64,000 nt of DNA from the sequence record MH533020.1, one strand, 5' to 3'. This DNA is from Acinetobacter phage ABPH49. Every line of letters begins with the position of its first letter. Positions within the stretch are counted from its first letter, which is position 1. Below, piece after piece: positions 1-64,000 of the stretch. The notes beneath the pieces were generated by a model. It was not told the DNA's origin. It saw only the letters and a list, made by a program, of their open reading frames with translations, and searched no databases. The position numbers and the translations under genes were made by a program.

Positions 1-1
1 C

Positions 2-1054
2 TCATCGTTTGGTGGCTCCATCCCACGTACAGCCCTGCTGCTGGGGGAGTCCGGCAAACGCGATGATGAAAAGATCGGTAAGTTTGGTGAAGGCCTGAAG
101 CTTGCCCTGCTGATCCTGTGTCGCGAAGGGTACGATGTGGCCGTTCATACCGGTAAAGAGGTGTGGACCCCATACATGGACCACAGTGAACAGTTCGGCA
201 CCGAGTGTCTGCACATCTTCATCGAAGAGTCAGACAACGAAGATGATAGCGCCGTTCACGTATCGATCGGTGGGTTATCCCGTGAGCAGTTCGATGAAAT
301 TGACGACATGTATCTCTCTGAAGAGCAAATGGAAGACGCAATTATCGAGGTTGATGGTTGTCACGTCTTCAATGCGTTAACGACTGCGCCGGAGTACGAC
401 GACGGAATGTATACGGACGACGAGATCCCTCGCAAAGTTTACTGCGGAGGTCTTTTCGTGTGCAACCTGCCGGAAAACTTCGAGTATTCGTACAACTTCC
501 GCCCAGACCGTATCAAGCTGGATCGTGATCGTAAGACTGTTCAGGCGTGGGATATCGCTTGGGAAATCTCCCGGATCTTCGCTTCCGCTGGCCGCGCCGA
601 CATGATCGTAAGTCTGGCCGGTCAAAAGAAAGAGGATGTAGGGAACTACTCCACGATCCACACAACCTACTACGGTGCGTCTACATCGGGCAAGTCTACG
701 GCTGAGTTCAGCGAAGAGCTTCAAACTCTGGCTGCGGAAAGCTTCAAGACTCGACATGGTGAACGTGCGGTCCCTGTATATGACAACATGGATCACGCAA
801 AGCGCCAGCTCTTGACCAAGGCGATACACAAGGCTGGATACATCCCGGTCAACGTTGGGAAGTCTGAGTTCGACATGATCGGTGACTGTATCCAATTGCC
901 GGAGAACTTGACTTTACCTGACGAGCCAAACATGCTATCTTTGCTGCTCGAGTGGAAAGACAAGTTCGGAGGTGAAACTTCCGAGGCGGGGAATGAATCG
1001 ATGAACGAAATCATCGAGAAACTCCAAAACTGGGTGATGTTCAAAGGGGAATAA
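2..1054 (+). CDS. hypothetical protein, 5'-truncated at the window edge; N-terminal GHKL/Bergerat-fold-like ATP-binding motif (GKFGEGLKLALL)
   Basis: open frame 2 runs uninterrupted from position 2 to stop at 1052-1054; motif recognised by eye only. Confidence 0.5.
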   Translation, partial: SSFGGSIPRTALLLGESGKRDDEKIGKFGEGLKLALLILCREGYDVAVHTGKEVWTPYMDHSEQFGTECLHIFIEESDNEDDSAVHVSIGGLSREQFDEIDDMYLSEEQMEDAIIEVDGCHVFNALTTAPEYDDGMYTDDEIPRKVYCGGLFVCNLPENFEYSYNFRPDRIKLDRDRKTVQAWDIAWEISRIFASAGRADMIVSLAGQKKEDVGNYSTIHTTYYGASTSGKSTAEFSEELQTLAAESFKTRHGERAVPVYDNMDHAKRQLLTKAIHKAGYIPVNVGKSEFDMIGDCIQLPENLTLPDEPNMLSLLLEWKDKFGGETSEAGNESMNEIIEKLQNWVMFKGE

Positions 1055-1055
1055 G

Positions 1056-1235
1056 ATGACAAAGGTGATTTTGTTTTGGGTGATGACCACCCTGAGTGGT
1101 GACGGTATCTCCACACAGGCGGGGACCGCTGAGTTCCCCACTGCTGACCAATGCATGACGGCCAAGGCTATGATCTTGGACCATGCAAAGACACTGTCCC
1201 GTGCTGGAGTTTCTGCACAAGCGGATTGTCTGTAA
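1056..1235 (+). CDS. small protein (59 aa) with hydrophobic N-terminus, probably secreted or membrane
   Basis: ATG 1 nt after the upstream stop, RBS GGGGAATAAG upstream; below the ORF-track length cutoff. Confidence 0.4.
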   Translation: MTKVILFWVMTTLSGDGISTQAGTAEFPTADQCMTAKAMILDHAKTLSRAGVSAQADCL

Positions 1236-1555
1236 TGGACGCCGTAATGATCGCAGACCTTGAGGAAGAGGGTTATGTCTTCCGCCGGGATGGGATCGTA
1301 CTGGGCAAGGACGGCTTTAAAATGCCGTCTTACTTGGCTAAGAGTCCATATCATGTAGATCTTGAGTGTAAAAAGCGTTGGGAAGGGAAACAAAACTTCC
1401 TGATTGCACACCTGATCGCTGCTAAGTATAAGCCTTGCCCGGGCGATCTCAAAAGCGGTACGTATTTCATTCGTCATATCAACAGCTTGCAGAGTGACTC
1501 GTCTGTTGAGAATCTCGAATGGGTTAAATTCACATCTCAAAACGGGGGTGGGTGA
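1236..1555 (+). CDS. hypothetical protein
   Basis: TAATG stop/start overlap with the upstream gene; open frame to 1555 (part of track ORF 1151..1555). Confidence 0.45.
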
Positions 1556-1716
1556 TGGAGAGCTATCACGAAATGATGTGGCGTTGGTATCTGGAGGGTG
1601 CCAGATGCTACAGCTCCGGTGGTAAGATCGAGGACTGTCCTTACAGCCCCGAGGATGAGGAGAGCCATCGCGAGTGGATGGACGGATTTGCTGATGCACA
1701 GATGGGGGATTTATGA
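1555..1716 (+). CDS. hypothetical small protein (53 aa)
   Basis: ATGA overlap with the previous stop; open frame; ends in TTATGA overlap with the next gene. Confidence 0.35.
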   Translation: MESYHEMMWRWYLEGARCYSSGGKIEDCPYSPEDEESHREWMDGFADAQMGDL

Positions 1717-2036
1717 CTTCAGTTCGTTACGATGAGTACGTCAGGGATTTGGGTCTTGATGATTTGAGCAGCCTGAGTGAGTCTCTGGAGAACCGCCGAG
1801 CGTTACTTCGGGACGAGGAAAAGAAAACCGTCTGGCGGATCGTTGATCGGTGGATGTGTTACGGAAACTACCGTGAAGAGGACTACGTCCGAGCTGCACA
1901 GGGCCTTGCCGCACACGCAACCAAGATCTTCAACGATGGGGAGAGGGATCGTGGCGACCTCGAGTTGCATATTCAGGCGGAGAGATTGCCTGCCAGTGAA
2001 TATGCCAAGTGGGAGAAAGAATATGGCTTCGATTGA
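1713..2036 (+). CDS. hypothetical protein
   Basis: ORF track 107 aa; translationally coupled to the upstream gene. Confidence 0.5.
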   Translation: MTSVRYDEYVRDLGLDDLSSLSESLENRRALLRDEEKKTVWRIVDRWMCYGNYREEDYVRAAQGLAAHATKIFNDGERDRGDLELHIQAERLPASEYAKWEKEYGFD

Positions 2037-2364
2037 TCTTGAAATGAAACCTGAGATAGAGTCGGACGAGCCAGTCTTCGACTCGCCTCACGGTAGCATC
2101 TGGATCGTCGCTGTAGACTACGCCGGTAGGGTGAGTGTTCTTCAGACCCCAAATATTCACTACTCTCTACTTGACAACGGTCCAGAGGCGGAGTATCTTG
2201 GGCTTCCTGAGAGTGTTGATGACTTAGACCCGGGGGTTTACCGGTGGAAGTGCAGTTATCACACATCTGTCGATTGGGAATCAGGGCATGTTGACGGCTA
2301 CAGCTTCGAAGTTGAAGAGTCCACACTGCTCTGGAGTCCAGATGAGGAATTACCAAGGGGGTAG
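2023..2364 (+). CDS. hypothetical protein
   Basis: internal ATG (MASIDLEMKPE...) of track ORF 1777..2364; starts just before the 1713..2036 stop. Confidence 0.45.
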   Translation: MASIDLEMKPEIESDEPVFDSPHGSIWIVAVDYAGRVSVLQTPNIHYSLLDNGPEAEYLGLPESVDDLDPGVYRWKCSYHTSVDWESGHVDGYSFEVEESTLLWSPDEELPRG

Positions 2365-2368
2365 TGAA

Positions 2369-2644
2369 ATGCGGTCCACAGAAGAAATCATGGCTGATAT
2401 GCCAGAAGATATGAAGGTGAAGCTGGCTGATATAACTGAGATGTTTTCAAAACTGCTGGCAAATCCAGAGGCTTTCATGCCAAAGGCTGAGTGCAAGGTA
2501 TGCGGAGAGAATCGCAGTCAGGATCTGGTGGCGCATGGCCCGGGCGTTGCCCGGTTCATGTATTACCCTTGCCGCCATAGCGAAGTACACAAGGACCATG
2601 TTTCGACGTGGTATGATGAGAAAGATAACGAGGTGGAGGTATAA
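2369..2644 (+). CDS. small Cys-containing (Zn-ribbon-like) protein
   Basis: internal ATG (MRSTEEIMADM...) with GGGGGTAGTGAA upstream; CxxC...C..H pattern. Confidence 0.4.
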   Translation: MRSTEEIMADMPEDMKVKLADITEMFSKLLANPEAFMPKAECKVCGENRSQDLVAHGPGVARFMYYPCRHSEVHKDHVSTWYDEKDNEVEV

Positions 2645-4017
2645 TGACCAAGTCAGTAACTGAGATCCTTAACGAGCTGCGTGCAACCTCGTCTAAGAAC
2701 GAAAAAGAGCGAATCATCCGTGAGAATGCTGATCATGACGGCCTGCGTGAAGCATTTCGTGTAGCTTACTCGAAAGAGTTGAACTTCTTTGTGCGTGGCG
2801 TGAAGAACACCTACCAGAACCCGGGCCTGCGCCCTCTTTCGGACAGCATCAACGATCTGGTAACGAACATCGCTGGCCGCCTGTACACCGGCGACGAAGC
2901 CAAGTCGTACATGCAGCAGCTGATCGGCTTGTGTGAAGAGCCTGATACGCTGGTGGCGATCATCAACCGCGATCTGGAGTGTGGTGTACAGACAACCATC
3001 ACCAACAAAGTGTGGAAGGACCTGATCACCGAGCCTCCGTACCAGAGCTACACGCTGTTCACCGAGAAGTTGCTGCGTAAGTTCAACTTCAAGGGCGCTT
3101 TCTCCGATGAGAAAATGGACGGTCTGTATGCAGACATCATGGTATGGCCTGATCAGGTTATCTATCGCTCACGATCTGGTAAAGAGCTGAACTTCCGTGC
3201 CCCACAGGCAGTGGAAGATGCGCTGATGTCGGCGGCCTGCACTCGAGGCCCATTCGTGGCACACGGTGAAGGTCTGGTTATCGATCCGACAGCACGTCAT
3301 GGTGTTATGGAACGTGCAGAGGGTAACGGCTATCTGAACCAAGATCCTGAAGACATCGACCGAAACCGGGTCCGACTTGTTGTCTGGGACATGGTTGACA
3401 TGGACGATTACATCGCCCGCAAGTCGAAAGTCGAATATTACATTCGTCGTGACAACACCAGCTTCTTGGTTGCAGAGGTGGATGTTCTTGAGCATTTCCA
3501 GATGGTTCGTGGTCGTAAGATCAACAGCCTGAAAGAGGCGATCGACCACTTCATCGAAATGCGACAGCAGAAGAAGGAAGGGACGGTACTCAAAGAAGCT
3601 GATATGTTGTGGGGTGACAACAAGACCAAGAAGGGTATCAAACTGAAGAATGAGTTTGACGTCGATCTGGAAGTTGTTGCGACGACACCTCACAAGAAGA
3701 AGGAAGGTTGGGTGGGCGCTCTGATCTGTCAGACACGTGATGGTCTGCTTGAGGTTGGTGCCGGTTCTGGATTGACAGATGCACTGCGTGGCAAGTCACC
3801 AGACTACTTCGTCGGCCAGATCATCACGATCAAGGCGAACGACATCACGAAATCTGAGACGAAAGAACTCCAGTCTCTGTTCCTGCCACGACTCAACTAC
3901 AAGTTTGTTGAGATCCGCCGGGACAAGAGCATCGCCAACAGTCTGGAAGAAGTTATCCAAGCTGCTGACTCACTGCTGGAACTGCTGCGTAAAATTGCGG
4001 AGGATGTGGATAAATGA
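2644..4017 (+). CDS. ATP-dependent DNA ligase (T4/T7 ligase family)
   Basis: 457 aa ORF; adenylation motif I K-M-D-G (SDEKMDGLYADI) and overall ligase-like layout; TAATG coupling to the upstream gene. Confidence 0.85.
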   Translation: MTKSVTEILNELRATSSKNEKERIIRENADHDGLREAFRVAYSKELNFFVRGVKNTYQNPGLRPLSDSINDLVTNIAGRLYTGDEAKSYMQQLIGLCEEPDTLVAIINRDLECGVQTTITNKVWKDLITEPPYQSYTLFTEKLLRKFNFKGAFSDEKMDGLYADIMVWPDQVIYRSRSGKELNFRAPQAVEDALMSAACTRGPFVAHGEGLVIDPTARHGVMERAEGNGYLNQDPEDIDRNRVRLVVWDMVDMDDYIARKSKVEYYIRRDNTSFLVAEVDVLEHFQMVRGRKINSLKEAIDHFIEMRQQKKEGTVLKEADMLWGDNKTKKGIKLKNEFDVDLEVVATTPHKKKEGWVGALICQTRDGLLEVGAGSGLTDALRGKSPDYFVGQIITIKANDITKSETKELQSLFLPRLNYKFVEIRRDKSIANSLEEVIQAADSLLELLRKIAEDVDK

Positions 4018-4475
4018 CAGGTGAAGGTTACTTCCTGCTGATCATGGGCGTACTTATCGCCCTGATTATGGTCATCTGGGCCGATGACACATTCTTCAAG
4101 CCAAAGCGTGAGACTCGCCCACCGGTGGAGAAGATCCTCGATCTGATAAAGTCAGAGGCTGGTTCCATAATCGTCCACAATGGTGACCACCTCGCTCCAG
4201 AGAGTGTCATGAAGAGGCAGTTCGTGGATTATACCATTGAAGACCGGATCACAAAGAAGCTGACATGGATCGGGAGGTTCCCTATGCATGACACCCCGGC
4301 AATCTCTGGGGATTTCAAGTGGTTCAATTCTTCGGAGGCTAAAAGGCTGTATCGGATCGTCAACAAGATTGGCACACGCCAAAGGAAAGAGAAAAACGAG
4401 AGGGCCTCAAAGGAACGCTATGAGCGTCATGAGGAACTTCGTAAGAAGGCCGAAGAGACGTATAAATACCGTTGA
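4014..4475 (+). CDS. hypothetical membrane protein (N-terminal TM helix)
   Basis: ORF track 153 aa; hydrophobic N-terminus LLIMGVLIALIMVIW. Confidence 0.55.
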   Translation: MTGEGYFLLIMGVLIALIMVIWADDTFFKPKRETRPPVEKILDLIKSEAGSIIVHNGDHLAPESVMKRQFVDYTIEDRITKKLTWIGRFPMHDTPAISGDFKWFNSSEAKRLYRIVNKIGTRQRKEKNERASKERYERHEELRKKAEETYKYR

Positions 4476-4501
4476 CATACTTCCCCGGGGTCATGTAATA
4501 T
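4472..4501 (+). promoter_or_regulatory. sigma70-like promoter (TTGACA-18-TAATAT)
   Basis: near-consensus -35/-10 hexamers immediately upstream of RBS GAGAGGAGAAAA and GTG at 4531. Confidence 0.55.
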
Positions 4502-4530
4502 GGCCCCACATTGAACGAGAGGAGAAAATA

Positions 4531-5319
4531 GTGGAATACATCAATTCGATGCGTAAGCGTGAGGATTTCTTGGTGTTGGGACTTGATCGAGTGATCAACT
4601 GGAACCTTACCGCTCGCGGATCGCATCAGTTCAGTGACGAAGATGTGGCTCGCCAAAAGAGCTTTGTTGCTGAGGAGCTGAAGGAAACAATCCAAGCATC
4701 CGTGGATAAAAACCGTAAAGAGATTATCGACGGGATCTGCGACATGTTTGTTGTTGCTACCTACTGGAACTTCCTCAAGGTAATGAAAGAGCAGAACGGC
4801 CGCATCAAACCAGAAGACCGGGTTTCTGGACATTTCGACGATGGTTTCAAAGAAATGGTTATCCGAGATGCGAGAATGGACACTCTGGACTACATGAAGC
4901 CGGGTAGTTATTGGTCAGATGAAGAGCCTGTCGAGCTTCTCACGTATCTTGAGAACTGCCTTAATGATGACCGTTCGCATACGTTTGTTGAGATTGTTGT
5001 CACCCTGATGGAAATTCTCGACTTCAATGCCGAATTGGCTCTGGGTCGGGTCCTTGATTCAAACGACAGCAAGATGCCGACTGTGTACGAACTGACAAAC
5101 GCACTTGAGCAAGGTGGTTCACAGTTTATGGATGAACCACGGTCAGTTGATGAGATGGTTGAATTTGAGGCTGACAACCTTAACAGGTACCACGCCGGTC
5201 GCTACTCTGGTATCACCGGCAACATCAATGTTCAGTTGAATCGGGTAGTTTTCAAAGACTCGAACAACAAGATCATGAAGCCTTGCACATTCGCTGATCC
5301 AGCCCTCAGCGACCTGTAA
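4531..5319 (+). CDS. hypothetical protein (GTG start)
   Basis: the N-terminal 80 aa of track ORF 4288..5319 are Arg-rich junk overlapping the upstream gene; a promoter and strong RBS precede GTG 4531. Confidence 0.45.
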   Translation: MEYINSMRKREDFLVLGLDRVINWNLTARGSHQFSDEDVARQKSFVAEELKETIQASVDKNRKEIIDGICDMFVVATYWNFLKVMKEQNGRIKPEDRVSGHFDDGFKEMVIRDARMDTLDYMKPGSYWSDEEPVELLTYLENCLNDDRSHTFVEIVVTLMEILDFNAELALGRVLDSNDSKMPTVYELTNALEQGGSQFMDEPRSVDEMVEFEADNLNRYHAGRYSGITGNINVQLNRVVFKDSNNKIMKPCTFADPALSDL

Positions 5320-5327
5320 GAAAGTTG

Positions 5328-5357
5328 TTGACATAGACCACACGGATGTGGTTTAAT
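5328..5357 (+). promoter_or_regulatory. sigma70-like promoter (TTGACA-18-TTTAAT)
   Basis: consensus -35 plus an AT-rich -10 in the intergenic gap before the 5382 gene. Confidence 0.45.
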
Positions 5358-5381
5358 GACCACCTTACATCGGGAGGCAGT

Positions 5382-5573
5382 ATGCAGATAAGCACTTACG
5401 ACCTTATCACCAAGATTGATGCGGTGGTAGTTTGGAAAGCACGGCGGCGCTGGGGGAAGTTCAAAACTGAGCGCACCGAGGTTAAGTCCCAAAACGAGCT
5501 GGCGTATGTCATGAAGACAATCCGCGAAGCTGGTGAAGATGCAAAATTCGTTCGCATTGAACATAAAAAGTAA
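5382..5573 (+). CDS. hypothetical small protein
   Basis: RBS GGGAGG 6 nt upstream of ATG; within track ORF 5346..5573. Confidence 0.45.
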   Translation: MQISTYDLITKIDAVVVWKARRRWGKFKTERTEVKSQNELAYVMKTIREAGEDAKFVRIEHKK

Positions 5574-5590
5574 TCGAGAGGAGAACAAAA

Positions 5591-5914
5591 ATGGCTAAGA
5601 AAGACCTGATCGCAACCATCCCTTCAGACCCGGCAGCACGTAAGCGCCTGTCAGACACCATCAACGAAGCTGTGAAGCTGCGTATCGGCATCAAAGACAG
5701 TCAGGAAAGCCTTCGCGACCTCATCAAGGTTGAGAAAGAAGACCGAGACTTCTGTCCGAAATTCCTGAAAACCCTGATCGACGGTGAGTTCGACAAGCAG
5801 TACGCAGCAGAAAAAGCCCGCCGTAATCTGGAAGGCAAGATCGAACAGCTGAACGAACTGGACATCCTGATGGGCCGCAAGGCTGAGCCGGAAGCGGAAG
5901 ACGGCGAGGAGTAA
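5591..5914 (+). CDS. hypothetical protein
   Basis: ORF track 107 aa; RBS GAGAGGAGAA. Confidence 0.55.
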   Translation: MAKKDLIATIPSDPAARKRLSDTINEAVKLRIGIKDSQESLRDLIKVEKEDRDFCPKFLKTLIDGEFDKQYAAEKARRNLEGKIEQLNELDILMGRKAEPEAEDGEE

Positions 5915-6144
5915 TGTACATCCACTTCCCGGGTGACGTTTACGAAAGGCTGAGTGTTCTTGCACAGCGCGATGAAATCTCTATCGCGGCCTTCGTGGCA
6001 AAAGAGATGGCCCGGATCTCGAAGGAGCGTGTTACCATCGAGTACACGGTCAAGGAAGAAAGTTCCGCAGACATGCGGGAACTCCGAAACCAGATCCTTC
6101 GCTCGCTGGAAATAGGAAAGATTGGAGCACCTACGTCGAACTAG
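5914..6144 (+). CDS. ribbon-helix-helix (CopG/Arc-like) DNA-binding protein
   Basis: 76 aa; RHH-like segment VYERLSVLAQRDEISIAAFV. Confidence 0.45.
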   Translation: MYIHFPGDVYERLSVLAQRDEISIAAFVAKEMARISKERVTIEYTVKEESSADMRELRNQILRSLEIGKIGAPTSN

Positions 6145-6165
6145 GACGAAAGGCATCCAAAAACA

Positions 6166-6196
6166 CTCAAAGGTCACCTTCGGGTGGCCTTTTTCA
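6166..6196 (+). terminator. rho-independent terminator (AAAGGTCACCTTCGGGTGGCCTTTTTC)
   Basis: perfect GC-rich hairpin with UUCG-like loop followed by a T-run; identical copy at 11831-11861. Confidence 0.7.
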
Positions 6197-6223
6197 ATAT
6201 GGCCCACAATAGGGGAGATAAAA

Positions 6224-6442
6224 ATGAAAGGTTTTTGCTTAGGTGTTAGCGTAATGGCGCTGCTTGTAAACATCGTACTGTATTTCTCTATGCCTTCCGC
6301 ACACGCATCGCAGACCATGAGCCTTGTCGATGAATACCGGGACGGCAATCAAAAAGTCTGTGTGTACAGCGACGGACGCAACAGCGCCGAAGTCAGAAAG
6401 AGCCTTGCAGGGGCTTGTCCTTCAAAACATATTCGGGGGTAA
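6224..6442 (+). CDS. small secreted/membrane protein (signal-peptide-like N-terminus)
   Basis: RBS GGGGAGATAAAA; hydrophobic N-terminus MKGFCLGVSVMALLVNIVLYFSMPSAHA. Confidence 0.45.
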   Translation: MKGFCLGVSVMALLVNIVLYFSMPSAHASQTMSLVDEYRDGNQKVCVYSDGRNSAEVRKSLAGACPSKHIRG

Positions 6443-6444
6443 AA

Positions 6445-6762
6445 ATGGGTAACGTACTCCACATCCATGCAACTGATCGCGCTCTGGCTACTGGGCTGTT
6501 TGCACCGCAGGACTCTCCATCTGAGAACTGTGAGTACAACATGTACCTGCCGTCAGAATCATGCGACATGAAGATCTGGCTAACCCAGATCGACACAATC
6601 TTCCAGAGGGTATACTGGATCGGCTTCGACTATGTGACCATCCATAGCGGGGATTATTCAAGCTTGGCAATCACTGGGATGAAAATCAACCTTGGAAATC
6701 TTCTTTTCCGAGAAGGTTCCCGGGTGAATGTCCCTAGTGACCTGCTGAGGAAATTCCTGTGA
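6445..6762 (+). CDS. hypothetical protein
   Basis: RBS GGGGGTAAAA then ATG; part of track ORF 6415..6762. Confidence 0.5.
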   Translation: MGNVLHIHATDRALATGLFAPQDSPSENCEYNMYLPSESCDMKIWLTQIDTIFQRVYWIGFDYVTIHSGDYSSLAITGMKINLGNLLFREGSRVNVPSDLLRKFL

Positions 6763-7196
6763 AGATAACAGACAAGCACGTATTGTTCTTTTCATACAAG
6801 GATATGTTCAGCAACCACTTCCGGTCTGAACGCCCATTCTTCTCTCCACGTCATGAGCGTGACGGGGTTAAGTTCTATACCGGCGAGCACTTCATGATGT
6901 ATGAGAAGGCAAAGCTGTTCGGTGATGAAGAGATCTCAAAGAAGATCCTTGAAACATTCCACCCTCAGGAGGCAAAGAAGCTCGGACGGCTGGTGAAGGG
7001 GTTCAACAACGATGTGTGGGAGTATCACCGTGAGGACATAATCTTCTCGATCGTGTATTGCCGGTTGGTATACGACCAACACCTACGCCTGTCGGCGCTC
7101 AATCACCGCATGGATGGCCGATCATTCGTTGAGGCGTCCCCTTGGGACAAGATCTACGGCATCGGTCTGAAGGAGACTGACCCTGCGTGCGGCTGA
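6759..7196 (+). CDS. NADAR (YbiA-like, DUF1768) domain protein, truncated by an apparent frameshift
   Basis: YbiA/NADAR-like motifs (GEHFMMYEKAKLFGD, IYGIGL). The conserved C-terminus DDPSQWKGLNLLGKAWDNATDAL continues in the +1 frame to about 7319. Confidence 0.7.
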   Translation: MKITDKHVLFFSYKDMFSNHFRSERPFFSPRHERDGVKFYTGEHFMMYEKAKLFGDEEISKKILETFHPQEAKKLGRLVKGFNNDVWEYHREDIIFSIVYCRLVYDQHLRLSALNHRMDGRSFVEASPWDKIYGIGLKETDPACG

Positions 7197-7310
7197 CGAT
7201 CCATCCCAATGGAAAGGATTAAACCTCCTCGGCAAGGCGTGGGACAACGCCACAGACGCTCTGGCGGAAAAGTGCGGAGGGTACGAGCTTATGAGTAAGG
7301 AGAGAGCAAC

Positions 7311-7415
7311 ATGGGGCATATAATGCTACTGATGGTTTACGCTGGATGGTTCTCATCGGTGGCGTGGCTAAGTTTTACTGGGAAACTGCATTTTACCTTG
7401 ACAGTTTCCCGTTAG
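7311..7415 (+). CDS. very small hydrophobic protein (34 aa)
   Basis: AAGGAGAGAGCAAC ATG; hydrophobic sequence; below the track cutoff. Confidence 0.3.
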   Translation: MGHIMLLMVYAGWFSSVAWLSFTGKLHFTLTVSR

Positions 7416-7426
7416 CGGTGTATGGT
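7398..7426 (+). promoter_or_regulatory. sigma70-like promoter (TTGACA-17-TATGGT)
   Basis: hexamers upstream of the HNH gene RBS. Confidence 0.45.
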
Positions 7427-7487
7427 ATCATGTTCTTCTTCCTGACACATCTGGTTGCTTTCTACGAAGTGAAAAGGAGGGGTTACA

Positions 7488-8000
7488 TTGTCAGATAAGA
7501 TAAAGCACAAGATCTGTCTTATCCCAAGGACATCGTGGGACCAAAACCTGCGAAGCCACCTGACGAAGACAGGTTGGGACAAGGTAAGGCGAAAGTGCTA
7601 CGCAGAACATGGCTATCATTGTCAGATCTGCGGGAACCAAGGTGGTAACGGTAAAAAACACCCCGTTGAGTGTCATGAAGACTGGACATTCGAAGACGGA
7701 GAGGTTAAGCTGGTAGGCCTTATGTGCCTGTGCCCTCCGTGTCATGAATTCCATCACCCGGGGCTGGCCGAGATGAACGGTAATGTCGAGCGTATGCTCC
7801 GGCAGTTCATGAAGGTGAATAACATCACTCGCGATCAGGCGATCGCATACATGAAGAGTGAGTTCAATATCTGGCGGGAGCGCAGCAAACAAAGCTGGAC
7901 CCTCAATATTGACTACCTCGACGAGTACATGGGTGGTGAGCAGGTTGGTAAGAAAAAGAAACCGGTGCTGAAGGACTACGGCCCGGGCGAGGCATTCTGA
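7488..8000 (+). CDS. HNH endonuclease
   Basis: 170 aa; Cys/His-rich HNH zinc motifs (CYAEHGYHCQICG...HH); TTG start after RBS AAAAGGAGGGG. Confidence 0.65.
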   Translation: MSDKIKHKICLIPRTSWDQNLRSHLTKTGWDKVRRKCYAEHGYHCQICGNQGGNGKKHPVECHEDWTFEDGEVKLVGLMCLCPPCHEFHHPGLAEMNGNVERMLRQFMKVNNITRDQAIAYMKSEFNIWRERSKQSWTLNIDYLDEYMGGEQVGKKKKPVLKDYGPGEAF

Positions 8001-8031
8001 GGAGTGCGAGAGAAGTGAAGAGGGGGTTTTG

Positions 8032-9153
8032 ATGGGGTACCCATACGTTAAGGACCTCGCGGAGATCATGTCTCCAGATTGTGAGATTATTCTCGATCTG
8101 GATCAGACGTGCTTCGTGGCGGCGGCAGGAGCCGAGAAGAGAACGATCAAGGCGATTCACACCAAATCAGGGAAGTTCGAGATCTTCAAGAACAGGACCG
8201 AGTTCTGGGGATCCGGTAAGAAAGCGATCGGTGGTTGGCTGAAGGATTCAAACACCAACCGCGAGATGGCGGCAATGAAGGCTGGAAAGACCTTCAGGCC
8301 ACTTGGTCGGGAAGACTTCACAATCGAGGATATTCAGACGCCGGAGCCGGTTGAGAACTGTCTACACCTGCTGAAGGTGAAGATCAACGCAATCCTCGAG
8401 CACATGCAGTGCGAAAACGGTGTGGGTGTTCTGGGCGGGGAAGGAAACTTCCGCCTTGTTCTTCCAACGCCGGAGATTTACAAGGGCAACCGCGAAGACA
8501 CTCTACGACCGCTTCTGTTGGCGGATACCCGCGAGTACGTCAAGAAGAAATACGGCGCGGTTGTGATCGACGGGATCGAGGCTGATGACTACCTGACCAT
8601 GAAACAGTGGGAGGGGTGGCAGCACTACCAGCGGACTGGCAAGTTCAACAAGATCGTTGCCTCGTTCGACAAGGATCAGGTGCAGTGCCCGGGGCTTATC
8701 TTCAACACGATGCGTGAAACGGATAAAGGCCGCGAGTCTGGGTGGAAACACCCGCAGCCAATGCTTATCGACGATTCGATGGGTGAAGTGTGGATGGAGA
8801 AGGGTAAGGTTAAGGGCTGGGGTAAGAAATTCTTCGGCTACCAGATGCTGTTTGGCGACACGTCGGACAACGTCAAACCCTACCAGAACTTCGACATCAA
8901 GTTTGGGGAAGGTGCCGCCTTCAAGGTGATCTCCCCTTGCGACACGGAAGCCGACATGTGGGCTGCGATCGTAGACACTTACAAGGGCTGGTTCCCTGAT
9001 GGTGTTGAGTTTGTGGACCACTCTGGAGTTGAGCGTAAGTTTACTGCCGGGCAGTGGGCGAGCGTAATCTTCCAGCTGGTGTACATGAAAAGGTGGGAAG
9101 GTGACGAAACTTCCTTGACCACAAAACTGAGGGAGGTTGGGCTGATCAAATGA
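8032..9153 (+). CDS. 5'-3' exonuclease / flap endonuclease (T4 RNase H / FEN family)
   Basis: GIEADDYL and LFGDTSDN motifs typical of 5' nucleases; RBS AGAGGGGG. Confidence 0.75.
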   Translation: MGYPYVKDLAEIMSPDCEIILDLDQTCFVAAAGAEKRTIKAIHTKSGKFEIFKNRTEFWGSGKKAIGGWLKDSNTNREMAAMKAGKTFRPLGREDFTIEDIQTPEPVENCLHLLKVKINAILEHMQCENGVGVLGGEGNFRLVLPTPEIYKGNREDTLRPLLLADTREYVKKKYGAVVIDGIEADDYLTMKQWEGWQHYQRTGKFNKIVASFDKDQVQCPGLIFNTMRETDKGRESGWKHPQPMLIDDSMGEVWMEKGKVKGWGKKFFGYQMLFGDTSDNVKPYQNFDIKFGEGAAFKVISPCDTEADMWAAIVDTYKGWFPDGVEFVDHSGVERKFTAGQWASVIFQLVYMKRWEGDETSLTTKLREVGLIK

Positions 9154-9482
9154 TCTTTGAGAATGCTGATGAGAAAATCATCGAACTCGTAGAGGCGGAG
9201 GATTCTCTTCGCCACCACCTCGCCCAGTACAAGGGTGCAACAATGTTCTACGATGGACCGTGGACCATTGTTGACGACCCTTGGTCGATCCAGTGGTTGA
9301 ACGAAAAGGAAGAGTTGTGCCAAGTGCAGATCATCGCACCACCGATTGAGGGTGAAAAGTTGAGCATGTTCGTTTGCACATTCGATGCACGAACTGTTCT
9401 GAACCTTGTCCTCATGAAGGAAGAGTACATCAGTGTCGAACACGAATTGGAGAAAGAAAAGAGTGAGAATCCTGACGATTGA
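9150..9482 (+). CDS. hypothetical protein
   Basis: ORF track 110 aa; ATGA coupling. Confidence 0.5.
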   Translation: MIFENADEKIIELVEAEDSLRHHLAQYKGATMFYDGPWTIVDDPWSIQWLNEKEELCQVQIIAPPIEGEKLSMFVCTFDARTVLNLVLMKEEYISVEHELEKEKSENPDD

Positions 9483-10044
9483 CCAGAGTATGGCGTCATG
9501 CGCCTACGTGGTGTTGGAAGACGAAAAGCCGATCTTCAAAGAGGTGTTGCACACAACCGGGGCTGCTGATCCAAAGGCTTGGCAGATCAGGTTCGATAAC
9601 CCGGTTGAGCAAATGGATTACATCTCCAAGAAGATCCTCGGGGTAGCCAACAGCTTCGAAGTCGAGCACGTCGTTATGGAATCGCTGAGTTTCGGATCTG
9701 CGGGTAACGCAACCCGCGATCTGGCCGGGCTGTTCTTCTGCATCCAGCTCACTCTGTTCCGAGATGGACGGTATGGGATGGATCAGCTGCATACGATCGC
9801 GCCGACATCGGCCAAATCTTGGGCATGGAACTTCTTGCCAGAAGACATGCAGTCCGTCCCTAATGAAAAGGGAACCAAGATGAACAAGCGAAAGATGGGT
9901 AAGGATGAAATGGTGATTGTTGCCAAATCTCTGTACCCGGGTTTCCTTGACGGCTACAACAAAACAGGTAAGAATGGTGGGTTGACTGACCTCGCGGATG
10001 CGATCTTGATTGGTCGTACTTGGCGGGCTAAGCGGGGGCTGTAA
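9433..10044 (+). CDS. RuvC-like Holliday junction resolvase
   Basis: ILTIDQSMASCAYVVL resembles the RuvC N-terminal catalytic motif; C-terminal DLADAILIG; start ambiguous (9433 or a downstream GTG/ATG). Confidence 0.55.
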   Translation: MSNTNWRKKRVRILTIDQSMASCAYVVLEDEKPIFKEVLHTTGAADPKAWQIRFDNPVEQMDYISKKILGVANSFEVEHVVMESLSFGSAGNATRDLAGLFFCIQLTLFRDGRYGMDQLHTIAPTSAKSWAWNFLPEDMQSVPNEKGTKMNKRKMGKDEMVIVAKSLYPGFLDGYNKTGKNGGLTDLADAILIGRTWRAKRGL

Positions 10045-10628
10045 TGGCCCGTCGCTACCGCCGTAAAACTTCGAGGTCTGCAAAGCCGAAGTTTGCCACC
10101 AAGAAAAAGGTGACCGCTCGAATCACCACACCGCTGAATAAGGATTTATGGGTTTCAGGGTCGAAATCTATAGAGAAAGAAAGGGATAGGATCCTCGCAG
10201 AACAAGGAGGGCTTTGCGCTCTCCTCGGCGAGCCGGTGATAGACCCGTGTCTTGACCATGATCATTACGACGGGAAATGCCGGGGAGTCCTAAGCAGTGT
10301 GGTCAACATGTGGGAAGGGAAAGTTCATGAGTTGTGGGGACGTCATGTGGCCGAATACACAGACACCCCGCTCAGTGAAGTCCTGAGGAGAATGGCCGAT
10401 TATCTGGAAGCTGATCGGACACAATCTAAGCTGCATGGTAAAACAGTGGCCGACCTGAAGGCTTACCTGAAAAAACTGACGAAAGAAACGATCGTCCGTC
10501 GTGGACGAGAGATCCTTGGTATTGAGATCGACCCGGAACTCGAAAAGGTTGAGCAGATCAGGATCTACGTCGTCGAATTCATTCGTCAACTCGAGGAGAA
10601 TTACGGTTATGAGAGAAGTCGGCCTTAG
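10044..10628 (+). CDS. recombination endonuclease VII-like (HNH/Endo VII family) protein
   Basis: GGLCALLGEPV...DHDHYDGKCRGVL matches the Endo VII C...DHDH..G..RG motif. Confidence 0.6.
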   Translation: MARRYRRKTSRSAKPKFATKKKVTARITTPLNKDLWVSGSKSIEKERDRILAEQGGLCALLGEPVIDPCLDHDHYDGKCRGVLSSVVNMWEGKVHELWGRHVAEYTDTPLSEVLRRMADYLEADRTQSKLHGKTVADLKAYLKKLTKETIVRRGREILGIEIDPELEKVEQIRIYVVEFIRQLEENYGYERSRP

Positions 10629-10833
10629 TGCAGGGATTGATGCACCAGTGATCCAGTTCTTCTATCGCAATTGGCGAGGGGAGTGTGGCTACCGTAAGAT
10701 CAAGGGGACTCCGCAGTTCTGGTATGGAACGAGCCAGTACCACAAGGGTGCCCAGTGGTTCATCAAGGCATACGATGCAGACAAAGATGATGTAAGAGAC
10801 TTCGCAGTCAAAGACATCATTGAATTCGTGTAA
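10609..10833 (+). CDS. hypothetical protein
   Basis: internal ATG (MREVGLSAG...) of track ORF 10501..10833 overlapping the upstream stop. Confidence 0.45.
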   Translation: MREVGLSAGIDAPVIQFFYRNWRGECGYRKIKGTPQFWYGTSQYHKGAQWFIKAYDADKDDVRDFAVKDIIEFV

Positions 10834-10853
10834 ACGAGAGGAGAATAGCAGTA

Positions 10854-11828
10854 ATGACAACCAACCAAACGGTCAAGGCAACAATCACGGATGAGCAGTT
10901 GGAAAATCTGAAGGCGTCTGGGCTTTCCAACCGAGCGATTGCCCGAGACTATCTGGGCAAAGAGAGTCGTGAGTCCTACGTGCGCCTGCGTCTTGATCGC
11001 CTGTACGGAAGCACACGAGCAAGTGTCAGTGCGCTGAACGCTGCCAAACGAAGGGCTAGTGGTCCGAAGGTTCTCGTATTGGACATCGAGACAGCACCGC
11101 TGATCGCCCACATGTGGAGCCTCTGGCAAAACGGGATCGGCCTGAACCAAATGCAAGGTGACTGGCACCTGCTGTCGTATGCTGCCAAGTGGATTGATAG
11201 CGACGAAGTGTTCTACAAGGATCAGCGTGACAAGGAAGACATCACGGATGACTCTGAGCTGTTGGAAGATCTCTGGGAGCTTCTGAACGAAGCGGACTTC
11301 GTGATTGGTCACAACATCCGCAAGTTCGACATCAAGAAGATCAAGGCCCGGATGCTGTTGAATGGCTTGCCGCCTCCGTCAACCTTCCGACAGATTGACA
11401 CCCTGATCATTGCCAAGAGCGTGTTCGCGTTCACCAGCAATAAGCTGGAGTACCTGACTGACAAACTCTGCAAGGTGTTCAAGAAGTCCAAGCACGGTAA
11501 GTTCCACGGACATTCCCTGTGGACAGAGTGTCTGAAAGGTAACCCGGAAGCATGGCTGGAGATGGAGGAATACAACAAGTACGACATCCTGTCCAACCAA
11601 GAGCTGTACGAGATTCTGGCACCGTGGGATGCCCGCCTGCCGAACTTCGACCTGTACACGGATGAGGTCCTCGACAACTCCGAATGGGTTAAAGACGGGT
11701 ACCACCTGACCAACCTCGGTAAGTACGATCGTTATCGTCACGTGGTGACCGGCCAGTACCGCCGTGGGCGGAAAAATCTGCTAACGAAGGAAAAGCGAGC
11801 TTCGTTGCTGTCAAACATCATCGCTTAA
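10854..11828 (+). CDS. DEDDh-family 3'-5' exonuclease (DnaQ/RNase T-like)
   Basis: LVLDIETAP (Exo I), HNIRKFD (Exo II), YNKYD (Exo III) motifs; RBS GAGAGGAGAA. Confidence 0.7.
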   Translation: MTTNQTVKATITDEQLENLKASGLSNRAIARDYLGKESRESYVRLRLDRLYGSTRASVSALNAAKRRASGPKVLVLDIETAPLIAHMWSLWQNGIGLNQMQGDWHLLSYAAKWIDSDEVFYKDQRDKEDITDDSELLEDLWELLNEADFVIGHNIRKFDIKKIKARMLLNGLPPPSTFRQIDTLIIAKSVFAFTSNKLEYLTDKLCKVFKKSKHGKFHGHSLWTECLKGNPEAWLEMEEYNKYDILSNQELYEILAPWDARLPNFDLYTDEVLDNSEWVKDGYHLTNLGKYDRYRHVVTGQYRRGRKNLLTKEKRASLLSNIIA

Positions 11829-11830
11829 CA

Positions 11831-11861
11831 CTCAAAGGTCACCTTCGGGTGGCCTTTTTTC
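11831..11861 (+). terminator. rho-independent terminator (AAAGGTCACCTTCGGGTGGCCTTTTTT), duplicate of the 6166-6196 element
   Basis: 31-bp identity including flanking CACTCA; hairpin plus T-run. Confidence 0.7.
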
Positions 11862-11929
11862 GTGATTGGTGATTGACATGGTCGGTAGGATTTGAGAAAA
11901 TTCTCATGTTGAAGAAGAGAGGAGAAGAA

Positions 11930-12567
11930 ATGAAGATCATTGCTTTAAATGCCCCTGCGAACTCCGGCAAAGACGAGATCGCTAAATACCTGAGCAAAAA
12001 TACGGCACCGTGCACATGGAGATCAAAGAGCTGCTGTTCGAAGTGGCTATCCGCGCCGCCGGGGTCAGCAAAAAGCTCTGGGAAGCACTGTATGAGCGCG
12101 AGTACAAAGAGCGCCCATGCCCATACCTGATGATCAACGGACAAAACGTCAGCCCGCGTGAGTGGATGATCCATTGTTCTGAGGGACTGATGAAGCCGAT
12201 CTTCGGCAACACTGTGTTCGGCGACGCCCTCCGCAAGAAACTCGAGGCTTTGGAAGAAGAGAATGCCGGTAAAGAGTTGGTGATCGTCCTGTCCGATGGG
12301 GGCTTCGTTGCTGAGGCGATTCCAAACATGGATTTTGTCGGTGTTCACAATTACTACCTCGCCCGCGTGCAGCGCGTGGATGAAAACGGTGACCCAAGCA
12401 AATACGGCTTCGGGGCAGATAGTCGCCGGTTCTTGTACGCCAGTGACTTTGGCTTCGCTATCCGTGCCGTTGATTGGGAAAACCGACCAAATGAGCTTGA
12501 GCAGCTGGCAGAAGAGATCTATGCCGACGCAATGGCTAACAAAAAGAGCAGCTGGGAGCAACCATGA
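11930..12567 (+). CDS. deoxynucleoside monophosphate kinase (T4 gp1-like), interrupted by an apparent 1-nt frameshift near 11996-12001
   Basis: N-terminal P-loop ALNAPANSGKDEIAKYLSK in frame 2, the remaining about 185 aa in frame 1. The junction lies in an A5 run. Confidence 0.6.
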
Positions 12568-13160
12568 TTAAATGTCCTATCATTGTCGACGTGGATCAGA
12601 CCTTCGTAGATTCTGCAACACCGTGGCTTCGGTGGTGTGAGGATGTGTACGGTGTTCTGCCAGACTGGAGCCAAAGCCCTCCGAGTGGTGAGATGCACTA
12701 CAACATCGGGAGCTATTTCCCGTCGCCGAAGAAGCATCAACCTCTGCCGCTGTTGTTCTGGGAGGATCCGTTCCTCTACGACAAGCTTCGTCCTCTGCCC
12801 GGCGCACTGGTCGTACTCCGCAAACTGAAAAGTATGGGACACCCGATCCGCTTTGTCTCTTACTGCAAGAACGGCCACTTCAGTTCAAAGGCGAGATTCC
12901 TGAAGCGTGAGACAAGCGACTTCTTGGATCTCGAGACTGGGTCAACTGGGGACGGGTTCTACGCCACAAAGGTGAAAAGTGGTGTAAGCGGTGGTGTGAT
13001 CATTGACGATCGCAACGAGTTCCTGAACCAGTTTGCGGATGACGTGCTGAAGATTAAGATGTGGACCCCGTTCACACAGTCTGTTGAGCCACGTTGCAAA
13101 TACGACTTCGAGGCTCGCAGCTGGAAGCAGATCGGCGACTTCCTGCTGGCAACGCTGTAA
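12564..13160 (+). CDS. HAD-superfamily phosphatase / 5'(3')-deoxyribonucleotidase-like
   Basis: N-terminal DxDxT motif (IIVDVDQTFVD); 198 aa. Confidence 0.5.
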   Translation: MIKCPIIVDVDQTFVDSATPWLRWCEDVYGVLPDWSQSPPSGEMHYNIGSYFPSPKKHQPLPLLFWEDPFLYDKLRPLPGALVVLRKLKSMGHPIRFVSYCKNGHFSSKARFLKRETSDFLDLETGSTGDGFYATKVKSGVSGGVIIDDRNEFLNQFADDVLKIKMWTPFTQSVEPRCKYDFEARSWKQIGDFLLATL

Positions 13161-13348
13161 TGGCGAAGGATTGTGGCACATACGCGGTTAAGTATGGGCA
13201 GCAGGTGGAGATTCTGGACGGCGAGGGGAACATCCTCGCCTCTTTCAGAGCCAGATCTGACATGTGCAAAGAAATTCTTGACAGGTATTTGGCTAACATG
13301 TACCATGTCGACACAACAAAACAGTACAAAATCAAAAGGATACGATGA
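13160..13348 (+). CDS. hypothetical small protein
   Basis: TAATG coupling; 62 aa. Confidence 0.4.
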   Translation: MAKDCGTYAVKYGQQVEILDGEGNILASFRARSDMCKEILDRYLANMYHVDTTKQYKIKRIR

Positions 13349-14332
13349 ATGAGTAAAGTGTTCGAAGGTCGTGGTAACATCTTCGTTAAGGTGATTGCGG
13401 ATTCCAAAGTTCGAGAGAACAAGGAGCAAAAGGCGAGGGTAACAACGTTTGAGTTGACATACCCACGGATCATTCATGCTGAGCTGATGACTCACCGGGT
13501 CCTGACGAAAAATGCGATGTCTTCCCGAGCAGTACCGATCGCAACGATGATTGAACTGGTCCGCAGCCAACCTGCAATGCCGGTAGAGTGGGGCAGCAAT
13601 AACCCGGGAATGCGTTCCATGAACTTGCTGGGTGAAGAAGAGACTGCCAAAGCCAAGGAACTTTGGATTGAGGCCTCCGAGTTTGCTTGCCAGAAGGCAG
13701 AAGAGCTGGCCGCGCTGAATGCACACAAACAGATCGCCAACCGCCTGCTGGAGCCGTTCCAGTTTATGCGTACCATCGTTACCGGCACCGACTGGAACAA
13801 CTTCCGCTGGTTGCGTGTGGACAAGGATGCGGATCCTACCTTCTACGAACTGGCTAAGGTGATGATGGCAGCGATGGATCAAAGCCATCCAGAAACTTTG
13901 AAGTTTGGTCAGTGGCACACCCCGTATGTTGAGCATTGCGAGGGTGGAGCGCCGGGCACGTTCGGTTATTACGTGACGGATGAAGAAGATCAGCGTGTGA
14001 TGCTGACCAAGGAAGAAGCATTGGCGATCTCCGCCTCCTGCTGCGCTCAGGTGAGTTATCGCCGACTGAACAGCACGAAAGACAAAGCATTGGACATCTA
14101 TGGTCGTCTGCTGTCTGGCAACAAGGTGCACGCCAGTCCGTTCGAGCATCAGGCGACGCCTCTCCCGTACCACATGTACGAGAAGAAGCCGCTGAATGGT
14201 GTTGCACTGCCACCGTGGAACTGGCCGAAGGGTGTTACACACGTCAGCCGTGAAATGGAGTATTTCTCTGGCAACCTGCGTGGCTTCATACAGCACCGAC
14301 AATTGCTGGAAAATAACGTCAAAGCCGGTTGA
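13349..14332 (+). CDS. ThyX-like flavin-dependent thymidylate synthase family protein
   Basis: ThyX-like signature LMTHRVLTKNAMSSRAV (RHR-x7-S-x-R pattern with Thr replacing the first Arg); 327 aa. Confidence 0.55.
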   Translation: MSKVFEGRGNIFVKVIADSKVRENKEQKARVTTFELTYPRIIHAELMTHRVLTKNAMSSRAVPIATMIELVRSQPAMPVEWGSNNPGMRSMNLLGEEETAKAKELWIEASEFACQKAEELAALNAHKQIANRLLEPFQFMRTIVTGTDWNNFRWLRVDKDADPTFYELAKVMMAAMDQSHPETLKFGQWHTPYVEHCEGGAPGTFGYYVTDEEDQRVMLTKEEALAISASCCAQVSYRRLNSTKDKALDIYGRLLSGNKVHASPFEHQATPLPYHMYEKKPLNGVALPPWNWPKGVTHVSREMEYFSGNLRGFIQHRQLLENNVKAG

Positions 14333-14358
14333 CATTGATCAGCGGTTTTTGGTAGAAT
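14329..14358 (+). promoter_or_regulatory. sigma70-like promoter (TTGACA-18-TAGAAT) followed by a 5'-UTR hairpin (CCCGGTGATGAGCCGGG, 14369-14386)
   Basis: hexamers plus RBS GAGAGGAAATAA before ATG 14413. Confidence 0.5.
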
Positions 14359-14412
14359 TGACGACTTGCCCGGTGATGAGCCGGGCTGATACGAAAGAGA
14401 GGAAATAACCTA

Positions 14413-14958
14413 ATGGCGTTCAAAAAAGTGCAACACATCTCAGTGACTCTGGACTTCCTGCTGGAGCTGCAAAACAACGGCGGTCTGGCCCACATCGAAG
14501 AGCGTTTCGGTGGTAAAATGGATATCCTGCGGAACTCTGAGCATCTCCGCGCCGCTCTCCGCGTTGTAGGTTTCGACGCATGGGAGATCGACGACAAGGG
14601 TGAGTATGTTACGGACGAAAATGGGCACAAGAAGCCTTCCCGTATTGACAAGCTTCCTGCGGTAAACGTCCGCTGCAACAACATGCCGTACAAGTCCCGT
14701 AAATGCATCGTGTTTGCCGGTCGTATGGTTAGCGGATTCAAACACGCACGGATCTACGATGGTGTCGACATCCTTGACGTCGCAGTGGTCAAAGACAGTG
14801 CCATGCTGGACATGGTTAACGAGTTCGACTATGACGTCCCGGTTGTGGATAAAGTAAATACCCGGAAGTACACCAAACGCGAAGATCGTAACTCCACCGT
14901 CGAAGTGGAATACACACCTGAGCAACTGGAACAACTGTCCGCAATCTTTGGAGAGTAA
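14413..14958 (+). CDS. hypothetical protein
   Basis: ORF track 181 aa; good RBS. Confidence 0.55.
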   Translation: MAFKKVQHISVTLDFLLELQNNGGLAHIEERFGGKMDILRNSEHLRAALRVVGFDAWEIDDKGEYVTDENGHKKPSRIDKLPAVNVRCNNMPYKSRKCIVFAGRMVSGFKHARIYDGVDILDVAVVKDSAMLDMVNEFDYDVPVVDKVNTRKYTKREDRNSTVEVEYTPEQLEQLSAIFGE

Positions 14959-14962
14959 TGCA

Positions 14963-15220
14963 ATGGCGAGAAAGCAAACCCCGGCGAAGTGTGTTCCAGT
15001 TGAGAATACCAAATGGCATCAGCGTGGATTCACCGACAAACACCATTACCAAGGGTGGTTGCAGTTCAACGACCTGATCGACGAAGGTTATGGGTACGAT
15101 GACACGTACTATGACCAGTTCAGTGGTAAAACAATTCGCATCGCGGGCAGTACAGATGCACCTGACGGCACCGAGGCGGATGAAGCAGCACAATTCCTGA
15201 AAATGCACGACAAACAATAA
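14963..15220 (+). CDS. hypothetical protein
   Basis: ATG 14963 within track ORF 14948..15220. Confidence 0.45.
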   Translation: MARKQTPAKCVPVENTKWHQRGFTDKHHYQGWLQFNDLIDEGYGYDDTYYDQFSGKTIRIAGSTDAPDGTEADEAAQFLKMHDKQ

Positions 15221-15233
15221 AAGGGAGATTCAC

Positions 15234-17507
15234 TTGATCAACAAGATTGTAAAGGCCAACGGTTCCACGGTAGACTTCGATCCTGCAAAACTGAACGGCT
15301 GGGCCAAGTGGGCGGCTCAGTATGGTGTAGACTGGAGCAACATCGCACTGCAAGCAGTTAAAAAGTGTTTCGATGGTTGTTCCACGAAAGACCTTCAGCA
15401 AGCAATGATCGACGCCTGCGTTGACCGTGTGGATGAGCCGCATATGATGATGGCAGGACGCCTTCTGATTGGCAACATCTACAAAGAGGCCTTTGGCGGT
15501 CATGATAAGATCCCTACGCTGAAAGACTTCTACCACAGCATGGTTGGAAAGGGCTTTTGGCAGGAGATGGATTACACCGATGAAGAGCTGGATGTGATCG
15601 ACCGCTTCATCGACCATGACAAAGACCTGAATACACCGTACCCGGAACTGAACCAGATCCGAACGAAGTACACCTGCATCGACCGTGTTAATGACGTGTG
15701 CCATGAAAGCCCACAGTTCATGTACATCGGCATGGCGATGAAGAACATGGAGAAATCTCCGAAAGACGAGCGAATGACTGACATTAAGATGCTGTACACG
15801 TATCTGAGTGACAAGAAGATCAACGCTCCAACGCCATTTATGGTAAACCTTCGCACTCCGAAGGGCGGCTATGCCTCCTGTTGCGTAAGCACCACCGAGG
15901 ACACGGCCCCGTCTCTGGCGGCAGCAGACCACATCAACTACATGATGACCTGCGCCTCCGCCGGGATCGGTGCTCACATTAAGAGCCGCAGCAAGTGGGA
16001 CGCCGTGGGTAAAGGTCAGGTTGTCCACCAAGGCAAAATGCCGTACTACCGTGCGACTGTTGCTATGGTGAGTGCAAACCTCCAGTCCAGTCGTGGTGGT
16101 GCAGCAACAATGCACTTCAACTGCATGGACCCTGAGGTTGAGGACCTGTTGCAGCTGAAGAACCCGACGACTGTGACCCAGAAGCAGATCCGCGACATCG
16201 ACTACTCGTTCGGTGCCATGCGTCTGTTCGGTAAGCACGTAGCCAAGAACTTGCCTTGGATGCTGATCAGCTACGCTGCGGCACCGGACCTGTACGAAGC
16301 GGCTTACTCTGAGGATCAGGTTGAGTTCGAGCGCCTTTACGAGCAATACGCTAACGATGAAAAGACCAAGAAGGCTTTCATCTCGGCACGTGAACTGCTG
16401 GTCCTGAACTTGACGCAGCGGATTGAAACTGGCAGGATCTATCAGCACTTCACTGACCGCCTGAACCAGCAGACTCCGTTCAAAGACAAGATCTACAGCT
16501 CGAACCTGTGCCAAGAGATCGGCCTGCCGACCAAAGGGTACGACAACGTTCACCAGCTGAACGAAGCGTCTGAGAGCGGAGAGATTGGTCTGTGCAGCCT
16601 GTCAGCGTTGGTTGCTGGCCGTATCAAGGATGAAGAGTACGGTGACGTGGCGTATTACGCGCTGAAAATGGTTGACAACGTGATCGATTTGATGGAATAT
16701 CCATTCCCTCAGCTCGAGTTCACCGCGAAGGCCCGTCGGAGCATCGGCATCGGGATCACCAACTTGGCGTATGCTATGGCGAAGAACGGCTACAGCTACT
16801 CAACGGAAGAGGGTCGTAATTACGTGCACCGTCTGGCAGAGCTTCACAGCTACAGCCTGCACCGTGCAAGTCTGCGACTGGCTAAAGAACGTGGAGTGTG
16901 CGACTGGATTGGCCGGACCAAATACCCACAGGGTTGGTTCCCACATGATGCAGCTGTACCTGCGGTGGATACAGTCCACTCCCAGCCTCTGCTTCAGGAC
17001 TGGGAGACTCTCCGCAAAGAGATCGTTGAGTCCGGTGGTATTCGACACAGCGTCCTCGAGGCACACATGCCTTGCGAGAGCAGCTCGGTGGCAAGTGGTA
17101 CGCTTAACGGCCTGTATCCGGTTCGTTCACTGAAGACCGTGAAAAGCTCGGGCAATGAGCGCAAGAACGTCGTAATCGTCCCAGAGTACGATAAGCTGAA
17201 GGACAAGTACGACATTGCGTGGGAAGTGAGTACCAAGCATCTGACGGAGATTTATGCCCTTGTGCAGAAATTTACCGGTCAGGGGATCAGTGCCGACTTC
17301 TACGTCGTATTCAAGGAAGGTGAAGAGCGTAAGATCAGTACCCGCGTATTGATCAGCGACTACCTCTACATGATGAAGATGGGGCTGAAGACTGCTTACT
17401 ACCTCAACAGCAAAACCTCGGTTGCCGGTCTGAACACTGGCGTCCGTGATGCAGTTGTCGAGGAGCAGGAGAACGAAGATTGCGCCGGTGGTGGCTGCAA
17501 GCTGTAA
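15234..17507 (+). CDS. nrdA: ribonucleoside-diphosphate reductase large subunit (class Ia NrdA)
   Basis: 757 aa; NrdA-like sequence including SNLCQEIGLPT and the C-terminal Cys pair (CAGGGCKL); TTG start after RBS AAAGGGAG. Confidence 0.9.
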   Translation: MINKIVKANGSTVDFDPAKLNGWAKWAAQYGVDWSNIALQAVKKCFDGCSTKDLQQAMIDACVDRVDEPHMMMAGRLLIGNIYKEAFGGHDKIPTLKDFYHSMVGKGFWQEMDYTDEELDVIDRFIDHDKDLNTPYPELNQIRTKYTCIDRVNDVCHESPQFMYIGMAMKNMEKSPKDERMTDIKMLYTYLSDKKINAPTPFMVNLRTPKGGYASCCVSTTEDTAPSLAAADHINYMMTCASAGIGAHIKSRSKWDAVGKGQVVHQGKMPYYRATVAMVSANLQSSRGGAATMHFNCMDPEVEDLLQLKNPTTVTQKQIRDIDYSFGAMRLFGKHVAKNLPWMLISYAAAPDLYEAAYSEDQVEFERLYEQYANDEKTKKAFISARELLVLNLTQRIETGRIYQHFTDRLNQQTPFKDKIYSSNLCQEIGLPTKGYDNVHQLNEASESGEIGLCSLSALVAGRIKDEEYGDVAYYALKMVDNVIDLMEYPFPQLEFTAKARRSIGIGITNLAYAMAKNGYSYSTEEGRNYVHRLAELHSYSLHRASLRLAKERGVCDWIGRTKYPQGWFPHDAAVPAVDTVHSQPLLQDWETLRKEIVESGGIRHSVLEAHMPCESSSVASGTLNGLYPVRSLKTVKSSGNERKNVVIVPEYDKLKDKYDIAWEVSTKHLTEIYALVQKFTGQGISADFYVVFKEGEERKISTRVLISDYLYMMKMGLKTAYYLNSKTSVAGLNTGVRDAVVEEQENEDCAGGGCKL

Positions 17508-17551
17508 TGTCACAAGGCGGGGGTAATTCCCCGCTTCCACAAGGAGAGAAA

Positions 17552-18648
17552 ATGTCCGTATTCAACAAAGAGAATAACAACTGGAAAACTGGTAAGTACC
17601 CCCTGTTTTTGGGAGAGCAACTGGGCCTTCTCGACACCGTAAACACACCATACAAGCGCCTGTTCGAACTGTACAAGCTGCAAAAGAGCATCGACTGGGA
17701 CGAGAACGAGATGAACCTCGAGCAGTCACGTTTGGACATGGCAACCTGCCTGCCGGGCACCCGAAACCTGATGATCAAGAACTTGGCATTCCAAGCCGAG
17801 CTTGATGGTATCGCGGCACGATGCATGGCACCGCTGCTGGCACCGTTCATCACCAACACGGAGATGTGGCTGGGAGTATCCAAGATCACCGAGGTGGAAA
17901 ACCTCCACGCGATCACTTACACCACGATCATCCGCAACGTACTGAAGAATCCAGAAGAGTTCTTCGAAGAGATCACCAAGAACGAGAAGATCTTCGATCG
18001 TTCTGACAGCGTAATGGAAGTATTTGACGAGCTGGCGATCGCCGGTGCAAAATACACGCTGGACAAAAACTCCATCCCGCGCCGCGAGCTTATGTCTCTG
18101 CTGTTGCGTGCCTACGTGGGCATTTACTGTCTGGAGCGACTCCAGTTCATGTCTTCGTTCGCTGCAACCTTCGCGATCGGCGAGCAGGGCATGATGGTCG
18201 GGATCGCCAAGCTGGTATCGAAGATGCTCAGGACGAGCAGCTGCACGCAGCGTTCGACGAGGAAGTTATTCGGATCCTGTTGGCAGACCCAGAGTGGGCG
18301 GAAGTTTACGAAGAGATTAAGCCGTTTGTGCTGCGCTTTGTAAACGCTGTAACCAAGAGCGAGCTGGACTGGAACGAATATCTGTTCTCCGAGGGTCGTC
18401 AGATCGTTGGCCTGAACCGCCAGTTGCTGGACGAATGGGTCCTGTTGAACGCGGGTGTGGTGTACAAGTTCTTGGGCGTTGAAAACCCGCACAAGATCAT
18501 CGATGTGTCCCCGATCACTTGGATGGGCGATTGGCTGGATATCTCCAAGTTCCAGTTCGCGGCACAAGAAGGTGACATCACCGACTACCCAATGAACGTC
18601 GTGAGTAATGACGTTTCCGATGATGAAGAATTCGACTTCGAGGGATAA
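17552..18648 (+). CDS. nrdB: ribonucleoside-diphosphate reductase small subunit (NrdB) with an apparent 1-nt frameshift near 18221-18226
   Basis: N-terminal 222 aa in frame 2; the conserved iron-site (Q)DEQLH segment and C-terminus (...DDEEFDFEG) in frame 1; RBS CAAGGAGAGAAA. Confidence 0.8.
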
Positions 18649-18649
18649 G

Positions 18650-18943
18650 ATGAGCTACATTGTCTTTGGTAAAGAGAACTGCCCGTACTGCGTCCGCGCC
18701 AAGAACCTTCTGGAGCTTGGTGGGTTTGAGTACCGGTACTTGGATGTAGGTAAGGACGGCCATGCCTTCCAAACCATGCTGGACTGGGTCACAGATGCAA
18801 CGGGGACCGGCCCGAAATCGGTACCTCAGATTTTCGTTGACGAAGACGACACCATGACGTACATTGGTGGACACGACGACTTGGTATTGGCCCTCAACAA
18901 GGCCAAGACTGAAGAGTTGGGCGACGAAGACTTCGACTTTTGA
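18650..18943 (+). CDS. glutaredoxin (NrdC/NrdH-like redoxin)
   Basis: CPYC active-site motif (GKENCPYCVRAKNLL); about 97 aa; directly downstream of nrdAB. Confidence 0.75.
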   Translation: MSYIVFGKENCPYCVRAKNLLELGGFEYRYLDVGKDGHAFQTMLDWVTDATGTGPKSVPQIFVDEDDTMTYIGGHDDLVLALNKAKTEELGDEDFDF

Positions 18944-18957
18944 CAGAGGAGATAAAG

Positions 18958-19335
18958 ATGACCCGTCAAGAAGCACTGAATTACGTAGCAACAGAGCTGG
19001 CTGCACAGGCAGTGCGCCATCAGCGTGTGGCTGCACAACAAACTCTCGACTTCCTGAGCCAGATTGACCCAACCGGGGATCCTGACCTCGAGAAGAAGAT
19101 CCAAATGGGGAAGGAAGAGCTGGCCCTCTTCTCCTCTCAGAAGTTTCTCCGTGCACTTGAGTATCTGTACGCGGAGATCTATGACGGGCTGGAAGACAAA
19201 CATCTCATTCGCTTCGCGGAAGAGGTCGAGTACGAACTGGCCGTCTCAACTGTGGGTGCGTTGAACGCGGCGCGTGTCGGAGAGTTGGTAGACCAGCTGA
19301 TCAACGGCACCTACGTGGCACCAACAATCCAATAA
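18958..19335 (+). CDS. hypothetical protein
   Basis: RBS GAGGAGATAAAG; 125 aa. Confidence 0.5.
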   Translation: MTRQEALNYVATELAAQAVRHQRVAAQQTLDFLSQIDPTGDPDLEKKIQMGKEELALFSSQKFLRALEYLYAEIYDGLEDKHLIRFAEEVEYELAVSTVGALNAARVGELVDQLINGTYVAPTIQ

Positions 19336-19345
19336 GAGGTAATGA

Positions 19346-19837
19346 ATGGCTACAAGTCAGAACCTGAGGGCATTTCTGGACATGCTGGCATGGTCAGAGG
19401 GGACCAGTACAAGCCCGGCCACCAAAAATAACGGTTACGATGTGATCGTTACGGGGATCGACAAGAAACCCGAGGTGTTCACTGATTATTCGGATCATCC
19501 CTTCAACAAAGGGCGTAAATCCAAAGTGATCAATTCCAAAGGCCTGACTTCTAACGCCTCCGGGCGTTATCAGTTCATGCTGCGGGACTGGGCGCACTAC
19601 AAGGCTCAGCTGGGTCTGAAAGACTTCAGCCCAGAGTCTCAGGAGAAATGGGCAATTCAGCTCATCAAGGAACGAAGAGCATTGCCTGACATCGAGAACG
19701 GTAATATCACCGCTGCGATCAGTAAGTGCCGTAACATCTGGGCATCTCTGCCCGGTGCGGGGTATGACCAGCCGGAACATCCGGCAGGGAAGCTGATTGC
19801 ACAGTACGTGAAAGCCGGTGGTATCTTCAAATCCTAA
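19346..19837 (+). CDS. endolysin, lambda R-type lytic transglycosylase
   Basis: strong colinear similarity to lambda R (FLDMLAWSEGT, GYDVIV, FTDYSDHP, GRYQ, LGLKDFSP, IWASLPGAGY). Confidence 0.85.
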   Translation: MATSQNLRAFLDMLAWSEGTSTSPATKNNGYDVIVTGIDKKPEVFTDYSDHPFNKGRKSKVINSKGLTSNASGRYQFMLRDWAHYKAQLGLKDFSPESQEKWAIQLIKERRALPDIENGNITAAISKCRNIWASLPGAGYDQPEHPAGKLIAQYVKAGGIFKS

Positions 19838-19849
19838 AAGGAGACACAC

Positions 19850-20596
19850 ATGCGTCGAAACAACCGTAAAGAAGCACAGGATCGCCGTGACCGTAAAGAA
19901 GTCCGTGGCCGGATTGTAACTCAGCGTGGTAGAGAGGAAGCCTCGATGGCTAAGCCGATCACCCCGCAGGGGATCTTCCAGAAGGATCTTCTTTTCGCGA
20001 TTTCCAACAAGAGTGCAGTCTTCGTTGATGCACCTGCTGGTTCGGGTAAGACGTTTGTTGTGATGAGTACCGTATCTGACTGGCTGAAGCAGGGCAAGAT
20101 CAAGAAGATCGTCCTGTCCCGACCAAGTGTCGGGATGGGTAAGTCTCTCGGACTCTTGCCCGGAGACATCAAGGAGAAGTTCGAGCCGTATCTGGCAGCA
20201 CTGATCTCTGTGTTGACAAATCGGTACGGGCACGGGTACTATGAGACTCAACTGTCCAACAAGAACATCGAGTTCGTGCCTCTGGAATACATCCGTGGCC
20301 GGTCATTTGACAACGCTGTCGTGATCGTCGACGAGTTCCAGAACACCACAGAGGATGATGCTTACACCATCATGACTCGTCTGGGTGAGAACTCTCGCAT
20401 GTTCTGTCTGGGTGATTGCACCCAGAGCGACATGAGGGGCCGTACAACTGGACTGGAGTGGGCGATCAGCTTCATCGATCGTCACAATCTTGGAGAGTTT
20501 GCGGAAATTGTGGAAGGCGACAGCGACGATATCGTCCGCAGTCCTTTCTGCCGGGCGGTTGTTAAAGCTCGAGAACAAGATCTGGGTCTGAATTAA
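19850..20596 (+). CDS. phoH: PhoH-like ATPase
   Basis: Walker A GSGKT, PhoH-like conserved blocks; RBS AAAGGAGACACAC. Confidence 0.8.
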   Translation: MRRNNRKEAQDRRDRKEVRGRIVTQRGREEASMAKPITPQGIFQKDLLFAISNKSAVFVDAPAGSGKTFVVMSTVSDWLKQGKIKKIVLSRPSVGMGKSLGLLPGDIKEKFEPYLAALISVLTNRYGHGYYETQLSNKNIEFVPLEYIRGRSFDNAVVIVDEFQNTTEDDAYTIMTRLGENSRMFCLGDCTQSDMRGRTTGLEWAISFIDRHNLGEFAEIVEGDSDDIVRSPFCRAVVKAREQDLGLN

Positions 20597-20605
20597 GGAG
20601 TCAAA

Positions 20606-20707
20606 ATGCAAGATGAATTCGATGGTTTCATCGGCTACGGTGAAGGCATCCTCGGTGAAGAAGACTGGGGAGTTTTCAAGAAGAGTGAGGAGAACTGGGA
20701 TGTTTGA
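20606..20707 (+). CDS. tiny acidic protein (33 aa)
   Basis: excellent RBS TAAGGAG 7 nt upstream of ATG; below the track cutoff. Confidence 0.3.
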   Translation: MQDEFDGFIGYGEGILGEEDWGVFKKSEENWDV

Positions 20708-20821
20708 TAAACAAATGGCCCAACTTCACTCGGATGCGATGAAGCTCCGCAGTCTGATGGATGACCTGCTGATTCGCTCAGCTGAAGATGTGGATTTCTT
20801 CGACGAGTACGAGGGCGTCTA

Positions 20822-21454
20822 ATGTATTACACGGGGATCGGCAGTAGAGATATCCCGGCAGAGGTGGTTAGCATCATGGAAGATGCTGGCTACCGACTTG
20901 CCAAGATGGGGTGGGTTCTCCGCTCAGGAAAGGCAGACGGGTCCGACGCAGCATTCCAACGTGGGATGCAGAAGTACGTGATAGACTCTGGGATCTCGGA
21001 CTACAAGCGCTTGGCTGAAATTTACATCCCTTGGGACAATTTCACCGGCGGTCAAGGACTTCGAGATCATTGGGACATAAGTCTGAACCAAATCGACATG
21101 TTGTTCCCAGAGCACTCGGCGATGAGGAAGGAGTGGATGTCTGAAGTTCACCCAGCACCAGAGCGTTTGTCTCAGGGTGCCGAGAAACTTCACCTCCGCA
21201 ACGTCCATCAGGTGTTCGGTCCAAACCTGACAGATGCCTTCATAAACCAGAGCAAGTTCGTGTTGTATTACGCGAAAGAAGACAAGAAGGGTAATCCAAA
21301 AGGCGGCACTGCCACGGCTGTAAACCTTGCCAAGAAGACCGGGATCCGAGTCCTTAACCTTCTGAATCAAGAGGGGCGTGACAAGCTGGAGAGTTTCCTC
21401 AAGCAAATGGAGGAGAGAAGGAATGCAAAAAGTGAAGGTAGTCCTCTGCGCTAA
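20822..21454 (+). CDS. SLOG/DprA(Smf)-like Rossmann-fold protein
   Basis: YTGIGSRDIP...SGKADGSDAAF resembles the DprA/LOG-type nucleotide-binding core; 210 aa. Confidence 0.4.
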   Translation: MYYTGIGSRDIPAEVVSIMEDAGYRLAKMGWVLRSGKADGSDAAFQRGMQKYVIDSGISDYKRLAEIYIPWDNFTGGQGLRDHWDISLNQIDMLFPEHSAMRKEWMSEVHPAPERLSQGAEKLHLRNVHQVFGPNLTDAFINQSKFVLYYAKEDKKGNPKGGTATAVNLAKKTGIRVLNLLNQEGRDKLESFLKQMEERRNAKSEGSPLR

Positions 21455-21569
21455 GTGCCTGAAGGTGTATAGGATAAAAGACCCTAAGGATTGTTGCCCG
21501 GGGTGCAAGAAGCAGATATTCTACTCGAACTACACGACCGAGGAGGTTGATGATGTTAAAGGATCCTAA
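21423..21569 (+). CDS. small Zn-ribbon protein
   Basis: CAKC...CPGC pattern; RBS GGAGAGAAGG. Confidence 0.4.
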   Translation: MQKVKVVLCAKCLKVYRIKDPKDCCPGCKKQIFYSNYTTEEVDDVKGS

Positions 21570-21879
21570 GGACCTGAATTATCTCTACTCGTTGGGTAAG
21601 AGAAAAGGCGCACAGTATTTTGAAGTGTGCAACATAGTCGGCGACTGGCTGATTAGTGTTGACGATGGGAAGAAGGTTTGCAAGAGTGACCAGCTTACCC
21701 GTCGCCGGATGTTCCGCGAAGCGGAGTTCATTGTGAAGCCACAAGTTGAGGGCCAGCCTTACAAGCAAGGGGCGAGGATCTCTAAGGAAGATAGTGATGG
21801 ACACCCAGCATGGTTCTACATTGTTGAAGTCGGCGAAGAAAGCCCTGACGGAGACGTCAAGTTGTTGGTTGCGTACTGA
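21547..21879 (+). CDS. hypothetical protein
   Basis: ORF track 110 aa. Confidence 0.5.
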   Translation: MMMLKDPKDLNYLYSLGKRKGAQYFEVCNIVGDWLISVDDGKKVCKSDQLTRRRMFREAEFIVKPQVEGQPYKQGARISKEDSDGHPAWFYIVEVGEESPDGDVKLLVAY

Positions 21880-21895
21880 TCAAAAGGGAGAGTGC

Positions 21896-22405
21896 ATGAG
21901 TCAAGTGTTGTTGGCGGTGGTTCCGCATCGTCGGTTGATGGAGCTGAAGAACTCCGGGGTTGTTCGTCCACAAACGATCAAAGATTTGGCGGATATCGCC
22001 TTCATCAGACTGCGTGACAAGATCATTGCCAAGCGGATTGAAGCAGAGAAGCCTACCGGAATCCTGCGGCTGATGAAAAGAAGCACATTCGAACACCACC
22101 TTACCCGCGAGGTTGAAGTGATGTTCGAGAATCGCGAGGCGCTGGTGTCTCACGTCCAGTGCATTAAGGATCGTCTGCCAACACCTCTTGTGCCGGTGGA
22201 TGAGTCAGAAGTGAAGGATCTTCTGTTCTTGGATCGCGCTACCACGTGTGCCGCAGAAGCGGAGAAGGTTGTGATGCTGTTCAAACTGCATGACGAGGTA
22301 ATCGTTGATGCGGATACCAGCTTCCTGTTGAGCTGGCTGATGAGCAACACGCAGCGAATCAAAGACCACATTGCCGGGGAGGTGAAAGATGAATCGAACC
22401 AATAA
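21896..22405 (+). CDS. hypothetical protein
   Basis: RBS AGGGAGAGTGC ATG; 169 aa. Confidence 0.5.
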   Translation: MSQVLLAVVPHRRLMELKNSGVVRPQTIKDLADIAFIRLRDKIIAKRIEAEKPTGILRLMKRSTFEHHLTREVEVMFENREALVSHVQCIKDRLPTPLVPVDESEVKDLLFLDRATTCAAEAEKVVMLFKLHDEVIVDADTSFLLSWLMSNTQRIKDHIAGEVKDESNQ

Positions 22406-23240
22406 GCGTGAAGATTTGGATGGCGGTTTCATGACGGTTGATACCAGCTCAGAGCGTTCGATCTGGCGTCGTGAGCAGATCACCACCCTTTGGGAGGTTT
22501 ACCTGTCCGGGGCAATGGAGAATCATGGCGATCATTTGGAACGTATCGACCTGATCCGTGCCGCGAGTCCAGAAGATACAATCCGTATCCACCTGAACAC
22601 GCCGGGCGGTGTTGTCTCCATCATGGAAAGCTACCTCGACGCGATCTCCGAGTCTCAGGCGAAGATCATTACCCGCGCCGTTGGGCAAGTTTGCTCTGCC
22701 GGGACTGACATCTGGCTGGCCGGTGATGAGCGTGAAATCTCAGACCGAGCTATCTTCATGTTCCACAACACGCAGCTGTGGACCGGTGGCGACCTGTATA
22801 ACGTTCAGAAGTACGCTGACTTCTCGTCACGTCTGTTCAAGGACCAGCTGACCGTAACCTACGGCGAAGTGCTGACAGAGGCAGAGCTGAACACCATCTT
22901 CACCGGCGGCGAGGTGTGGTTGAGGGGAACTGACATGCAACGCCGTGTCGAGGGCGTAGCGCCTCAGCAGCTGGTCGGGAAAGAGATTGCGAGCGAGACT
23001 GAAGAACCTTCTTCCGGGCGTGAGCTGAAGATCATTCTGGAAGATGGCTACAGTAAACTCATCCCGATTGACACCCTCTCGGTAAAGGACTTTTACGAGT
23101 TCAACCACCAAGAGCTGAAGGGCATCTTGAGCGGTATGGGAGTATCACCTGACCGCTGGATGGGCGTCCGATCGGCCACTGACCTTGCCCAGATGGTCGT
23201 TGACGTGGTGAACGAAACGTATAAGCGGGGCGATCAGTGA
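22389..23240 (+). CDS. ClpP-family serine protease-like protein
   Basis: ClpP-like motifs TPGGVV and GQVCSAGT with downstream His region; 283 aa; located in a non-structural region. Confidence 0.6.
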   Translation: MNRTNKREDLDGGFMTVDTSSERSIWRREQITTLWEVYLSGAMENHGDHLERIDLIRAASPEDTIRIHLNTPGGVVSIMESYLDAISESQAKIITRAVGQVCSAGTDIWLAGDEREISDRAIFMFHNTQLWTGGDLYNVQKYADFSSRLFKDQLTVTYGEVLTEAELNTIFTGGEVWLRGTDMQRRVEGVAPQQLVGKEIASETEEPSSGRELKIILEDGYSKLIPIDTLSVKDFYEFNHQELKGILSGMGVSPDRWMGVRSATDLAQMVVDVVNETYKRGDQ

Positions 23241-23779
23241 CGGAAGAGAAAAAGAAGAAGCAAAAACCACGCCTGAAGTCGAAGGAAGATCGTGCAGCTC
23301 ATGATCTGTACGAAACTCCAAAGTGGTGTGTTGATTCTATTCTGAAGATCATCCCGATCAGGAACGACTGGTCTTACATGGAACCTTGCCGGGCATCCGG
23401 CAGGTTTTATAACCACATGCCGATCGGTTCTGCGTGGGGAGAGATCAGACACGGTATCGACTACCTGAAAACGGAGTACAACAACCGTGTGGATTGCATC
23501 CTGACCAACCCTCCATTCCTGCTGGCACAGGAGTTCGTGGAGAAGGCGCACAAGGACGCAGACGTGGTAATCATGCTGCTTCGCCTTGGGTTCTTGGAGA
23601 GTCAGCGTCGGGAAGAGTTCTGGAAACAGTATCCTCTCAACCACCTGATCACTCTGTCACGAAGACCATCCTTTACCGAGGACGGAAAGACTGATGGGGC
23701 AGGGTACGGATACTTCGTTTGGGATCCCAAGGGCAAGCTGAAAGACTTGAAATTGCCACCGTTCATGTGGATCAGCTGA
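23237..23779 (+). CDS. DNA N6-adenine methyltransferase (orphan)
   Basis: motif I region DLYETP and catalytic motif IV NPPF; 180 aa. Confidence 0.6.
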   Translation: MTEEKKKKQKPRLKSKEDRAAHDLYETPKWCVDSILKIIPIRNDWSYMEPCRASGRFYNHMPIGSAWGEIRHGIDYLKTEYNNRVDCILTNPPFLLAQEFVEKAHKDADVVIMLLRLGFLESQRREEFWKQYPLNHLITLSRRPSFTEDGKTDGAGYGYFVWDPKGKLKDLKLPPFMWIS

Positions 23780-23782
23780 TAC

Positions 23783-23810
23783 AAGGCCGCCTTCGGGCGG
23801 CTTTTTTCGT
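23783..23810 (+). terminator. rho-independent terminator (AAGGCCGCCTTCGGGCGGCTTTTTTCG)
   Basis: GC hairpin with UUCG loop plus T-run right after the methyltransferase stop. Confidence 0.7.
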
Positions 23811-23818
23811 TTATGGTG

Positions 23819-23847
23819 TTGACACCCGGTAATGATTCGAGTAATAT
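23819..23847 (+). promoter_or_regulatory. sigma70-like promoter (TTGACA-17-TAATAT)
   Basis: consensus hexamers with optimal spacing, then RBS GGAGGAAAC and ATG 23869. Confidence 0.6.
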
Positions 23848-23868
23848 GCTCTAAACACCGGAGGAAAC

Positions 23869-24228
23869 ATGAAATATTACCTGTATGCAGTTGCCCTGTT
23901 CACCAAGAAAGACAAGAAGCCTAACGGCTCGATGGTAAAACTCGTCGAAAGTAAGGATGAAGGTCTTGAAAGTGAAGGCATCCGGTGCTACACTTTGAAA
24001 ATCGACACGGCGACATTCTCTCGTTGGAATAATGCTCTGTCCTCCTGCGATGACGGTACAGGTTGGGCAGTTATCCCACAAACAGAAGCGGAGCTGTTGG
24101 CTAAAATAACGGGGAAAGAGTTAAAACCTTTCCGAAACCCAGATTGGGAAGACAAAATAGAGGAGTATAAAGCATGGCCGGGCCAAAACGAGACTTCGAC
24201 AAGGTATTTGAGTTCGAGACAGCTGTAA
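23869..24228 (+). CDS. hypothetical protein
   Basis: ORF track 119 aa; promoter and RBS upstream. Confidence 0.5.
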   Translation: MKYYLYAVALFTKKDKKPNGSMVKLVESKDEGLESEGIRCYTLKIDTATFSRWNNALSSCDDGTGWAVIPQTEAELLAKITGKELKPFRNPDWEDKIEEYKAWPGQNETSTRYLSSRQL

Positions 24229-24386
24229 ATCCAGACTTCCTCGCGGCAGTTAGCTGTTACCCGGACGTGTGGATCTCTTATATCGGTACAGAATCTTGGG
24301 ACGATAGCATTGAAGTTATCGTGACTTCAAAAAATGAAAAGTCGGTGTCTGAGCTGGCAGAAAGATTCGGAGGTAAGAATGGCTGA
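24174..24386 (+). CDS. hypothetical protein
   Basis: ORF track 70 aa; overlaps the upstream gene by 55 nt in another frame, so uncertain. Confidence 0.35.
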   Translation: MAGPKRDFDKVFEFETAVNPDFLAAVSCYPDVWISYIGTESWDDSIEVIVTSKNEKSVSELAERFGGKNG

Positions 24387-25640
24387 TATCAAAAATATCT
24401 GGTTGGTGGCGCTGTCCGCGACATGCTGATGGGCAAGGAACCAAAAGACCGCGATTACGTGGTGGTTGGGTCTACCCATGAGGAGATGATCTCCCTTGGC
24501 TTCGGTATGCCATTTGGTGCGGCATTCCCTGTCTATCACCACCCTGAAACCAAGGAAGAGTATGCACTGGCACGTACAGAGCGCTCAACCGGTCCGGGTT
24601 ACCACGACTTCGAGACTTTGTTCTCGCCTGACGTAACTCTGGAACAGGACCTGCTTCGCCGCGACCTGACGATCAATGCGATCGCATACGACGAAGAGAC
24701 TGGTGAGTTCATCGATCCGCATGGCGGTGTTGAAGACATCAAAAATAAACAGCTGCGTCCGGTAAACCCAAAGGCATTCCTTGAGGATCCTCTGCGAATC
24801 TACCGACTGGCTCGTCTGTTTGCCCGGTACGGCGGTGAGTTCCAAATCGGTTGGCGCACCATGTGGCTGGTAACTCAGGCTGTCAAAGCCGGTGGCCTGA
24901 ACCACCTGCCAAAGGAAAGGAAATTCGCCGAGATCGAGAAGTGCTTCAAAGACGACTCTCGCAGCAACAAACCTTCCATGATGATCACCTTCTTGGCAGA
25001 TATCGGTGAACTGCCGGAGATTGCTGCTCTGGAAGGTGTCCCACAACCGGCGGAGCACCATCCTGAGGGTGACGCTTTCGTCCACACTATGTTGGTGATG
25101 GATGCCGCGTTCAATCTGGGGGCGAGCGCACAGGAGCTGTTCGCAGCCATGCTGCACGACGTGGGAAAGGCCGTGGTTTACGAAAAGTACGGCAAGCTTC
25201 ACGGTCACGAAGAGGCGGGTGTTCCGGTAGTGGAGCAAGTGTGCGACCGGTTTGGTGTACCACTCAGCTGGAGAAAGCTGGCGGTTGTGTGCACAGAGAA
25301 TCATGGCCGGGTCCACAAAATCCGCGACATGCGCCCAAAAAAGGTTCTGGCACTCCTTGAACGATTGAAAGCAGAGCAATCCTTTGATACGATGCTGTCA
25401 CTGTGTCTGGTTTGTCAGGCCGACGCATGGGGACGTGGCCCGGATCGTTATGGAAAGATGTACCTGCAAGGGGTGTACCTGATGAATGTTGCAGAAGCTC
25501 TGGCACTGGCACGGAAAGATCTGAAGATCAAAAACCGTGAAATTGCCTTGCAATGCAAAGGTAATCCGGGTAAGATTGCTGAAAGAGTTCGGGCAGAGAA
25601 ACTGTCCGTGGTAAAATCCGCGATACGGGAGATGAGTTGA
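24379..25640 (+). CDS. cca: CCA-adding tRNA nucleotidyltransferase with C-terminal HD domain; apparent 1-nt frameshift near 24390-24398
   Basis: MADIKNI in one frame, then YLVGGAVRDMLMG..DRDYVVVGST..EEYALARTER..HD domain in the next; colinear with E. coli Cca; the junction is an A5 run. Confidence 0.8.
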
Positions 25641-25996
25641 TGGAAGAGGCAAAACGTAACCAACCGGCAGAGACGTTCTTGGACTTCATGTTGTCAAACC
25701 CCCATGACTTTGTGGTCAAGAAGGAAGACATGAAATCTCACTACACCATGACTGTCCGTCACAAATGGACATCCGCCTCAGTTGTGGTCGTGTCTGGGCG
25801 TGGTGACGTATACACCATCCGCCCGGTGGAGGAGAAAGAGGGTGTTATCGGCTACAGTCATCCAGATACCGCGAAAAACATCTGGAATCAGGGAAGCCGA
25901 ATCATCGAAGACGAGAAAATCTTCGGAGAATATTCCCGTGACGTGAGGACTTCGGCGGCACTGGGGGAGTTCTATGACAAAAAAGAAGAAGGATAA
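25637..25996 (+). CDS. hypothetical protein
   Basis: ORF track 119 aa; ATGA coupling. Confidence 0.5.
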   Translation: MMEEAKRNQPAETFLDFMLSNPHDFVVKKEDMKSHYTMTVRHKWTSASVVVVSGRGDVYTIRPVEEKEGVIGYSHPDTAKNIWNQGSRIIEDEKIFGEYSRDVRTSAALGEFYDKKEEG

Positions 25997-26198
25997 GTTC
26001 CGCTTCGAAGGGCATGTCTGGTATGCAGACAAGAACTGTGGTAAACAAGTCTGCGCCGCGTGCGGGCTTGTTGCCCTTAACAATGAGGCCAGCGACTGGT
26101 GCATCCGTAAAGGTTGCAATTACAAAGATGATCCTGCTTACGAGTTGGCGATGGTCCGGCTTACAGAAGGGAAGAGCTTTATAAGGAGGAAACGATGA
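25974..26198 (+). CDS. small Cys-rich (Zn-binding) protein
   Basis: C..C...CAACG...C pattern; 74 aa. Confidence 0.45.
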   Translation: MTKKKKDKFRFEGHVWYADKNCGKQVCAACGLVALNNEASDWCIRKGCNYKDDPAYELAMVRLTEGKSFIRRKR

Positions 26199-26668
26199 AA
26201 TTAAGAGCTTATGCGCTGGTAAACCAATACATCGCCGGGATCCATGCCGGTATTCAGACTGCTCACGCGCTGATGGAATTGTCCGCGAAGTATGATCTTC
26301 GAGACTGCTTTGACGGAGATGATGCTGCAATGTTTTACGACTGGCGTCGGGAAGACAAAACGCTCATCGTCCTCAATGGTGGGTACCAGCAGCGTATCTA
26401 CGAGGCGATGGAGCTTTGGTCCAAGAGCGTATTCCCATATGCCCACTTCTGTGAAGAGCAGGATGCGTTAAACGGTGCATTGACGGCTGCGGTAATCATC
26501 CTGCCGGAGTATGTCTACGATCGAGCTAACCACATCACTTCTGAGGATGGTTCGTCGCTGTACCACATGCCGGATGGTCTCGAGACAGGAAATGACGTTG
26601 TCGAACTCAACTACATCGAGCGTCAAATCTCTGAATCTTTGGGCAAATTCCGACTGAAGGGGGAGTAA
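26195..26668 (+). CDS. PTH2-like (peptidyl-tRNA hydrolase 2 fold) protein, tentative
   Basis: LVNQYIAGIHAGIQTAHA and ...TLIVLNG....LTAAVIILPE loosely match the PTH2 pattern; weak call. Confidence 0.35.
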   Translation: MKLRAYALVNQYIAGIHAGIQTAHALMELSAKYDLRDCFDGDDAAMFYDWRREDKTLIVLNGGYQQRIYEAMELWSKSVFPYAHFCEEQDALNGALTAAVIILPEYVYDRANHITSEDGSSLYHMPDGLETGNDVVELNYIERQISESLGKFRLKGE

Positions 26669-26949
26669 TGGAAGATAAACACGGGGTGTTCATGTACGGG
26701 GACGAGAAGATCGTCGTCTACCAGCAGCCGGGTTGGTTGTACATGTATTGGCGGCACCTGCCGATCGAATACGGTACACGACTCGCACAGACAGGTCCAA
26801 GTGTTTTCGAAAAGAAATACAAAGGATCTTTTGAGAAGTGGTTCGATGCTGTCCAGAAGCGAGAGAAAGAAACAATGCTCAGCTATCAGGAACAGGCGCG
26901 TGACCTTCTTAACCAAGCGGAGTATATCCGTAAAAACAACGGATTCTGA
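26668..26949 (+). CDS. hypothetical protein
   Basis: ORF track 93 aa. Confidence 0.5.
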   Translation: MEDKHGVFMYGDEKIVVYQQPGWLYMYWRHLPIEYGTRLAQTGPSVFEKKYKGSFEKWFDAVQKREKETMLSYQEQARDLLNQAEYIRKNNGF

Positions 26950-26957
26950 GGAGAATC

Positions 26958-27437
26958 ATGAAAGTAAAAGAGCTTATCGACCTCTTGTCGAAGATGGACC
27001 CAGAGGCTACGGCGCTGTTCGCAGCTGACCGTCTCCACGCCTCCATCGGTGGAACACCGGCCCTGCCGGTTGCCACGGTGTCCGCTGGTTTTGACTGGGA
27101 CAACAACAAAGTGTTCATTGGGCCGCCGGTTGGCGCTCACTTCCTGCAAGTTTCCCGGGAAGACTTCAGAGAGGTCATCGAGTGGAAGCAGCTGCTGTCC
27201 GGTTGTCGTAGTCGTGGGGAAGTTAAGGCGATCCAAGCGAAATACATTGACAAGGAAGAGTTGCGTGGTAAACTGGCCGACATCATCAGAAAACATTTTG
27301 GTGATGACTGGTACCCGAGCTGTTCCGAGTCGATTTTCCAGTGCGACACCCCGTTGATCGAGTCCCCTTCAGTGGTTGCTGAAATCATGGAAGAGTTCGA
27401 TCTTTACAAAAGCGTAGATGAAGAAGAAGAGGAGTAA
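26958..27437 (+). CDS. hypothetical protein (acidic C-terminus)
   Basis: ORF track 159 aa; RBS GAGGAGAATC. Confidence 0.5.
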   Translation: MKVKELIDLLSKMDPEATALFAADRLHASIGGTPALPVATVSAGFDWDNNKVFIGPPVGAHFLQVSREDFREVIEWKQLLSGCRSRGEVKAIQAKYIDKEELRGKLADIIRKHFGDDWYPSCSESIFQCDTPLIESPSVVAEIMEEFDLYKSVDEEEEE

Positions 27438-27442
27438 TAAAC

Positions 27443-27841
27443 ATGGCTGCATACATTTCGGTAATCGTACTTCAGGCACTGTGCCTGTTTCTGGCACTGT
27501 TCGGCATGTTCGGCAAGGCGATCCTGAAGAAAGCCGGTAAGTGGGAATTCAAACCTGAGCCGATCTCTACAGCTCAGAAGGTTGTCCAGCTGCTTATCGC
27601 GATTGGCTACGCGGTGCTGATTTACTTTGCCACCATCGGCACCTTCGTCGGCAACCTGCCTCTGGTTCTGTTCGTTATTCAGGTGACCACCACTTCAGTT
27701 CTTTACCTGAAGCACCTGCCTAAGCGAATGACGTCTGATGACCTGTCCGGCACCATGTTCACCATCAGCGTCGCATACGCGATTGGTATTCTGGTCGCCT
27801 ACACCTACATGGGTCTGGTCTGCGCCCGAGTGGTTGGCTGA
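27443..27841 (+). CDS. integral membrane protein (about 4 TM helices)
   Basis: ORF track 132 aa; long hydrophobic stretches. Confidence 0.55.
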   Translation: MAAYISVIVLQALCLFLALFGMFGKAILKKAGKWEFKPEPISTAQKVVQLLIAIGYAVLIYFATIGTFVGNLPLVLFVIQVTTTSVLYLKHLPKRMTSDDLSGTMFTISVAYAIGILVAYTYMGLVCARVVG

Positions 27842-28053
27842 TGAAAACATGTGACAGCTGCACACACTGCATTGTCATGAAAGGGAAGCCGCACAATCTG
27901 TGCGGCCTTCACGATTATAGAGTCAAGGGGGTTCACACCTGCTTGAGCTTCAAAGGGAGAAAATATGAGCGAAGAGAACAAGGTCCCCGGAAAAGTAATC
28001 ATGAAGTGCTTGGCCGGATCGAAGGCATACGGAACATCTGTCCCGACGAGTGA
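27841..28053 (+). CDS. small Cys-rich protein (CxxC..HC)
   Basis: ORF track 70 aa; overlaps the downstream gene start by about 90 nt, so uncertain. Confidence 0.3.
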   Translation: MKTCDSCTHCIVMKGKPHNLCGLHDYRVKGVHTCLSFKGRKYERREQGPRKSNHEVLGRIEGIRNICPDE

Positions 28054-29041
28054 CACAGACATTCGTGGGATCTTTGTTGCCGAGCCAAAGTCTATCCGCA
28101 CACCGTGGTACACCGTTGGTGAATACACCATGCCAGACGAAGAAGATGGAAAACTTTATGAGCTGAACAAGTTCATGGAGCTGTTCGTCGATATGAACCC
28201 AAACATCATCGAACTTATGTTCGTCAGGGAGTCGGAGATCCTCTTCTCGACACCTGAGTATTGGGAACTCCGTCGACATGCTCACGCTCTGCTGTCGAGC
28301 AAGGTAGCCTTCAAGTTCTCCGGGTACGCGATGGCACAGCTGAAGCGCATCAAAGGCCACGACAAATGGATCAACAACCCACAGCCGGTAGAGGTCCCAA
28401 GCCAGCTGGAATTCTTCAGGATGGTGAATAACTACACTGAAGAGAGGATCTTGAAACATAAAGACTTCATGGACGTACTGATCAGGCTGGAGGGTCTTGC
28501 ATCACTGATCCCTCTGGGAAACTGGTTGTACGGTGTGGTGTTCGACTACCGAGAGTCGGTGCCTCCGATGTTCAACCCGGACGGGTCAATCAGGAAGATC
28601 GCTTATGAGGACATTCCTGACGACATCAAGAAACGCGCGCCGCTCTTCATCGTAAAATACTTGAGCGAGGACCACAAACTCGCAAAAGAAAAGCACAGGA
28701 ACTACTGGACGTGGAAGGAAAACCGCAATGCGGCCCGTCACGAACTGGAGGTTAAGTTCGGTTACGACACAAAACACGCCATGCACCTTGTGCGGCTTAT
28801 GCGTATGGCCCGTGAGATCCTCGAAACCGGAGAGGTCCATGTCTGGAGGCCTGACCACGAAGAGCTTGTTGGTATTCGAAACGGATCCCTTGATTACGAC
28901 ACCCTGATCGAGTGGGCCGAGATGACCGACGAGTATGTGCGGGGCGAGGCATACCAGAACACAAAACTTCCTAAAAAGGTTGACTTGAAGCTGGCATCTG
29001 ATATACTGCTCAAAGTTCAGGACATGGCTTGGAGGAGTTAA
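27965..29041 (+). CDS. Pol-beta superfamily nucleotidyltransferase of unknown specificity
   Basis: NTase core motif GS-x10-D-x-D (AGSKAYGTSVPTSDTDIRGIF) followed by a helical C-terminal region; RBS AAAGGGAGAAAAT; 358 aa. Confidence 0.6.
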   Translation: MSEENKVPGKVIMKCLAGSKAYGTSVPTSDTDIRGIFVAEPKSIRTPWYTVGEYTMPDEEDGKLYELNKFMELFVDMNPNIIELMFVRESEILFSTPEYWELRRHAHALLSSKVAFKFSGYAMAQLKRIKGHDKWINNPQPVEVPSQLEFFRMVNNYTEERILKHKDFMDVLIRLEGLASLIPLGNWLYGVVFDYRESVPPMFNPDGSIRKIAYEDIPDDIKKRAPLFIVKYLSEDHKLAKEKHRNYWTWKENRNAARHELEVKFGYDTKHAMHLVRLMRMAREILETGEVHVWRPDHEELVGIRNGSLDYDTLIEWAEMTDEYVRGEAYQNTKLPKKVDLKLASDILLKVQDMAWRS

Positions 29042-29043
29042 AA

Positions 29044-29304
29044 GTGTTGCAGCAGTTGCCGTTCGTTGAGATGGGTGCCGGTCTGGCACTCATCCTGTAC
29101 TTTGCGATGGTTCTTCGTGTGTTCTTGCGTCTCAAGCGGGACGTTGTTCTCAGAAGGGTTGTCGGCAAAGAATCACAGGAGGATTGGGAGGATTTATGCT
29201 GGAAGATGGCAGCGTGGTGGCCGGTAGTCCCGGTGACAAAGAAGATCCTGAGGAAGTTATCGAAGTCAAAGAGTGCCGTGGTTGCGGTAAATTTGGCGAA
29301 GTGA
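29044..29304 (+). CDS. small membrane protein
   Basis: GTG start; hydrophobic LPFVEMGAGLALILYFAMVLRVFL. Confidence 0.4.
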   Translation: MLQQLPFVEMGAGLALILYFAMVLRVFLRLKRDVVLRRVVGKESQEDWEDLCWKMAAWWPVVPVTKKILRKLSKSKSAVVAVNLAK

Positions 29305-29366
29305 ACTTTGACGGGTACGGGATCCAACAGTATTATTGTGGAGGAAGTCCAAATTGTTGTCCGTGA
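29196..29366 (+). CDS. small Zn-ribbon protein
   Basis: RBS CAGGAGGATTGGGAGGA; CRGCG...CGGSPNCC. Confidence 0.35.
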   Translation: MLEDGSVVAGSPGDKEDPEEVIEVKECRGCGKFGEVNFDGYGIQQYYCGGSPNCCP

Positions 29367-29698
29367 ATGAAACATTCGAGGTTGGTGAAAAGGTAATAAT
29401 CAGTCGGGCCGGGTACAGTAAAGCTGTGTCAACCGTTGAGAGGATGACAAAAACACTGTACATTCTGAAAAACGGGATGCGCTTCTCCCGAGAAAGCAAC
29501 TCCGCGAAGAATGACAGCCATTACACCATAACCTGCCTAATGAAGGCGACACCGGAAAGGCTTCGTAAGGTCTATGCCCAAAACTGGCGCAGGACTTTAC
29601 ATGCTTTTGACTTTAATGAGTTCGACGATGATGCCATCATGGCCGTCGCCAAGGTGTTCAAGGAGGAGCGTGATAGATGTCAAAAGAAAACAAACTGA
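29336..29698 (+). CDS. hypothetical protein
   Basis: ORF track 120 aa; start uncertain. Confidence 0.45.
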   Translation: MWRKSKLLSVNETFEVGEKVIISRAGYSKAVSTVERMTKTLYILKNGMRFSRESNSAKNDSHYTITCLMKATPERLRKVYAQNWRRTLHAFDFNEFDDDAIMAVAKVFKEERDRCQKKTN

Positions 29699-30129
29699 TC
29701 CGTGGTCAGCTGTCGATCTCCAGACGGGATGGCGGCGGTGTACCGGCGCGAGTGACCATCAAGATTCGTGATGAAGTAAGCCGTACCGATTTTGTTGAGA
29801 TTGAGATTCCGTTCGACGAGTTCGCAAGGGCGCTGATGGGATCCGCAGAGCGTCCAATGGGCTACCGTACTAAAGGTCTGGACGTTATCGGCAAAGAACG
29901 CATCAATGAGAATCGCAAGATGATCGTGGACAACGTCGGTTACGACAAGGATGTGTATTCCAAAATCATCGATCGAGACTTCAAAGAGGAAGGGTGGAAA
30001 GCCTGCTCTTATCTCGGTTCAAAGAACTCGATCACTCGACTGGGTGACGAAAAGGTTCAACTGAGCTTTGTCGTGAGCAAATACGAGGAGAGCAAAGACA
30101 ATGAGTACAAGCATCCACCTGAGCCGTGA
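29677..30129 (+). CDS. hypothetical protein
   Basis: ORF track 150 aa. Confidence 0.5.
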   Translation: MSKENKLIRGQLSISRRDGGGVPARVTIKIRDEVSRTDFVEIEIPFDEFARALMGSAERPMGYRTKGLDVIGKERINENRKMIVDNVGYDKDVYSKIIDRDFKEEGWKACSYLGSKNSITRLGDEKVQLSFVVSKYEESKDNEYKHPPEP

Positions 30130-30274
30130 GCAGCTGCTGTTCATCGCCTGTAAATTAGCCGCCGGTGAGGGGTCAATCGAAGGATGGGCACGTCACTACA
30201 ACTTCAAGGATGGTATCCCCGCCGGTTACGCGGAGAAACAGATCCGAGACTACATCGAGGAGGTTCGTGAATGA
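30101..30274 (+). CDS. hypothetical small protein (57 aa)
   Basis: ATG overlapping the upstream gene end; ends in ATGA coupling with the 30271 gene; below the track cutoff. Confidence 0.35.
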   Translation: MSTSIHLSREQLLFIACKLAAGEGSIEGWARHYNFKDGIPAGYAEKQIRDYIEEVRE

Positions 30275-30483
30275 GCTTCGGTATCCCACCGATCGGTGTC
30301 GGCGACTTCTCCGAATACTTCGAAAGGCTGAACAAACAGCCTCAAGTTGTCCAACCGGTCGAGAAAAGTGACTGTCTACACGTAAACTGCCCTTCCTGTC
30401 GTGGGACCGGTATTCGTGCAAACGGTCAGATGTGTGTTCATGGGATCAGCTGCCCATGCAAAAACTGCCGGACTTATGCATAA
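30271..30483 (+). CDS. small Zn-finger protein (CxxCxGxG DnaJ-like repeat)
   Basis: CPSCRGTG...CPCKNC; 70 aa. Confidence 0.5.
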   Translation: MSFGIPPIGVGDFSEYFERLNKQPQVVQPVEKSDCLHVNCPSCRGTGIRANGQMCVHGISCPCKNCRTYA

Positions 30484-30504
30484 GAATTCATGAGTAAGGT
30501 ATCG

Positions 30505-30540
30505 CCTATGGGTGGGATCTCATCCATAGGCATTTTATTA
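30505..30540 (+). terminator. rho-independent terminator (CCTATGGGTGGGATCTCATCCATAGG + T-rich tail)
   Basis: perfect 7-bp stem hairpin followed by CATTTTATT. Confidence 0.55.
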
Positions 30541-30671
30541 CTAATTATCGTCATTTATCTGCACAAATTCAAATCCTCTAAATATCTGTTGCAGTGTGCT
30601 ACTACAAATCCCTGCCTGTAGCTTCTCTTCTTTTTGTGGTAAAATGGTTACGTACCGATAAGGAGGTAATC

Positions 30672-31145
30672 ATGTTTTACTCATACACGATGAACACCCC
30701 CTTTGTTACCAAAAGCCATCCAAAACTCCTCGACGGAGATCTAATCACCTTCTCTGGCGGTTACATCAGGCACATCACCGATGAGGATTACAATAATACC
30801 TTCGTAGTCAGGGATCTGAGCAGGGATGTGTCTTATCGCGCCAGTTCCGCAGACTTGATTGTGACAAGAGGTGGTGATGGAAATCGTCCTTGGCAGCAGC
30901 TGAAGATCGTTGTTCCAAGGACTAGGGCGGGCCACATGGTTCTGAATGACTTCCCCGATGAGGACGATCGGGACGACGTGGCTAACTTCATCGAGGTACT
31001 CTCGGAGATGCAAAGGGAGTACGACAAAAGGAACGGAGTAATGTCGAAATTGCTTGGGTTGATGAAGGATCCTGTCGCAAAAATCATCTTGTTGGCAGGT
31101 TTGGTATATGCTATGGTGACAGTATTCGTGCTGGTTGCCGGTTAA
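30672..31145 (+). CDS. hypothetical protein with C-terminal TM anchor
   Basis: RBS AAGGAGGTAATC ATG; extended -10 TGGTAAAAT upstream; C-terminal hydrophobic IILLAGLVYAMVTVFVLVAG. Confidence 0.55.
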   Translation: MFYSYTMNTPFVTKSHPKLLDGDLITFSGGYIRHITDEDYNNTFVVRDLSRDVSYRASSADLIVTRGGDGNRPWQQLKIVVPRTRAGHMVLNDFPDEDDRDDVANFIEVLSEMQREYDKRNGVMSKLLGLMKDPVAKIILLAGLVYAMVTVFVLVAG

Positions 31146-31149
31146 CGTA

Positions 31150-31195
31150 AAGGGCTAATCATCTTCGGGTGGTTGGCCCTTTCTTCTTGTAAAGG
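31150..31195 (+). terminator. putative rho-independent terminator
   Basis: AAAGGGCTAATC...CTTCGG...TTGGCCCTTTCTTCTT hairpin with T-rich tail after the stop. Confidence 0.4.
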
Positions 31196-31299
31196 CCTGT
31201 ACGGCCTCGAGAGACAACACCTGTACATCGGCTCATCTTTCCTGAGATCGGCCCACAGTGGCCCGCACAGGAGCAAACAGAGGCATTTGAGGAGGTTAT

Positions 31300-31788
31300 T
31301 TGATAGAGCACATGCAAGACTGCAAAGATGCGGTGATGATCCTTGCTTCCAAGTGGAAATACGAGGACATGGTTATCGACAGGAAAGACATGTTGAGGGA
31401 TTACTCCACAAGAGAGGTCCATGTCCGAGAGTGGCCCAACTCATTAGTGGGTAACGGGTACAGATTCAAAGCCACCCGGGCAGAGGGGCGAGGTGGGGAG
31501 ATGTCAGACTGGAGGTTCTGGAAAACAGAGAGCAACTGCCTGCTGCAATGGAGAACAGGGATAGGGAAAGAGGGCTGGGACAACCACCGGTTTGTGATCA
31601 CCACCTTCGGAAAAGAGTCTGTTGTTGAACGACTTCCGGTGAACAAGTTCTTCTCCAATCCTCTCGAACCAACAGACGGAGAGATGATGATGTTCATGAT
31701 GTTGTACCCGGAGGTTATCCCGGCACTGGCGGGGATGAAGAACATAGGACCTTGGATCTGGGAATGGAAAAAGAGGGCGAACAGATGA
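31300..31788 (+). CDS. hypothetical protein
   Basis: ORF track 162 aa; last + strand gene before the strand switch. Confidence 0.5.
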   Translation: MIEHMQDCKDAVMILASKWKYEDMVIDRKDMLRDYSTREVHVREWPNSLVGNGYRFKATRAEGRGGEMSDWRFWKTESNCLLQWRTGIGKEGWDNHRFVITTFGKESVVERLPVNKFFSNPLEPTDGEMMMFMMLYPEVIPALAGMKNIGPWIWEWKKRANR

Positions 31789-31792
31789 CAAA

Positions 31793-31815
31793 AAGGGAGC
31801 CGAATGGCTCCCTTT
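31793..31815. terminator. bidirectional rho-independent terminator (AAAAAGGGAGCCGAATGGCTCCCTTTTCTTTT)
   Basis: perfect hairpin flanked by an A-run and a T-run, at the point where the + and - strand gene blocks converge. Confidence 0.75.
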
Positions 31816-31826
31816 TCTTTTATCGC

Positions 31827-32021
31827 TTACTTCTTGGCTTTCTTCAATACCGGGGCCTTGAACGGGTGGCCCGGTGAAACGGTAGTTCCGTTGGTGAAGC
31901 AGTGACCCATTACCTTTTTGGACACGACCCAACCGTTCTTTGGGGTCTTTACCCACCAGTGCACGAACGGCGCGGACACCACCGCTGCCAGAAAGATCAG
32001 GAACAGAGAGTCATACAGCAT
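31827..32021 (-). CDS. small membrane protein
   Basis: internal ATG (MLYDSLFLIFLAAVV...) with RBS AAGGAGG; part of track ORF 31827..32066. Confidence 0.5.
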   Translation of the reverse strand: MLYDSLFLIFLAAVVSAPFVHWWVKTPKNGWVVSKKVMGHCFTNGTTVSPGHPFKAPVLKKAKK

Positions 32022-32259
32022 CGGGAACCTCCTTAGGTAACGGGCCAGAAAGGGCCTCCAATTCAAGGTCTTCTCCGAAAACCACCGAAGAGCTGAAGCT
32101 CAGGCCGGTATCATCAAGACACAGGTCTGTCCACAGGTTCATGACCTCTTTCTGGGCGATCCCCGCCGCATACTCGTAACTCTTGAACGGCCCGTAGGCC
32201 TTGAACGCCACCAGATCACCATTTGAACCAACAACCATCACGTTTGCTACGTATTCCAT
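32011..32259 (-). CDS. hypothetical protein
   Basis: ORF track 82 aa; RBS GGGGAG. Confidence 0.5.
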   Translation of the reverse strand: MEYVANVMVVGSNGDLVAFKAYGPFKSYEYAAGIAQKEVMNLWTDLCLDDTGLSFSSSVVFGEDLELEALSGPLPKEVPDAV

Positions 32260-32267
32260 AAACTCCC

Positions 32268-32537
32268 CTATTTCAGTTTCTTGAGGTTCTTCTCTTGAAC
32301 CCGCAGTGTTACCCAGCCACGGGACGTGCCAGTTTGGACCCTGACGGAGAACATTCTCTCCGTTGGATTCAACGGATGGGCATACGTCTCATACATCACG
32401 TAGCCGCGTTTACCGGCGTACTTGCCGGTTGTTGGAGTTACATCATCGTCTGACTTTATCGTGGCAGGAACGGGGGTTTCCCCGTACTTCACCCTCGCTG
32501 CCCCTCTGGCCGCATACCATTCTGAAAGGTCACTCAT
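32268..32537 (-). CDS. hypothetical protein
   Basis: ORF track 89 aa. Confidence 0.5.
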   Translation of the reverse strand: MSDLSEWYAARGAARVKYGETPVPATIKSDDDVTPTTGKYAGKRGYVMYETYAHPLNPTERMFSVRVQTGTSRGWVTLRVQEKNLKKLK

Positions 32538-32749
32538 TTCGCCTCCAGCAATGCCAGCCCTTTGCGGTGAATCAGGTCGCGAGCAGTGTACGGCTTACCT
32601 GTACCTTCCCACCCAAGTACGAGATGAGGATTAGCGCAGGTGAAGCAGAACTTATCATACTTCCCGCCGGAGTAGTCACGGCGACAACGAAGGCAGTGAC
32701 CTAAGTACCGGTCATCGTGCGGGTGATCCGCATTGCTGAATACTTTCAT
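32534..32749 (-). CDS. small Cys/His-rich protein
   Basis: internal ATG (MKVFSNADHPHDD...CLRC...CFTC) of track ORF 32534..32848. Confidence 0.45.
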   Translation of the reverse strand: MKVFSNADHPHDDRYLGHCLRCRRDYSGGKYDKFCFTCANPHLVLGWEGTGKPYTARDLIHRKGLALLEAK

Positions 32750-32883
32750 TATTTGAACTCCAAGTACCGAGGCTCTACGTTGCCAACCTCGATGTTGTTG
32801 ACGAGGATGTCGTAGTTCCCATTGTCCCGCTTCCTCAATATTTCGCATTCAAAGCGATAGTGTTTTGGAAGGTATACACTCAT
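32749..32883 (-). CDS. hypothetical small protein (44 aa)
   Basis: perfect RBS AAAGGAGG; TAATG coupling to the downstream gene; overlaps the 3' end of the 32849..33163 gene. Confidence 0.35.
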   Translation of the reverse strand: MSVYLPKHYRFECEILRKRDNGNYDILVNNIEVGNVEPRYLEFK

Positions 32884-33163
32884 GTTTTTCCTCCTTTAGT
32901 TTCTTCCTCCGGGCAATAGCCCTCGCGGCCTGAATGTCCTGATCGGACGGTGGAGGGCCATCATACCCTCCATGCGCCCAGTATGCAAGAGTCCGACCGC
33001 AAGATTTGCACTGGTGGGAATACTCACAGACTGTGTAGTCAAGCCGGTCGTGGACGACCGTCTCAACCTCTTCACTGGAGCAGACGAAACACTTCTTGGC
33101 CCCGCCATCCTCGTCCCAGAATTCACTGCGGAGCTTGTATGTTTCAGGCCGCACCGGCTTCAT
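32849..33163 (-). CDS. Cys-rich (Zn-binding) protein
   Basis: ORF track 104 aa; CFVC...C..C..C pattern. Confidence 0.5.
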   Translation of the reverse strand: MKPVRPETYKLRSEFWDEDGGAKKCFVCSSEEVETVVHDRLDYTVCEYSHQCKSCGRTLAYWAHGGYDGPPPSDQDIQAARAIARRKKLKEEKHECIPSKTLSL

Positions 33164-33512
33164 ACTCTTTCAGCAGGGCTATCACACCGGCCTTCAGAGG
33201 GTTATCAGCAATTGCAGAGTACCGTGGCACCTTCTCACCTTTAAACTCCGTGATGGCGTACCACAGCCCGTTCTGGAGCTTGATCTGGGTTACCCCGCCA
33301 TTCATCAGGAACCGGAAAGAGTCCCCCGCGTTGGAGCAGAAATCGTACCAGTGGTATTCGTCATTCTTTACCACACCAACGGAGCGATTGTCCCCGGCAT
33401 GTGGGTACCCGACAATTTTTGGTTCTTCCTGCCAGCCAGATTTTTCACGGATCATCTTCAGGAATTCCGCGTTCAGCTGGAAGGTTGTCATCTTGTCGTA
33501 ATTTTTCATCAC
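33144..33512 (-). CDS. hypothetical protein
   Basis: ORF track 122 aa. Confidence 0.5.
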   Translation of the reverse strand: MMKNYDKMTTFQLNAEFLKMIREKSGWQEEPKIVGYPHAGDNRSVGVVKNDEYHWYDFCSNAGDSFRFLMNGGVTQIKLQNGLWYAITEFKGEKVPRYSAIADNPLKAGVIALLKEYEAGAA

Positions 33513-33862
33513 AGTAGCCCTTTTGCCTTGTTGAGAACAGCGTTAACCCAGTCGCGATCGAAGCCCGGCATGGTTGGCAGAGGGGTGTCTTGAGGAACGG
33601 CGTCAATCCATTCCAGAGCCGCCTCCAGCGCCTCAACCATCTCGATGCTTACCGCCTTAGCATGTGAAGATCCAACGCGGATCAGTTTATCATCTTCCGA
33701 CGACCAAACCTCTACCGTATTTAACAGTTCGTCTTCCTCGTCGTCCGAAAATGCCGTGGAAGGGATCTCTTTGAATACGTGGGCATTTTCTTTCTTCTTT
33801 GTGTAGCCATAGCCCTTTTGTGCGTACCACCCGTGACTGGTGTCTCTGATCAGGTAACCCAT
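33509..33862 (-). CDS. hypothetical protein
   Basis: internal ATG (MGYLIRDTSHGW...) with RBS GGAGGA; within track ORF 33509..33886. Confidence 0.5.
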   Translation of the reverse strand: MGYLIRDTSHGWYAQKGYGYTKKKENAHVFKEIPSTAFSDDEEDELLNTVEVWSSEDDKLIRVGSSHAKAVSIEMVEALEAALEWIDAVPQDTPLPTMPGFDRDWVNAVLNKAKGLL

Positions 33863-34277
33863 TATAAATCCTCCAGTATTTCCCAAACCTCGGAACGGAA
33901 TTCCGGGTCGCAGTTCAACAGCATTTTTATCGTCGTGTAAAGCTCACCAGATGAGTCAGGGAACGGCATCAAGTGGTACCGGCGAGCATTGATCTCCGCG
34001 ATGTAAATTTCACGTTCTTCCTCAACAGCAGACGGACTCTCCGTCATCACGTACCCTGTCCCGCTGAACATGGTGCCCTTCGGTGCAGGGATGCCACGGG
34101 AGATTCGACGATAGAACGCCTTGATTTCCGCCACCGGGTACCCGAAGTAAACTCCGAGGCCACCCAGCGCAAAGCTTTGGCGTGGAGGTGTTTGAACTCC
34201 GGCAGAGGGATGTCGAATTCGTCACCGTCGTTAACCCGCTCGTTAAATTGCGGAAAATTTGGTCTTGTTTTGGTCAT
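33862..34277 (-). CDS. hypothetical protein, possibly one gene split by a frameshift near 34135-34150
   Basis: track ORFs 34047..34277 (good RBS) and 33862..34134 (no ATG or RBS of its own) overlap head-to-tail in different frames. Confidence 0.3.
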
Positions 34278-34281
34278 TATT

Positions 34282-34485
34282 TTACCCCTTTACGTTGCCG
34301 AAGATGTTGTAAGCTTGCGATCTGTCGATCTCCCCGTGAACCCAGTGGTCCTCTTTCTCGTGGCACACCTTGCATATCCGGTACACCGTCGTAACGGGAC
34401 CATCAACCATGACGTTGTGGTCAAGGTGGGAGATCACCCAGTCGTGTTTGCACGACCTCGCCTTCTTCATGAAAAATCCGAACAT
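34282..34485 (-). CDS. small Zn-binding protein
   Basis: ORF track 67 aa; CKH...C..CH pattern. Confidence 0.5.
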   Translation of the reverse strand: MFGFFMKKARSCKHDWVISHLDHNVMVDGPVTTVYRICKVCHEKEDHWVHGEIDRSQAYNIFGNVKG

Positions 34486-34487
34486 GG

Positions 34488-34736
34488 TTACTCCTCGCTG
34501 ACCCAGTATTTGTAAAACATAGAGTTAACAGCGACGCTTGACTGCTCGTAGAAGAAGTCCGCACCGGTACCTGTGTAGAATGTGGCGAGGTTTGGATGGT
34601 ACGAAGTTACCAAATTGAACAGCGCCTGACCGTAGCGGAGGTCAGGGTTCTTGATAGCCTCGTCATGCGCTCGAGAGGCAAGTTCCACGGCAACGAGTAA
34701 CGGAATCCGGTTGATTTCTTTATCCAGCTTTGACAT
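34488..34736 (-). CDS. hypothetical protein
   Basis: ORF track 82 aa. Confidence 0.5.
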   Translation of the reverse strand: MSKLDKEINRIPLLVAVELASRAHDEAIKNPDLRYGQALFNLVTSYHPNLATFYTGTGADFFYEQSSVAVNSMFYKYWVSEE

Positions 34737-34886
34737 ATCCTCTCCTAATGTGAGTTCTGTTTCGATATGGGGATTCTCTCACCTGAAGACATCCATGTCA
34801 ACAGAAAAGATCACAATTTTGCGAGGAGGAGAGTCAAGCCGACCGTGGCACCAATCCCAACGCAAAGAATCAACTCAATAATCTCG

Positions 34887-35522
34887 TTACTCATTGATTT
34901 CCTCAATCAGTTGGTTCAGTAAGTCTCTGAGTTTTATGATGTTTTTAACACCCATGATGGAAACCTCCTGATTTTTATTATCATCTCGCCTCAGGCTGAT
35001 GGTGCTGGCATTCCCGTTCGAGGTCGCCGTTACAATGGCATCATCGATCTTTCCGCATACCCTCATCGCAGGCCAAGCTACCGTAACCTCCTTTTCGAAG
35101 AAGTCTCGTACCAGCCTAACCACCACCGGTCCGTACATCTCCGCAACCTTGATGATGCGTTCCACACGGTGATATGCTACATCACGCTCACCAATAAACC
35201 GTGTAGTCAAGCATCGAGCTACCTGCACCAAGTGGTTATCGTTATCGGCGCGGAAGCTCCAGTAGCCCTCAGGGTAGGATGACGGCATCATCCGGGTAAG
35301 CAGGCGCTCCAACTGCTCGTCCACGATCTCAACATCTGGATGGATCATCATAGCCGAGAAGTGAAAAGACATCATGTTCCAGTCTACAGCTCCCGGCCCG
35401 CCGGGGAGGGCATCTGAATACATCAGGTAGCCGGACTCGCGAGCTTGACGAAGGTCCATTGTGGACATAAGCTCGTACTCTTTGCGTGGCACAACCACGG
35501 CCACTGATTGCGGCATACTCAT
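34887..35522 (-). CDS. hypothetical protein
   Basis: track ORF 34887..35531; ATGA-coupled start preferred. Confidence 0.55.
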   Translation of the reverse strand: MSMPQSVAVVVPRKEYELMSTMDLRQARESGYLMYSDALPGGPGAVDWNMMSFHFSAMMIHPDVEIVDEQLERLLTRMMPSSYPEGYWSFRADNDNHLVQVARCLTTRFIGERDVAYHRVERIIKVAEMYGPVVVRLVRDFFEKEVTVAWPAMRVCGKIDDAIVTATSNGNASTISLRRDDNKNQEVSIMGVKNIIKLRDLLNQLIEEINE

Positions 35523-36160
35523 TTGAACCACCCCTTTATTTTATCCACCACCGTCTGTCGTGGAGGTGCTGGCTTCAGCGTGAAGTTCTCTGGAACAACA
35601 ACCAGATCTTGGGTCAAGAGGTCGTGAGCCTCCTTCATCATCTTATCTAAGTTGTTGAATTTTCTATTCATTTTTGAAACTCTTGCAAACTTCTCGGTGA
35701 GTTCACCCACAGCCAGACTGTATTCACCCTCCAAGAATATCACATGTTCCATTAGGCCGGTTACTTTGTAGCCCCAATGACTGTGAGGATCAGGGCGAAT
35801 TCCAGTTTTCTGGCATACGGCATCTAGCTCATTGTAGGCCGCTGTCAGTGCGTTCCAGATTCCCTCTACACGCTCTGAAGAGCCTGACAATCGGTCCTTG
35901 TAGGGAGCCGTATCAAACTCTTCCAGCCGGGGGTAGATTCTCTTCGGAGGAGGGGCACTTACGGCCTGAGTTTCCAGAGCTTTCTTCGTTCCGATCGTCA
36001 GACTCAGCTGATCGATATCTGACACCCGATCAAGGATGTACCGGCGCAGGCCTACAACCCCGTCAGGACAAGACAGAATCTCTTTATACCCCCGCGAGGA
36101 GTTTACCTCGATCTTCGTCGTGTGTTTGGACAAGAAGTCCAGAATTTCTGTATCGGTCAC
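35519..36160 (-). CDS. hypothetical protein
   Basis: ORF track 213 aa. Confidence 0.55.
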   Translation of the reverse strand: MTDTEILDFLSKHTTKIEVNSSRGYKEILSCPDGVVGLRRYILDRVSDIDQLSLTIGTKKALETQAVSAPPPKRIYPRLEEFDTAPYKDRLSGSSERVEGIWNALTAAYNELDAVCQKTGIRPDPHSHWGYKVTGLMEHVIFLEGEYSLAVGELTEKFARVSKMNRKFNNLDKMMKEAHDLLTQDLVVVPENFTLKPAPPRQTVVDKIKGWFK

Positions 36161-36170
36161 TTATTTATCC

Positions 36171-36542
36171 TCACCATTTTACGACTATTTGCACCGGGTA
36201 TTGTATAGAACCGCCCCGCTCGTATGCCTGCCGGTAGCCGAAATGCGCCTCGAATCCAAGATCTTTAAGGTTGGATATAAGGTTTTTGGCTCGCGTCAGA
36301 TAAGGCGATACATCGCGGTCTATGCCGTCTTCGTCCGGGTCAGCTACTGCTCCGGCAGTGCAGATGATGCATGAGTAATGTCCCTTGCTTGCTGCGGCGT
36401 GAATAGCATTTTTAACGACCTCTGGTACAAGCTTATCCTCCGCTTCTTTGGACTTACGACGGACATTCTCCGCATTAAATGCCTCAAGATCCACACCCTC
36501 TGGGTATGTTGTATCGTCTGTATGGATCATTATTACCTCCAA
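36171..36542 (-). CDS. hypothetical protein
   Basis: ORF track 123 aa. Confidence 0.5.
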   Translation of the reverse strand: MEVIMIHTDDTTYPEGVDLEAFNAENVRRKSKEAEDKLVPEVVKNAIHAAASKGHYSCIICTAGAVADPDEDGIDRDVSPYLTRAKNLISNLKDLGFEAHFGYRQAYERGGSIQYPVQIVVKW

Positions 36543-36808
36543 CGGATGTGATCATCGCAGCTGTACTCGTACTGAGTCTGCAATGTTGTTTGTGGGACCA
36601 TGACCTTGCCGATGGTCAACCATGTTGTGACGGATTTGGTTTCTGACTGACCGGTCTTGACGCAATGTTGGGCATCCATCTCGACAGAGTCTTTGTACAT
36701 GGCGATCGGCAGTACAATGAACAGGAAGGCCACCAGCCAGACAGCAATGCCGATAAAGATGCCATCTTCAAACTTCATTGCGTCCCAAAGATCTTCAAAT
36801 ATCCACAT
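36533..36808 (-). CDS. membrane protein
   Basis: ORF track 91 aa; TM segment IFIGIAVWLVAFLFIVLPIAM. Confidence 0.5.
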   Translation of the reverse strand: MWIFEDLWDAMKFEDGIFIGIAVWLVAFLFIVLPIAMYKDSVEMDAQHCVKTGQSETKSVTTWLTIGKVMVPQTTLQTQYEYSCDDHIRWR

Positions 36809-36810
36809 GA

Positions 36811-37146
36811 TTAGCTCCCATTGTCTTTAAGTCCTTGCAGCCCGGGAAGGGCCAGTCTACGGTTAAGCTCCTGTATTTCGCCCTCATACTGCTCGAAGAG
36901 GTCTTCGTACATTCTCATTGCCGGAGAGTCTACACCATGTTGGTCGGCAATGCCACCGCTTTCGTATTGTTTTCTTCGGATCTCCATTTGGGCATTGAGC
37001 AAGGTTCCGACGTTGGCGTCCCACATCGCCCGGGTGTAAATTATGTTGTTGTATTTCCTCACCTTTTCTTTCTCTGCCTTCAAAAGCAGGATTACCAGAA
37101 CAACGACAAGGGTGATGATGATCAACGCTCCAATTAATTCAGCCAT
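36811..37146 (-). CDS. membrane protein
   Basis: ORF track 111 aa; N-terminal TM LIGALIIITLVVVLVILLL. Confidence 0.5.
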   Translation of the reverse strand: MAELIGALIIITLVVVLVILLLKAEKEKVRKYNNIIYTRAMWDANVGTLLNAQMEIRRKQYESGGIADQHGVDSPAMRMYEDLFEQYEGEIQELNRRLALPGLQGLKDNGS

Positions 37147-37321
37147 GAAACCCCCACTTCACCGGCATGATGCTGACATGACGATGACTGCGTTTTGGGA
37201 TGGTTTTCAGGTATTCTTCCCTAGCCATCTTAGCCTCTTCCTCGGTAGAATGAGCCGATACCGGCATATCTCGACAGCGGAACGATGTAGAGTCTCTCAT
37301 CACTACGTATATGTTTTTCAT
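37139..37321 (-). CDS. small protein, paralog of the adjacent 37318..37500 gene
   Basis: internal ATG (MKNIYVVMRD...EEEAKMAREEYLK...VKWGF); the shared pattern with the neighbour implies tandem duplication. Confidence 0.45.
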   Translation of the reverse strand: MKNIYVVMRDSTSFRCRDMPVSAHSTEEEAKMAREEYLKTIPKRSHRHVSIMPVKWGFHG

Positions 37322-37500
37322 CCGATCCCCCACTTCACTTCTCGAACATGGACCTTGATGTTTCTCCATTTATCGAGGTCTTTCAGGTACTCTTCCTTTG
37401 CAGTTTCGGCACCTTCCGGCGTCTTGTGGGCAGACAGAAGCTGATCTCCGTACAGGCCAGTCAACGACGTCAAAACAACCACGTGTATGTTTTTACTCAT
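37318..37500 (-). CDS. small protein, paralog of 37139..37321
   Basis: MSKNIHVVVL...AETAKEEYLK...VKWGI; perfect RBS GTAAGGAGAAAAC. Confidence 0.5.
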   Translation of the reverse strand: MSKNIHVVVLTSLTGLYGDQLLSAHKTPEGAETAKEEYLKDLDKWRNIKVHVREVKWGIG

Positions 37501-37509
37501 GTTTTCTCC

Positions 37510-37620
37510 TTACAGTGTCGACAGCAATTTTTCAAACCCAACCACCCCGGCAATGATGAGGAGGACAACTACCCATGCACCCATGAAGCGGAGGATGGTT
37601 GGTGGACTATCGTTCATCAT
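37510..37620 (-). CDS. small TM protein (36-37 aa)
   Basis: RBS AGGAGAT; hydrophobic MGAWVVVLLIIAGVVGF; below the track cutoff. Confidence 0.4.
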   Translation of the reverse strand: MMNDSPPTILRFMGAWVVVLLIIAGVVGFEKLLSTL

Positions 37621-37874
37621 CTTTTATCTCCTGTCCACTCGCCTTCGTGGTGTTTCACGGCAAACGTGTAATCCGGTCCGCCGAGATAACTCTCCCAGTG
37701 CAGGTCGGCGCATCCTGCCGCCCATTCTTGCTCAACAAGGTTGTACCCGCAAAGGGCTACAATTGCCAGCTTACCGGCGGCGATGGCCCCTGCCTCGGTA
37801 TCCGCGCCGCAGATGGTCCTAACCCAGCCACCGGCACAGCAGAAGTCTTTACAGCGTACTTGGACAACCCACAT
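37617..37874 (-). CDS. Cys-rich protein
   Basis: ORF track 85 aa; RBS TGGAGGA. Confidence 0.5.
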   Translation of the reverse strand: MWVVQVRCKDFCCAGGWVRTICGADTEAGAIAAGKLAIVALCGYNLVEQEWAAGCADLHWESYLGGPDYTFAVKHHEGEWTGDKR

Positions 37875-38056
37875 TATCGATCCTCCAGAGAAATGAGAAT
37901 GATCTTTCCTACTTTCAGGAGGTACTGGAGATGAAACTGCTCATTTATGTACCCTTCGTCGTAGGCATAGGCCTCATCAGGATCTCGAGTAGTCCCTTTA
38001 TCAGGCGAAAGGTAATACTCTCCAGTAGCTACATGAAAAATAAGGAACTTTTTCAT
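37874..38056 (-). CDS. small protein, paralog of 38833..39045
   Basis: internal ATG (MKKFLIFHVATGEYYLSPDK...YAYDE) with RBS AAAAGGAGAAGG. Confidence 0.45.
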   Translation of the reverse strand: MKKFLIFHVATGEYYLSPDKGTTRDPDEAYAYDEGYINEQFHLQYLLKVGKIILISLEDR

Positions 38057-38352
38057 TATCGACCTTCTCCTTTTACGAGATGCTTCCAAGAGATGCGGAT
38101 GCTTACGATCTCTGTGAGGTGGTAATCATCACAGCTGTACGTCACTTCATACCCCAGAGACTTCAGCAGCTGACCTGCGGTCAACATTTCGTGGTTCAGA
38201 CTCGCCCCTACAATTTTGCGAGTCAGTTTGGTCTGGGTTTGTGTTGCCGGGACGTTGCGGATATGCTCCCATACTGCTTCTGGAAGAATAACTTCCTTTT
38301 GCAGCGCCTCTGTTGTCCGCTTCGCCATCTCTTCTGCTGTTGGTAAATTCAT
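38056..38352 (-). CDS. hypothetical protein
   Basis: internal ATG (MNLPTAEEMAKR...) with RBS AAAGGGGGAT. Confidence 0.45.
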   Translation of the reverse strand: MNLPTAEEMAKRTTEALQKEVILPEAVWEHIRNVPATQTQTKLTRKIVGASLNHEMLTAGQLLKSLGYEVTYSCDDYHLTEIVSIRISWKHLVKGEGR

Positions 38353-38377
38353 TTTATCCCCCTTTGTTTTCAACATG

Positions 38378-38674
38378 TTAGTAGAATGAGTCTTCGTCTC
38401 TTTGCCAGAGATACTCCCAGCGCTCCTCCGCGTCTCGCATCCGAGACTCAAACCACTGAAGTTCGCGCTTCAGCTTGTCGTACTCCTCCTTTTTCTCCCA
38501 AGAGGCGTACTCGGTGCACTCGCTCTCGAAGTTACCTGAATCCGTGAATGAGGTTTGGTCCTCATTCCCACAGGAACACCGGTAGGATACACGAAGCATC
38601 CCACCGCTGTCAACAACTTCGCTGCCTTTTATTACTTGGTGGTTGCTCGAGATCCGGTCGCAGTTGTTACACAT
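38378..38674 (-). CDS. Zn-ribbon protein
   Basis: MCNNC...C.CG pattern; start uncertain (track ORF extends to 38770 with a GTG). Confidence 0.4.
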   Translation of the reverse strand: MCNNCDRISSNHQVIKGSEVVDSGGMLRVSYRCSCGNEDQTSFTDSGNFESECTEYASWEKKEEYDKLKRELQWFESRMRDAEERWEYLWQRDEDSFY

Positions 38675-38832
38675 AAGCCGGGTTCTCGTCCCAAATCTTG
38701 CCTTTGTTCTTGGATGTTTTCTCACGCCCCCTCCAACTGTTGTGGTGTCCAAAATTGGTTGCAGTGGCACACCAATATTGCCTAAAGAGGCAAACCAAGA
38801 CCCGCCTGAAGAGGCAGGCCAGTTTCCTCAGG

Positions 38833-39045
38833 TCACGCCACGGCCTGACCCTCTCCCCTCGGATTCAGCAGCACCAACCGGCATTCGCCGTACTTCAGAT
38901 TTTCCATGATGCTCCACGAACCGAGGATGGCACGCTCATCGTAGACGTGTGCCGAAACCCGTGATGGGGTAATCCCGCAAAACGGTGCAAGGTAATACTG
39001 GTCCTTTTCCACATCCTTGATCAAAAAGAGTTTACTGGTTTTCAT
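38833..39045 (-). CDS. small protein, paralog of 37874..38056
   Basis: MKTSKLFLIKDVEKDQYYLAPF...HVYDE; RBS AAAGGAGGG. Confidence 0.45.
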   Translation of the reverse strand: MKTSKLFLIKDVEKDQYYLAPFCGITPSRVSAHVYDERAILGSWSIMENLKYGECRLVLLNPRGEGQAVA

Positions 39046-39171
39046 TTGTCGCCCTCCTTTCCTGTACCCCATACCCATGAGCGGGTCACGGTACTTTGTC
39101 CAACTGTTAAGCCCAAACAGGCTCTTTGGTGTCACATCATAAAGCCCGTGTTCCCGCAGGATTGTCCCCTC

Positions 39172-39501
39172 TCAGTCAGACTCTTCATTCTGGGATACCT
39201 CCTTTTCCGGTATACCCCCGGTTTTAGAGGGGGTGGGGTCCAAAATATCACCACCAGAAATATCCCGTGGGGCTGTCTGGTCCCGTGGTGACTCGTCACG
39301 GGCGTGGTATCGCCAAATCCACAAGCTCCCGTGGGGTAAGCGCGTAGCAGGCTCACGAACTTCACCAAGGGCCTCGTCGATCGCATCGCGAAGTCTCAGC
39401 AGCTGCTCTTTCCCAACAAGGGTGACGACCTGTGTATTGCCACTCTTGAAGGTCTGGCAGACCACCAGTGATTCTCTGTCTGTTGCCAACTCAATGCTCA
39501 T
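39172..39501 (-). CDS. hypothetical protein
   Basis: ORF track 109 aa; RBS GAGGAC. Confidence 0.5.
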   Translation of the reverse strand: MSIELATDRESLVVCQTFKSGNTQVVTLVGKEQLLRLRDAIDEALGEVREPATRLPHGSLWIWRYHARDESPRDQTAPRDISGGDILDPTPSKTGGIPEKEVSQNEESD

Positions 39502-40324
39502 ATTTTGTCCTCATGTCTGCTCATTTCTTTCCACCACTATACCCAACCTAAAGAGGTCCGTCAACTGTTATCTTTCCTTGCCAAAATATCCTGCCCTTTG
39601 GAGGCGGACCGGAGGGAGGCCTCTGGGTCTTGGTGTTTCGGGGGAAATTACACTATTTGGATAGTGGTGCTTGACGGAACCTCTGGGCAGAACGGGGGTG
39701 GGGCGGATCTTTGCCAAATATCTGGGCAAAAATCAAAAAGGGTACCAGTTCCTCGCCGTTCTCAAGTTACAGACATTATAACATCGGCGTGCCAGAATAC
39801 AAGCTTTTTCTTTGCCTTTTTGTTGCAGGCATTCACCAACATTTGGGGTCAGATACAGCACTTTTTGCCAAGAAACCCGGGTTTACCTGTGCTTCACCCA
39901 ATTTAACATAAAACACGTTATACGCACCAACAAGGGACCGGCGGAGCGGGCCTGTTGCAATTGAGTCTCATTACCAACAAGGCAGGCCAGCTAAGGCGCG
40001 GCCAGTGATCAGCCACCTCCATTTGAGAACGCTTCTCATTCAACTTTTGCAATCTGAATCGCAATAATAATTATTCTCATTTGCATTTCGATCCGCATTC
40101 CGGGCACCAACTAAATTTAAAATAAAAATATTTGACAAGTAGCGAATACTGTGTTTTGCTAGGCAGCTTTGCCCTGCTGTTGGTCATCTTGTGAGCAAAT
40201 ACAGCCGCTATCCTGTGGAACCAGACCTCCGGGGCCTGTTGGTCTGCCTCTTCAGTCATCCCCTGATGCATTTCTATGCTAAGAAAACAAGATATTTATT
40301 CACTTAATTTGATAACAAAAAGCT

Positions 40325-40520
40325 TGACATACTGTAATTTGTCTCTATTAAAGACAAAGGAAAATAGAGACAAGCGCCACCGCCGAAGGCGATGATCGCG
40401 GGGGAAGCAACACAGCCTAGCGCGTGATAGCGCTGGGTGTGGGGGTTACTCTATTTTCCTTTGTCGCTCGCTACGCTCGCGCCACCCTGATCGCGGGGGG
40501 AAAACTGCGACATCTGGTAA
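40325..40520 (+). ncRNA. candidate structured RNA or origin-like element: promoter (TTGACA-16-TATTAA) followed by a long imperfect inverted repeat (GACAAAGGAAAATAGAG ... CTCTATTTTCCTTTGTC) enclosing a GATCGCGGGGG direct repeat
   Basis: 17-bp arms about 70 nt apart; no ORF explains the region. Confidence 0.3.
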
Positions 40521-40857
40521 AGGTCAACAGCCGAAAAGCTGTGATCGTCTAAAACAGCCTGTGCGCTGTTTTAAGGCGTTTTCATGCTAAGGTGATAAAT
40601 GGTATGGCTTACAGCCCGAAAGCCTCGCAGTGGTCCGCCTGTGAAGCCGTTTAGATGATAATGGTTCTCAACAAGTTGGTGGTAGGATTTTTAGGGTGAT
40701 TGGTGGGTTTTGGGGGTTGTATTGATCATTGGTTGGTGATATTCTGTTAGATCGGTGTTGGTTGTGGGTGATACCATTCCGCCAGCGGCTAAGGCCGGTT
40801 TCCAACTGGTGGCAATGCCTCGAGGCTCGCCGCTGTTCGCCCTGGGTAATCTTGTGA

Positions 40858-40890
40858 CGAAAACAAGAAACCCGGCGCTGTGGCCGGGCT
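40858..40890 (-). terminator. rho-independent terminator (CCCGGCCACAGCGCCGGG + TTTCTTGTTTTCG on the - strand)
   Basis: GC hairpin plus T-rich tail a short distance downstream of the stop of the 40968..41318 gene. Confidence 0.55.
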
Positions 40891-40967
40891 TGTGGTGGGT
40901 GTTACTGTGGGTTACTGCTGGGTGTGAAACAACCATTTAGCCGCTTCATTGCGGGCCGCGACCTCTT

Positions 40968-41318
40968 CTAGAACTCTCCCCAGCTGATCCGGCTGATATG
41001 GCGGTTTTCCATTGCTGCCTGTACTGACAGATCAAAGGGGGAGAAACCATAGCGCACTATGCGGATCTCTTCAAAACCGGTGTAATACTCATTGCCGAAC
41101 TTCTTGGCTGAGAAGACCGCCTCGATCGTGTACTCCCGGTTGCCGTCGTTCACCTCTTCAATGAGGACAGTCTCACGCATTGCCCAATTCTGACAATCGC
41201 GGATAACTTGGCAAGCTTCAGGGCGGAGGGTGCCAAAATTCACGGCGTGAGCCAGCGCAGCAGGGCCAAAGGTGCGGGCAATAGCGATAACATCGGCGCG
41301 GGTTTCGATAGTGAACAT
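40968..41318 (-). CDS. hypothetical protein
   Basis: internal ATG (MFTIETRAD...) with RBS AAAAAGGAATCAC; promoter TTTACA-17-TACTAT and 5'-UTR hairpin GGGAGGCAATACCGCCTCCC upstream. Confidence 0.5.
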   Translation of the reverse strand: MFTIETRADVIAIARTFGPAALAHAVNFGTLRPEACQVIRDCQNWAMRETVLIEEVNDGNREYTIEAVFSAKKFGNEYYTGFEEIRIVRYGFSPFDLSVQAAMENRHISRISWGEF

Positions 41319-41340
41319 GGTGTGATTCCTTTTTGTGGGT

Positions 41341-41395
41341 GGAGGCGGTATTGCCTCCCGATGTGTTAATAGTAGGTCATCTGGCGCAGGATGTA
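41341..41395 (-). promoter_or_regulatory. promoter (TTTACA-17-TACTAT) plus 5'-UTR hairpin GGGAGGC-AATAC-CGCCTCCC
   Basis: the same promoter-hairpin-RBS layout as the repeated cassettes further right. Confidence 0.45.
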
Positions 41396-41415
41396 AAGCG
41401 GATAAGTGAAATAAA

Positions 41416-41445
41416 TGCAAAAAACCCCGGCACTACGGCCGGAGT
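41416..41445 (-). terminator. rho-independent terminator (CCGGCCGTAGTGCCGGGG + TTTTTTG on the - strand)
   Basis: hairpin plus T6 after the stop of the 41433..41705 gene. Confidence 0.55.
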
Positions 41446-41705
41446 TCGTTCGTGATTTCGTTGGCTGCGGCGATCTGCCGTAGGCGTGCCAATCTGTCAA
41501 GGTAGGTGCTATAAGCCTGCATTAGGGCGGCTGGCTCTTCCCGGTCATACTGCAAAGACACCCGGCGATCGTCTTCCATGCCAACGATCCAGAAATAGGC
41601 GTGATCGCTTTCTTCCACCGCAACCAGTTGTAACCAGTTAGGGGACATCCCGTCATCGTCAACAGGGGTTACGATACACTCTTCAAGCTTGATTGATTTG
41701 GTCAT
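41433..41705 (-). CDS. hypothetical protein
   Basis: ORF track 90 aa. Confidence 0.5.
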   Translation of the reverse strand: MTKSIKLEECIVTPVDDDGMSPNWLQLVAVEESDHAYFWIVGMEDDRRVSLQYDREEPAALMQAYSTYLDRLARLRQIAAANEITNELRP

Positions 41706-42019
41706 GATAAAGCCTCATTGGTTGGAAAATTTACTACCTGACACCGAACTTTATCAGGATAGGACCTTCCTGTTATAAAGTCAATAAAAATCGCATCTGT
41801 AAATTCAATGCTTACTGAATCATCACACCAGTTAACTATGTAATTTCTGTTTTCGAGTTGTTTGCGGGTGATGGGTTTTGCACCTGCGGCTTTCATAGAA
41901 GACCCAAGGATTTTATGGACTATCCACACATGCGCCGATCCCCGGTAAGATTTTTCTCCCTCGCTCAACAAATGGTCAAGGGCCTTTTCTGGACTGGTAA
42001 AGTTATAAGACATGTGCAT
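41702..42019 (-). CDS. hypothetical protein
   Basis: internal ATG (MHMSYNFTSPEK...) of track ORF 41702..42145. Confidence 0.45.
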   Translation of the reverse strand: MHMSYNFTSPEKALDHLLSEGEKSYRGSAHVWIVHKILGSSMKAAGAKPITRKQLENRNYIVNWCDDSVSIEFTDAIFIDFITGRSYPDKVRCQVVNFPTNEALS

Positions 42020-42059
42020 GATTAGGGTCTCATATAGGCCCCTTTCGGGGCCGGGTTGG

Positions 42060-42326
42060 TTACTTGTACAGTTTGACAAAGTCGCGGAAAATGTCGTTCC
42101 AGTCAGGACCGTTTTGCAGCTGGTAAGGCTTGCCGTGGTGGTCATAGTTCATGGCGCTAACTTCACCAGTGGCAAAGAAGCCGCTGTCATATGCTGCTTT
42201 CTCGGCCTTGCGGATCACGGCGTTGATCCGGTTTCCGTTCGGGTTGCCGTTGCTCTCAGCGTTCAATTGCTTGGCGGTAACTTCCAGATTTTTCAGGGCT
42301 GTTCTGATGAATTTAACTTTGTTCAC
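42060..42326 (-). CDS. hypothetical protein
   Basis: ORF track 88 aa. Confidence 0.5.
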   Translation of the reverse strand: MNKVKFIRTALKNLEVTAKQLNAESNGNPNGNRINAVIRKAEKAAYDSGFFATGEVSAMNYDHHGKPYQLQNGPDWNDIFRDFVKLYK

Positions 42327-42423
42327 TTTACATTACCTTTCGGGGTGGCTGGCGGTGTGCCTTGCCTCTGGAAACAATAATAGGACCTTTCGGCCCTGAA
42401 GTCTTTAGCAAAAAGTGCTATTT

Positions 42424-42582
42424 TTATCGTTTACCGCTTGCACGGTTATTCAGCCAATCCCGAACCATGCGGATCGCCTCATAATTGTAACCTTCAGCCT
42501 GCATTCTGGCCTCTAACTGCATTTTGGTTAGGTTGAGCCTACGGATCCGCCGGGCGTACTGATAAGCCTGATCTTTTGTCAT
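42424..42582 (-). CDS. hypothetical small protein (52 aa)
   Basis: ATGA coupling; below the track cutoff. Confidence 0.35.
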   Translation of the reverse strand: MTKDQAYQYARRIRRLNLTKMQLEARMQAEGYNYEAIRMVRDWLNNRASGKR

Positions 42583-42764
42583 TATACCCGCTCCCAAAAA
42601 GCATGATAATCAGATTCTGAGATAAAGACACGTTTACCCCGGTACAAGTAAAACCGGTGTTCGGTCCCGCGTTGCGGGTTGCGGCCCTTGTGAATGTTCA
42701 CGGTCTGGCCTGTTGCCGGGTTGGTGAAGCGCCCCAGCGGGCGCACATTTGTTAACTTAGACAT
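42582..42764 (-). CDS. hypothetical small protein
   Basis: internal ATG (MSKLTNVRPLG...) of track ORF 42582..42815. Confidence 0.4.
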   Translation of the reverse strand: MSKLTNVRPLGRFTNPATGQTVNIHKGRNPQRGTEHRFYLYRGKRVFISESDYHAFWERV

Positions 42765-42784
42765 AATCAACGATATTCCCCGGG

Positions 42785-43093
42785 TCAGTAGGTATAAAAA
42801 CCCTTTTCGGCACAAAATCCGAGATAACCGCCGGTTGTTGTTTCCCGTGCTAACAGGCCGGTTAAATCAACAGCGCCTACCCAGCGGCCCCACGCTTCAA
42901 TATAGAAAACAACATAGTTTGCCGGGCGGGCCTCAGCGTCGCCGTTTTTGTCAAAGTAAACAGCGGCGGCTTTTGCAATCTTAGCTACGGCCTTATCTGC
43001 GGCGGCCTCCGTTGCATAGTTTTTGCAAGGGTTTTTGTTATCTTTACGATACTCTTCAATGCGGGCGGTGATAGTTGCAATGATGTTAGCCAT
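42785..43093 (-). CDS. hypothetical protein
   Basis: ORF track 102 aa; preceded by a promoter-hairpin cassette. Confidence 0.5.
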   Translation of the reverse strand: MANIIATITARIEEYRKDNKNPCKNYATEAAADKAVAKIAKAAAVYFDKNGDAEARPANYVVFYIEAWGRWVGAVDLTGLLARETTTGGYLGFCAEKGFYTY

Positions 43094-43094
43094 G

Positions 43095-43190
43095 ATGTTT
43101 ACTCTTTAGTCTGGCGGGAACCATTCCCGCTTGATGTAATGATTATAGCTGATCACGCGGGTGATGTTTAGCAATTCGTGCTATTTTGGG
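43095..43190 (-). promoter_or_regulatory. promoter (TATAAT -10) plus conserved 5'-UTR hairpin GCGGGAATGGTTCCCGCC, cassette copy 1
   Basis: hairpin at 43114-43130 immediately upstream of the RBS and ATG at 43093. Confidence 0.55.
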
Positions 43191-43224
43191 ATATTTCTTC
43201 CAGATGATAAAGCTTATCATTTGC

Positions 43225-43385
43225 ATTCTCACCTAAAAGGCCCTGAGAGCGATTCTAAGCGTTTTGCCGTTTTGGCTACCCTCTAAAACCGCCTGTAATC
43301 CATTCTAAGCCGCTTTTGCCTGAAGCCTAGCGGTTATACCTCTTTGAAGAGATCTCACTAATGCGAGCTATTCTCATCTAGAAAA
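43225..43385. repeat. dispersed intergenic repeat (about 150 bp) containing the AGAGATCTC palindrome; second copy at 44590-44730
   Basis: blocks ...CCTGTAA..TAAGCCG.TTT...AGCC...GAGATCTCACTAAT...ATTCTCA shared by both loci. Confidence 0.45.
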
Positions 43386-43646
43386 TCAGGAATTATGTGA
43401 TAAAAGCTTGTCAACGCTTGCCAAGTATGATTTAAGCAGGCTGATGCTCTTCATGTGGTCAACGTGCCCGGCCTTGCCGTTCTGGCTGTTGGTCTTAGTT
43501 TTCCTATACCGTGCCAACAACAACAGGTAAAGATCTGTGTTATGGCGGTTAGCGAAAGGCGGCGTTTGCCGCTCTGGTAAAGCCAGTATGTGACAGGGGG
43601 CAAATCGGCGGGATTGGTCCAGATCGTTACGGCGGTTAGCGCCCAT
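43386..43646 (-). CDS. hypothetical basic protein
   Basis: track ORF 86 aa with RBS GAGGA, but low-complexity and internally repetitive DNA; weak. Confidence 0.25.
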   Translation of the reverse strand: MGANRRNDLDQSRRFAPCHILALPERQTPPFANRHNTDLYLLLLARYRKTKTNSQNGKAGHVDHMKSISLLKSYLASVDKLLSHNS

Positions 43647-43686
43647 GAGAAGATCCTCAAAGATGGGGCCTTACGGCCCCTGTTGG

Positions 43687-43920
43687 TTAACGTAAAGCCT
43701 TGACGGTTTCGCCATAGGAATAATCAATAGGCGATCCGGGGTGATCAGCGGTAATCACATCGACGCCGGTTTGCTTCAGCACGATCCCGGCGACCGTTTC
43801 GTAAATAGGCTGGCGGACGTCGTCGCCGCTTTCGTTTGTGGCGTCATAGTAGCCGGTTAGGATTTCGTCGCCCGCTTGAAGGTTTTCAGCGTTGATCAGT
43901 TGGCGCGTTTTAGTAGTCAT
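43687..43920 (-). CDS. hypothetical protein
   Basis: internal ATG (MTTKTRQLINAEN...) of track ORF 43687..44004; hairpin GGGGCCGCACAAGGCCCC in the leader. Confidence 0.45.
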   Translation of the reverse strand: MTTKTRQLINAENLQAGDEILTGYYDATNESGDDVRQPIYETVAGIVLKQTGVDVITADHPGSPIDYSYGETVKALR

Positions 43921-43963
43921 ACGTAAAGCCTCTATAGTGGGGCCTTGTGCGGCCCCTGTTAGG

Positions 43964-44447
43964 TTAGAAGTTGTGGTAACCGTCGATGCTATTAGGGTTG
44001 ACAAAGGGGAAATGATGATTCAGCGTGTTGCGGCCCCATTGTGCCATATTCATGGAGGCCAGATCCCGGCGCTCAACTGCTGCGGCGTATGCCTCGGCCT
44101 GTTCTGCGGCGTCATTCTCAACAAAGGCGCGGATCTTCTCGCATACGTTATCCGGTAGCCTTGCCAACTCATGATAGGCGAACATGTAGCCATTGAAAGC
44201 GGTGATAACCCGGCCTTGGAACTCAGCAAAGCGTGAATGGTGGTAATTGTAAGACGTTGGATCAATGAAATGCTCTACCGGTGAAACGCGGATATCATCT
44301 GGCTTGCAGAATTGCCAAACAGCCTTGCCAAGGTCTAAGCACAATTCGCCGTCAGCTGCAATATTGATGACGGTTGCATTGATGAGGCCTTTGCTGATGG
44401 AATCGAAAATAACTTTCTGGCCTACGCAATAGATTGACTTTTTCATG
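43964..44447 (-). CDS. hypothetical protein
   Basis: internal ATG (MKKSIYCVGQKVIF...) with RBS AAAGAGG. Confidence 0.5.
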
Positions 44448-44589
44448 GTGTTGCCTCTTTGTTGGCGTTGTTTCGTTCTGATGAGGTAATTATAGATCAA
44501 CGGGTGGGAGATGCAAGCGGATTTTTCAACTTTTTGCATCTTTTTCGTTGTTGAGAACGCTTATAGTTTACATTCTCATCTTGCGGGGT

Positions 44590-44730
44590 GTTTTGTCCAA
44601 ACTGGTGTTTTAGCTGTTGTCAAGCCGTCTTAAAACGGCCTGTAAGGGCCTATAAGGCGTTTTATCCGTTAGCCTTGCCGTTGTATGGCTTCGCAGAGAT
44701 CTCGCTAATAGGAATAATTCTCAATTGGAA
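44590..44730. repeat. second copy of the dispersed intergenic repeat (see 43225-43385)
   Basis: shared blocks including CGCAGAGATCTCGCTAATAGGAATAATTCTCA. Confidence 0.45.
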
Positions 44731-44740
44731 AAGCCCGGAT

Positions 44741-45085
44741 TTACCGGACCTTTATTGGCAACACGCAACCCCATTCCGGGCGCTGCTTTTCTGCTACGCT
44801 TTCCAACTCTTCAGCCTCATAGCCTGACGTTCTCAGATCAAACAAGGCCGCGTCTATTTCTTCTATCTTCTTTACAAGCTCGTTTTTGCGGGCCTGTAAG
44901 GCATCGTCTAACGCTTCTATTGCCTGTTTGACCGTCTCCCCTTTTGCCTCTAGATAACCCCGATCCCTGCCGGGCAAGCTCCCGGCGCTGGTGCTGGCCG
45001 TCCAGCGTCCACGCTTAGACCAGAAAACCCGGAAGCCTTTAACCTCAAAGATGAAATTTTTCATTACGTGGCAAAAGCGGATCAT
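44741..45085 (-). CDS. HicB-like (UPF0150 fold) protein
   Basis: FRVFWSKRGRWTASTSAGSLPG...GETVKQAIEALDDALQ resembles the HicB antitoxin N-terminal domain; RBS GAGGAAAG. Confidence 0.4.
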   Translation of the reverse strand: MIRFCHVMKNFIFEVKGFRVFWSKRGRWTASTSAGSLPGRDRGYLEAKGETVKQAIEALDDALQARKNELVKKIEEIDAALFDLRTSGYEAEELESVAEKQRPEWGCVLPIKVR

Positions 45086-45297
45086 ATCTCTTTCCTCGCT
45101 TGTAAGTAAAGCACCGCCGTTAAGTAGGACTCATCGGCCCACTCTTTAACCGCATCCATAAAGGATGGGTATTTGTAGCTCTTAGCCTCGGGTGTTCCGT
45201 GCCAAGGGTAGATAGTCTGATAAACCTCTTTTAATACCTCTTCCCGGCGCTGTTGTGTCATGGATTCAGGATCATAACGCAAAGGTAAATTGTTCAT
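45082..45297 (-). CDS. hypothetical protein
   Basis: ORF track 71 aa. Confidence 0.5.
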   Translation of the reverse strand: MNNLPLRYDPESMTQQRREEVLKEVYQTIYPWHGTPEAKSYKYPSFMDAVKEWADESYLTAVLYLQARKEI

Positions 45298-45740
45298 TTC
45301 TTGGCAAGCTCCCGATAAAGGCGATCATGGTAGGCCGGGCCGCGTTCGTTAACGTCGATATAAGCCTGCGTTGCGATCCGGCTCTGGTCTGGGTCACAAA
45401 TCAGAGTAGTAATGCCGCCAGCAACTACAGACACGCGGCCAAGATAATAAACATAAGCGCCGCACTCTGTGAAAATGGTGCAATTCTGGCGCAGGTATGG
45501 TAACAGGTATTTATCCCCCATTGCACGGGCCTTGTAAATAGCCTGTGAGCCGTTGATCAGGCGCTTGATGTGATGCGGGTCGTTGATCGCCTTGTTTGGG
45601 CTTCCCATGTACTGATAACGGGCCTCGGCGATGTTTTTGGCCTTGGCTTCAAGCTCTGGGATCATAACGTTGATCCGGGCCTGTTCCTGCGCCGCTGGCG
45701 TCAACTCATCAAAGTAAAACAGTTTTGAAAGATTCATCAT
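45294..45740 (-). CDS. hypothetical protein
   Basis: internal ATG (MMNLSKLFYFDEL...) with RBS CAAGGGGC. Confidence 0.5.
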   Translation of the reverse strand: MMNLSKLFYFDELTPAAQEQARINVMIPELEAKAKNIAEARYQYMGSPNKAINDPHHIKRLINGSQAIYKARAMGDKYLLPYLRQNCTIFTECGAYVYYLGRVSVVAGGITTLICDPDQSRIATQAYIDVNERGPAYHDRLYRELAKK

Positions 45741-45836
45741 AAGCCCCTTGGCTTGTTGGTTACCTTTGACCGGTGAAGCCTCGCAAGGCCCCACCTCAAA
45801 GATATTATGGGACCAGTTCGGCCCCTTGTCAACACT

Positions 45837-46226
45837 TTAAATATAAACTTTCCCGTCGTCGCCGACGTATGGATCACAGCTCCCGGCTTTTTTGCTCATC
45901 GCTGTAAGAACGTCGCCAGTGTTGCCAAGGCCGCGATCCCAGAATCCTACGCCGTGCCCGTTGCGAGTTAACCAAAAGTCATGCCCGGACAATTCGAAAG
46001 AGTGGAGGCCGTCGGCGTCTAGACGTTCCATAATGGTATAAGCATCTTTCCAAAACGCATGGCACTCTAATTTCACCTGCTCCACAGTCTCGGCGGCCAG
46101 CTCAAAGGCTTGGAGATCCTCCACCTCTTCACCAGTGGCGGGATCCGTGCCCGGCGTGCTCCACAGCATGGCGGTGATATAGGCCTTTACAAAAGCGTTG
46201 AATTGTGGGTTATCTGAGTATTGCAT
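45837..46226 (-). CDS. hypothetical protein
   Basis: ATG (MQYSDNPQFNAF...) with RBS AAAAGAGATA; the track ORF start is a TTG. Confidence 0.5.
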   Translation of the reverse strand: MQYSDNPQFNAFVKAYITAMLWSTPGTDPATGEEVEDLQAFELAAETVEQVKLECHAFWKDAYTIMERLDADGLHSFELSGHDFWLTRNGHGVGFWDRGLGNTGDVLTAMSKKAGSCDPYVGDDGKVYI

Positions 46227-46279
46227 AATGGTATCTCTTTTCAAAGGGGCCGGGGTATCCGGCCCTTGTGGTTAGTATT

Positions 46280-46495
46280 TTACGCCAATTCGGTGATGGT
46301 TGCAACAGCGCCAAGCATTACATATTCCGAACCTTCAGCGGTGAAGTGACGATCGCCGATATAGCTTACAAAATCAGACTCGCCGACGTTACGCATAAAA
46401 CACTTATTGTCAGAATCACGAACAAAGAATTGAACCTTCTCTTTCTTGTTGGTGTAGAACTTGCCAGCGCTGCGAGTGGTTTTGGTCTGGTACAT
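46280..46495 (-). CDS. hypothetical protein
   Basis: ORF track 71 aa. Confidence 0.5.
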   Translation of the reverse strand: MYQTKTTRSAGKFYTNKKEKVQFFVRDSDNKCFMRNVGESDFVSYIGDRHFTAEGSEYVMLGAVATITELA

Positions 46496-46568
46496 TTGGG
46501 ATTTCCTCTTGTTGTCCCGTTTCGATATAAAAGATTATACATCACCCACGGGACAACGCAAGCACATT

Positions 46569-46721
46569 TTAGAGATAAGTGATCGAAAACTCCCAACTGA
46601 TTGAAAACGTTTTGTAAACCAGCCAGCAAATCAGACCTACAAGTGCCAGATCACACAGGACAGACAAGCCAAGGGCGGCTAGGTATTTACGGCGCAGGCG
46701 CTTTGTGGTTGAATTTTCCAT
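46569..46721 (-). CDS. small membrane protein
   Basis: internal ATG with RBS AAGGGGGAA; TM segment LGLSVLCDLALVGLICWLVY. Confidence 0.4.
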   Translation of the reverse strand: MENSTTKRLRRKYLAALGLSVLCDLALVGLICWLVYKTFSISWEFSITYL

Positions 46722-46731
46722 GTGTTCCCCC

Positions 46732-47016
46732 TTAGAACCAGTTGGCTGAGTCGTTGAATTTTTGATCGCCGTAGCGGCCGGTAAAGTACAGGCGAACCAG
46801 TGTTGAGAATCGCTCACAGGTCACTGATACAATCAAAAGCGACAAGGTAGCATCCATTTGATCCCACTCCTCAAGCTTCAGTCCGCCAGCCTGCGCCGCC
46901 TGTTGTATGCGCTTCAATTCATCATGGCACGCCGCCCGGGTCCAGCCTGTAAGGCTACCAGTCCCGATCACTTGCTGCAATACGGCATTGTTTACGGGTA
47001 AAGGTTGGTTTGTCAT
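46732..47016 (-). CDS. hypothetical protein
   Basis: ORF track 94 aa. Confidence 0.5.
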   Translation of the reverse strand: MTNQPLPVNNAVLQQVIGTGSLTGWTRAACHDELKRIQQAAQAGGLKLEEWDQMDATLSLLIVSVTCERFSTLVRLYFTGRYGDQKFNDSANWF

Positions 47017-47022
47017 GGTGCT

Positions 47023-47160
47023 ATCCTCTTAGAAGTTGGCCGCGTGGCCGGTTTGGTAAATAGAATCAAGTGCCTTAAAGATCCCGATCATTCTGTCGGC
47101 GTCAAGTCGGTTTACTGATAACTCAACCAGCTTGTAAATCAGTTCGTGGATGATTGACAT
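47023..47160 (-). CDS. hypothetical small protein (45 aa)
   Basis: RBS AGGAG 7 nt upstream of ATG; below the track cutoff. Confidence 0.35.
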
Positions 47161-47205
47161 CTTTAAGGCTCCTGTGCGGGCCGTGGTGGCCCGCTGTAGT
47201 TTGGG

Positions 47206-47625
47206 TTAGCGCTGATAGCCGATCAGCTCAAAACGGGCACCGGCAGCGCGGTAATTGCAACATTCACAGGCTGCGGGGGTGAAGTCCGTCTCTTTCTCAC
47301 CATTGCCCAAAAATTTATAAAGGCGATCCAGTCGCAAAACAGACTTTTCGATCTTGGCTTCCCACTCCGCCGGGATTTCTTCGCGGTGTTCACCATTGGC
47401 CCAGAACAGGCGGCAATCTTCGCACACCATGAGACTGATCGGATCTTTTGATGGCTCCAATTCGAAACCGTTGTTTAAGATCACGTGCTTCACGGCTTCC
47501 ACCATAGACGGGCTTTCGTTGTATTTGCCGGATACCGGGTCGATCTCGATCATTCCGATAAATGAACCTTCACGCTCTACAGCCATGCGGTTTGATGTGA
47601 CGCGGGTCAAAGTGCAGTTATACAT
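47206..47625 (-). CDS. hypothetical protein (Cys-containing)
   Basis: ORF track 139 aa. Confidence 0.5.
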   Translation of the reverse strand: MYNCTLTRVTSNRMAVEREGSFIGMIEIDPVSGKYNESPSMVEAVKHVILNNGFELEPSKDPISLMVCEDCRLFWANGEHREEIPAEWEAKIEKSVLRLDRLYKFLGNGEKETDFTPAACECCNYRAAGARFELIGYQR

Positions 47626-47848
47626 GGTAAAATCCTTTGTTTCTGTTGGTTGATAACTCTTTATATGCGGCTATCTTAGCAATGATCATAACCGCATGTA
47701 AAGGATTATTTTTCGGTAATGTGTAAAATTTTTGGCGCTTTGTTCACTGGTGCGGGCTTCTCGCCGTACTGGTGGATAAAGAAAGCAAAAACACAGGCTA
47801 ACATGATATGCTTTTTCCAGTCAATACGCACCGTATGCTTTTTTGTGC

Positions 47849-48064
47849 TCATAGGTAACGCCCCCACACCTTAGGGATCATGGCATCGATCACCATCGCC
47901 AGACCCGCCAGCGGCCCGGCAACAAACAGGGCAACCGCTCCGCATACCGCCACCGAATCGGCGGACCCGGTTGTCATAATCCCGATCCCGGCGGCAATGT
48001 ACGCCACAGGGACCGCAACTAACATTAAGAATATTGCAGCGGATACTGTGATTAAGCAATTCAT
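47849..48064 (-). CDS. membrane protein
   Basis: internal ATG (MNCLITVSAAIFLMLVAVPVAYIAAGIG...) of track ORF 47849..48127. Confidence 0.45.
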   Translation of the reverse strand: MNCLITVSAAIFLMLVAVPVAYIAAGIGIMTTGSADSVAVCGAVALFVAGPLAGLAMVIDAMIPKVWGRYL

Positions 48065-48372
48065 TTTTCTAATCTCTGGGGCGGTGTCCGCCCCGTTGGG
48101 TGTCAACTTACCGGCACCGCGTGCCAACTATTGACTATGGTTTTATCTTTACCGCGTGCCTCTTCAAGGTCGCGATAGTGTTTCAAGGCCCGATCCTTGT
48201 CAGTGTATACGCCTTTCACCTCGGCGGCAAGCGGGGCCGCCGTGGCTTGCGTGACAATGTAAATCACGTTAGTGATCCGCCGGGATCGTATCGTTAGCGA
48301 TGGCGGCGATAACGCCTTGCACCATATGATCCGGCAGGTAATCGCTCTCCGCCTCGGCGATGCGCTGGCCGT

Positions 48373-48576
48373 TCACCTCGCATCATAGCCGATCTTGAAC
48401 CCTTCAGCGGTACGGTAAACCATAACCACCAGCGGGCAAGTTTTGGATTCGTCCTTGTGGTGTTTAAAGGTGATCATGGTGACGTGCCCGGAGATCTTCA
48501 CCTCTGCATCGATGTGACGTTCTACAGCGGACAGGAAGAAAAATTGATTTGCTTGGCTCATGCGTTGGATAGTCAT
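48373..48576 (-). CDS. hypothetical protein
   Basis: ORF track 67 aa; directly downstream of cassette copy 2 (RBS AGGAAACT). Confidence 0.5.
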   Translation of the reverse strand: MTIQRMSQANQFFFLSAVERHIDAEVKISGHVTMITFKHHKDESKTCPLVVMVYRTAEGFKIGYDAR

Positions 48577-48660
48577 TTTAGTTTCCTCTGTTGGCGGGAA
48601 CCATTCCCGCCGCTTGATAAGAAGTATAGGCGATTGTTCGCGGTGCTGTCAACTAAATAA
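48577..48660 (-). promoter_or_regulatory. promoter (TTGACA-18-TATACT) plus conserved 5'-UTR hairpin GGCGGGAATGGTTCCCGCC, cassette copy 2
   Basis: hairpin at 48593-48611; the same order -35/-10/hairpin/RBS/ATG as the other copies. Confidence 0.6.
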
Positions 48661-49186
48661 ACAGGACTTTATCAATTAATTTTTCCACCAGATCCGCGCG
48701 GTGTGCTGCGTTGCCGTTCGTCTGGCTCAGGGATACGGCGCAGGCGGCGCGGTATGCGGCGATCATGGGTTTAAGCTGCACGCGGTTAACCGTGGCTCGG
48801 GCGGCGGTGTCTGCGTTGTCACTCTGGCCTTTCATGAAGGTTATAGCGTTCTCTTCGCCGACCTTATATTTTGTAATGATCCGGCGATCTTTGAGGTAGG
48901 AAACGATCTCTTTCTGGAAGGAATAGAACCCCTCGAGGCTTCCACGTTCCAACATTTCCCCAGCAACAGACCAGACACAAGCGGCGGCGTAGGTCCCGGT
49001 TTGGCATGAGTCGGCCAGAACGTTTACCGCGTGGCGGAATTCACCGGCGGCGATCAGCTGGCGGATCTCATAAGCGCGGAATTTATAAAAGGTATGCATG
49101 GCGCTTCCAACGGGCGCTGTTCGGCGCTCGGCGATCGCCTGATCAACGATGTCAAATTTCGGCTGCAATTCGTTTAAAGTGTACAT
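48653..49186 (-). CDS. hypothetical protein
   Basis: ORF track 177 aa. Confidence 0.55.
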   Translation of the reverse strand: MYTLNELQPKFDIVDQAIAERRTAPVGSAMHTFYKFRAYEIRQLIAAGEFRHAVNVLADSCQTGTYAAACVWSVAGEMLERGSLEGFYSFQKEIVSYLKDRRIITKYKVGEENAITFMKGQSDNADTAARATVNRVQLKPMIAAYRAACAVSLSQTNGNAAHRADLVEKLIDKVLFI

Positions 49187-49273
49187 GGTAGATCCTCAAC
49201 TGTTTTTGTGGGTTAACTTCTTTAACTGATGCCGCCATTGTATAGCGGCACCTTAAAGAATGCAACCTTTATT

Positions 49274-49429
49274 TTACCTCGCAAAGTATGCCGGGTTAAC
49301 CTTGATCCCGTGGCGGGTCAGTTCGTCAGACCGCACACGTTGACCAGCGGTAAAGCGGAAAACCCCCGCGCCTGTCCCGATCGTTACATCTACCAGACAA
49401 AACAGCAATTTACAGATTGAGCCTTTCAT
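49274..49429 (-). CDS. small hydrophobic protein
   Basis: internal ATG with RBS GAGGTAA. Confidence 0.4.
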   Translation of the reverse strand: MKGSICKLLFCLVDVTIGTGAGVFRFTAGQRVRSDELTRHGIKVNPAYFAR

Positions 49430-49440
49430 ATTGTTACCTC

Positions 49441-49545
49441 TTAAAAAATGTATTGTAAAAGTGAACCTACACCATACCAGAACGCCGCACACAAAACAAG
49501 GATTGCGGCATAAACTTTTTGATTAAACGTGAAGCGTTGACCCAT
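49441..49545 (-). CDS. small TM protein (34 aa)
   Basis: RBS GGGGGAACGGCA ATG; hydrophobic; below the track cutoff. Confidence 0.35.
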   Translation of the reverse strand: MGQRFTFNQKVYAAILVLCAAFWYGVGSLLQYIF

Positions 49546-49750
49546 TGCCGTTCCCCCCGCTAGGTTTCTTGTTTAGCTGCTGAACCATCCACGCCGGGAC
49601 CTTCTGGCCCGCTGGCTTGTGGGTGAATTTCGTGGTTTTCTTGGTGATGCGGATAAATACAGATGGCATTTTGTAGTCCCTTTTGGTTTGCTTTCGTTTG
49701 CATATGCCGCCATTCTACACGACGGCATAAACCAACGTCAAGCTATTATT

Positions 49751-49936
49751 TTATGGCATTGGCTCAACTTCAGGGCCGGGGATACACTGCGCCAAAATGT
49801 AGCGGTGATCCTTGCGGCGCTCGGCTGCTACGATCTCACAGGTTACGCGGTCGTCGTAGGAGTCAATAACGTAATCTTCACAGTTCATATAACCGAAGTT
49901 TGACAAAAAGCACATAGTTGCGAATACTTCAAACAT
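49751..49936 (-). CDS. hypothetical small protein
   Basis: ORF track 61 aa. Confidence 0.4.
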   Translation of the reverse strand: MFEVFATMCFLSNFGYMNCEDYVIDSYDDRVTCEIVAAERRKDHRYILAQCIPGPEVEPMP

Positions 49937-50092
49937 TTACACACCCTCCCGAACATAAAATTTTGTGCCTGCTGGCAGGCGTTTGCCGTAGCCCTCTCGA
50001 TCTCTCAGTCGCTGGCGGGCTTCTTTCTCATTGTGGCCGTGAACCTTGAGGGGGTGAGCCACGCCGGGGATATTTACAAAATAGTGTTTCAT
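49937..50092 (-). CDS. hypothetical small basic protein
   Basis: internal ATG (MKHYFVNIPG...) of track ORF 49937..50128. Confidence 0.4.
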   Translation of the reverse strand: MKHYFVNIPGVAHPLKVHGHNEKEARQRLRDREGYGKRLPAGTKFYVREGV

Positions 50093-50094
50093 AG

Positions 50095-50202
50095 TTACCA
50101 GCCTTTTACAATTGCGATTGCTGCACATGATACCAGAGCAACCAGAGTGAAGAAAACAGCGCCGATCGCGCTAACAGGTACTTGTGTCAATTCATAAGTC
50201 AT
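50095..50202 (-). CDS. small TM protein (35 aa)
   Basis: hydrophobic MTYELTQVPVSAIGAVFFTLVALVSCAAIAIVKGW; below the track cutoff. Confidence 0.3.
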   Translation of the reverse strand: MTYELTQVPVSAIGAVFFTLVALVSCAAIAIVKGW

Positions 50203-50306
50203 TTTACATTTCCTTGTCGGTTTGGTCGGGGCCTTTCCCGTCCTGATGTAAGTAATATACACCTACTCGATCGGGGTGTCAACAAGGAAACAGAAAATAA
50301 TTTAGA

Positions 50307-50531
50307 TTATTTTCGTGTGACTCGGATCGCCGTAAAAATCTGCTTTCCCTCTTCACAGATCAGGATCTGCGAGGTACTAACCCGGATACCTTCACGCGAT
50401 GCCGTAGCTGTCAGCGAGCTAACCGCCTGCGCGTAGGTTTTTGGAGCCTCCACAAAATAAACCAGTGAATAGCCTAGCTGTTGCGCCTTCAGGTGGCGGA
50501 TAAAAGCGGTTAGACTAAGAATGTTTTCCAT
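50307..50531 (-). CDS. hypothetical protein
   Basis: ORF track 74 aa. Confidence 0.45.
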   Translation of the reverse strand: MENILSLTAFIRHLKAQQLGYSLVYFVEAPKTYAQAVSSLTATASREGIRVSTSQILICEEGKQIFTAIRVTRK

Positions 50532-50589
50532 CGTGTCGCATTACCTTTGTTTGTGGGTCAAAAGCGGCCCGTGTGGGCCGCTACGCTGT

Positions 50590-50730
50590 TTAATCCTTCA
50601 GGCCTTCCCAGTGCCACGCCTTGCCGCGTTGCGTCTTGTTGGCCTTGCTACGCTTAACCTTGTCGCGGTCGTGGTAGCCAAATTTTTCTTTGCTTGCCGC
50701 GTTGCGGGTTACTGCATTGTTGGTGATCAT
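50590..50730 (-). CDS. hypothetical small basic protein
   Basis: internal ATG with RBS AGGATAA. Confidence 0.4.
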   Translation of the reverse strand: MITNNAVTRNAASKEKFGYHDRDKVKRSKANKTQRGKAWHWEGLKD

Positions 50731-50740
50731 GCTTATTATC

Positions 50741-51046
50741 CTATTTGTTTGATTTAAGTTCAAGTGCATAACGGCGATCAATCTCATCCTGCACCAGTTC
50801 CAACGATTGGCGGGTGTAATGGTATAGCACCTCGCCGCCTAACTTCTCGAGCCGGGACAATACTGCATCGGCTACGAATTCATTTAACGCGCCGTTTTCC
50901 CGCGTGGTGTACACATCACCAAACAACTCATATTCAATATAATGAAACACTTTATGCTTTCTCCGCATAAGCTCCCGTTTGATGAGGGGCGGCGCATAGT
51001 ACGCCACCACCGCCACGGCCGCAAGGCCTGTTATCATATCAATCAT
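50741..51046 (-). CDS. hypothetical protein (N-terminal TM)
   Basis: ORF track 101 aa. Confidence 0.5.
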   Translation of the reverse strand: MIDMITGLAAVAVVAYYAPPLIKRELMRRKHKVFHYIEYELFGDVYTTRENGALNEFVADAVLSRLEKLGGEVLYHYTRQSLELVQDEIDRRYALELKSNK

Positions 51047-51461
51047 TCATCGCGTCATCCAGTAAACGGGCGATATCTTCCACGATGACGGCGCAGATCG
51101 TCCAGCTGATTACCTCCCAATCATCACCCTTTTGAGCATAGAGCGCCTTGCCGATTTCGTCAAGGTTGAAGTCCGCCAAGCCTCGGCACTCTTTGAGCAT
51201 TTCCAGAGATGATCCGTTGCCACAGTTTGCGGCCAGATTGGACAAATGATCTTGCACCTGATCCGCATACTTTTTGAGGAAAGCGCCGCACTCAGTATAG
51301 TAAATGAAACTTGTACCGCCTGCCGCGCCGTGGTTGGCGATGTCTGAAGCTTTCTCCTTGAAGTCTGCCCAGCTGCCGTGCACATTGGCAACCGCGCGGA
51401 TCAGTTTTGCATTCAGAGCGTTGTCAGTAACAAAAGATTTCAGAGTGATATTCTTAGCCAT
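51039..51461 (-). CDS. hypothetical protein
   Basis: ORF track 140 aa. Confidence 0.5.
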   Translation of the reverse strand: MAKNITLKSFVTDNALNAKLIRAVANVHGSWADFKEKASDIANHGAAGGTSFIYYTECGAFLKKYADQVQDHLSNLAANCGNGSSLEMLKECRGLADFNLDEIGKALYAQKGDDWEVISWTICAVIVEDIARLLDDAMND

Positions 51462-51571
51462 GATATTTACCTTATATAAAATGCCTGTCGGCGGTTGTTT
51501 GGGTTAGGGTGTTTCCCTTCCCCTGATGCCACCTATTATAGGGCGGCACCGGGAAGAGTCAACAACTATTT

Positions 51572-51937
51572 TTAATTTTCTTCGTCTTCCTCTTCGTTTT
51601 CCAACTCTTCGATCTTCTCTTCCAGATCGCTGATCTCGTTTTCTAATTCCTCTTCCTCTTCCATTAAGCCCTTATAATCCTCCTCGTCCTCTTTATCAAG
51701 GCTGTCGGTCCAGTCATTCAGGCCGCCACGGAAAGCGGTCGGGTCCAGCTGTTGGAGCGCGTAGCCCGTGTTGTAGGTTCCACCGGCGATCTCAACCGTC
51801 CCGTAGACCTCATCAAGATACTCCATGTAATCCTCATCGCTGCGGCTGATTTCGTAGGATTCCATTTCAGCCTGTTTTTCCTTCAGGTTATTGCGGGCGA
51901 TGATCAGTTGAGCGTTCAAAGTTTCGATGTTAGCCAT
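51572..51937 (-). CDS. hypothetical protein with strongly acidic C-terminal tail
   Basis: ORF track 121 aa; preceded by cassette copy 3. Confidence 0.55.
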   Translation of the reverse strand: MANIETLNAQLIIARNNLKEKQAEMESYEISRSDEDYMEYLDEVYGTVEIAGGTYNTGYALQQLDPTAFRGGLNDWTDSLDKEDEEDYKGLMEEEEELENEISDLEEKIEELENEEEDEEN

Positions 51938-52020
51938 TATATTTATCTCTCATATTGTGGCGGGAACCATTCTCGCCTTGATGTGTCGTATCTTACTACT
52001 ACCTGTTTTGCGTGTCAAAC
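51938..52020 (-). promoter_or_regulatory. promoter (TTGACA-17-TAAGAT) plus 5'-UTR hairpin GGCGAGAATGGTTCCCGCC, cassette copy 3
   Basis: hairpin 51958-51976; then AGAGATAAATATA ATG. Confidence 0.6.
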
Positions 52021-52026
52021 TTATTT

Positions 52027-52221
52027 TTAAATCTTTTTGCCTTGCCAATCAAACTTGAAAATCACTTTTAAATCAGGGCCTAGCAGGTTTCCGGCGGCAC
52101 TCAGTGCGGCGATCCGCTGGCTGGCTTCTTTCTCTATGTCGTTAAGAGTCTTTACCTCGCCTTTGTGGTTTACCGGCTGTATATACAAAACCGGCCCCGT
52201 TGATAAGCTTATGCTGTACAT
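52027..52221 (-). CDS. hypothetical protein
   Basis: internal ATG (MYSISLSTGPV...) with RBS AAGGAGG. Confidence 0.45.
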   Translation of the reverse strand: MYSISLSTGPVLYIQPVNHKGEVKTLNDIEKEASQRIAALSAAGNLLGPDLKVIFKFDWQGKKI

Positions 52222-52541
52222 TGTGAAACCTCCTTGAACCGTGCGGCCTCGTCTGGGTGTGCGTAGCGACCGAGGCCTATCACATACTCCCAATTTTCGG
52301 CAGTCATTACAAAAGTTTGGTGACGGCGGTCAAGTATGCCGCTTAATGCCGCCTGATCATTATAGACCGTTGGGCTTTTTGCGTCGATAACATAGCGGTT
52401 TAAGCTTGCCGCCTCGCCAGCCGTCAACACGTGGCCGGTATAACATGTATAACCCTCACAAAGCGGGTTTTTAGCCAAGTGATCGACCCGGCCTTGTAAA
52501 GACTCCAAAGAAGGGAGATCAGGATTCTGATTGTATTTCAT
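52209..52541 (-). CDS. hypothetical protein
   Basis: ORF track 110 aa. Confidence 0.5.
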   Translation of the reverse strand: MKYNQNPDLPSLESLQGRVDHLAKNPLCEGYTCYTGHVLTAGEAASLNRYVIDAKSPTVYNDQAALSGILDRRHQTFVMTAENWEYVIGLGRYAHPDEAARFKEVSQCTA

Positions 52542-52606
52542 AGTTTAACCTCGTGTCAACAAAACTTTTATGAGTGGGACCAGACAAGATCCCACTGGTA
52601 AAAGCC

Positions 52607-52786
52607 TTAGTGACGGTTTAAGCTCAAAGTGCCGCCGGTATGGGTTAGGCCCACCGTCCAGCCGTCGCGGCCCTTAACCGGTTGTTTGGTTTTGCCGCCT
52701 ACCTTGCGGAGGATAGCCGCTTCTTTGCGGGCCTGTTCGCGGGTGGTGTGAGTTGCGCCGATAGTAACGATAGTAACGTTTTTCAT
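52607..52786 (-). CDS. hypothetical small basic protein (59 aa)
   Basis: ATG directly downstream of cassette copy 4 (RBS AAAGGAAAGG); below the track cutoff. Confidence 0.4.
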   Translation of the reverse strand: MKNVTIVTIGATHTTREQARKEAAILRKVGGKTKQPVKGRDGWTVGLTHTGGTLSLNRH

Positions 52787-52860
52787 AATGCCTTTCCTTT
52801 TGGTCTGGCGGGAACCATTCCCGCCTTGATATTGAGTATATTAGATTATCTTGTTTTGCC
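52787..52860 (-). promoter_or_regulatory. promoter (TTGACA-17-TAATAT) plus 5'-UTR hairpin GGCGGGAATGGTTCCCGCC, cassette copy 4
   Basis: hairpin 52807-52825; consensus hexamers with 17-nt spacer. Confidence 0.65.
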
Positions 52861-52862
52861 TG

Positions 52863-53216
52863 TCAACCGATCATTTTAGTTTTTACTGAAATTTTCGGGT
52901 GTGGAAGGATCGACCCGTCCAGCAATTCCCCGCCTGCGTGGCGCTGGCGGAAGCGATCCACAAAGTTCAACAATTCGGTATAGCTCGAGATCCTGCCGCG
53001 TGCTGATCTGTTTAGCCCTGCGTACTTAGGATCCCCATGAGACGATGATACGGTCGCCACGCGGCCCGGGGTGATAGGTTGGAAGTATACCGCACGCGCG
53101 GCGCGGATTGACTCAATACCCGGGGCGGCTTTCTTGGCTACGGTTTCGCCATGCTTTACAAACAAGATCTTGTTAAGTTCTGGGGCGTAGGCGTGGATCT
53201 CGATAACCATTTTCAT
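52863..53216 (-). CDS. hypothetical protein
   Basis: ORF track 117 aa; preceded by cassette copy 5. Confidence 0.5.
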   Translation of the reverse strand: MKMVIEIHAYAPELNKILFVKHGETVAKKAAPGIESIRAARAVYFQPITPGRVATVSSSHGDPKYAGLNRSARGRISSYTELLNFVDRFRQRHAGGELLDGSILPHPKISVKTKMIG

Positions 53217-53300
53217 CTGTCATTACCTTTTTGATTTTGGCGGGAACCATTCCCGCCGCTTGATAACTAATTTACGCCCTTATCTTGTTGGCGTCAACTA
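53217..53300 (-). promoter_or_regulatory. promoter (TTGACG-17-TAAATT) plus 5'-UTR hairpin GGCGGGAATGGTTCCCGCC, cassette copy 5
   Basis: hairpin 53239-53257; then AAAAAGG RBS and ATG 53216. Confidence 0.6.
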
Positions 53301-53305
53301 CTATT

Positions 53306-53596
53306 TTAAATCTTTTTTACGTCTTTTCCTGCAACAACCCGGACACGTGCGCCGGGGTGGCGGGCCTGATACGTGGCCGCGCCGTCTTCGCATTCGCGCT
53401 TTGTTCCCACGTGGATTACAGATATTTCCCCGTCCAGCTTATCAGTGGTTACGGCGGCGTGCGACCGGTCAACGGACAACCATCCCGCCTCGAAAGCTGC
53501 GATATTTTCCGCCTTGTTGTAGCGGCTTTTCATGATCAGGCCTTGGCGGGCACACTTCACGCCATACTGATAAGCCGGGGTGTTTACGTCGATCAT
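53306..53596 (-). CDS. hypothetical protein
   Basis: ORF track 96 aa. Confidence 0.5.
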   Translation of the reverse strand: MIDVNTPAYQYGVKCARQGLIMKSRYNKAENIAAFEAGWLSVDRSHAAVTTDKLDGEISVIHVGTKRECEDGAATYQARHPGARVRVVAGKDVKKI

Positions 53597-53610
53597 TTTG
53601 CATTTCTCCT

Positions 53611-53901
53611 TTACAGTATGCGGGAACCTTTGAATCTAAGAATGTAGCGTTCTGTTTTGGCCGCGATGTTTTCCACCGTCTGGCGGTCATAGCCTTGGAT
53701 CTGGATGTAACAACATACCGGCGTGTTGTATGTTTCGATATCTACCAGACATGGCGGAAGGAAACCATTTACCGGCGGAAACTTTTTCCTGATCGTGTCG
53801 TGGAATTTTTCCGCCGCGTCTAGGACCTGATCAACCTCGAGATTTTCGCCCGGCTCAAAGTCTATACTACAGCGGTAAATGGTTTCAATTGTGCTTTTCA
53901 T
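53611..53901 (-). CDS. hypothetical protein
   Basis: internal ATG (MKSTIETIYRC...) of track ORF 53611..53961. Confidence 0.45.
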   Translation of the reverse strand: MKSTIETIYRCSIDFEPGENLEVDQVLDAAEKFHDTIRKKFPPVNGFLPPCLVDIETYNTPVCCYIQIQGYDRQTVENIAAKTERYILRFKGSRIL

Positions 53902-53911
53902 TGTCTGGCCT

Positions 53912-54064
53912 TTATCGGGTTTCGATATGCTCCATTCTAAGCCACGGCCCGGCGTTGTCAACTTCTTTTTTAATCAGCGCTTTGGCCTCAACCGCCGATC
54001 CGGCCTTGATCCATTGCCGCCCGTAGTGCTGGCCGACTTGCCAGCGGATCAAATATTCTTTCAT
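53912..54064 (-). CDS. hypothetical small protein (50 aa)
   Basis: RBS TGAGGGC; below the track cutoff. Confidence 0.35.
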   Translation of the reverse strand: MKEYLIRWQVGQHYGRQWIKAGSAVEAKALIKKEVDNAGPWLRMEHIETR

Positions 54065-54074
54065 TTTGTTGCCC

Positions 54075-54335
54075 TCATCTTAATTGTGAATCTTTAGACC
54101 CGCGCCGGTTGTACGTTGACGCGATCGCCCGATCGTGGTCCTGTTGGCACGTGATGCAATACCGGCAACCCGGCACGGCCGCCCGGCGGCGCTCTGGTAT
54201 AGGCTCCCCGCAATCGTCACAGTGAGTTAATGATTCACCCCGGCGGATCTGGGACCGTGCAAAATCGATCGCGTTGTCTATTGTTGCTTGGATCATGTTT
54301 AGATGATCGTCAGCACCTGCAAAACCACTAGCCAT
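54075..54335 (-). CDS. DksA/TraR-family C4 zinc-finger protein
   Basis: CDDCGEPIPERRRAAVPGCRYCITCQ matches the TraR/DksA four-Cys finger; start uncertain (54335 or 54296). Confidence 0.55.
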   Translation of the reverse strand: MASGFAGADDHLNMIQATIDNAIDFARSQIRRGESLTHCDDCGEPIPERRRAAVPGCRYCITCQQDHDRAIASTYNRRGSKDSQLR

Positions 54336-54416
54336 AAAATAGAGTCCCTTGTAAAGTTTCGGACAGTCTACGCCAGCCACCGGAGCAAAGCAAGCAAAAA
54401 TATTTTAATTTTGTTG

Positions 54417-54444
54417 TTGACTGCTGCAACACAGGGCCTATAAT
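54417..54444 (+). promoter_or_regulatory. sigma70 promoter (TTGACT-16-TATAAT) reading rightwards out of the minus-strand block
   Basis: perfect -10 and near-perfect -35 in the intergenic region. Confidence 0.5.
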
Positions 54445-54475
54445 GGAGGTACAAACAACGCGGAGAATTGAAACA

Positions 54476-54685
54476 ATGTTGAACCTTGACCAGTTGAAAG
54501 CAGCAATAAATAACGGGGAGCTTGAAACGGCTTACAAGGATTGCCGCCGGTACGGGGTGATAACCTCCAAAGAGGATCGCCAGTGGTTTGGCGACATTAT
54601 CACCACGGTTTGGATAAGTTATCTGGGTAGGCCCTTTAAATTCTCCTTGCGGTTAGGTGTGGTAACGGCGGCAACTCTTTATTAA
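54476..54685 (+). CDS. hypothetical small protein (69 aa) on the + strand inside the - strand block
   Basis: downstream of the 54417 promoter; weak RBS; part of track ORF 54443..54685. Confidence 0.3.
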   Translation: MLNLDQLKAAINNGELETAYKDCRRYGVITSKEDRQWFGDIITTVWISYLGRPFKFSLRLGVVTAATLY

Positions 54686-55019
54686 ATTGTGTTGACAACC
54701 CAGCGCAAGCTGGGTTATTCTGTTGTCAGCAGGAAACGCCACCCCACGGCGAAAAGGCGGGGCTAACGCAGCCGGGCACGGCGCGGAAGGTTAATCGCCG
54801 GTAGCTCGTCCAAAATTTCTTTTGTAAAGATTGAGAAAAAGCTTGATCGTGGGTGTGAGTGTGCTATTCTTATCACATGGCACCGGATGACGGGGAAGAC
54901 AAACACCACCCCTGCCTGTCATTCTGCAAACGAGAATGATTATCATTCAACATCCTAAATGAGAACCATTCTCATCCCGACCGGGAGAGATCTAGACCGA
55001 AAAACTGATTTACAAAAAC

Positions 55020-55235
55020 AGGATACCCTAGAAAAATTTTTCGCCCTCCCCTCTTCTGATATAATACGATCGGAAATTTAAAAAATCGATCGAGATCCTA
55101 AAAATTTTTCGCCCTGCCCTTCTGTAGATTACGAAACCGAAAATGAAAAACCGATCGAGTACCAGAAAATTTTTTCGCCCTCCCCTGCCCGGGGTATTTC
55201 GATCTCGATTTTGAAAAACCGATCGAGAACTCAAG
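55020..55235. repeat. three tandem direct repeats of about 65 bp (core AAAAATTTTTCGCCCTCCCCT ... AAAAA(T/C)CGATCGAGA); candidate iterons or origin
   Basis: read directly from the sequence; the first unit carries an extended -10 TGATATAAT; no credible ORF (only the spurious 55028..55234 ORF). Confidence 0.6.
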
Positions 55236-55379
55236 TTTTTTTTAATCCCACGAGGTTGGTAGGAGCGGGCCGATGGAGACCCTTCCGGTGGGTCAAGGTG
55301 TTGGGATACGTGGCGAAGTTATCCACACTTGGAGGTAAGTGGGTGGTAAGCTGTAGGTGGATGGAGGCCCTGAGTGGGT

Positions 55380-55470
55380 GATTACCGGCAACCGAGTGGC
55401 CGCCGGGATCTCAATTTGAATCTCGATTTGGATTTGATTTTGATTCAGGTTTTATAATATCCTGAAAAAT
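55380..55470. repeat. AT-rich tract with short GATTTG/GATTTTG direct repeats; candidate DNA-unwinding or origin element
   Basis: ATCTCAATTTGAATCTCGATTTGGATTTGATTTTGATTCAGG...TATAATATCC. Confidence 0.4.
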
Positions 55471-55471
55471 A

Positions 55472-56254
55472 TCAAATATCTCCAAATATCTTGTCGAGAT
55501 TGTACTGGTGGGACGGGTAAATCATCTGGAAAAGATCTCCCTCTTCTTTCGTAGGCTTCGTCCAGTCAACAAATATCTTCTTCACCTCTGCGATAGGGAT
55601 CGTTAAATATCCGCTATCACCGGGCAGCTGCATCCCGACCTTACCCTCTGTAAGGTTCAACACACATCCATTGCGGTAAACGTAGAAGCCGTGGCCGCAC
55701 CACACGGCACGAATACCCTGCACTGGGTCCATGATCTGATACTCACCACGCTTCAAGTCAGGGTACATGGTGCAACGCCTCAGGCCGAGCGACGTAATTA
55801 CCTCAACAAACAACGGGGCGACTTTATGTGCGGCTATGTGGGAATCAACAGTCATGGCGTATGGGAGGTTTCTAGTAAGTTCTTCCCTCATGTGGGTCAC
55901 CATAATCTTCAGCTGTTCCAGAGACAGCTCGTCAAGGTCTGGTTCCTCATGTAAGCCGCCTGACGCCTCTAGGGCACATACCACGTCATGGCGGAAGTCA
56001 TCCATCTTCTCGTAGACTTTGTCGTGGTACTCCATGAAGTCACTGAAGTCGGGGGCCGAAAGGCTGTTAAGCTCCTTCACCAATGGGTGCACGTCATCAA
56101 GATCATCAGCATTATCGAGATTGTTGGCAATCGTGGCAATCTCCGACATCAGGTCATCCGCACTCGGAGAGGCTGGAGTCTTGCAATTGTAATTGGCATA
56201 GTATTCGGTAACACCCAATACGTGATCCATAGTGATATGGTTTAGTGGCACAAA
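55472..56254 (-). CDS. hypothetical protein
   Basis: track ORF 55472..56383; the N-terminal 40 aa are low-complexity; GTG 56254 with SD AGGAGG preferred, ATG 56230 as alternative. Confidence 0.45.
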   Translation of the reverse strand, partial: FVPLNHITMDHVLGVTEYYANYNCKTPASPSADDLMSEIATIANNLDNADDLDDVHPLVKELNSLSAPDFSDFMEYHDKVYEKMDDFRHDVVCALEASGGLHEEPDLDELSLEQLKIMVTHMREELTRNLPYAMTVDSHIAAHKVAPLFVEVITSLGLRRCTMYPDLKRGEYQIMDPVQGIRAVWCGHGFYVYRNGCVLNLTEGKVGMQLPGDSGYLTIPIAEVKKIFVDWTKPTKEEGDLFQMIYPSHQYNLDKIFGDI

Positions 56255-56355
56255 ACCTCCTGTACGCCATTCTAAAGACGTTGATTGTTTACTGGTGTGG
56301 TTGGATGGGTTGGGGGTTGAAAGTTGAATAGCGGCCCGCAGGGGCCGCACAGAAG

Positions 56356-56658
56356 CTACAGCAGGTACGCCACCAACCAGCACCGGGTCTTCATGAACTC
56401 AAGGGTCCAATCAACCGCTTCGTTGAACTCCGCGACGTGCTCGGCGCTGGCGCTGATCCGAAGGATATTGAAGGTATTATCGTCAACATCCAGAGTCACG
56501 TGACTGTTGAAGTCCTGACTCTCAAATTCGGCAACCACCAAATCTTCCATCTCAGCGTTGTCCGACCAAACGTTTTCAGGGTCGGTGCTCTCGAATGCCA
56601 GCCGGGCGGTAGAGATTATCGACTTGATCCCGAGATCTTTTCTTTCGTGATGTTTCAT
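56356..56658 (-). CDS. hypothetical acidic protein
   Basis: ORF track 100 aa; RBS AGGGGAGA. Confidence 0.5.
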   Translation of the reverse strand: MKHHERKDLGIKSIISTARLAFESTDPENVWSDNAEMEDLVVAEFESQDFNSHVTLDVDDNTFNILRISASAEHVAEFNEAVDWTLEFMKTRCWLVAYLL

Positions 56659-56666
56659 GTTCTCCC

Positions 56667-56816
56667 CTATCGATGCAGGATGTATGCGAAGTACGCGCTG
56701 TTGCGGTTGGCCTTCACGCCATAATACGCCTCATGCCCGTAGCCAAACAGCCAGCCGGTGACGATCAGGATGTACTCCCACATCTTCCAGCGTGCTTTGA
56801 GTGCCAGCTTTTTCAT
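56667..56816 (-). CDS. small membrane protein (49 aa)
   Basis: hydrophobic WEYILIVTGWLFGYG; below the track cutoff. Confidence 0.35.
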   Translation of the reverse strand: MKKLALKARWKMWEYILIVTGWLFGYGHEAYYGVKANRNSAYFAYILHR

Positions 56817-56977
56817 TTCCCCTCCGGGTGGTTGATTGTCGTCAATGTCTCACCCAGAGTCCGGGCCAGCTGCTCACGGAGTTGTTGGGTGCCTTGGTAT
56901 TTCACGGCCGTGTCACGGAGCCTGTTTACAAGCTCCCGAAACACGTGCGGCTTTACGTGGGTCTTAGTCTCGTTCAT
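56813..56977 (-). CDS. hypothetical small protein (54 aa)
   Basis: ATGA coupling to the downstream gene; weak RBS. Confidence 0.3.
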   Translation of the reverse strand: MNETKTHVKPHVFRELVNRLRDTAVKYQGTQQLREQLARTLGETLTTINHPEGK

Positions 56978-57416
56978 CTTTCTTTGCCGGTGCGATGAAG
57001 TAGTTCTGACCCTGTTTCACTTGCACAAAGAAGCCACGGAACCACACGCTACCGTCCAGCATGTCTGTATTCATAGCCACATCGTACAGATCGAGGGTTT
57101 CACGGGATGGGCGCATGGTGGCCGTCAGAAGAGTGTCGAATGCACTCATTGAAAGCTCGTACATGTGGCCGTCTTTGTCTTCCAGATGGATGTTGGCTGC
57201 GCTACGCCCACGGCTGTAAGTGTTGTAACGGAGTTCCAGCTTCCGACTGATGTGCTGATCCACAATCTTGTGCGTCTGCGAAGGCATCCAGTGATATTTG
57301 TCCCGATCCTCCTCGATCCGGATGTCGCCTTCCCAGCCAGTATACCACTTGCCGTCTTTTTCCCCGCCATCGTAAACTACCGCAGGATACTTTCGTTTGT
57401 TCAGCTTTTTGTTCAT
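56964..57416 (-). CDS. hypothetical protein
   Basis: ORF track 150 aa. Confidence 0.5.
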   Translation of the reverse strand: MNKKLNKRKYPAVVYDGGEKDGKWYTGWEGDIRIEEDRDKYHWMPSQTHKIVDQHISRKLELRYNTYSRGRSAANIHLEDKDGHMYELSMSAFDTLLTATMRPSRETLDLYDVAMNTDMLDGSVWFRGFFVQVKQGQNYFIAPAKKDERD

Positions 57417-57505
57417 TTTACCTCCACAGCGTTATCAGTAGGTGGAGTGTACCACACACAACCACCAATGCAAGCCCTAATCTGATCATCCAAAATGAGA
57501 TCAGG

Positions 57506-57727
57506 TCACCCATGCGATCCTTTTCGATTTTTGGCCTCCTTTTGGTTTATTGCAATAAACCATGCCACTGTAAATGCTATGCACGTTATGGATCTGGCGA
57601 TCTTGTCATTCTCGACACCGAACAGGTGGTTCAACAACATGTGGGTGCCGACACCAAATGCAGCCAGTAAGGCTCCACACAGGGCCATCCAAAACATCAC
57701 GACCAGAAACTGTAAGAAAATCTTCAT
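57506..57727 (-). CDS. membrane protein
   Basis: internal ATG with RBS GAAGGAG; two TM segments. Confidence 0.45.
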   Translation of the reverse strand: MKIFLQFLVVMFWMALCGALLAAFGVGTHMLLNHLFGVENDKIARSITCIAFTVAWFIAINQKEAKNRKGSHG

Positions 57728-57924
57728 TTCTTTATGAACTCCTTCTCTATCATATTCCCCAACAAGTAGCAAGTGACAAATACAGCAGCTATTCCAACGA
57801 ACTTAATGAACATCCACAAGTTATTGTTTATTAGCCATGCGGCACTGATCATCAAAGCTGCAACGATCATGATCACAATGATAGCACACAACCCATAAAA
57901 CATACGCTTTAGAAAATTAGACAT
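57724..57924 (-). CDS. membrane protein
   Basis: internal ATG with RBS TGGAGG; two TM segments. Confidence 0.45.
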   Translation of the reverse strand: MSNFLKRMFYGLCAIIVIMIVAALMISAAWLINNNLWMFIKFVGIAAVFVTCYLLGNMIEKEFIKK

Positions 57925-58112
57925 GAAAACCTCCAACATTTAGTAAAGATCCGTTATAATTAGGAGATCAATAATGACGACCGGTTAGGGAGTTATTATT
58001 GATCGAATAATTATCATGAGCGACCAGCGGGAGCGAGTGTTCTTATGTTAATACTTGTGTTCCTTTTTAAGAACACCACTCCACGCCGATCTTGTAGCTG
58101 TTGACTACAACA

Positions 58113-58493
58113 TCATCTCTCGAGACGCTTGGTGAACTTCCTCACCGCGTTGTCAACCTCCTCATCATCGGTACCGGCCTGCCAGTGGATAACGAGAAGT
58201 GATCCCAACTCTATCATCTCTCGGTCCACGTCGTCAAACCTTTCCGTCAACATTTGGATCAGATCCTTCTCACTGTCCTGAACGTCGTCTGGATAGGTGA
58301 AACTGTTGAACTTGACATACGTGTCTTCGAATCCATCACTGAACTTCCGCTCAATTTGGAAACCTTTCCCGTTGGCCGTGATGTTGTACACGATGCTTGA
58401 CTCTTCCCCTGAGTCTGGGATATCCGTTACTGTGAAGATCCCGTACATCCCTGTACGAACGGCGATTGCTTCGCCAGATACGTTTCTTGCCAT
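58113..58493 (-). CDS. hypothetical protein
   Basis: ORF track 126 aa; RBS AAGGAGAG. Confidence 0.5.
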   Translation of the reverse strand: MARNVSGEAIAVRTGMYGIFTVTDIPDSGEESSIVYNITANGKGFQIERKFSDGFEDTYVKFNSFTYPDDVQDSEKDLIQMLTERFDDVDREMIELGSLLVIHWQAGTDDEEVDNAVRKFTKRLER

Positions 58494-58502
58494 GAACTCT
58501 CC

Positions 58503-60269
58503 TTACATGAACTCATCGAAGTAGATCACCTCGCCAAATGGCGCTATCCACGGTGCCCGTCGCCCACCCAGCTTGACCCACAAGGTTTGGTTGTACTTGT
58601 GGTACCAATCTTTCTCGTTGGCTGGAGAGTGGAACTCGCAGTCAGTGAAGATTATCAGCTGATCAACCCGCTCGTCAAGCGTGTCGAGGTAATTAAACAC
58701 GCAGAACACGTCAGTCCCCCACGAAGTCTCGATCTTGTAATCGTTGATCTCGAAGGCATTCTCTTTCGTGTACCGGCATACCTTGCCCACGTGCGTTGAC
58801 CAGCAGAACAATACCACCTCGAACTCGTCGAACTGGTTCATCAGTCCACCGATCTCATTTCGAACATGGCGGAGAAGGCCGTCGTTAAATGACCCTGACA
58901 CGTCGAAACCAATGAATACCTTGATGATCTTCTTGGTATCCTTGCCCGGCAACACGACCGACTGGTTCGGCTTAATGTACCCACCTGACCGCAGTGAGCG
59001 AGTCAATGACCACGACCGACGATGTGGACGGCGATACGACACGTTTTCCTTACGCAGAGACATCAGGGTCTTACGGATCATCTCCATGTAGTTGATACAG
59101 GCTTGTTGGCCGTCTTCCAACCACTCGCGGGCCTCTTTTGGTGCAGCTGCCCCAGCGTTAATGATCGCAACCTCGCATGTGCGACGCATAACCGCCTGAT
59201 TTTCTTTCATCTCCTCTTCGGAAATCTCAGGCTGCTTTGATGTGTCTACGCCCAGTGCACTTTGGATATCCCCGAGGGAAGTCTTTCCGTCATCATCCTC
59301 TTCACCTTCCTGATCGGAGGATCCCTTTCCGCCGACGCCGGATCCTTCTCCCTCTTCTTCACCCTCGCCCTCTTCAGGTTCGCCTTCCCCGTCGCCAGAA
59401 TCTGCTTCGCCTGAGCCTTCCAAATCCCCCTCGTCGTCCTCTTCTTCCTCGGTATCATCGTCTTCATCCGGGGAAGACCCGCCACCTTCTTCTTCTTCGG
59501 GTTCCTCAGGTGGTGGAGTGCCAGAATCATCCTCTTCTCCCTCCGGCTTGTTGCCGGATCCGTCTTCATTGAGGTGGACGTCGTGGGACTTGTCTGGAAC
59601 ATCCTCGCCAGACTCTACACGCTTGTAGATGTCTCGGTAAATGTCTTCAGTCGCCCAGTTCAGGTACTTGAAGTCTACGCAGCACAGGGACAACCATCCG
59701 AACTCTTCACCACGGACAAAGACAGTTTTCTCTGCATCAGGGAACCACGCCTTGCCGAGGGCATCAGTTTTACTGTGCTCGATTACCAGACTTGTGTTGA
59801 TGCCGTGATCCGCAGCGATGTTGAACTCATCATTGTTGAACTCTTTACCACGGAAGATGTGTTCGTTCAGTACGTGGCGCACCTCATGCTCCATGACAAA
59901 GACAACCTCGCGAGGGGTCTTCTCTTTGAACCAAACATCCAGCTCCTCCTTCAGCCGCTGCCGCTTAGCGAAGGACATACCCAGACTGTCGATGCGCTTG
60001 TGGACCATCTCACGGCGCTTCTCTGACATCCCGGCGATGAACTCGACGGAGTAGTAGAAGTTGCGACCATCAGTGGCGCAGGTACTTAACCACTCTGTGG
60101 CCTCAACAACCGGCATGGATGCGAGCATGGTGCCGTAGAACGGGCGAACACGCTGAAGCTGTATGGATGCCATCTCCAACAGGCGGGTCGCCTTCTCGGA
60201 GTTTATACGCGCCTCTGCAAGCTCTTCTTGGGTCATGTGTTTTGGTGCAGTTAACAACTCGATAGACAT
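58503..60269 (-). CDS. CobT-like VWA-domain protein with an N-terminal HExxH metallopeptidase-like motif and a central poly-acidic tract
   Basis: HEVRHVLNEH (HExxH), C-terminal MIDAS-like DVSGS, about 110-aa D/E/G-rich linker; start at the second ATG (MSIELLTAP) with RBS TGGAGGAAAGA. Confidence 0.7.
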   Translation of the reverse strand: MSIELLTAPKHMTQEELAEARINSEKATRLLEMASIQLQRVRPFYGTMLASMPVVEATEWLSTCATDGRNFYYSVEFIAGMSEKRREMVHKRIDSLGMSFAKRQRLKEELDVWFKEKTPREVVFVMEHEVRHVLNEHIFRGKEFNNDEFNIAADHGINTSLVIEHSKTDALGKAWFPDAEKTVFVRGEEFGWLSLCCVDFKYLNWATEDIYRDIYKRVESGEDVPDKSHDVHLNEDGSGNKPEGEEDDSGTPPPEEPEEEEGGGSSPDEDDDTEEEEDDEGDLEGSGEADSGDGEGEPEEGEGEEEGEGSGVGGKGSSDQEGEEDDDGKTSLGDIQSALGVDTSKQPEISEEEMKENQAVMRRTCEVAIINAGAAAPKEAREWLEDGQQACINYMEMIRKTLMSLRKENVSYRRPHRRSWSLTRSLRSGGYIKPNQSVVLPGKDTKKIIKVFIGFDVSGSFNDGLLRHVRNEIGGLMNQFDEFEVVLFCWSTHVGKVCRYTKENAFEINDYKIETSWGTDVFCVFNYLDTLDERVDQLIIFTDCEFHSPANEKDWYHKYNQTLWVKLGGRRAPWIAPFGEVIYFDEFM

Positions 60270-60343
60270 TCTTTCCTCCAAAAGAAAATGGGCCATCTGT
60301 TAAGATGACCCATTGTTTCATGTGTTGATTACGAAGTCAACAC

Positions 60344-61588
60344 CTATTTGAATGCACTCGCCATCGATGCATATCGCGCCATGTACATCGAGACGATATT
60401 CGACAGGTCTTTCACTTTTCGCAGCAAGCTGGTGATCAGGTTATCGCCACGCAGTGGGTTCATGTCCAGAATCGCCTCTTCCTCTTTGGCAACCTGACGC
60501 ATCAGCTTCATGGAGACAGCAATGATCGAGTCCTTGGCTTCATGGATGTGGTTTTTCATCATGAATTTCAGGAAGTTAGCTACACGACTCAGGAACTCGT
60601 CGTTGCTGTACTTGTCGATATTCATCACATCTTTCTTCAGCTGGCGCAGGCAGTAATACACCAACACGGACACCAGATCGATCTCGTTAGGTGCCAGTTT
60701 GTTTTTGTGCTCTGTTACCTTCCCGCTGAGTACGTCCTCGGCGTCTGGAAGCTTCTTAGACCGCACGTGGTGGTCCATCAGGGCAGTTACCATGTCTGAA
60801 CCAACCAGACCTTGAATAGCCACTTCTGCCAACTCACGGTCCAGCTCTCCGGCATCATAATCATCGAGAACATTGCCGCAGTCTACCAGTTGGCGAGGTG
60901 ACGAGAAGCATGGCCCTTCGAAGCCTTGTGTACCAACCAGATGGCCGGTATAGATTTTGTCCGGGTTTTTCTTGATGAAGGTTACGACGCTCTGGTGCAC
61001 GTTCTGAGGAACAGCGAAGTCCTCGATCCACACAGTTGCGTTATAATCAACCTCAACAATCATCATTCGGTTAACCAACGGACCCAACAGCTCGGTTGTT
61101 GCACCGTTGTCGCCCGGGCGGTTACCAGCACCGATAAAGACGGACTTCGGGAAGGTGAACTCGCCGATACGGTGATCCAGCATGATCTGGTATGCCGCCT
61201 GTTGACACGCCGGGCTGGCGTTTGTCAGCTCGTCAAGGAAGACGAATCCGCGCCAGTTTGGGTCGGTAGGCCAGAAGCTTGGCGTTGCGTACACGGTTCT
61301 GACGATAGTCTTTCCGTTCTCGACAACCTCAACTGGGATCTGCACACCGGCCAAGTCGGCAGGTTCTTTATCCGACAGGCGGATATCACAGACTGACCCC
61401 CACGACGTACCGATGTAATCTGGGAACATCTCCGCCGCGAGTTGGGCAATCTTTTGGGATTTACCAAGACCGGCACCGCCGAAGAAGAAGATCGCCTTGC
61501 CAGTTTTGGCACAGTGTTTGATCAGGGGTTCCATCTGGCGCATGGTTATGCGACGAGTGAAGATGTTTTGCTTTTTGTACTGAGCCAC
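60344..61588 (-). CDS. MoxR/CobS-like AAA+ ATPase
   Basis: Walker A FFFGGAGLGKS, Walker B VFLDEL; GTG start after RBS AAGAGGA; promoter TTGACA-17-TATCAT upstream. Confidence 0.75.
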   Translation of the reverse strand: MAQYKKQNIFTRRITMRQMEPLIKHCAKTGKAIFFFGGAGLGKSQKIAQLAAEMFPDYIGTSWGSVCDIRLSDKEPADLAGVQIPVEVVENGKTIVRTVYATPSFWPTDPNWRGFVFLDELTNASPACQQAAYQIMLDHRIGEFTFPKSVFIGAGNRPGDNGATTELLGPLVNRMMIVEVDYNATVWIEDFAVPQNVHQSVVTFIKKNPDKIYTGHLVGTQGFEGPCFSSPRQLVDCGNVLDDYDAGELDRELAEVAIQGLVGSDMVTALMDHHVRSKKLPDAEDVLSGKVTEHKNKLAPNEIDLVSVLVYYCLRQLKKDVMNIDKYSNDEFLSRVANFLKFMMKNHIHEAKDSIIAVSMKLMRQVAKEEEAILDMNPLRGDNLITSLLRKVKDLSNIVSMYMARYASMASAFK

Positions 61589-61618
61589 AATATTTCCTCT
61601 TTCATGTGAATGAGGCCC

Positions 61619-61647
61619 CATGATAAGGACCTTTTGACAGGATGTCA
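61619..61647 (-). promoter_or_regulatory. sigma70-like promoter (TTGACA-17-TATCAT) for the CobS/CobT-like operon
   Basis: reverse complement of 61619-61647. Confidence 0.45.
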
Positions 61648-61866
61648 AATTACTTTTTCGTACCCTTCTGCATAGAGGTCAGTGACAAACCATGCAACCA
61701 ACTTGACTCCACCTTCAGAGAATGGATCCAGTGCCGACGGGTATGGGGTAGCCATAGTTCCATCTCGCCTTTCAAACCAATTTGTCAGGGTTTTGTTTGC
61801 GAAGTCGAATCGGTAAGTATGTCCCGAGATTGGTTCGCGAAAAGTCAAGGTATCATCTTGATTCAT
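61645..61866 (-). CDS. hypothetical protein
   Basis: ORF track 73 aa. Confidence 0.45.
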   Translation of the reverse strand: MNQDDTLTFREPISGHTYRFDFANKTLTNWFERRDGTMATPYPSALDPFSEGGVKLVAWFVTDLYAEGYEKVI

Positions 61867-62062
61867 AGATGCTCTCCAAGTCTAACCACTGATCAAGACC
61901 AACAGCCTTTCCATCGGTCTTCCGGTATTTAGTAATCTTGCCAGTTGAGCACTGGACCGCACTGACCCAGTATTTCTGACCCCCGTCCCGCAGTTGCTCT
62001 GACCAACCCCACCCGAGGGTGTTGCTGATCTTGCCTCTGTGAGTGAATTCTTTCTTAGCCAT
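61853..62062 (-). CDS. hypothetical protein
   Basis: ORF track 69 aa. Confidence 0.45.
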   Translation of the reverse strand: MAKKEFTHRGKISNTLGWGWSEQLRDGGQKYWVSAVQCSTGKITKYRKTDGKAVGLDQWLDLESIYESR

Positions 62063-62116
62063 TATTTACCTCCAGAACAACCCCAACTCCGCCGCAAGTT
62101 TGGCATGGGCCAACCT

Positions 62117-62407
62117 TCATGTCCGATTCATCATAGAAGAATCCTTGGTGGCACCCATTTCCCCGGCAAACATGGGCTTTAGCTTTTTTCGTTGCCGGAT
62201 GATCCAGAATCCACTGTGACCACCTTTCCCAACCTCCTCGAGGTAACCTTTGGAGATCAGGCCTTCCGCCACCTTTCCGATTTTAACAGGTAACAGGCAG
62301 TCCCCGTCCCAATACTGGGTTTTTCGACGAGGACTGGCCTCTATCTCCCAGCCAAATACAACAGCAGCTTGGAGGAAACTTGCCTCGCGTTTGTTAATCT
62401 TGCTCAT
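62117..62407 (-). CDS. hypothetical protein
   Basis: internal ATG (MSKINKREASF...) overlapping the stop of the upstream HD gene; within track ORF 62117..62464. Confidence 0.4.
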   Translation of the reverse strand: MSKINKREASFLQAAVVFGWEIEASPRRKTQYWDGDCLLPVKIGKVAEGLISKGYLEEVGKGGHSGFWIIRQRKKLKPMFAGEMGATKDSSMMNRT

Positions 62408-62886
62408 CACTGACCCCCGTGAAGGATTTCGTGCAGCTGGCGGGCAGAGTCCAGACGAACCCACATCGCGTGGTATTTACGCATACGCAGCAGATCCTTG
62501 TCGGTAATGCCCTTCAGGCGGCGAATGTCGGTATTGTGGCGCAGGTCGGCCAGCTTAACCAGTGTTGCATTCGGGCTTTGCATCAGGCCATTGAGGTATT
62601 CCTCAGGCGTCTGACCTTCCTTCTTGGTCATGCGGTCGACAATGTCCACGACGGACTTGTCAAATCCGGCCTCGAGGAGGTATTCCAAAGTGACGTTGGT
62701 ATCTTCCACCAGATCGTGCATTACCGCAGCCGCTTTCACCAACGGGTCCTGCGACTTGACGTAGTGCATCACTTTCAAGCAGTGCAGGATGTATGGTTGA
62801 CCACCCTTGTCAAACTGGCCGTGGTGATGGGTAGCTGCCAGATAGATTGCTTTAGCCAGTTGTTCTTCTTTGCTCATCAGTTCCAT
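62407..62886 (-). CDS. HD-domain (p)ppGpp hydrolase-like protein (small alarmone hydrolase, MESH1/SpoT-hydrolase family)
   Basis: HHHGQ...(17)..MHDLVEDT..KLADLRHN motif series of the RelA/SpoT hydrolase domain; 159 aa, no synthetase domain. Confidence 0.7.
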   Translation of the reverse strand: MELMSKEEQLAKAIYLAATHHHGQFDKGGQPYILHCLKVMHYVKSQDPLVKAAAVMHDLVEDTNVTLEYLLEAGFDKSVVDIVDRMTKKEGQTPEEYLNGLMQSPNATLVKLADLRHNTDIRRLKGITDKDLLRMRKYHAMWVRLDSARQLHEILHGGQ

Positions 62887-62898
62887 TATCTTCTCCTA

Positions 62899-63846
62899 TT
62901 AAAACATCTGTGGTGGCGGGAAGTATCTAATTTCTTCGTACTTAGGATATGAAGGATATCCTAACTTCTCCCCCTCGTCAACAAAAAACTGACCATCAGG
63001 CCAAACCATCCGAACCAGTGGTGGGATCTCTGGAAGGTTTTTAATCTCCTCGTCGAGCATCTTTGCAACATCCTGCGTCCGGCAGAAGGAAGCACATACC
63101 CTGTCATTTGGGAAAATAACAGATTCATGCTCTGTGCCGATCTCCATCCACATGTGGGTGTCACGATTGGACCAGCTGGAATAGTCCCTGACATTGGACC
63201 CATAATCCGGCCGCGCCGGTGCATTGCCGAAGTTTATCCGCAAGCCACCCAGCTGCGTCCTAACCCTATTGACGCCATACCCGAATTCCTTCGTCACCAG
63301 AGAGATCTCTGTCCCGAGCGTCAGCTCTTTGTGTTCTTCGGTGAGAAGACTACTCACCGCACTTAAACCCTCTATGCAGTACCAGAGGGACCCAACTTTT
63401 GGGCCACTACCCTGTTGGGAATCGAGCTTATAGAAATGCTCGAAAAGCTCCTCCAGAACGGTTTTTATGGAGGTGTTGTAGAATTTAACCATCCCAGTCC
63501 CGCTGACTGTCGGCATCAGATTAGGGCTTGCATTGGTGGTGGTGTGGTATCGGATAGATGGAGCCTCACGATAGAGAACAAAGGAAACGTCATCCCTTTC
63601 CTGATGCTTTACTGAATAGGCAGCGGCGCTGCCCATATTGATCATCGCATCAAGAATGCGCTCATGGAACTGAACAGACCGGTAATTTGGTATTTTACGC
63701 AAGGCTGAGTAAAACAGTGACTCATTTTTGTCGTTGGTCTGAGTGTCCCAATTGCCATTCAACATCGCCTTCATCTCCCTTTCTGAGAAGTTTGGTGTGC
63801 GTATGGATCGTTGTCCGACCCACCACGGATTTTTGTCAATTTTCAT
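62899..63846 (-). CDS. hypothetical protein
   Basis: internal ATG (MKIDKNPWWVGQ...) with RBS GAAGGAGGG; within track ORF 62899..63882. Confidence 0.5.
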   Translation of the reverse strand: MKIDKNPWWVGQRSIRTPNFSEREMKAMLNGNWDTQTNDKNESLFYSALRKIPNYRSVQFHERILDAMINMGSAAAYSVKHQERDDVSFVLYREAPSIRYHTTTNASPNLMPTVSGTGMVKFYNTSIKTVLEELFEHFYKLDSQQGSGPKVGSLWYCIEGLSAVSSLLTEEHKELTLGTEISLVTKEFGYGVNRVRTQLGGLRINFGNAPARPDYGSNVRDYSSWSNRDTHMWMEIGTEHESVIFPNDRVCASFCRTQDVAKMLDEEIKNLPEIPPLVRMVWPDGQFFVDEGEKLGYPSYPKYEEIRYFPPPQMF

Positions 63847-63904
63847 ATTCCCTCCTTCATTAGATTCACATAAAGGTACCATGATATTTTTATGATTTCA
63901 AGTG

Positions 63905-63933
63905 TTGACTTCGGATAATTCGACATGTAATAT
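63905..63933 (+). promoter_or_regulatory. sigma70-like promoter (TTGACT-17-TAATAT) diverging from the minus-strand block
   Basis: consensus hexamers with 17-nt spacer; followed by RBS GAGGG and ATG 63966. Confidence 0.5.
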
Positions 63934-63965
63934 TGGCACATCTTAAACGAACTGAGGGTATGAAT

Positions 63966-64000
63966 ATGTCTCGAGTTATGACCAAGAAAGAAAAGATGGC
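63966..64000 (+). CDS. hypothetical protein, 3'-truncated at the window edge
   Basis: ATG after the promoter and RBS; only 11 codons visible. Confidence 0.3.
   Translation, partial: MSRVMTKKEKM

Follow-up and report, generated by a model that had tools for sequence, protein, structure and literature searches.

A frameshifted NADAR gene in Acinetobacter phage ABPH49, probably an AdfN-like orphan gene that has been disrupted

Results

A NADAR gene split between two reading frames

The stretch of DNA that we analysed, hereafter the window, comprises 64,000 nucleotides of Acinetobacter phage ABPH49 (sequence record MH533020.1), a singleton phage of the Vequintavirinae with a genome of 149.9 kb (PMC8878043). 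An earlier note on this DNA had proposed a phage-encoded protein with a NADAR (YbiA-like) domain at positions 6759-7320. The sole substantial open reading frame (ORF) of that span lies on the plus strand at 6759..7196; it begins with GTG, runs for 145 codons and ends at the TGA of 7194-7196. This ORF matches the NADAR profile PF08719 with an E-value of 8.9e-26 and 91.5 bits (gathering score 35.1), over profile positions 11-137 of 163. Translation of the other frames located the missing part of the profile in the +1 frame, at 7192-7320, followed by the stop codon TAA at 7321-7323. This out-of-frame C-terminal remnant (7192..7323, plus strand) reads ADDPSQWKGLNLLGKAWDNATDALAEKCGGYELMSKERATWGI in the frame-2 translation, and it codes for the W-x-G-x-N-L-L-G motif and the last two helices. 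When the two pieces are joined, the match to PF08719 reaches E 1.4e-32 and 113.6 bits and covers profile positions 11-161; no single frame holds the complete NADAR domain, since profile positions 138-161 sit in the +1 frame. The profile search, which the earlier note had called for, confirmed that the NADAR call is correct and that the phage gene is real. Moreover, the span 6759-7320 is the exact coding span of a frameshift-split gene, a fact at which the earlier note had only hinted by speaking of a "repaired ORF".

A megablast search identified two relatives, the Serratia phages vB_SmaM-Kashira (98.5% DNA identity at the gene) and vB_SmaM-ChuuTotoro (81%), which both belong to the Vequintavirinae and both carry an intact NADAR gene of 561 nt and 186 aa at the syntenic position. 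Comparison of the Kashira and ChuuTotoro NADAR genes gave a dN/dS of 0.047, with dS saturated, and by this measure purifying selection acts strongly on the intact gene in this lineage. The translation start context (6747..6762, plus strand) was read from the sequence and from the alignment with these relatives. A Shine-Dalgarno-like GAGG at 6747-6750 lies 8 nt 5′ of the GTG start, which shares bases with the stop codon that ends the preceding ORF (GTGA, 6759-6762); the ChuuTotoro start codon at the matching position is ATG. The 145-aa product of ABPH49 is identical to AXN57782.1, which is labelled "hypothetical protein" of Acinetobacter phage ABPH49, and it clusters with the 186-aa protein URC22701.1 of Kashira.

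Homologues were found in 718 phage records, mostly of large myoviruses (Herelleviridae, rV5-, phi92- and phAPEC8-like), and the PHROGs family, phrog_1017, is listed with function unknown. A partial NADAR match in phage EP57 was considered as a second decayed copy and dropped, because the numerous very small CDSs into which that record is broken up suggest an assembly of low quality.

Genomic surroundings

The NADAR gene stands in a long co-directional array of genes for replication and nucleotide metabolism. The order of the array is DNA ligase (approximately 2.7 kb upstream), a dsDNA-binding protein, small ORFs, NADAR and a 62-aa membrane protein, and it continues with an HNH endonuclease (phrog_5200), RNase H, an exonuclease, DNA polymerase, dNMP kinase, ThyX and ribonucleotide reductase. 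Searches of the flanking ORFs against Pfam, PHROGs and PADLOC gave no match to ART, DarT, Macro, SLOG, Nudix or toxin models, and the gene is therefore an orphan in the sense that none of the ART, DarT, Macro, SLOG or Nudix partners flanks it. The view of the earlier note that this is a free-standing phage gene in a metabolic region thus holds for this Vequintavirinae window, in which a replication and nucleotide array surrounds the gene and no ART flanks it. A scan of positions 3500-9500 for promoter and terminator consensus sequences returned no more sites than were found in shuffled sequence.

ChuuTotoro has an additional gene, annotated as a "host protease inhibitor", directly upstream of NADAR. 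This insertion suggests that the position serves as a slot for accessory anti-host genes.

Fold and active site of the repaired protein

The AlphaFold2 model of the repaired protein, for which 84 homologues were aligned, has a pLDDT of 97.1 and a pTM of 0.91, and it shows the alpha-helical core fold of NADAR proteins. Its sole significant structural neighbours in the PDB, according to Foldseek, are the NADAR-ADP-ribose complex of Phytophthora nicotianae (PnNADAR, 8BAU; TM 0.75, E 8.5e-9) and E. coli YbiA (2B3W; TM 0.69). By sequence, the only PDB match is 8BAU (E 6e-12), and YbiA was not found at E<0.01.

The roles of individual residues were taken from Schuller et al. (PMC11543638) and mapped through the 8BAU alignment, in which the chain index is offset by +2 from the numbering of the paper. 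The codon of Glu43 (6885..6887, plus strand) corresponds to E43 of PnNADAR and E88 of the E. coli C7 NADAR, which coordinate the distal ribose, and that of Lys50 (6906..6908, plus strand) corresponds to K50 and K95 of the same two proteins, which coordinate the phosphate and adenine and are needed for hydrolysis (PMC11543638). The codon of Glu125 (7131..7133, plus strand) falls at the catalytic position and is equivalent to PnNADAR E125. Therefore, the Glu, Lys and Glu/Asp/His residues that serve catalysis and ADP-ribose binding in NADAR proteins are present as E43, K50 and E125. Further equivalences, with the PnNADAR residue given first, are K75 to K73, G78 to G76, R79 to R77, W89 to W87, R93 to R91 and D130 to D130, and the substituted positions are Y84 to F82, D86 to N84 and W133 to Y133. 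No variation was seen at E43, K50, G76, W87, E125 and D130 in the alignment of 84 homologues. Position 125 divides the NADAR families: it is Glu in the general NADAR family and YbiA, Asp in DarG1, and His in the T4-type proteins. The ABPH49 protein has the Glu form.

A 4-bp tandem duplication breaks the frame

The alignment with Kashira and ChuuTotoro and the list of indels derived from it placed the frame break at a 4-bp tandem duplication, TGCG followed by TGCG (7184..7191, plus strand). The TGCG of 7184-7187 is repeated at 7188-7191 and shifts the frame by +1; in the three-way DNA alignment, ABPH49 has TGCGTGCG at 7184-7191 in contrast to a single TGCG in Kashira and ChuuTotoro. The duplication lies at codon 143/144 and leads to a premature stop five codons later, so that the truncated product consists of native residues 1-143 plus an aberrant Cys144 and Gly145, and 43 native residues are lost. 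A programmed frameshift was considered as an explanation and rejected: a +1 slip at TGC-GGC-TGA would be needed to restore the frame, the site lacks a slippery motif, and in both relatives the gene simply lies in a single frame.

The remnant downstream of the break does not differ from Kashira at any of its 136 nt (100% identity), whereas the upstream part differs at 9 of 425 nt. Because the remnant is undecayed, the event must be very recent if it is real at all. The 26- to 30-mers that span the duplicated junction (TGCGTGCG) are absent from the viral_contigs and metagenome_contigs collections, and the intact 22-mer is absent from viral_contigs as well.

The quality of the record bears directly on this question. 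Positions 1-36927 of the window are 99.3% identical to Kashira over 37 kb, and this segment contains five more frame-breaking differences from that phage, each of which removes one nucleotide from a short run: T5 to T4 at approximately 7373, A6 to A5 at approximately 11996, TT to T at approximately 18225, A6 to A5 at approximately 24391 and AA to A at approximately 34157. The genes that they break are the 62-aa membrane protein adjoining NADAR, the dNMP kinase, the ribonucleotide reductase beta gene (nrdB), a PolyA_pol/HD nucleotidyltransferase resembling CCA-adding enzymes, and one hypothetical protein. Five broken conserved genes between genomes that are 99% identical point to miscalling of homopolymers in the deposited assembly. 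Since the record is thus error-prone, the NADAR indel could itself be an artefact, in which case the real phage would make a normal 186-aa AdfN-like NADAR. The breakage of conserved genes elsewhere in the window, the perfect identity of the remnant to Kashira and the strong purifying selection on the intact gene in the lineage all argue for such an error, to which we give somewhat less than an even chance. However, the other frame breaks are single-base deletions in homopolymers, whereas the NADAR lesion is a 4-base insertion outside any homopolymer, and natural adfN null alleles exist (RB69) that are cost-free where DarTG1 is lacking. Because a perfect tandem repeat of 4 nt is the product expected of replication slippage, unlike the miscalling of homopolymers, the balance tips slightly, in our view, towards a real mutation by slippage and away from an error of sequencing. 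As a practical matter, users of the deposited genome should expect several frame errors, and the "hypothetical protein" AXN57782.1 should be read as a truncated NADAR.

Relationship to phage NADARs and to YbiA

The repaired protein was compared with two of the phage NADARs described by Johannesman et al. (Nat Commun 2025; PMC11825919), AdfN-Bas60 and AdfN-T4, and the sequence of AdfN-Bas60 was taken as bas60_0111 (QXV83846.1) of Escherichia phage PaulScherrer, through the BASEL table and GenBank MZ501100. Over 170 residues, the repaired protein and AdfN-Bas60 share 39% identity (E 1e-31). A phmmer search started from the ABPH49 protein scored AdfN-Bas60 at 88.7 bits, E. coli YbiA at 16.3 bits and T4 AdfN at approximately 0. 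We also constructed a neighbour-joining (NJ) tree, which is crude, has no support values and was rooted with YbiA, the most distant sequence in it. The ABPH49 protein falls in a clade of Vequintavirinae-type phage NADARs, and this clade joins a wide assortment of free-standing NADARs from bacteria and phages, AdfN-Bas60 among them. Thus the ABPH49 protein shares two features with the AdfN proteins: it is a phage NADAR without an adjacent DarT or ART toxin, and it is homologous to a validated member, AdfN-Bas60. No homology to AdfN-T4 was detected.

The annotation of such proteins suggests a different role, namely that of a YbiA-like housekeeping N-glycosidase that clears reactive riboflavin intermediates or takes part in NAD salvage, and the earlier note had named this as its alternative. 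The protein matches the NCBIfam model TIGR02464, "riboflavin biosynthesis intermediates N-glycosidase", with 106 bits (cut-off 73.7), its phage homologues in GenBank are named "YbiA-like N-glycosidase" or "GTP cyclohydrolase II", and Glu125 is the motif residue of the YbiA type. However, TIGR02464 and PF08719 both model the fold of the whole superfamily and do not discriminate between functions, and the sequence searches reported above prefer AdfN-Bas60 and PnNADAR to YbiA. Neither a close relationship to YbiA nor a fusion or linkage to ribA or ribD was found, no riboflavin or NAD-salvage genes are adjacent, and only one phage NADAR lies near the YbiA group (Johannesman et al., PMC11825919). 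Support for the housekeeping role is confined to naming, through the TIGR02464 match, and we regard this role as very improbable.

Discussion

According to Johannesman et al., orphan phage NADARs, which they named AdfN, strip guanine-linked ADP-ribose from phage DNA. The T4 protein gp30.3 (AdfN) is necessary and sufficient against DarTG1, and the unrelated AdfN-Bas32 and AdfN-Bas60 neutralise DarT1 alone and rescue three DarTG1-sensitive phages; the three tested phage proteins (T4, Bas32 and Bas60) have no effect on DarTG2, which modifies thymidine (PMC11825919). The phages Bas60-62 are placed in the Vequintavirinae (PMC11825919). Because the protein is a stand-alone phage NADAR and is homologous to one of these validated proteins, we consider that this Vequintavirinae phage carries, with fair probability, an AdfN-like orphan NADAR gene that has been disrupted.

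The intact 186-aa form of Kashira and ChuuTotoro would be made along with the replication and nucleotide-metabolism genes, and it is predicted to bind ADP-ribose through E43, K50, K73, R77, W87, R91, E125 and D130. It would then cut the N-glycosidic bond that joins ADP-ribose to N2 of guanine in phage DNA, and the marks placed by a host DarT1-type ADP-ribosyltransferase would be erased so that replication could proceed. The duplication in ABPH49 would leave a 145-aa product that has the catalytic residues and lacks WxGxNLLG and the last two core helices, and ABPH49 as sequenced should be sensitive to a DarTG1-type defence, as RB69 is. We infer the enzymatic activity, the DarT1 mark as its target and the loss of function from the conserved residues, the homology and the position of the indel. 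Two observations limit how far the homology can be carried: the identity to the tested Bas60 protein is just 39%, with placement in a different sub-clade of the NJ tree, and hydrolysis of G-ADPr in vitro is common to all NADARs, YbiA included, and does not predict the rescue from DarT1 in vivo that only some of them provide (Cihlova et al., PMC11125620).

A role in counter-defence against ADP-ribosylation, as the earlier note had put forward, is right for the class to which the gene belongs, that is, for AdfN and its tested Bas60 member. It requires correction on two points: the activity of the class is directed at DarT1 and guanine only, and the copy in ABPH49, as sequenced, is truncated and probably inactive, unless the sequence is wrong at that point. 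The anti-DarTG idea was already published in 2025, and the locus is one more predicted AdfN-like homologue, here disrupted, from the lineage of Serratia and Acinetobacter Vequintavirinae.

Other substrates have been proposed for proteins of this kind. NADARs may act on small ADP-ribose derivatives, such as cADPR-like signals and toxic ADPr products, or on ADP-ribosylated RNA and cytidine, rather than on DarT1 marks. Arguing from context, and before the AdfN work, Iyer et al. (2022) named diffusible ADPr derivatives as the targets of most phage-encoded NADAR, Macro and Nudix domains (PMC9503650); at the locus described here, neither SLOG nor Macro nor Nudix partners adjoin the gene, and activity of NADARs on a cyclic ADPr signal was not found in the literature that we examined. 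With regard to RNA and cytidine, Glu-type members of the "NADAR family" remove C-ADPr and RNA G-ADPr in vitro (PMC12945103), and the ABPH49 protein has the E125 form and finds its best structural match in the Glu-type family. However, the phage NADARs that have been tested in vivo, which represent three clades and include the PF08719/Glu-type Bas60 protein, act through DNA G-ADPr against DarTG1. We therefore consider it unlikely that such substrates, rather than DarT1 marks, are the target. It is conceivable that the Glu-type Vequintavirinae clade acts on another mark, such as C-ADPr or RNA ADPr, made by some ART of Serratia or Acinetobacter.

All of the catalytic residues are encoded 5′ of the break and are retained in the 145-aa product. 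The 43 lost residues hold four of the 13 columns that are invariant in the 84 homologues (G152, N154, L156 and G157) together with the nearly invariant W150 and L155, and the core helices 155-170 and 174-183 of the AlphaFold2 model are lost with them. The importance of an intact C-terminal helix, which in ABPH49 lies beyond the premature stop, is known from two truncations. In RB69, a 1-nt insertion removes the last 15 residues of AdfN, including the C-terminal helix, and the phage is sensitive to DarTG1, and T4 AdfN truncated in the same manner has reduced activity (PMC11825919). Because the loss of the last helix alone inactivates RB69 AdfN, the loss of 43 residues should abolish function, and the 145-aa allele as written is probably inactive or misfolded. 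Some residual activity is conceivable, as the catalytic residues lie upstream of the break. A null allele would be tolerated where DarTG1 is absent, because adfN is dispensable there: in a transposon screen, T4 adfN was dispensable on plain K-12 and essential in the presence of DarTG1 (bioRxiv 2025.11.20.689424).

If the duplication is real, ABPH49 may be the second natural adfN-null phage after RB69, from an unrelated NADAR clade and phage family, a proposal that we consider rather unlikely. Were it true, it would suggest that adfN is lost repeatedly when phages are grown on hosts without a DarT1-type defence, and ABPH49, unlike Kashira, would be predicted to be restricted by DarTG1. Furthermore, the intact Kashira and the truncated ABPH49 would then form a natural near-isogenic pair, which could be used to gauge the contribution of NADAR to host range on strains that bear DarTG1. 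This possible second adfN-null phage is the sole mildly new angle of the locus, and it depends on the indel being real.

Comparison with known systems

Among the known systems, DarG1 (E. coli C7, G. lovleyi) has in common with the predicted ABPH49 type the NADAR fold and the hydrolysis of guanine-N2-ADP-ribose. It is distinguished by an N-terminal beta1-beta2-alpha1 extension, a catalytic Asp and an adjacent darT1, whereas the ABPH49 domain begins with residue 1 (residue 15 corresponds to profile position 11), has Glu125 and has no DarT nearby. The general "NADAR family", including SCO5665 and the sigma70-linked E. coli NADAR, consists of cellular proteins. PnNADAR (8BAU) is the best PDB match by both sequence and structure, and its ADPr-binding residues have equivalents in the ABPH49 protein that include Glu125; however, it is 27% identical, eukaryotic, and furnished with YbiA-fold extensions.

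AdfN-T4 (gp30.3) is likewise an orphan phage NADAR encoded downstream of a phage DNA ligase gene. Pairwise similarity between the two proteins is undetectable, though, and AdfN-T4 belongs to PF08010 (Phage_30_3), has a catalytic His and requires a T-even-specific factor for full activity, whereas the ABPH49 protein matches PF08719 only, has Glu125 and shows no match to PF08010. AdfN-Bas60 is far more alike. It is a stand-alone phage NADAR of approximately 185 aa that belongs to PF08719, it shares with the ABPH49 protein the N-terminal MKITDK-V-FFS, the E/K/E residues, FVEASP-D-IYGI and WKG-NLLGK, and both genes come from large rV5/phi92-like myoviruses. The two differ in sub-clade in the NJ tree and in gene neighbourhood, since the AdfN-Bas60 gene is preceded by genes for an FtsH-like protease and a 467-aa hypothetical protein, whereas the ABPH49 gene lies between small ORFs and an HNH endonuclease. 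Moreover, AdfN-Bas60 is intact and its activity has been shown, whereas the ABPH49 copy is frameshifted and its function is predicted.

AdfN-RB69 (the gene 30.3 pseudogene), a phage adfN allele broken by a naturally occurring frameshift, is the closest precedent for the locus. The RB69 protein is a T4-type PF08010 member of the His variant that has lost 15 residues to a 1-nt insertion, whereas the ABPH49 protein is a Glu-type PF08719 member that, as sequenced, has lost 43 residues, including NLLG, to a 4-nt duplication.

Results

Compared with Kashira, a Serratia phage with 99.3% identity, the window carries single-base deletions in short homopolymer runs, located at positions ~7373, ~11996, ~18225, ~24391, and ~34157. 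The genes broken by these deletions encode a 62-aa membrane protein (its gene follows the one for NADAR), a dNMP kinase, the ribonucleotide reductase beta subunit (nrdB), a 420-aa nucleotidyltransferase, and a hypothetical protein on the minus strand. Such a pattern resembles what miscalled homopolymers would leave in a deposited sequence. A partial NADAR match was obtained in the Escherichia phage EP57 (OR544956.1, 14525-17692), where the protein match is limited to a 56-residue piece. Because this region is annotated as many CDSs of 30-40 aa, the EP57 record itself appears to be heavily frameshifted.

The second gene on the 3′ side of the NADAR gene encodes a 170-aa HNH endonuclease (window 7488-8000; phrog_5200, E = 2e-68), and it is retained in both Kashira and the related Serratia phage ChuuTotoro. 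An additional 195-nt gene annotated as "host protease inhibitor protein" (CHUUTOTORO_00850, 6315-6509 in the ChuuTotoro comparison sequence) lies between the upstream ORF and the NADAR gene of ChuuTotoro, and its counterpart is missing in both the window and Kashira. Two stretches of the window, 36927-38397 (~1.5 kb) and 40639-42546 (~1.9 kb), have no equivalent in Kashira; both fall where small hypothetical genes are arrayed on the minus strand, and the only ORFs in them are short and carry no annotation.

The window gene at ~24380-25640 corresponds to KASHIRA_01580 (24993-26255 in the Kashira comparison sequence), which is annotated in Kashira as a "DNA methylase". We reject this label, because its product contains the head domain of PolyA_pol (E = 4.5e-22) together with HD, and this domain content identifies KASHIRA_01580 as a CCA-adding or tRNA nucleotidyltransferase-like enzyme. 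No tRNA genes were found within the 64-kb window.

Discussion

The NADAR ORF of the window has an identical counterpart among the proteins of "Acinetobacter phage ABPH49", whereas a Serratia marcescens phage (comparison with ON287374.1) shares 99.3% identity with the window over 37 kb. Either the host range spans bacterial orders, or one of the two phages has a questionable host record.

In phage T4, adfN (gene 30.3; 4308-4766 in the T4 comparison sequence) is located ~1.1 kb downstream of the DNA ligase gene 30, and the NADAR gene of the window (starting at 6759) is located ~2.7 kb downstream of the window ligase gene (~2650-4020). The two NADAR genes belong to unrelated clades, yet both are found downstream of a phage ligase gene, and this position near the ligase may represent a recurrent placement or else a coincidence.

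Follow-up and report, generated by a model that had tools for sequence, protein, structure and literature searches.

A putative tRNA-end repair cassette of CCA-adding, PTH2-like and RlaP-family genes in Acinetobacter phage ABPH49

Introduction

Both for the Pnkp/Rnl1 pair of phage T4 and for the RNA-repair repertoires of jumbo phages, the proposed logic is the restoration of tRNAs attacked by the host; in the jumbo-phage account (Iyer et al. 2021, PMC7824862), RlaP, the CCA enzyme, PTH2 and PhoH are each proposed as components of RNA repair or ribosome rescue. RlaP adds one or two NMPs to RNA 3'-OH ends in vitro, favouring mimics of cleaved tRNA as substrate and Mn2+ as metal; DNA is not a substrate (PMC12776372).

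The DNA analysed here, referred to as the window, is a stretch of 64,000 nucleotides from Acinetobacter phage ABPH49 (MH533020.1), which is 99.3-99.7% identical to the DNA of Serratia phage Kashira (Vequintavirinae). Its plus strand carries genes for a CCA-adding enzyme, a PTH2-like protein and an RlaP-family nucleotidyltransferase (NTase), and it also encodes PhoH and an HD_4 small-alarmone-hydrolase-like protein. The parts are of known kinds, but as a trio the genes were also found in several lineages of phages beyond the Vequintavirinae. It seems fairly likely that they constitute a tRNA-end repair module, contained in one probable operon, that counters host toxins targeting tRNA.

Organisation of the locus

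We infer co-transcription of the region from 23.85 to 29.1 kb, which is probably one transcription unit. Its edges, recognised by consensus matches only, are a terminator and a promoter candidate ahead of position 23869 and a hairpin behind 29041. The first of these, a terminator-like hairpin (23783..23804, + strand) with a 9-bp stem containing 6 GC pairs followed by TTTTCGTTTAT, sits right behind the upstream methyltransferase-like gene, where the transcription unit before this one probably ends. A sigma-70-like promoter candidate (23819..23847, + strand; TTGACA-17-TAATAT, 10 of 12 consensus matches) could start the operon, but is suggestive only, since promoter-like sites are no more numerous here than expected from shuffled sequence. 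The downstream hairpin (29070..29094, + strand; 11-bp stem, 6 GC pairs, weak T tail) lies 29 nt 3' of the RlaP stop and is a possible operon end.

All genes between these edges lie on the plus strand. The putative operon opens with an ORF of 119 aa (23869..24228) that shares 66% amino acid identity with a syntenic ORF of ChuuTotoro and gave no match in a Pfam search, followed by an ORF of 70 aa (24174..24386; 63% identity in ChuuTotoro) and the CCA gene. The stop of the latter is overlapped by the start of a second, poorly conserved ORF of 119 aa (25637..25996; 25% identity in ChuuTotoro), for which Pfam and PHROG searches gave no match. A Cys-rich, Zn-ribbon-like protein of 74 aa (25974..26198; phrog_7020, E = 1e-27) adjoins the PTH2-like gene and is conserved in this position within the Vequintavirinae (57% identity to PVP-SE1 gp160, 86% in ChuuTotoro); a homologous cluster was located upstream of the PTH2-like gene in six IMG/VR loci.

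The PTH2-like gene and RlaP are separated by ORFs of 93 aa (26668..26949; 94% identity in ChuuTotoro, weak family matches only) and 159 aa (26958..27437; 87% identity in ChuuTotoro; phrog_12566, E = 5e-18), and by a hydrophobic protein of 132 aa (27443..27841) that, judging its sequence by eye, is probably a membrane protein. PVP-SE1 gp164, an annotated membrane protein, occupies the same stretch between its PTH2-like gene and RlaP, and similarity between the two proteins was not detected. The first 89 nt of RlaP are shared with a Cys-rich ORF of 70 aa (27841..28053; 79% identity in ChuuTotoro); this ORF is without annotation in Kashira and ChuuTotoro, and its status as a gene is uncertain. 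The original prediction had described interspersed Zn-ribbon proteins, which is apt for the Cys-rich ORFs of 74 and 70 aa and not for the other intervening ones, of 119, 93, 159 and 132 aa.

Identification of the three enzymes

The CCA-adding/repair gene (24379..25640, + strand) encodes a class II head and an HD phosphohydrolase domain. Its product matched PF01743 (E = 4e-14), PF01966 (E = 3.5e-7) and phrog_2244 (E = 3e-111), and the motifs GGAVRD, DRD, RRD, EDPLR and HD...GK could be seen by eye. The 420-aa version in Kashira matched NCBIfam PRK10885 with an E value of 1e-113, residues 5-416 falling on positions 2-404 of the 409 in the model, at a score of 380 that lies below the equivalog cut-off of 451 bits. 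On these sequence matches the enzyme, in which a PolyA_pol head is combined with an HD domain, is assigned to the multifunctional CCA addition/repair proteins of the E. coli type.

A full-length CCA enzyme with an HD domain had been predicted, and the family, both domains and the full-length match stand, but the ORF itself is frameshifted in the window. Positions 24379-25640 span 1262 nt, which is not divisible by three. The frame opened by the ATG at 24379 stops after 16 codons (MADIKNIWLVALSATC*), whereas the long ORF of 405 aa (24423-25640) lies in a different frame, and the essential N-terminal YLVGGAVRD motif is encoded in this second frame, directly behind a stop codon and a little ahead of the first ATG there. 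The A-run at 24391-24395 is A5 in the window and A6 in Kashira; with A6 the Kashira gene reads MADIKKYLVGGAVRD... and yields a product of 420 aa, and in the window the first 15 CCA codons are out of frame. The frameshift is probably a sequencing error, since single-base deletions relative to Kashira break two further genes likewise, nrdB (at 18225) and another at 34157. That 24379 is the true start is supported by its overlap with the stop codon (24384-24386) of the 70-aa ORF. The other two genes are intact ORFs on the plus strand at the positions originally given for them; the CCA gene is not one intact ORF.

The PTH2-like protein (26195..26668, + strand; 157 aa) matched phrog_3668, annotated as "hydrolase", with an E value of 9e-36. 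The original prediction had called it tentatively PTH2-like. At the level of sequence HMMs this was not borne out, PF01981 giving no match at E<=0.1, and PDB sequence and profile searches were likewise negative. The AlphaFold2 model (pLDDT 92.1) confirms a PTH2 (archaeo-eukaryotic peptidyl-tRNA hydrolase) assignment at fold level: in a Foldseek search of the PDB the top 13 matches were all PTH2 chains with a probability of 1.0 and a target TM of 0.62-0.71, the rmsd being 2.4-2.9 Å for most of the best chains. An hhalign comparison of the 157-aa family with PTH2 gave a weak profile-profile match (E = 1e-4) in which E87 aligned with the catalytic Asp86. Residues invariant in the family include Q21, H24, E87, N93 and T97.

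Canonical PTH2 enzymes (PF01981; Sulfolobus solfataricus Pth2, 1XTY; human PTRH2/Bit1, 1Q7S) have the same fold at 9-16% identity, and the phage protein carries identical residues at the positions of Gln22, His25, Trp49, Gly95 and Thr98 in Pth2. By contrast, the catalytic Asp86 is replaced by the invariant Glu87, the catalytic Lys18 by His17 (on extending the alignment), and a C-terminal beta/alpha extension of 45-50 residues is added. The family is separate from the canonical phage PTH2, with which it coexists in RaK2-like jumbo phages. Its substrate may differ from that of PTH2, because the catalytic Lys is absent and the Pfam model failed to match.

The third gene (27965..29041, + strand) is an intact ORF for a Pol-beta-superfamily NTase of 358 aa, recognised by Pfam, PHROG and its model. 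PF10127 matched residues 5-129 (E = 6e-17, with a score of 62.6 bits where the cut-off is 23), the Pfam RlaP model covering only the N-terminal third of the protein, and phrog_388 matched over the full length (E = 1.5e-78). PF10127 was found in 120 of 120 homologues among the matches listed. The predicted GS-x10-DxD core is intact and invariant in the homologues, G18 and S19 being followed by ten residues and D30-x-D32; E60, D61 and E66 are also invariant. In the AlphaFold2 model (pLDDT 90.8) the protein begins with an NTase domain and ends in a helical one, and a beta-rich insert spans about residues 150-232. These matches place the protein in the RlaP family (PF10127, the T4 NrdC.11 family). 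Among the roles originally offered for it, that of a second RNA-repair enzyme proved the right one, the family being one with in vitro addition to RNA 3'-OH ends (PMC12776372). The description of the locus as a cluster of RNA-end-acting enzymes holds for all three genes by family or fold, at matches far beyond chance.

Recurrence of the gene set in other phages

In Rheinheimera phage Barba19A and Vibrio phage 495E54-1 the CCA, PTH2-like and RlaP genes follow one another directly, their ORFs abutting or overlapping, and such a contiguous triplet is also present in three uncultured IMG/VR contigs (L048, L156 and L166). PVP-SE1 has the same order (gp159, gp162 and gp166) with variable small ORFs between, as do other Vequintavirinae. 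L031 and L126, which are one contig, show the permuted order PTH2-like, CCA, RlaP, while the CCA gene lies directly beside RlaP in L103 and behind it in L137. A CCA enzyme, RlaP, a Thg1-like tRNA 5'-end enzyme (PF04446) or tRNA genes occur within 7 kb at 46 of the 80 IMG/VR PTH2-like loci, and in L076 the PTH2-like gene and RlaP both lie within an array of nine tRNAs.

Linkage of the three genes is nevertheless lineage-restricted. Of the 80 PTH2-like loci, 60 had neither partner within 7 kb at tblastn sensitivity, as had 61 of the 80 for RlaP, and most of the nearest RlaP relatives lie in what we take, on reading the neighbouring sequences, to be a T4-like UvsX/gp32/helicase module. The prevalence of loci lacking partners favours a reading that we regard as the less probable one, yet of appreciable weight, namely that the enzymes are of the kinds described but do not serve one pathway, their proximity reflecting inherited order in an early/middle gene block. 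RlaP would then have a distant Rnl2-like ligase as its only partner, in the mending of breaks in anticodon loops, while the PTH2-like protein would be a general ribosome-rescue hydrolase and the CCA enzyme a housekeeping supplement. Such a ligase, with a KIHGTNG motif, is encoded in Kashira about 41 kb from the cassette and is present across the Vequintavirinae, which fits the published observation that the distribution of RlaP mirrors that of ligases (PMC7824862). The splitting of the three genes by variable, unrelated small ORFs in the Vequintavirinae points the same way, and part of the shared gene order may be inherited synteny rather than selection, because a wider block of PhoH, Clp protease and methyltransferase genes is common to Barba19A and the Vequintavirinae. 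Separate pathways are, however, difficult to reconcile with the five tight triplets, with adjacency kept despite permuted orders, or with the triplet of Barba19A, in which no RNA or DNA ligase was detected.

Proposed function

Repair of tRNA ends remains the preferred reading. It builds on genes that are present, belong to the stated families or folds, have their catalytic motifs intact and are repeatedly linked, and on the CCA encoded in phage tRNA genes; from these we infer the activities, substrates and counter-defence role of the enzymes. The CCA head domain would put the missing C, C and A back on tRNA 3' ends; the HD domain of E. coli Cca removes 2',3'-cyclic, 2'- or 3'-phosphates. The PTH2-like protein most likely cleaves a peptidyl, aminoacyl or N-acyl-aminoacyl ester at the ribose of A76, the terminal nucleotide, by which the tRNA 3' end would be freed. 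RlaP would be the RNA 3'-end extender of the cassette, after which a break could be sealed by a ligase or an end finished by the CCA enzyme. Together the three may keep the tRNA pool usable under abortive-infection or toxin attack on tRNA by the host. PrrC and RloC, named in the original prediction among the nucleases whose damage CCA enzymes are proposed to repair, act on anticodon loops; breaks there are beyond a CCA enzyme and are a task for RlaP and a ligase. Kashira additionally encodes an Rv2179c-like 3'-5' exoribonuclease outside the window.

In the close relative Kashira, 20 tRNA genes lie some 7-11 kb ahead of the point at which the window begins, and the cluster might instead mature the phage's own tRNAs, adding CCA to phage transcripts with the other two enzymes assisting in processing; such a role was suggested by the RaK2 authors for the CCA enzyme of that phage (PMC3622015). 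We consider this improbable and largely refuted by the encoded CCA, since the 3'-CCA is part of the gene sequence in each of the 19 bona fide tRNA genes of Kashira. Barba19A, moreover, has the cassette and no credible tRNA gene, its single ARAGORN call falling inside an annotated peptidase CDS; both observations argue for repair rather than maturation, and the best NCBIfam match is to an E. coli-type "CCA addition/repair protein". Least plausible is a signalling or anti-defence NTase (CD-NTase- or MNT-like, as originally also offered), or an offensive module blocking host tRNAs by 3' extension in the style of MenT: RlaP chemistry does resemble that of the MenT/AbiEii toxins, with addition to RNA 3'-OH ends and little specificity for the nucleotide added, and Foldseek places the MNT antitoxin and the Hailong HalB oligo-dA synthase among the nearest solved folds, but the Pfam RlaP assignment is well over its cut-off, the Foldseek probability to CdnE is 0.04-0.06, the part shared with MNT is the minimal N-terminal NTase fold only (profile E = 0.15), HEPN-type or effector proteins are absent among the annotated or scanned neighbours, and repeated pairing with a CCA repair enzyme favours repair.

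Comparison with known systems

The CCA enzyme resembles E. coli Cca (PRK10885) in its collinear full-length match and its PolyA_pol head and HD domain, and differs in being phage-encoded, below the equivalog cut-off and frameshifted in the window. As in RlaP of Pseudomonas (PfRlaP and PaRlaP) and T4 NrdC.11, the GS...DxD motif and third carboxylate of the NTase are intact and an N-terminal NTase domain precedes a C-terminal helical domain; identity to homologues of T4-like phages is about 23% over 96% of the length. Unlike these proteins, the NTase has a beta-rich insert of some 80-90 residues outside the Pfam model and adjoins no RNA ligase or RtcB, recurring instead beside genes for a CCA enzyme and a PTH2-like protein. 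In contrast to T4 Pnkp/Rnl1, the ligase is distant from the cassette and Pnkp was not recognised among the proteins scanned. The phage of the window, at about 145 kb, is not a jumbo phage, and whereas the section of PMC7824862 consulted mentions no such cassette, the three genes here form a recurrent one.

Relationship to phage Kashira and integrity of the CCA gene

The genes for a CCA-adding enzyme (24379-25640), a 157-aa PTH2-like protein (26195-26668) and a 358-aa nucleotidyltransferase (NTase) of the RlaP family (27965-29041) lie near each other on the + strand, which carries every gene in approximately the first 32 kb of the window; genes so grouped are referred to here as the cassette. 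Over 24000-29200 the window is 99.7% identical to Serratia phage vB_SmaM-Kashira (ON287374.1, Vequintavirinae, 144.5 kb), the next relative, ChuuTotoro, sharing approximately 78%. Comparison of 17.2 kb with Kashira gave 99.3% identity, with 112 mismatches and a few indels. An in-frame deletion of 3 nt was seen at 29406, and divergence peaked locally at 32500-33000 (28 mismatches/500 nt), just beyond a change in the sign of the GC skew near 32 kb.

The original prediction placed a full-length CCA enzyme with an HD domain at 24379-25640. Both domains were recovered, but the ATG at 24379 is out of frame with the long ORF (24423-25640) and reaches a stop after 16 codons. The motif YLVGGAVRD, indispensable in CCA enzymes, lies in the frame of 24423-25640, preceded by a stop codon and followed by the first ATG of that ORF; the GGxVRD...DxD catalytic motif (YLVGGAVRDMLMGKEPKDRDY) is encoded, with ATG 24379 in a different frame. 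The gene is intact in Kashira, where the five adenines of 24391-24395 are six, and with A6 the CCA protein has 420 aa and the N-terminus MADIKKYLVGGAVRD. The stop codon of an upstream 70-aa ORF overlaps ATG 24379, the usual arrangement of coupled genes.

Two further genes are broken by the loss of one base relative to Kashira. The ribonucleotide reductase beta-subunit gene nrdB (17552-18645) is split into two frames by a change of TT to T at 18225, and the counterpart of KASHIRA_01800, a hypothetical gene in Kashira, is split (33865-34277, - strand) by a change of AA to A at 34157. That single bases have been lost from three short homopolymers in 17 kb, each time breaking a frame, points to sequence errors rather than biology. 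Together with the A6 of Kashira, the deletions in nrdB and the second gene point to the A5 of the window being such an error, and the CCA gene is accordingly taken as probably intact in the real phage. A programmed frameshift or alternative start was rejected, C-AAA-AAT being a poor -1 slippery site.

The CCA enzyme

Searches against Pfam identified a PolyA_pol head domain (PF01743, E 4.1e-14; score 53.4 bits, cut-off 23) and a C-terminal HD domain (PF01966, E 3.5e-7; score 30.9 bits, cut-off 22) in which the motifs HHPEGD and LHDVGK are visible, and PHROGs returned a tRNA nucleotidyltransferase (E 3e-111). The Kashira protein aligned end to end with the NCBIfam model PRK10885, 'multifunctional CCA addition/repair protein' (E 1e-113), and scored far lower against PcnB and A-adding models. 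Its score of 379.9 bits falls under the PRK10885 equivalog cut-off of 451, so that the enzyme is a relative and not a certified equivalog. Judged by sequence it is of the E. coli type, with head and HD domains, and is predicted to add C, C and A. The HD domain of E. coli Cca is reportedly a 2',3'-cyclic phosphodiesterase, 2'-nucleotidase and phosphatase.

In public records these genes carry other names. In the Kashira record the CCA enzyme appears as 'DNA methylase' (6380-7642 of locus L001) and RlaP as 'DNA polymerase' (9967-11043), and the ChuuTotoro record has 'Poly A polymerase' and 'DNA polymerase', respectively. The labels 'DNA methylase' and 'DNA polymerase' are misannotations.

The RlaP-family nucleotidyltransferase

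A 358-aa Pol-beta-superfamily NTase with a GS-x10-DxD core had been predicted at 27965-29041, which proved exact: CLAGSKAYGTSVPTSDTDIRG comprises G18-S19, ten residues and D30-x-D32. Residues 5-129 match PF10127 (RlaP) in Pfam with a score of 62.6 bits (cut-off 23; E 6e-17), a phrog_388 match spans the entire protein, and PF10127 was present in all 120 homologues among the matches listed. G18, S19, D30 and D32 are invariant in two alignments of 39 and 41 sequences; catalytic Asp is thus not lacking, the point on which alignment could have spoken against the prediction. E60, D61 and E66 are also invariant in the 39 closer homologues, and E66 aligns with the Asp of the MNT 'VDL' segment, taken here to be the third catalytic carboxylate of MNT. 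The protein retains the Pol-beta catalytic motif of hG[GS], DxD and third carboxylate.

The structural model (pLDDT 90.8) consists of the NTase domain, a beta-rich insert at approximately 150-232 and a helical C-terminal domain, with helices at 234-357 where the Pfam RlaP model has no alignment; these are a candidate for the domain that in RlaP closes a cleft with the NTase domain. Searching the PDB by sequence, profile or Foldseek recovered no solved structure of an RlaP; the nearest solved folds by Foldseek, ANT(4')/KNTase, HalB, MNT and 3C18, were weak matches confined to the NTase domain. The proposal that the protein might be CD-NTase-like or MNT-like was not supported. No CD-NTase match was returned by Pfam or PHROGs, and Foldseek matched CdnE at E 0.48-0.98 with a probability of 0.04-0.06. 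The likeness to MNT is limited to the N-terminal domain (profile E 0.15; Foldseek E 0.025), MNT, the partner of a HEPN toxin, being of approximately 120-150 aa against 358 aa, and no HEPN protein was found beside the NTase by annotation or family match of its neighbours.

The RlaP family, of which T4 NrdC.11 is a member, takes its name from an operonic association with RNA ligases. Two Pseudomonas RlaPs add 1-2 NMP to RNA 3'-OH ends, preferring cleaved-tRNA mimics and Mn2+, and are inactive on DNA; RlaP was proposed to replace nucleotides lost to ribotoxins such as RloC, ahead of ligation (December 2025 preprint, PMC12776372). The 3'-OH extension demonstrated for those two enzymes only is a predicted activity for the NTase of the window. 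No RNA ligase gene was present in the putative RlaP operon. The Rnl2-like ligase of Kashira (KIHGTNG motif, phrog_548), a type widespread in Vequintavirinae, lies approximately 41 kb from RlaP and outside the window, and a Kashira-type Rnl was found within 7 kb in none of 80 RlaP loci.

An ORF for a 70-aa Cys-rich protein (27841-28053), annotated in neither the Kashira nor the ChuuTotoro record, overlaps the start of RlaP by 89 nt and has 79% amino acid identity in ChuuTotoro. It could be a true overlapping gene or a by-product of RlaP conservation.

The PTH2-like protein

The ORF predicted at 26195-26668 was found exactly as claimed. Its tentative assignment to PTH2 stood at the level of fold, by Foldseek and hhalign, and failed in the search with the PTH2 model: neither PF01981, at E<=0.1 in Pfam, nor any NCBIfam model matched the 157-aa protein, and searches of the PDB by phmmer and with a profile of 35 family members were negative. 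The kinship was visible by structure and profile-profile comparison only. In PHROGs the protein belongs to phrog_3668, labelled 'hydrolase'.

An AlphaFold2 model built on the alignment of family members had a mean pLDDT of 92.1 and a pTM of 0.87. The best 13 Foldseek matches in the PDB were all PTH2 (probability 1.0, target-normalised TM 0.62-0.71), comprising the structures from M. jannaschii, S. solfataricus, A. fulgidus, P. horikoshii and T. acidophilum and human Bit1, after which scores dropped. Alignment of the family profile with five PDB PTH2 sequences by hhalign (E 1e-4, probability 56%, 75 columns) paired the family-invariant Gln21 of the phage protein with Gln22 of PTH2, His24 with His25, Trp50 with Trp49, Gly94 with Gly95 and Thr97 with Thr98.

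Lys18, Asp86 and Thr90 are reportedly catalytic in S. solfataricus Pth2 and, in that numbering, are invariant in all five aligned PDB sequences. In the phage family an invariant Glu87 aligns with Asp86, a non-conserved Gln89 aligns with Thr90, and a nearly invariant His17 occupies the position of Lys18 once the alignment is extended by three columns. In sum, phrog_3668 is a PTH2-fold family apart from canonical phage PTH2, with an altered active site and a putative esterase activity; the altered site suggests a substrate different from ordinary peptidyl-tRNA.

At E<=1e-3 the family comprised 2,433 cluster representatives (50% identity), and nearly all of those listed were single-domain proteins of approximately 125-245 aa. 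Canonical PTH2 was found in 57 phage records, with no Vequintavirinae among the records listed or genera tallied. In phages RaK2 and KP13-7 a canonical PTH2 coexists with a PTH2-like protein, each gene at its own locus. For these RaK2-like jumbo Klebsiella phages the loci are 4001-4438 of L171 (RaK2) and 164268-164636 of NC_019526; in RaK2 the PTH2-like gene adjoins a Ser/Thr-phosphatase-like gene, with a DNA ligase approximately 2 kb off.

Gene order and linkage of the cassette

By match to consensus only, a hairpin resembling a terminator (23783-23804) and a candidate promoter (23819-23847) lie before a 119-aa ORF starting at 23869, and a further hairpin (29070-29094) after RlaP. With these sites upstream and downstream, the three enzymes may be encoded on one transcript. 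The order CCA, PTH2-like, RlaP is constant in Vequintavirinae and the small ORFs in between are variable, a 74-aa Cys-rich protein being the only one of them common to phage PVP-SE1.

The linkage recurs outside this subfamily. Rheinheimera phage Barba19A (84.6 kb) and Vibrio phage 495E54-1 (139 kb) have all three genes abutting or overlapping, and three contigs from uncultured phages (L048, L156 and L166) have them contiguous. The order is permuted in others: PTH2-like, CCA, RlaP in one contig (L031, the same as L126), CCA directly followed by RlaP in L103, and RlaP followed by CCA in L137.

The main rival explanation is that enzymes of these same kinds stay close together through inherited gene order only. 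The wider neighbourhood in Barba19A lends it some weight, since a block of PhoH, Clp protease and methyltransferase genes is common to that phage and Vequintavirinae. Abutting triplets and permuted adjacencies, however, speak against it. The Barba19A block extends over 34883-44624 of its locus (L089) as PhoH, Clp protease, DNA methylase, CCA, PTH2-like and RlaP. Barba19A also encodes a nicotinate phosphoribosyltransferase and a PRPP synthetase, and the annotation of Kashira includes a nicotinamide phosphoribosyltransferase. Such sharing hints that the whole module has a distant common ancestry.

Linkage is not universal. When partners were sought by tblastn within 7 kb in 80 IMG/VR loci of the PTH2-like family, both CCA and RlaP were found in 13, CCA only in five, RlaP only in two and neither in 60. 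Starting from RlaP, 12 of 80 loci had both CCA and PTH2-like, seven had CCA only and 61 had neither. In more than 50 of these RlaP loci, which are the closest IMG/VR relatives (L091-L170), the neighbours, from a reading of sequence alone, are presumably UvsX, gp32 SSB and helicase; the CCA enzyme was absent nearby in loci with such neighbours.

Other tRNA-related genes accompany the PTH2-like family. Among its 80 loci, Thg1-like enzymes were near the gene in 10, PhoH in 19, tRNA genes in 19 and two clusters of calcineurin-type phosphoesterases in 12 and eight; a CCA enzyme, RlaP, Thg1-like enzyme or tRNA gene lay within 7 kb in 46. The Thg1-like proteins are tRNA 5'-end nucleotidyltransferases (PF04446, E 2e-28) encoded approximately 4 kb or closer to the PTH2-like gene, with a median offset of approximately 1.1 kb (L022, L026, L034, L036, L039, L043, L049, L062, L065 and L075), and eight of the 10 loci have PhoH too. 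In L076 an array of nine tRNA genes (6901-14199) encloses a gene of the PTH2-like family at 6992-7405 and a homologue of RlaP at 8436-8846.

tRNA genes, ligases and other RNA-related genes

No tRNA genes or Rfam RNAs were found in the window. In Kashira 20 tRNA genes are predicted a short way upstream of the position corresponding to the window, and in each of the 19 that are credible the terminal NCCA is encoded. A role for the cassette in tRNA maturation is rejected, because CCA is already encoded in the phage tRNA genes. The one Kashira gene of the 20 that lacks a CCA end, an annotated tRNA-Phe beyond the window (6245-6321 of locus L004), was assigned a four-base anticodon (aaac) by ARAGORN and could represent either a pseudo-tRNA or a tRNA of unusual type.

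Barba19A has the cassette and no credible tRNA gene. An RNA or DNA ligase was likewise not found there by annotation, by Pfam searches of ten of its proteins with weak or no annotation, or in tblastn searches that used two ligases as queries, a search that was not exhaustive.

Phages of the Kashira type also encode an Rv2179c-like 3'-5' exoribonuclease, PhoH and an HD_4 hydrolase. The last corresponds in the window to a 159-aa HD_4/HD protein (62407-62886, - strand) that matches the RelA/SpoT hydrolase region, is labelled 'GTP pyrophosphokinase' in Kashira and looks like a small alarmone hydrolase. Such hydrolases can undo the pyrophosphorylation of tRNA 3'-CCA by toxSAS/CapRel toxins; were this to hold here, the gene would be one more caretaker of tRNA 3' ends. 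A Pnkp in the window was considered and rejected, as the kinase and HAD genes side by side at 12010-13160 resemble a dNMP kinase and an NT5C-like nucleotidase instead.

Proposed role of the cassette

Taken with the family and fold assignments, the intact motifs and the recurrent linkage, the best-supported interpretation is that the CCA enzyme, PTH2-like protein and RlaP form a tRNA-end maintenance module directed against host systems that attack tRNA. The CCA/HD enzyme would clean and rebuild 3' ends, the PTH2-like protein would act as an esterase to unblock or recycle acylated tRNA, and RlaP would refill broken 3'-OH ends before the Rnl2-like ligase or possibly before the CCA enzyme.

A more specific scheme, considered unlikely, would make the three enzymes a self-contained, ligase-independent pathway for repair of the tRNA acceptor end. 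The PTH2-like enzyme, with its His, would remove an acyl block on A76, such as the N-acetyl-aminoacyl moiety that results from the action of GNAT toxins; RlaP would refill losses upstream of CCA, for example the discriminator base, that are beyond the reach of the CCA enzyme; and the CCA/HD enzyme would finally clean and rebuild the end. The cassette would then be a counter-defence specific to acceptor-end toxins, namely MenT/AbiEii-type NTases, CapRel-type pyrophosphokinases, GNAT acetyltransferases and acceptor-stem nucleases.

The relatives' existing annotations already read tRNA nucleotidyltransferase, hydrolase and nucleotidyltransferase, so that the maintenance module represents an incremental refinement and not a new kind of finding. 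RlaP, CCA enzyme, PTH2 and PhoH are each listed among the RNA-repair or ribosome-rescue components of jumbo phages in one account (PMC7824862). In the searchable literature no description was found of the recurrent three-gene cassette, although the paper that named RlaP (Burroughs and Aravind 2016) may mention it, nor of the cassette in a phage without tRNA genes or detectable ligase, nor of phrog_3668 as a PTH2-fold family with His for the catalytic Lys, apart from canonical phage PTH2. The cassette would supply a concrete partner for RlaP, whose in vitro activity was first described in December 2025 (preprint PMC12776372). The finding also flags a large PTH2-fold family of approximately 2,400 clusters at 50% identity.

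A large number of toxin and anti-phage systems act by disabling tRNAs, and the known answers of phages are spare tRNAs and the healing and sealing of tRNA by Pnkp and Rnl1 of T4. Beside these, a recurrent cassette of CCA enzyme, PTH2-like protein and RlaP would indicate a second route of repair, centred on the acceptor end.

Follow-up and report, generated by a model that had tools for sequence, protein, structure and literature searches.

The window analysed here is a 64,000-nucleotide stretch of Acinetobacter phage ABPH49 (MH533020.1), assigned by its sequence to the Vequintavirinae (rV5-like) myoviruses, with the Serratia phages Kashira (92% identity) and ChuuTotoro (78%) as nearest relatives. 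Between the genes at 39172–39501 and 40968–41420 (the latter matching phrog_10173) lies a block of 1.4 kb, the features of which are collected in Table 1. No credible ORF was found in 39502–40967: the ORFs of the gap had no PHROG or Pfam match, and the homologous stretch is unannotated and without CDS in the records of both Kashira and ChuuTotoro, which bears out the claim of an earlier note that the gap holds no convincing ORF. In the relatives inspected, the motif of the folded element described below sits within a stretch of 1.2–2.3 kb with zero CDS or tiny ORF calls only. Conservation of the non-coding block equals or exceeds that of the flanking genes (80–98% against 70–78% identity).

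A scan for tRNA and tmRNA gave no match. The search with Rfam covariance models that had been proposed earlier was performed with Rfam 15 and yielded zero matches at the gathering threshold in the whole window, sub-threshold chance matches only in the gap region, and none at E ≤ 1 in five relatives. A weak sub-threshold match to the PrrF sRNA (39975–40091) was rejected as being produced by AT-rich palindromes and not by an sRNA. Strings specific to the window had no exact match in scans of IMG/VR, and literature searches returned no relevant description of the gap and no Vequintavirinae transcriptome. The most likely identity of the gene-free block is that of a control region at the genome end of an rV5-like phage of the Vequintavirinae.

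Table 1. Features in and around the gene-free block (window coordinates)
Feature	Position	Strand	Remark
Sigma-70-like promoter TTGACG-17-TATAGT of gene 39172–39501	39536–39564	-	sequence kept in ChuuTotoro and Kashira
GCCAAAATATCC box, first of two	39580–39591		read from sequence; candidate terminase recognition repeat
Predicted direct terminal repeat, 483 bp	39673–40155		single copy in assembly; boundary-motif homology
Second GCCAAATATCT box	39713–39723		41 nt inside left boundary; same offset in relatives
Most conserved block within repeat (..TTTAACATAAAACACGTTATACGCACC..)	39850–39938		common to Av-05, Hena1 and KPP-1
Palindrome TGAGAAC-G-CTTCTCA	40024–40038		Fur-box-like 7-1-7 candidate operator, inside repeat
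Second palindrome copy TAATAATTATTCTCA	40065–40079
TATGCTAAG motif	40275–40283	+	in 94%-conserved block upstream of element; candidate -10
Sigma-70-like promoter TTGACA-16-TATTAA	40324–40351	+	abuts left arm; window phage only
P1 5' arm GACAAAGGAAAATAGAG	40353–40369	+	perfect inverted repeat
Element interior	40370–40448	+	two hairpins, inner TGATCGCGGGGG copy, then G-rich run and TTA
Interior hairpin CGCC-GAA-GGCG	40381–40391	+
Interior hairpin CCTAGCGC-GTGATA-GCGCTGGG	40416–40437	+
P1 3' arm CTCTATTTTCCTTTGTC	40449–40465	+	perfect inverted repeat
Invariant 23-mer GTCGCTCGCTACGCTCGCGCCAC	40463–40485	+	overlaps last 3 nt of arm; unique in window
P5-like hairpin CTCGCG / CGCGGG, loop CCACCCTGAT	40476–40499	+	includes outer TGATCGCGGGGG copy; helix 5 in relatives
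Hairpin AAAACAGC-CTGTGC-GCTGTTTT, flanked by A-run and T-run	40551–40572		read from sequence; unflagged by terminator scan
Second CATGCTAAG motif	40583–40591	+
Palindrome TGATAAT-G-GTTCTCA	40656–40670		12/14 Fur 7-1-7 consensus matches
C-rich, G-poor tract (GT-rich on + strand)	40676–40790	-	candidate Rho-loading (rut) trailer
Intrinsic terminator after gene 40968–41420	40868–40891	-	terminator scan

Boundaries of the predicted terminal repeat

Positions 39673–40155 are predicted to be a direct terminal repeat (DTR) of ~483 bp that was collapsed in the assembly, and the physical ends of the phage DNA are placed accordingly by homology. The left end reads CTT/GACGGAAC at 39673 (slash, predicted cut), and the right end TTGACA (40132–40137)-N13-TGTGTT/TTGCTA with 40155 as last base. 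These motifs are identical to those bounding the annotated 519-bp DTR in the record of Hena1 and the 514-bp DTR of KPP-1, which was mapped to 116316–116829 by doubled read coverage and PhageTerm and is packaged in a T7-like manner (PMC9862379). Hena1 and KPP-1 were used as references with mapped termini and KP12 as a third by record start, its record opening at the base equivalent to the left boundary of the window, exactly at GACGGACA. Homology between Hena1 and the window is collinear both within the repeat and beyond it. Applied as a rule, the boundary motifs reproduce the published KPP-1 coordinates and located both boundaries in 10 of 15 genomes scanned, with a spacing of 483–516 bp (483 bp in the window, 485–516 bp in the other genomes). 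Repeats of 459 bp have been reported for Vequintavirus Gotham (PMC7471380). The predicted repeat has the shared boundary sequences, a length within ~460–520 bp and a location in the large gene-free gap.

Two to four AAAATATC boxes surround the left cut site in relatives, and KPP-1, Hena1 and Av-05 carry GGATCTTT(A/T)CAAAATATC at the offset of the second box of the window; these boxes and the TTGACA-N18 motif at the two cut sites are likely terminase signals. Within the repeat, 39900–39949 is 98% identical to ChuuTotoro. The promoter of gene 39172–39501 sits outside the repeat and is directed away from it. Of the functions suggested earlier for the gap, a packaging or origin element is supported in its packaging direction, the left two thirds of the gap matching the DTR and the cut-site motifs of relatives; no support was found for a recombination hotspot. 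An apparent terminal duplication within the element of SalP219 was discarded as a 127-bp assembly overlap and not a terminal repeat.

The palindromes of Table 1 belong to a degenerate pattern with five matches in the window against 0.19 expected (26-fold enrichment). The Fur 7-1-7 consensus is TGATAAT-N-ATTATCA, and the copy at 40024–40038 matches it at 10 of 14 positions; boxes homologous to 40656–40670 are present in Av-05, KPP-1 and PVP-SE1. It is possible that the palindromes are Fur-like boxes, and equally possible that they serve a phage regulator.

The folded element and its surroundings

The element (40353–40499) starts ~200 nt beyond the predicted right boundary of the DTR. Its two 17-nt arms (P1) are 100% complementary and occur nowhere else in the window; the arms had been noted before with a spacing of about 70 nt, which is corrected here to 79 nt. 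Likewise, two copies of GATCGCGGGGG had been described as enclosed by the arms: both exist, but only 40393–40404 lies inside, and the other (40488–40499) is outside, 23 nt downstream of the right arm. Folding of the inverted-repeat region, as proposed earlier, gave a z-score of -5.2, and no shuffle folded equally well. The two interior hairpins are retained in ChuuTotoro despite substitutions and indels.

Copies of the element were found in 17 phage genomes from GenBank and in 8 metagenome contigs, in every case within the corresponding gene-free gap, and among these the arms form 11 distinct sequence variants, all 11 perfectly complementary. In a consensus fold of 10 relatives, 99% of cells were paired. 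The search for compensatory changes, proposed earlier for the stem, found strong covariation in the interior helices, with 19 doubly changed pairs against a shuffle mean of 7.6 (0 of 500 shuffles reached 19) and 1–5 in slid controls, so that the suggestion of a structured element is strongly supported, the stem and the inner helices covarying across genera. Read on the + strand, the alignment has G.U at three positions (12 cells) against a single C.A cell; as the C.A cell would be the wobble if the opposite strand were read, the excess of G.U favours the + strand, weakly at about five independent events. The loops on the + strand read GNNA. A + strand RNA is the most likely form of the fold. 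No record inspected carries an annotation of the element, and no Rfam family matched it; it is conserved across the subfamily and apparently has not been described before.

The most conserved part is the 23-mer. A 24-nt match to PVP-SE1, Mydo, KB57, a Cronobacter phage and others takes in the last 22 nt of the 23-mer without a change, and the 20-nt core has at most two changes across 16 genomes, save for two Henunavirus phages with 4–5. A scan of IMG/VR with a degenerate tail motif returned Av-05 as sole match. When a host target was sought, the 23-mer had no match on either strand of 5,426 complete E. coli genomes.

As a separate observation, high-GC bacteria carry exact copies of the 23-mer beside hairpins, within intergenic repeats that are dispersed. 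The chromosomal surroundings of these copies are ordinary, and none matches an Rfam family; their recurrence could reflect a shared, widely conserved binding partner.

The TTGACA-16-TATTAA promoter reported before the left arm is present, beginning at 40324 and not at 40325. Its predicted start lies 5–7 nt inside the arm, which would cut off the first 5–7 nt of the latter. Calling the repeat promoter-driven does not hold as a general property, the promoter being missing even in Kashira and ChuuTotoro; a sigma-70 promoter lies ≤160 nt upstream of the left arm, or overlaps it, in 4 of 16 genomes and abuts the arm in the window only. In relatives a related (T/C)ATGCTCA motif follows TTGACA, and TATGCTAAG is possibly the -10 of the transcription unit of the element. 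YATGCTAAG was rejected as a phage-wide promoter motif, with just three copies in 64 kb. The hairpin at 40551–40572 resembles a weak bidirectional terminator and could mark the end of the element transcript.

The GT-rich, CA-rich tract singled out in the earlier note is extreme in composition: 40675–40774 is the most G+T-rich 100-nt stretch in 64 kb (0.83; runner-up 0.71), 40676–40760 contains three C, and the tract has a GC skew of +0.74. It is separate from the inverted-repeat unit, with which it had been grouped; the tract is common to the window and ChuuTotoro only, and Kashira lacks 40640–42545. Since it is confined to these two phages, its role would be local at most. Its minus-strand RNA (40760–40676, 33 C and 3 G in 85 nt, just past the intrinsic terminator) is C-rich and G-poor over ~80 nt downstream of a gene, as rut sites are, and by composition it is a candidate that looks like the rut-like Rho-loading trailer of a separate minus-strand gene cassette.

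Readings as RNA and as DNA

We propose that the genome-end region consists of a ~483-bp DTR and a conserved folded + strand element, most likely a non-coding RNA, with the GT tract as an unrelated Rho trailer, and give this reading a probability of roughly 0.6. The virion DNA would have GACGGAAC as its first bases and ..CTGTGTT as its last, both ends arising from site-specific, T7-type cutting of concatemers. On the + strand, the element would fold into the 17-bp closing helix, the two interior hairpins, the 23-mer and the further hairpin, and would function as a non-coding RNA domain, with transcription running inward from the end of the genome. RNase III could plausibly process it at the perfect closing helix, and a conserved factor of phage or host could plausibly bind the 23-mer. 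Rho loaded on the GT-tract trailer may stop read-through into the terminus. A wider role, namely that Vequintavirinae and possibly other short-repeat myoviruses carry a terminus-proximal structured RNA, so far unrecognised, which is closed by a perfect helix of the RNase III type, has the 23-mer as an invariant tail and serves in trans in packaging or at the genome end (pRNA-like), or as an immediate-early decoy for a host factor, appears improbable on present evidence.

The RNA reading has a serious rival in a packaging or replication signal at the level of DNA. In this case the element would be a cis signal for genome-end processing or packaging, with terminase on the 23-mer or with a strand, left single by concatemer processing, that snaps back through the arms much like the hairpin intermediate described for T7; we consider this signal possible without being probable. 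Side and orientation of the element are fixed, 189–403 nt from the right boundary of the DTR wherever both were found, as expected of such a signal; however, the element lies away from the cut site, whereas a primer hairpin would need to abut it. The 23 nt that are invariant across genera are unpaired and could equally be the DNA site of a protein, and no conserved promoter precedes the arm, but the interior helices covary like a folded molecule and unlike protein sites. The arms are strictly Watson-Crick: P1 lacks G.U pairs throughout the 11 variants, while other helices do carry G.U, which is unusual for a helix selected solely as RNA and fits either a constraint on both strands or the copying of one arm from the other. 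Against this stand the G.U pairs and GNNA loops, which favour one strand. Copies of the 5' half of the arm (GACACAAT or GACACTAT) recur upstream in an iteron-like manner in PVP-SE1, 24-2-1 and FENT2, and a passage of PMC4281155, citing Chung & Hinkle 1990, describes a TR-containing hairpin in T7 infection. With arm-to-arm loops of 73–217 nt, however, the arms would be unable to extrude from duplex DNA and would require a single strand.

A transcription-primed origin beside the left DTR, in which an inward transcript with hairpins and G-runs forms an R-loop that primes DNA synthesis, is decidedly unlikely. Comparable origins are the promoter-associated ones near T7 ends, ColE1 RNA II and T4 oriF/oriG. 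Rightward promoter-like sites are found both before and after the element, the window has the G-runs CGCGGGGG, GTGTGGGGG and CGCGGGGGG, and relatives have an AT-rich variable insert within P3 in addition to the iteron-like repeats; the long-form relatives, however, lack the G-runs, and no origin has been mapped in Vequintavirinae. On the circular map, genes converge on the gap region, as they usually do at a terminus and not at an origin, and the cumulative GC skew of the window turns at ~32 kb, at the coding-strand switch and away from the gap.

The element resembles a retron msr/msd RNA in that a long perfect stem, here the 17-nt arms in the place of the a1/a2 inverted repeat, closes a structured interior with hairpins and varies in sequence by lineage while its complementarity is kept. 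This is a resemblance only, and a retron is disfavoured as very improbable: neither flanking gene has a reverse-transcriptase domain, the annotated neighbours in relatives are all small hypothetical proteins, there is no Rfam match, and the element is linked in position to the genome terminus. An inverted repeat formed by chance, or an unannotated gene for a small protein, for which overlapping small ORFs (e.g. 40424–40552, 42 aa) and tiny ORFs called here by some annotators in relatives might be adduced, is refuted by the covariation, with arms and 23-mer conserved across genera, indels that are not multiples of three and break the frames, no PHROG or Pfam match, and no shuffle that folds as well.

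A known ncRNA is carried by the rV5-like phage PhiTE (PMC3475682). A PhiTE-type pseudo-ToxI (type III antitoxin mimic) was rejected as an identity for the element; in the PhiTE-like phage CB7 the ToxI-like sequence lies beside tRNA-Tyr, in a different region, and no ToxI-like 36-nt tandem repeats were seen in the gap.

Relation to known systems

Isolates of rV5, PVP-SE1 and related Vequintavirinae are widely obtained for use in therapy and biocontrol, and several published genomes were opened arbitrarily, with the largest gene-free block left blank. The boundary motifs offer a rule for placing the physical genome ends from sequence, which reproduced the one testable published coordinate set. 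Few non-coding features found in the subfamily are as well conserved as the hairpin element with its 23-mer, for which no function has been described. If the element is an RNA, it would represent a new phage RNA family at a genome end; as a DNA signal, it would be a candidate packaging or replication site of use in engineering these phages, for instance for packaging-based transduction or genome rebooting.

With phi29 pRNA, the element shares the setting of a structured RNA gene beside the genome end of a virulent phage. The RNA is predicted here, there is no similarity in sequence or structure and no Rfam match in window or relatives, where Rfam presumably includes pRNA, and phi29 has a terminal protein and no terminal repeat, whereas a DTR is predicted for the window phage. 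T5 has a repeat- and palindrome-rich non-coding region beside its terminal repeat, with an injection stop signal. The likeness to T5 consists of a kilobase-scale gene-free block at the repeat boundary with dense direct and inverted repeats that is conserved in relatives; the T5 repeat, however, contains genes and is ~10 kb long, the two regions have no similarity in sequence, and we know of no two-step DNA entry in Vequintavirinae.

The concatemer junction of the T7 group is similar in its short repeat, site-specific ends and non-coding flanks with promoters and short repeated boxes, and a hairpin from an inverted repeat has been linked to duplication of its terminal repeat (see also PMC4281155). 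In contrast to that group, the window phage is a myovirus dependent on host RNA polymerase, has no T7-polymerase pause site, and carries the element ~200–400 nt inside the left unique region and not at the junction. The DTRs of the Vequintavirinae KPP-1, Hena1 and Gotham agree with the predicted repeat in subfamily, gene-free gap, the boundaries ..T/GACGGA.. and TTGACA-N18/T.., and similar length; the KPP-1 paper and the Hena1 record are confined to the coordinates of the repeat, with no reference to boundary motifs or hairpin element, and the repeat of the window is a predicted one.

Gene content and predicted genome end

What the earlier note had observed is real, and the most fitting reading of the gap (the gene-free stretch) is a phage genome-end region with a subfamily-wide folded element, apparently undescribed. 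Reading of 39300–41200 and an ORF listing placed it between two minus-strand genes, 39172–39501 and 40968–41420, the latter a match to phrog_10173 (function unknown). The absence of a convincing ORF from 39501–40968 held: ORFs within the gap gave no PHROG or Pfam match, a scan of it found no tRNA or tmRNA gene, and no Rfam family matched the region. Two Vequintavirinae phages of Serratia match the region, Kashira (92% identity) and ChuuTotoro (78%); in both, the counterpart stretch carries no annotation. The non-coding block shared by window and ChuuTotoro is 80–98% identical over many 50-nt bins and the flanking genes ~70–78%, a sign of purifying selection acting on the non-coding sequence. 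Escherichia coli phage Av-05 has its own 1.9-kb gap, sharing short collinear modules with the window. Convergent gene blocks immediately border the gap on either side in Av-05, PVP-SE1, KPP-1 and others; in the window phage a minus-strand small-gene block (34887–39501) separates the plus-strand block from the terminus gap, and coding strand and GC skew flip from plus to minus near 32–35 kb (~32000–34900).

Direct terminal repeats of 519 bp are annotated in Hena1, with the element just inside one; in KPP-1, whose packaging is T7-like, doubled coverage and PhageTerm placed a 514-bp repeat at 116316–116829 (PMC9862379), and another Vequintavirus has 459-bp repeats (PMC7471380). The mapped repeats of Hena1 and KPP-1 start and end alike (..TA/GACGGACA.. 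and ..TTGACA-N13-NGTGTT/TAGCA.., slash at the boundary), and the KP12 record begins exactly with GACGGACA and ends in ..GGTGCTA. A search with the boundary motifs recovered the published KPP-1 coordinates; in 10 of the 15 genomes scanned it located both boundaries, at distances of 483–516 bp. Window and Hena1 are collinear outside the repeat (39545–39591) and inside it (39898–39929, 40012–40081). The identity of the region and its conserved cut-site motifs are regarded as demonstrated; judged by these motifs, the left part of the gap is the predicted terminal repeat, and ABPH49 virion DNA would start at 39673 and end at 40155. Where both boundaries are present, the element lies on the constant side, 189–403 nt past the right one.

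In every genome inspected, boxes of the form AAAATATC were seen, by reading the sequences, to either side of the left boundary; GCCAAA(A)TATC / AAAATATC boxes, with 2–4 copies around that boundary in each genus inspected, are candidates for terminase recognition repeats. The record ends of SalP219 (PP595732; L017 / L018) overlap by 127 bp within the hairpin element, which was rejected as a physical terminal repeat and looks like an uncollapsed assembly overlap. The window has five copies of a 15-bp palindrome, TGAKAAY-N-RTTMTCA (0.19 expected), which recurs in homologous gaps of relatives; its sequence resembles a Fur 7-1-7 box, which would account for a weak PrrF match in the gap.

The GT-rich tract is indeed unusual, with G+T of 0.83 in 40675–40774 (the highest value in 64 kb) and only 3 C in 40676–40760. 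It directly follows the minus-strand terminator, and minus-strand RNA from it would be C-rich and nearly without G, the composition of a Rho-loading site. Kashira, the nearest relative, lacks 40640–42545, a segment comprising the tract together with the gene cassette on its right side, which behaves as an insertion/deletion cassette beside the terminus element; this 1.9-kb segment also holds the terminator and minus-strand genes to ~42.5 kb. Because the tract travels with the cassette and is pronounced in window and ChuuTotoro only, it is judged not to be part of the terminus element.

Features of the gap and related sites (window coordinates unless a sequence label is given)
Feature	Position	Strand	Details
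Predicted terminal repeat	39673–40155		483 bp; boundary-motif search
GCCAAA(A)TATC / AAAATATC boxes	39580–39591, 39713–39723; L020 1400–1570; Hena1 composite 2370–2545
Promoter TTGACG-17-TATAGT	39564–39536	-	serves gene 39172–39501
Promoter TTGACA-16-TATTAA	40324–40351
Inverted-repeat arms (P1)	40353–40369 / 40449–40465		17 nt, 100% complementary, 79 nt apart; repeat finder
Repeat TGATCGCGGGGG	40393–40404; 40488–40499		inside arms; 23 nt beyond right arm
Intrinsic terminator	40891–40868	-	after gene 40968–41420
TGAKAAY-N-RTTMTCA	40024–40038, 40065–40079, 40656–40670		in gap
TGAKAAY-N-RTTMTCA	54931–54945, 54960–54974		29 nt apart; second gene-poor patch near 54.9 kb
Non-phage 23-mer copies	L024, L029, L031, L032, L037, L038/L044, L041; also L025–L028, L030, L033

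A conserved folded element

The earlier note had described 17-bp inverted arms ~70 nt apart, enclosing two repeat copies and preceded by a promoter at 40325. Promoter and perfectly complementary arms were located; the measured spacing is wider, and only one TGATCGCGGGGG copy is enclosed, the second lying past the right arm. The arm sequence is present in the window at these two sites only. The predicted fold of 40353–40505 has -71.3 kcal/mol and z = -5.2 on the plus strand (z = -4.6 on the minus strand).

When the right arm and downstream tail (TGTCGCTCGCTACGCTCGCGCCAC) were used as BLAST query, a 24-nt match at 100% identity was obtained in, among others, PVP-SE1, SSE121, KB57, Mydo and Cronobacter, Klebsiella and Proteus phages, nearly all matches falling in unannotated DNA. 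The gap was retrieved from 17 GenBank phage genomes, and the architecture was also present in 8 metagenome contigs. One layout runs throughout: left arm (16–22 nt), structured interior (73–217 nt), junction (T/C/A)TA and right arm running into the conserved tail, after which the repeat present inside the element recurs. Mismatches or wobble pairs occur in none of the 11 distinct arm sequences; those of Av-05 differ in sequence (GACACAATAACGCAGTAG / CTACTGCGTTATTGTGTC) yet are again perfectly complementary.

The RNAalifold consensus of ten 'long-form' relatives comprises five main helices: P1 (the arms), P2 (CGATC...GATCG with GNNA-type loops), P3 (GTGTTATCGTGGC / GCCACGATAAC), P4 and P5 (tail paired with the outer repeat). 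By pair counting in these ten, 99% of alignment cells are paired and both sides have changed in 19 of 59 pairs (shuffle mean 7.6, 0/500 shuffles reaching 19; slid controls 1–5). Read on the plus strand, three positions (12 cells) show G.U pairs, and one C.A cell would be a wobble of the other strand. The interior is shorter in window, Kashira, ChuuTotoro and A7_1; between window and ChuuTotoro both short-form hairpins have been maintained through substitutions and indels (e.g. CGCC-GAA-GGCG vs CCCC-GGA-GGGG). No Rfam family matched either form, in window or relatives. This covariation establishes a folded element under selection, and its closing helix is the inverted repeat noticed earlier.

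Tail positions 40470 and 40476 co-vary: window, Kashira, PVP-SE1 and the Mydo group have G...C, whereas ChuuTotoro, A7_1 and the Av-05 group have C...G; since ChuuTotoro is closely related to the window, this paired change seems to have occurred on more than one occasion. In Av-05-like phages (L003 3360–3375 / 3423–3438; L004 and L005 likewise) the right arm can also pair perfectly (16 bp) with an inner left-arm copy, so that two long helices exclude each other. Further direct copies of the 5' half of the arm lie upstream in PVP-SE1, 24-2-1 and FENT2.

Possible mode of action and the 23-mer

The proposal of a structured non-coding RNA stands as regards structure; that the element acts as RNA is given a probability of about 0.5. 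Its multi-helix junction architecture and wobble pairs argue for RNA, as does a hairpin with a T-run, or P5 then a T-run, after the element, followed by another rightward promoter-like site. A fold on the plus strand is hinted at by the G.U asymmetry and GNNA loops (~five independent events). The alternative, a DNA-level packaging or replication signal, is judged somewhat less likely, with a remainder left undecided. Several points count against RNA: only the window carries the consensus promoter abutting the left arm, a promoter whose predicted start would remove part of the arm, wobble pairs never occur in P1, the most conserved part is the unpaired 23-mer of the tail, and a Vequintavirinae transcriptome was sought in the literature and not found. 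A perfect 17–22 bp helix is, for its part, the right size for RNase III, which would explain the full-pairing requirement in an RNA.

The exact 23-mer with three variable positions allowed (GTCGCTC[GC]CT[AC]CG[GC]TCGCGCCAC) was also found outside these phages, in unrelated metagenome contigs and assemblies of high-GC bacteria, often with a C-rich run before and a CCTCCCC...GGGGAGG hairpin after it; one copy is directly adjoined by an 11-bp hairpin placed exactly like P1, and in Nocardioides (L028) two copies are spaced 192 nt apart. Both contexts checked were chromosomal, and no Rfam family matched at the bacterial copies. The rough chance expectation is 0.1–1 for the genome collection. These copies may belong to a family of dispersed repeats that resembles the 23-mer by coincidence.

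Comparison with known systems

Retron and pseudo-ToxI readings of the element were tested and rejected. ToxI-like antitoxin repeats (type III toxin-antitoxin) occur in ~200 phage records of many genera, mostly Klebsiella phages (also L021 3001–3064), with no copy within the studied region. Short terminal repeats are already known in Vequintavirinae; the boundary rule and the hairpin element are absent from the records and papers examined. As functional parallels three systems come nearest, none of them a relative in sequence or structure: the concatemer junction of T7 and its hairpin intermediate (PMC4281155), phi29 pRNA, where the likeness is that an RNA gene sits at a genome end, and the block rich in repeats next to the terminal repeat of T5.
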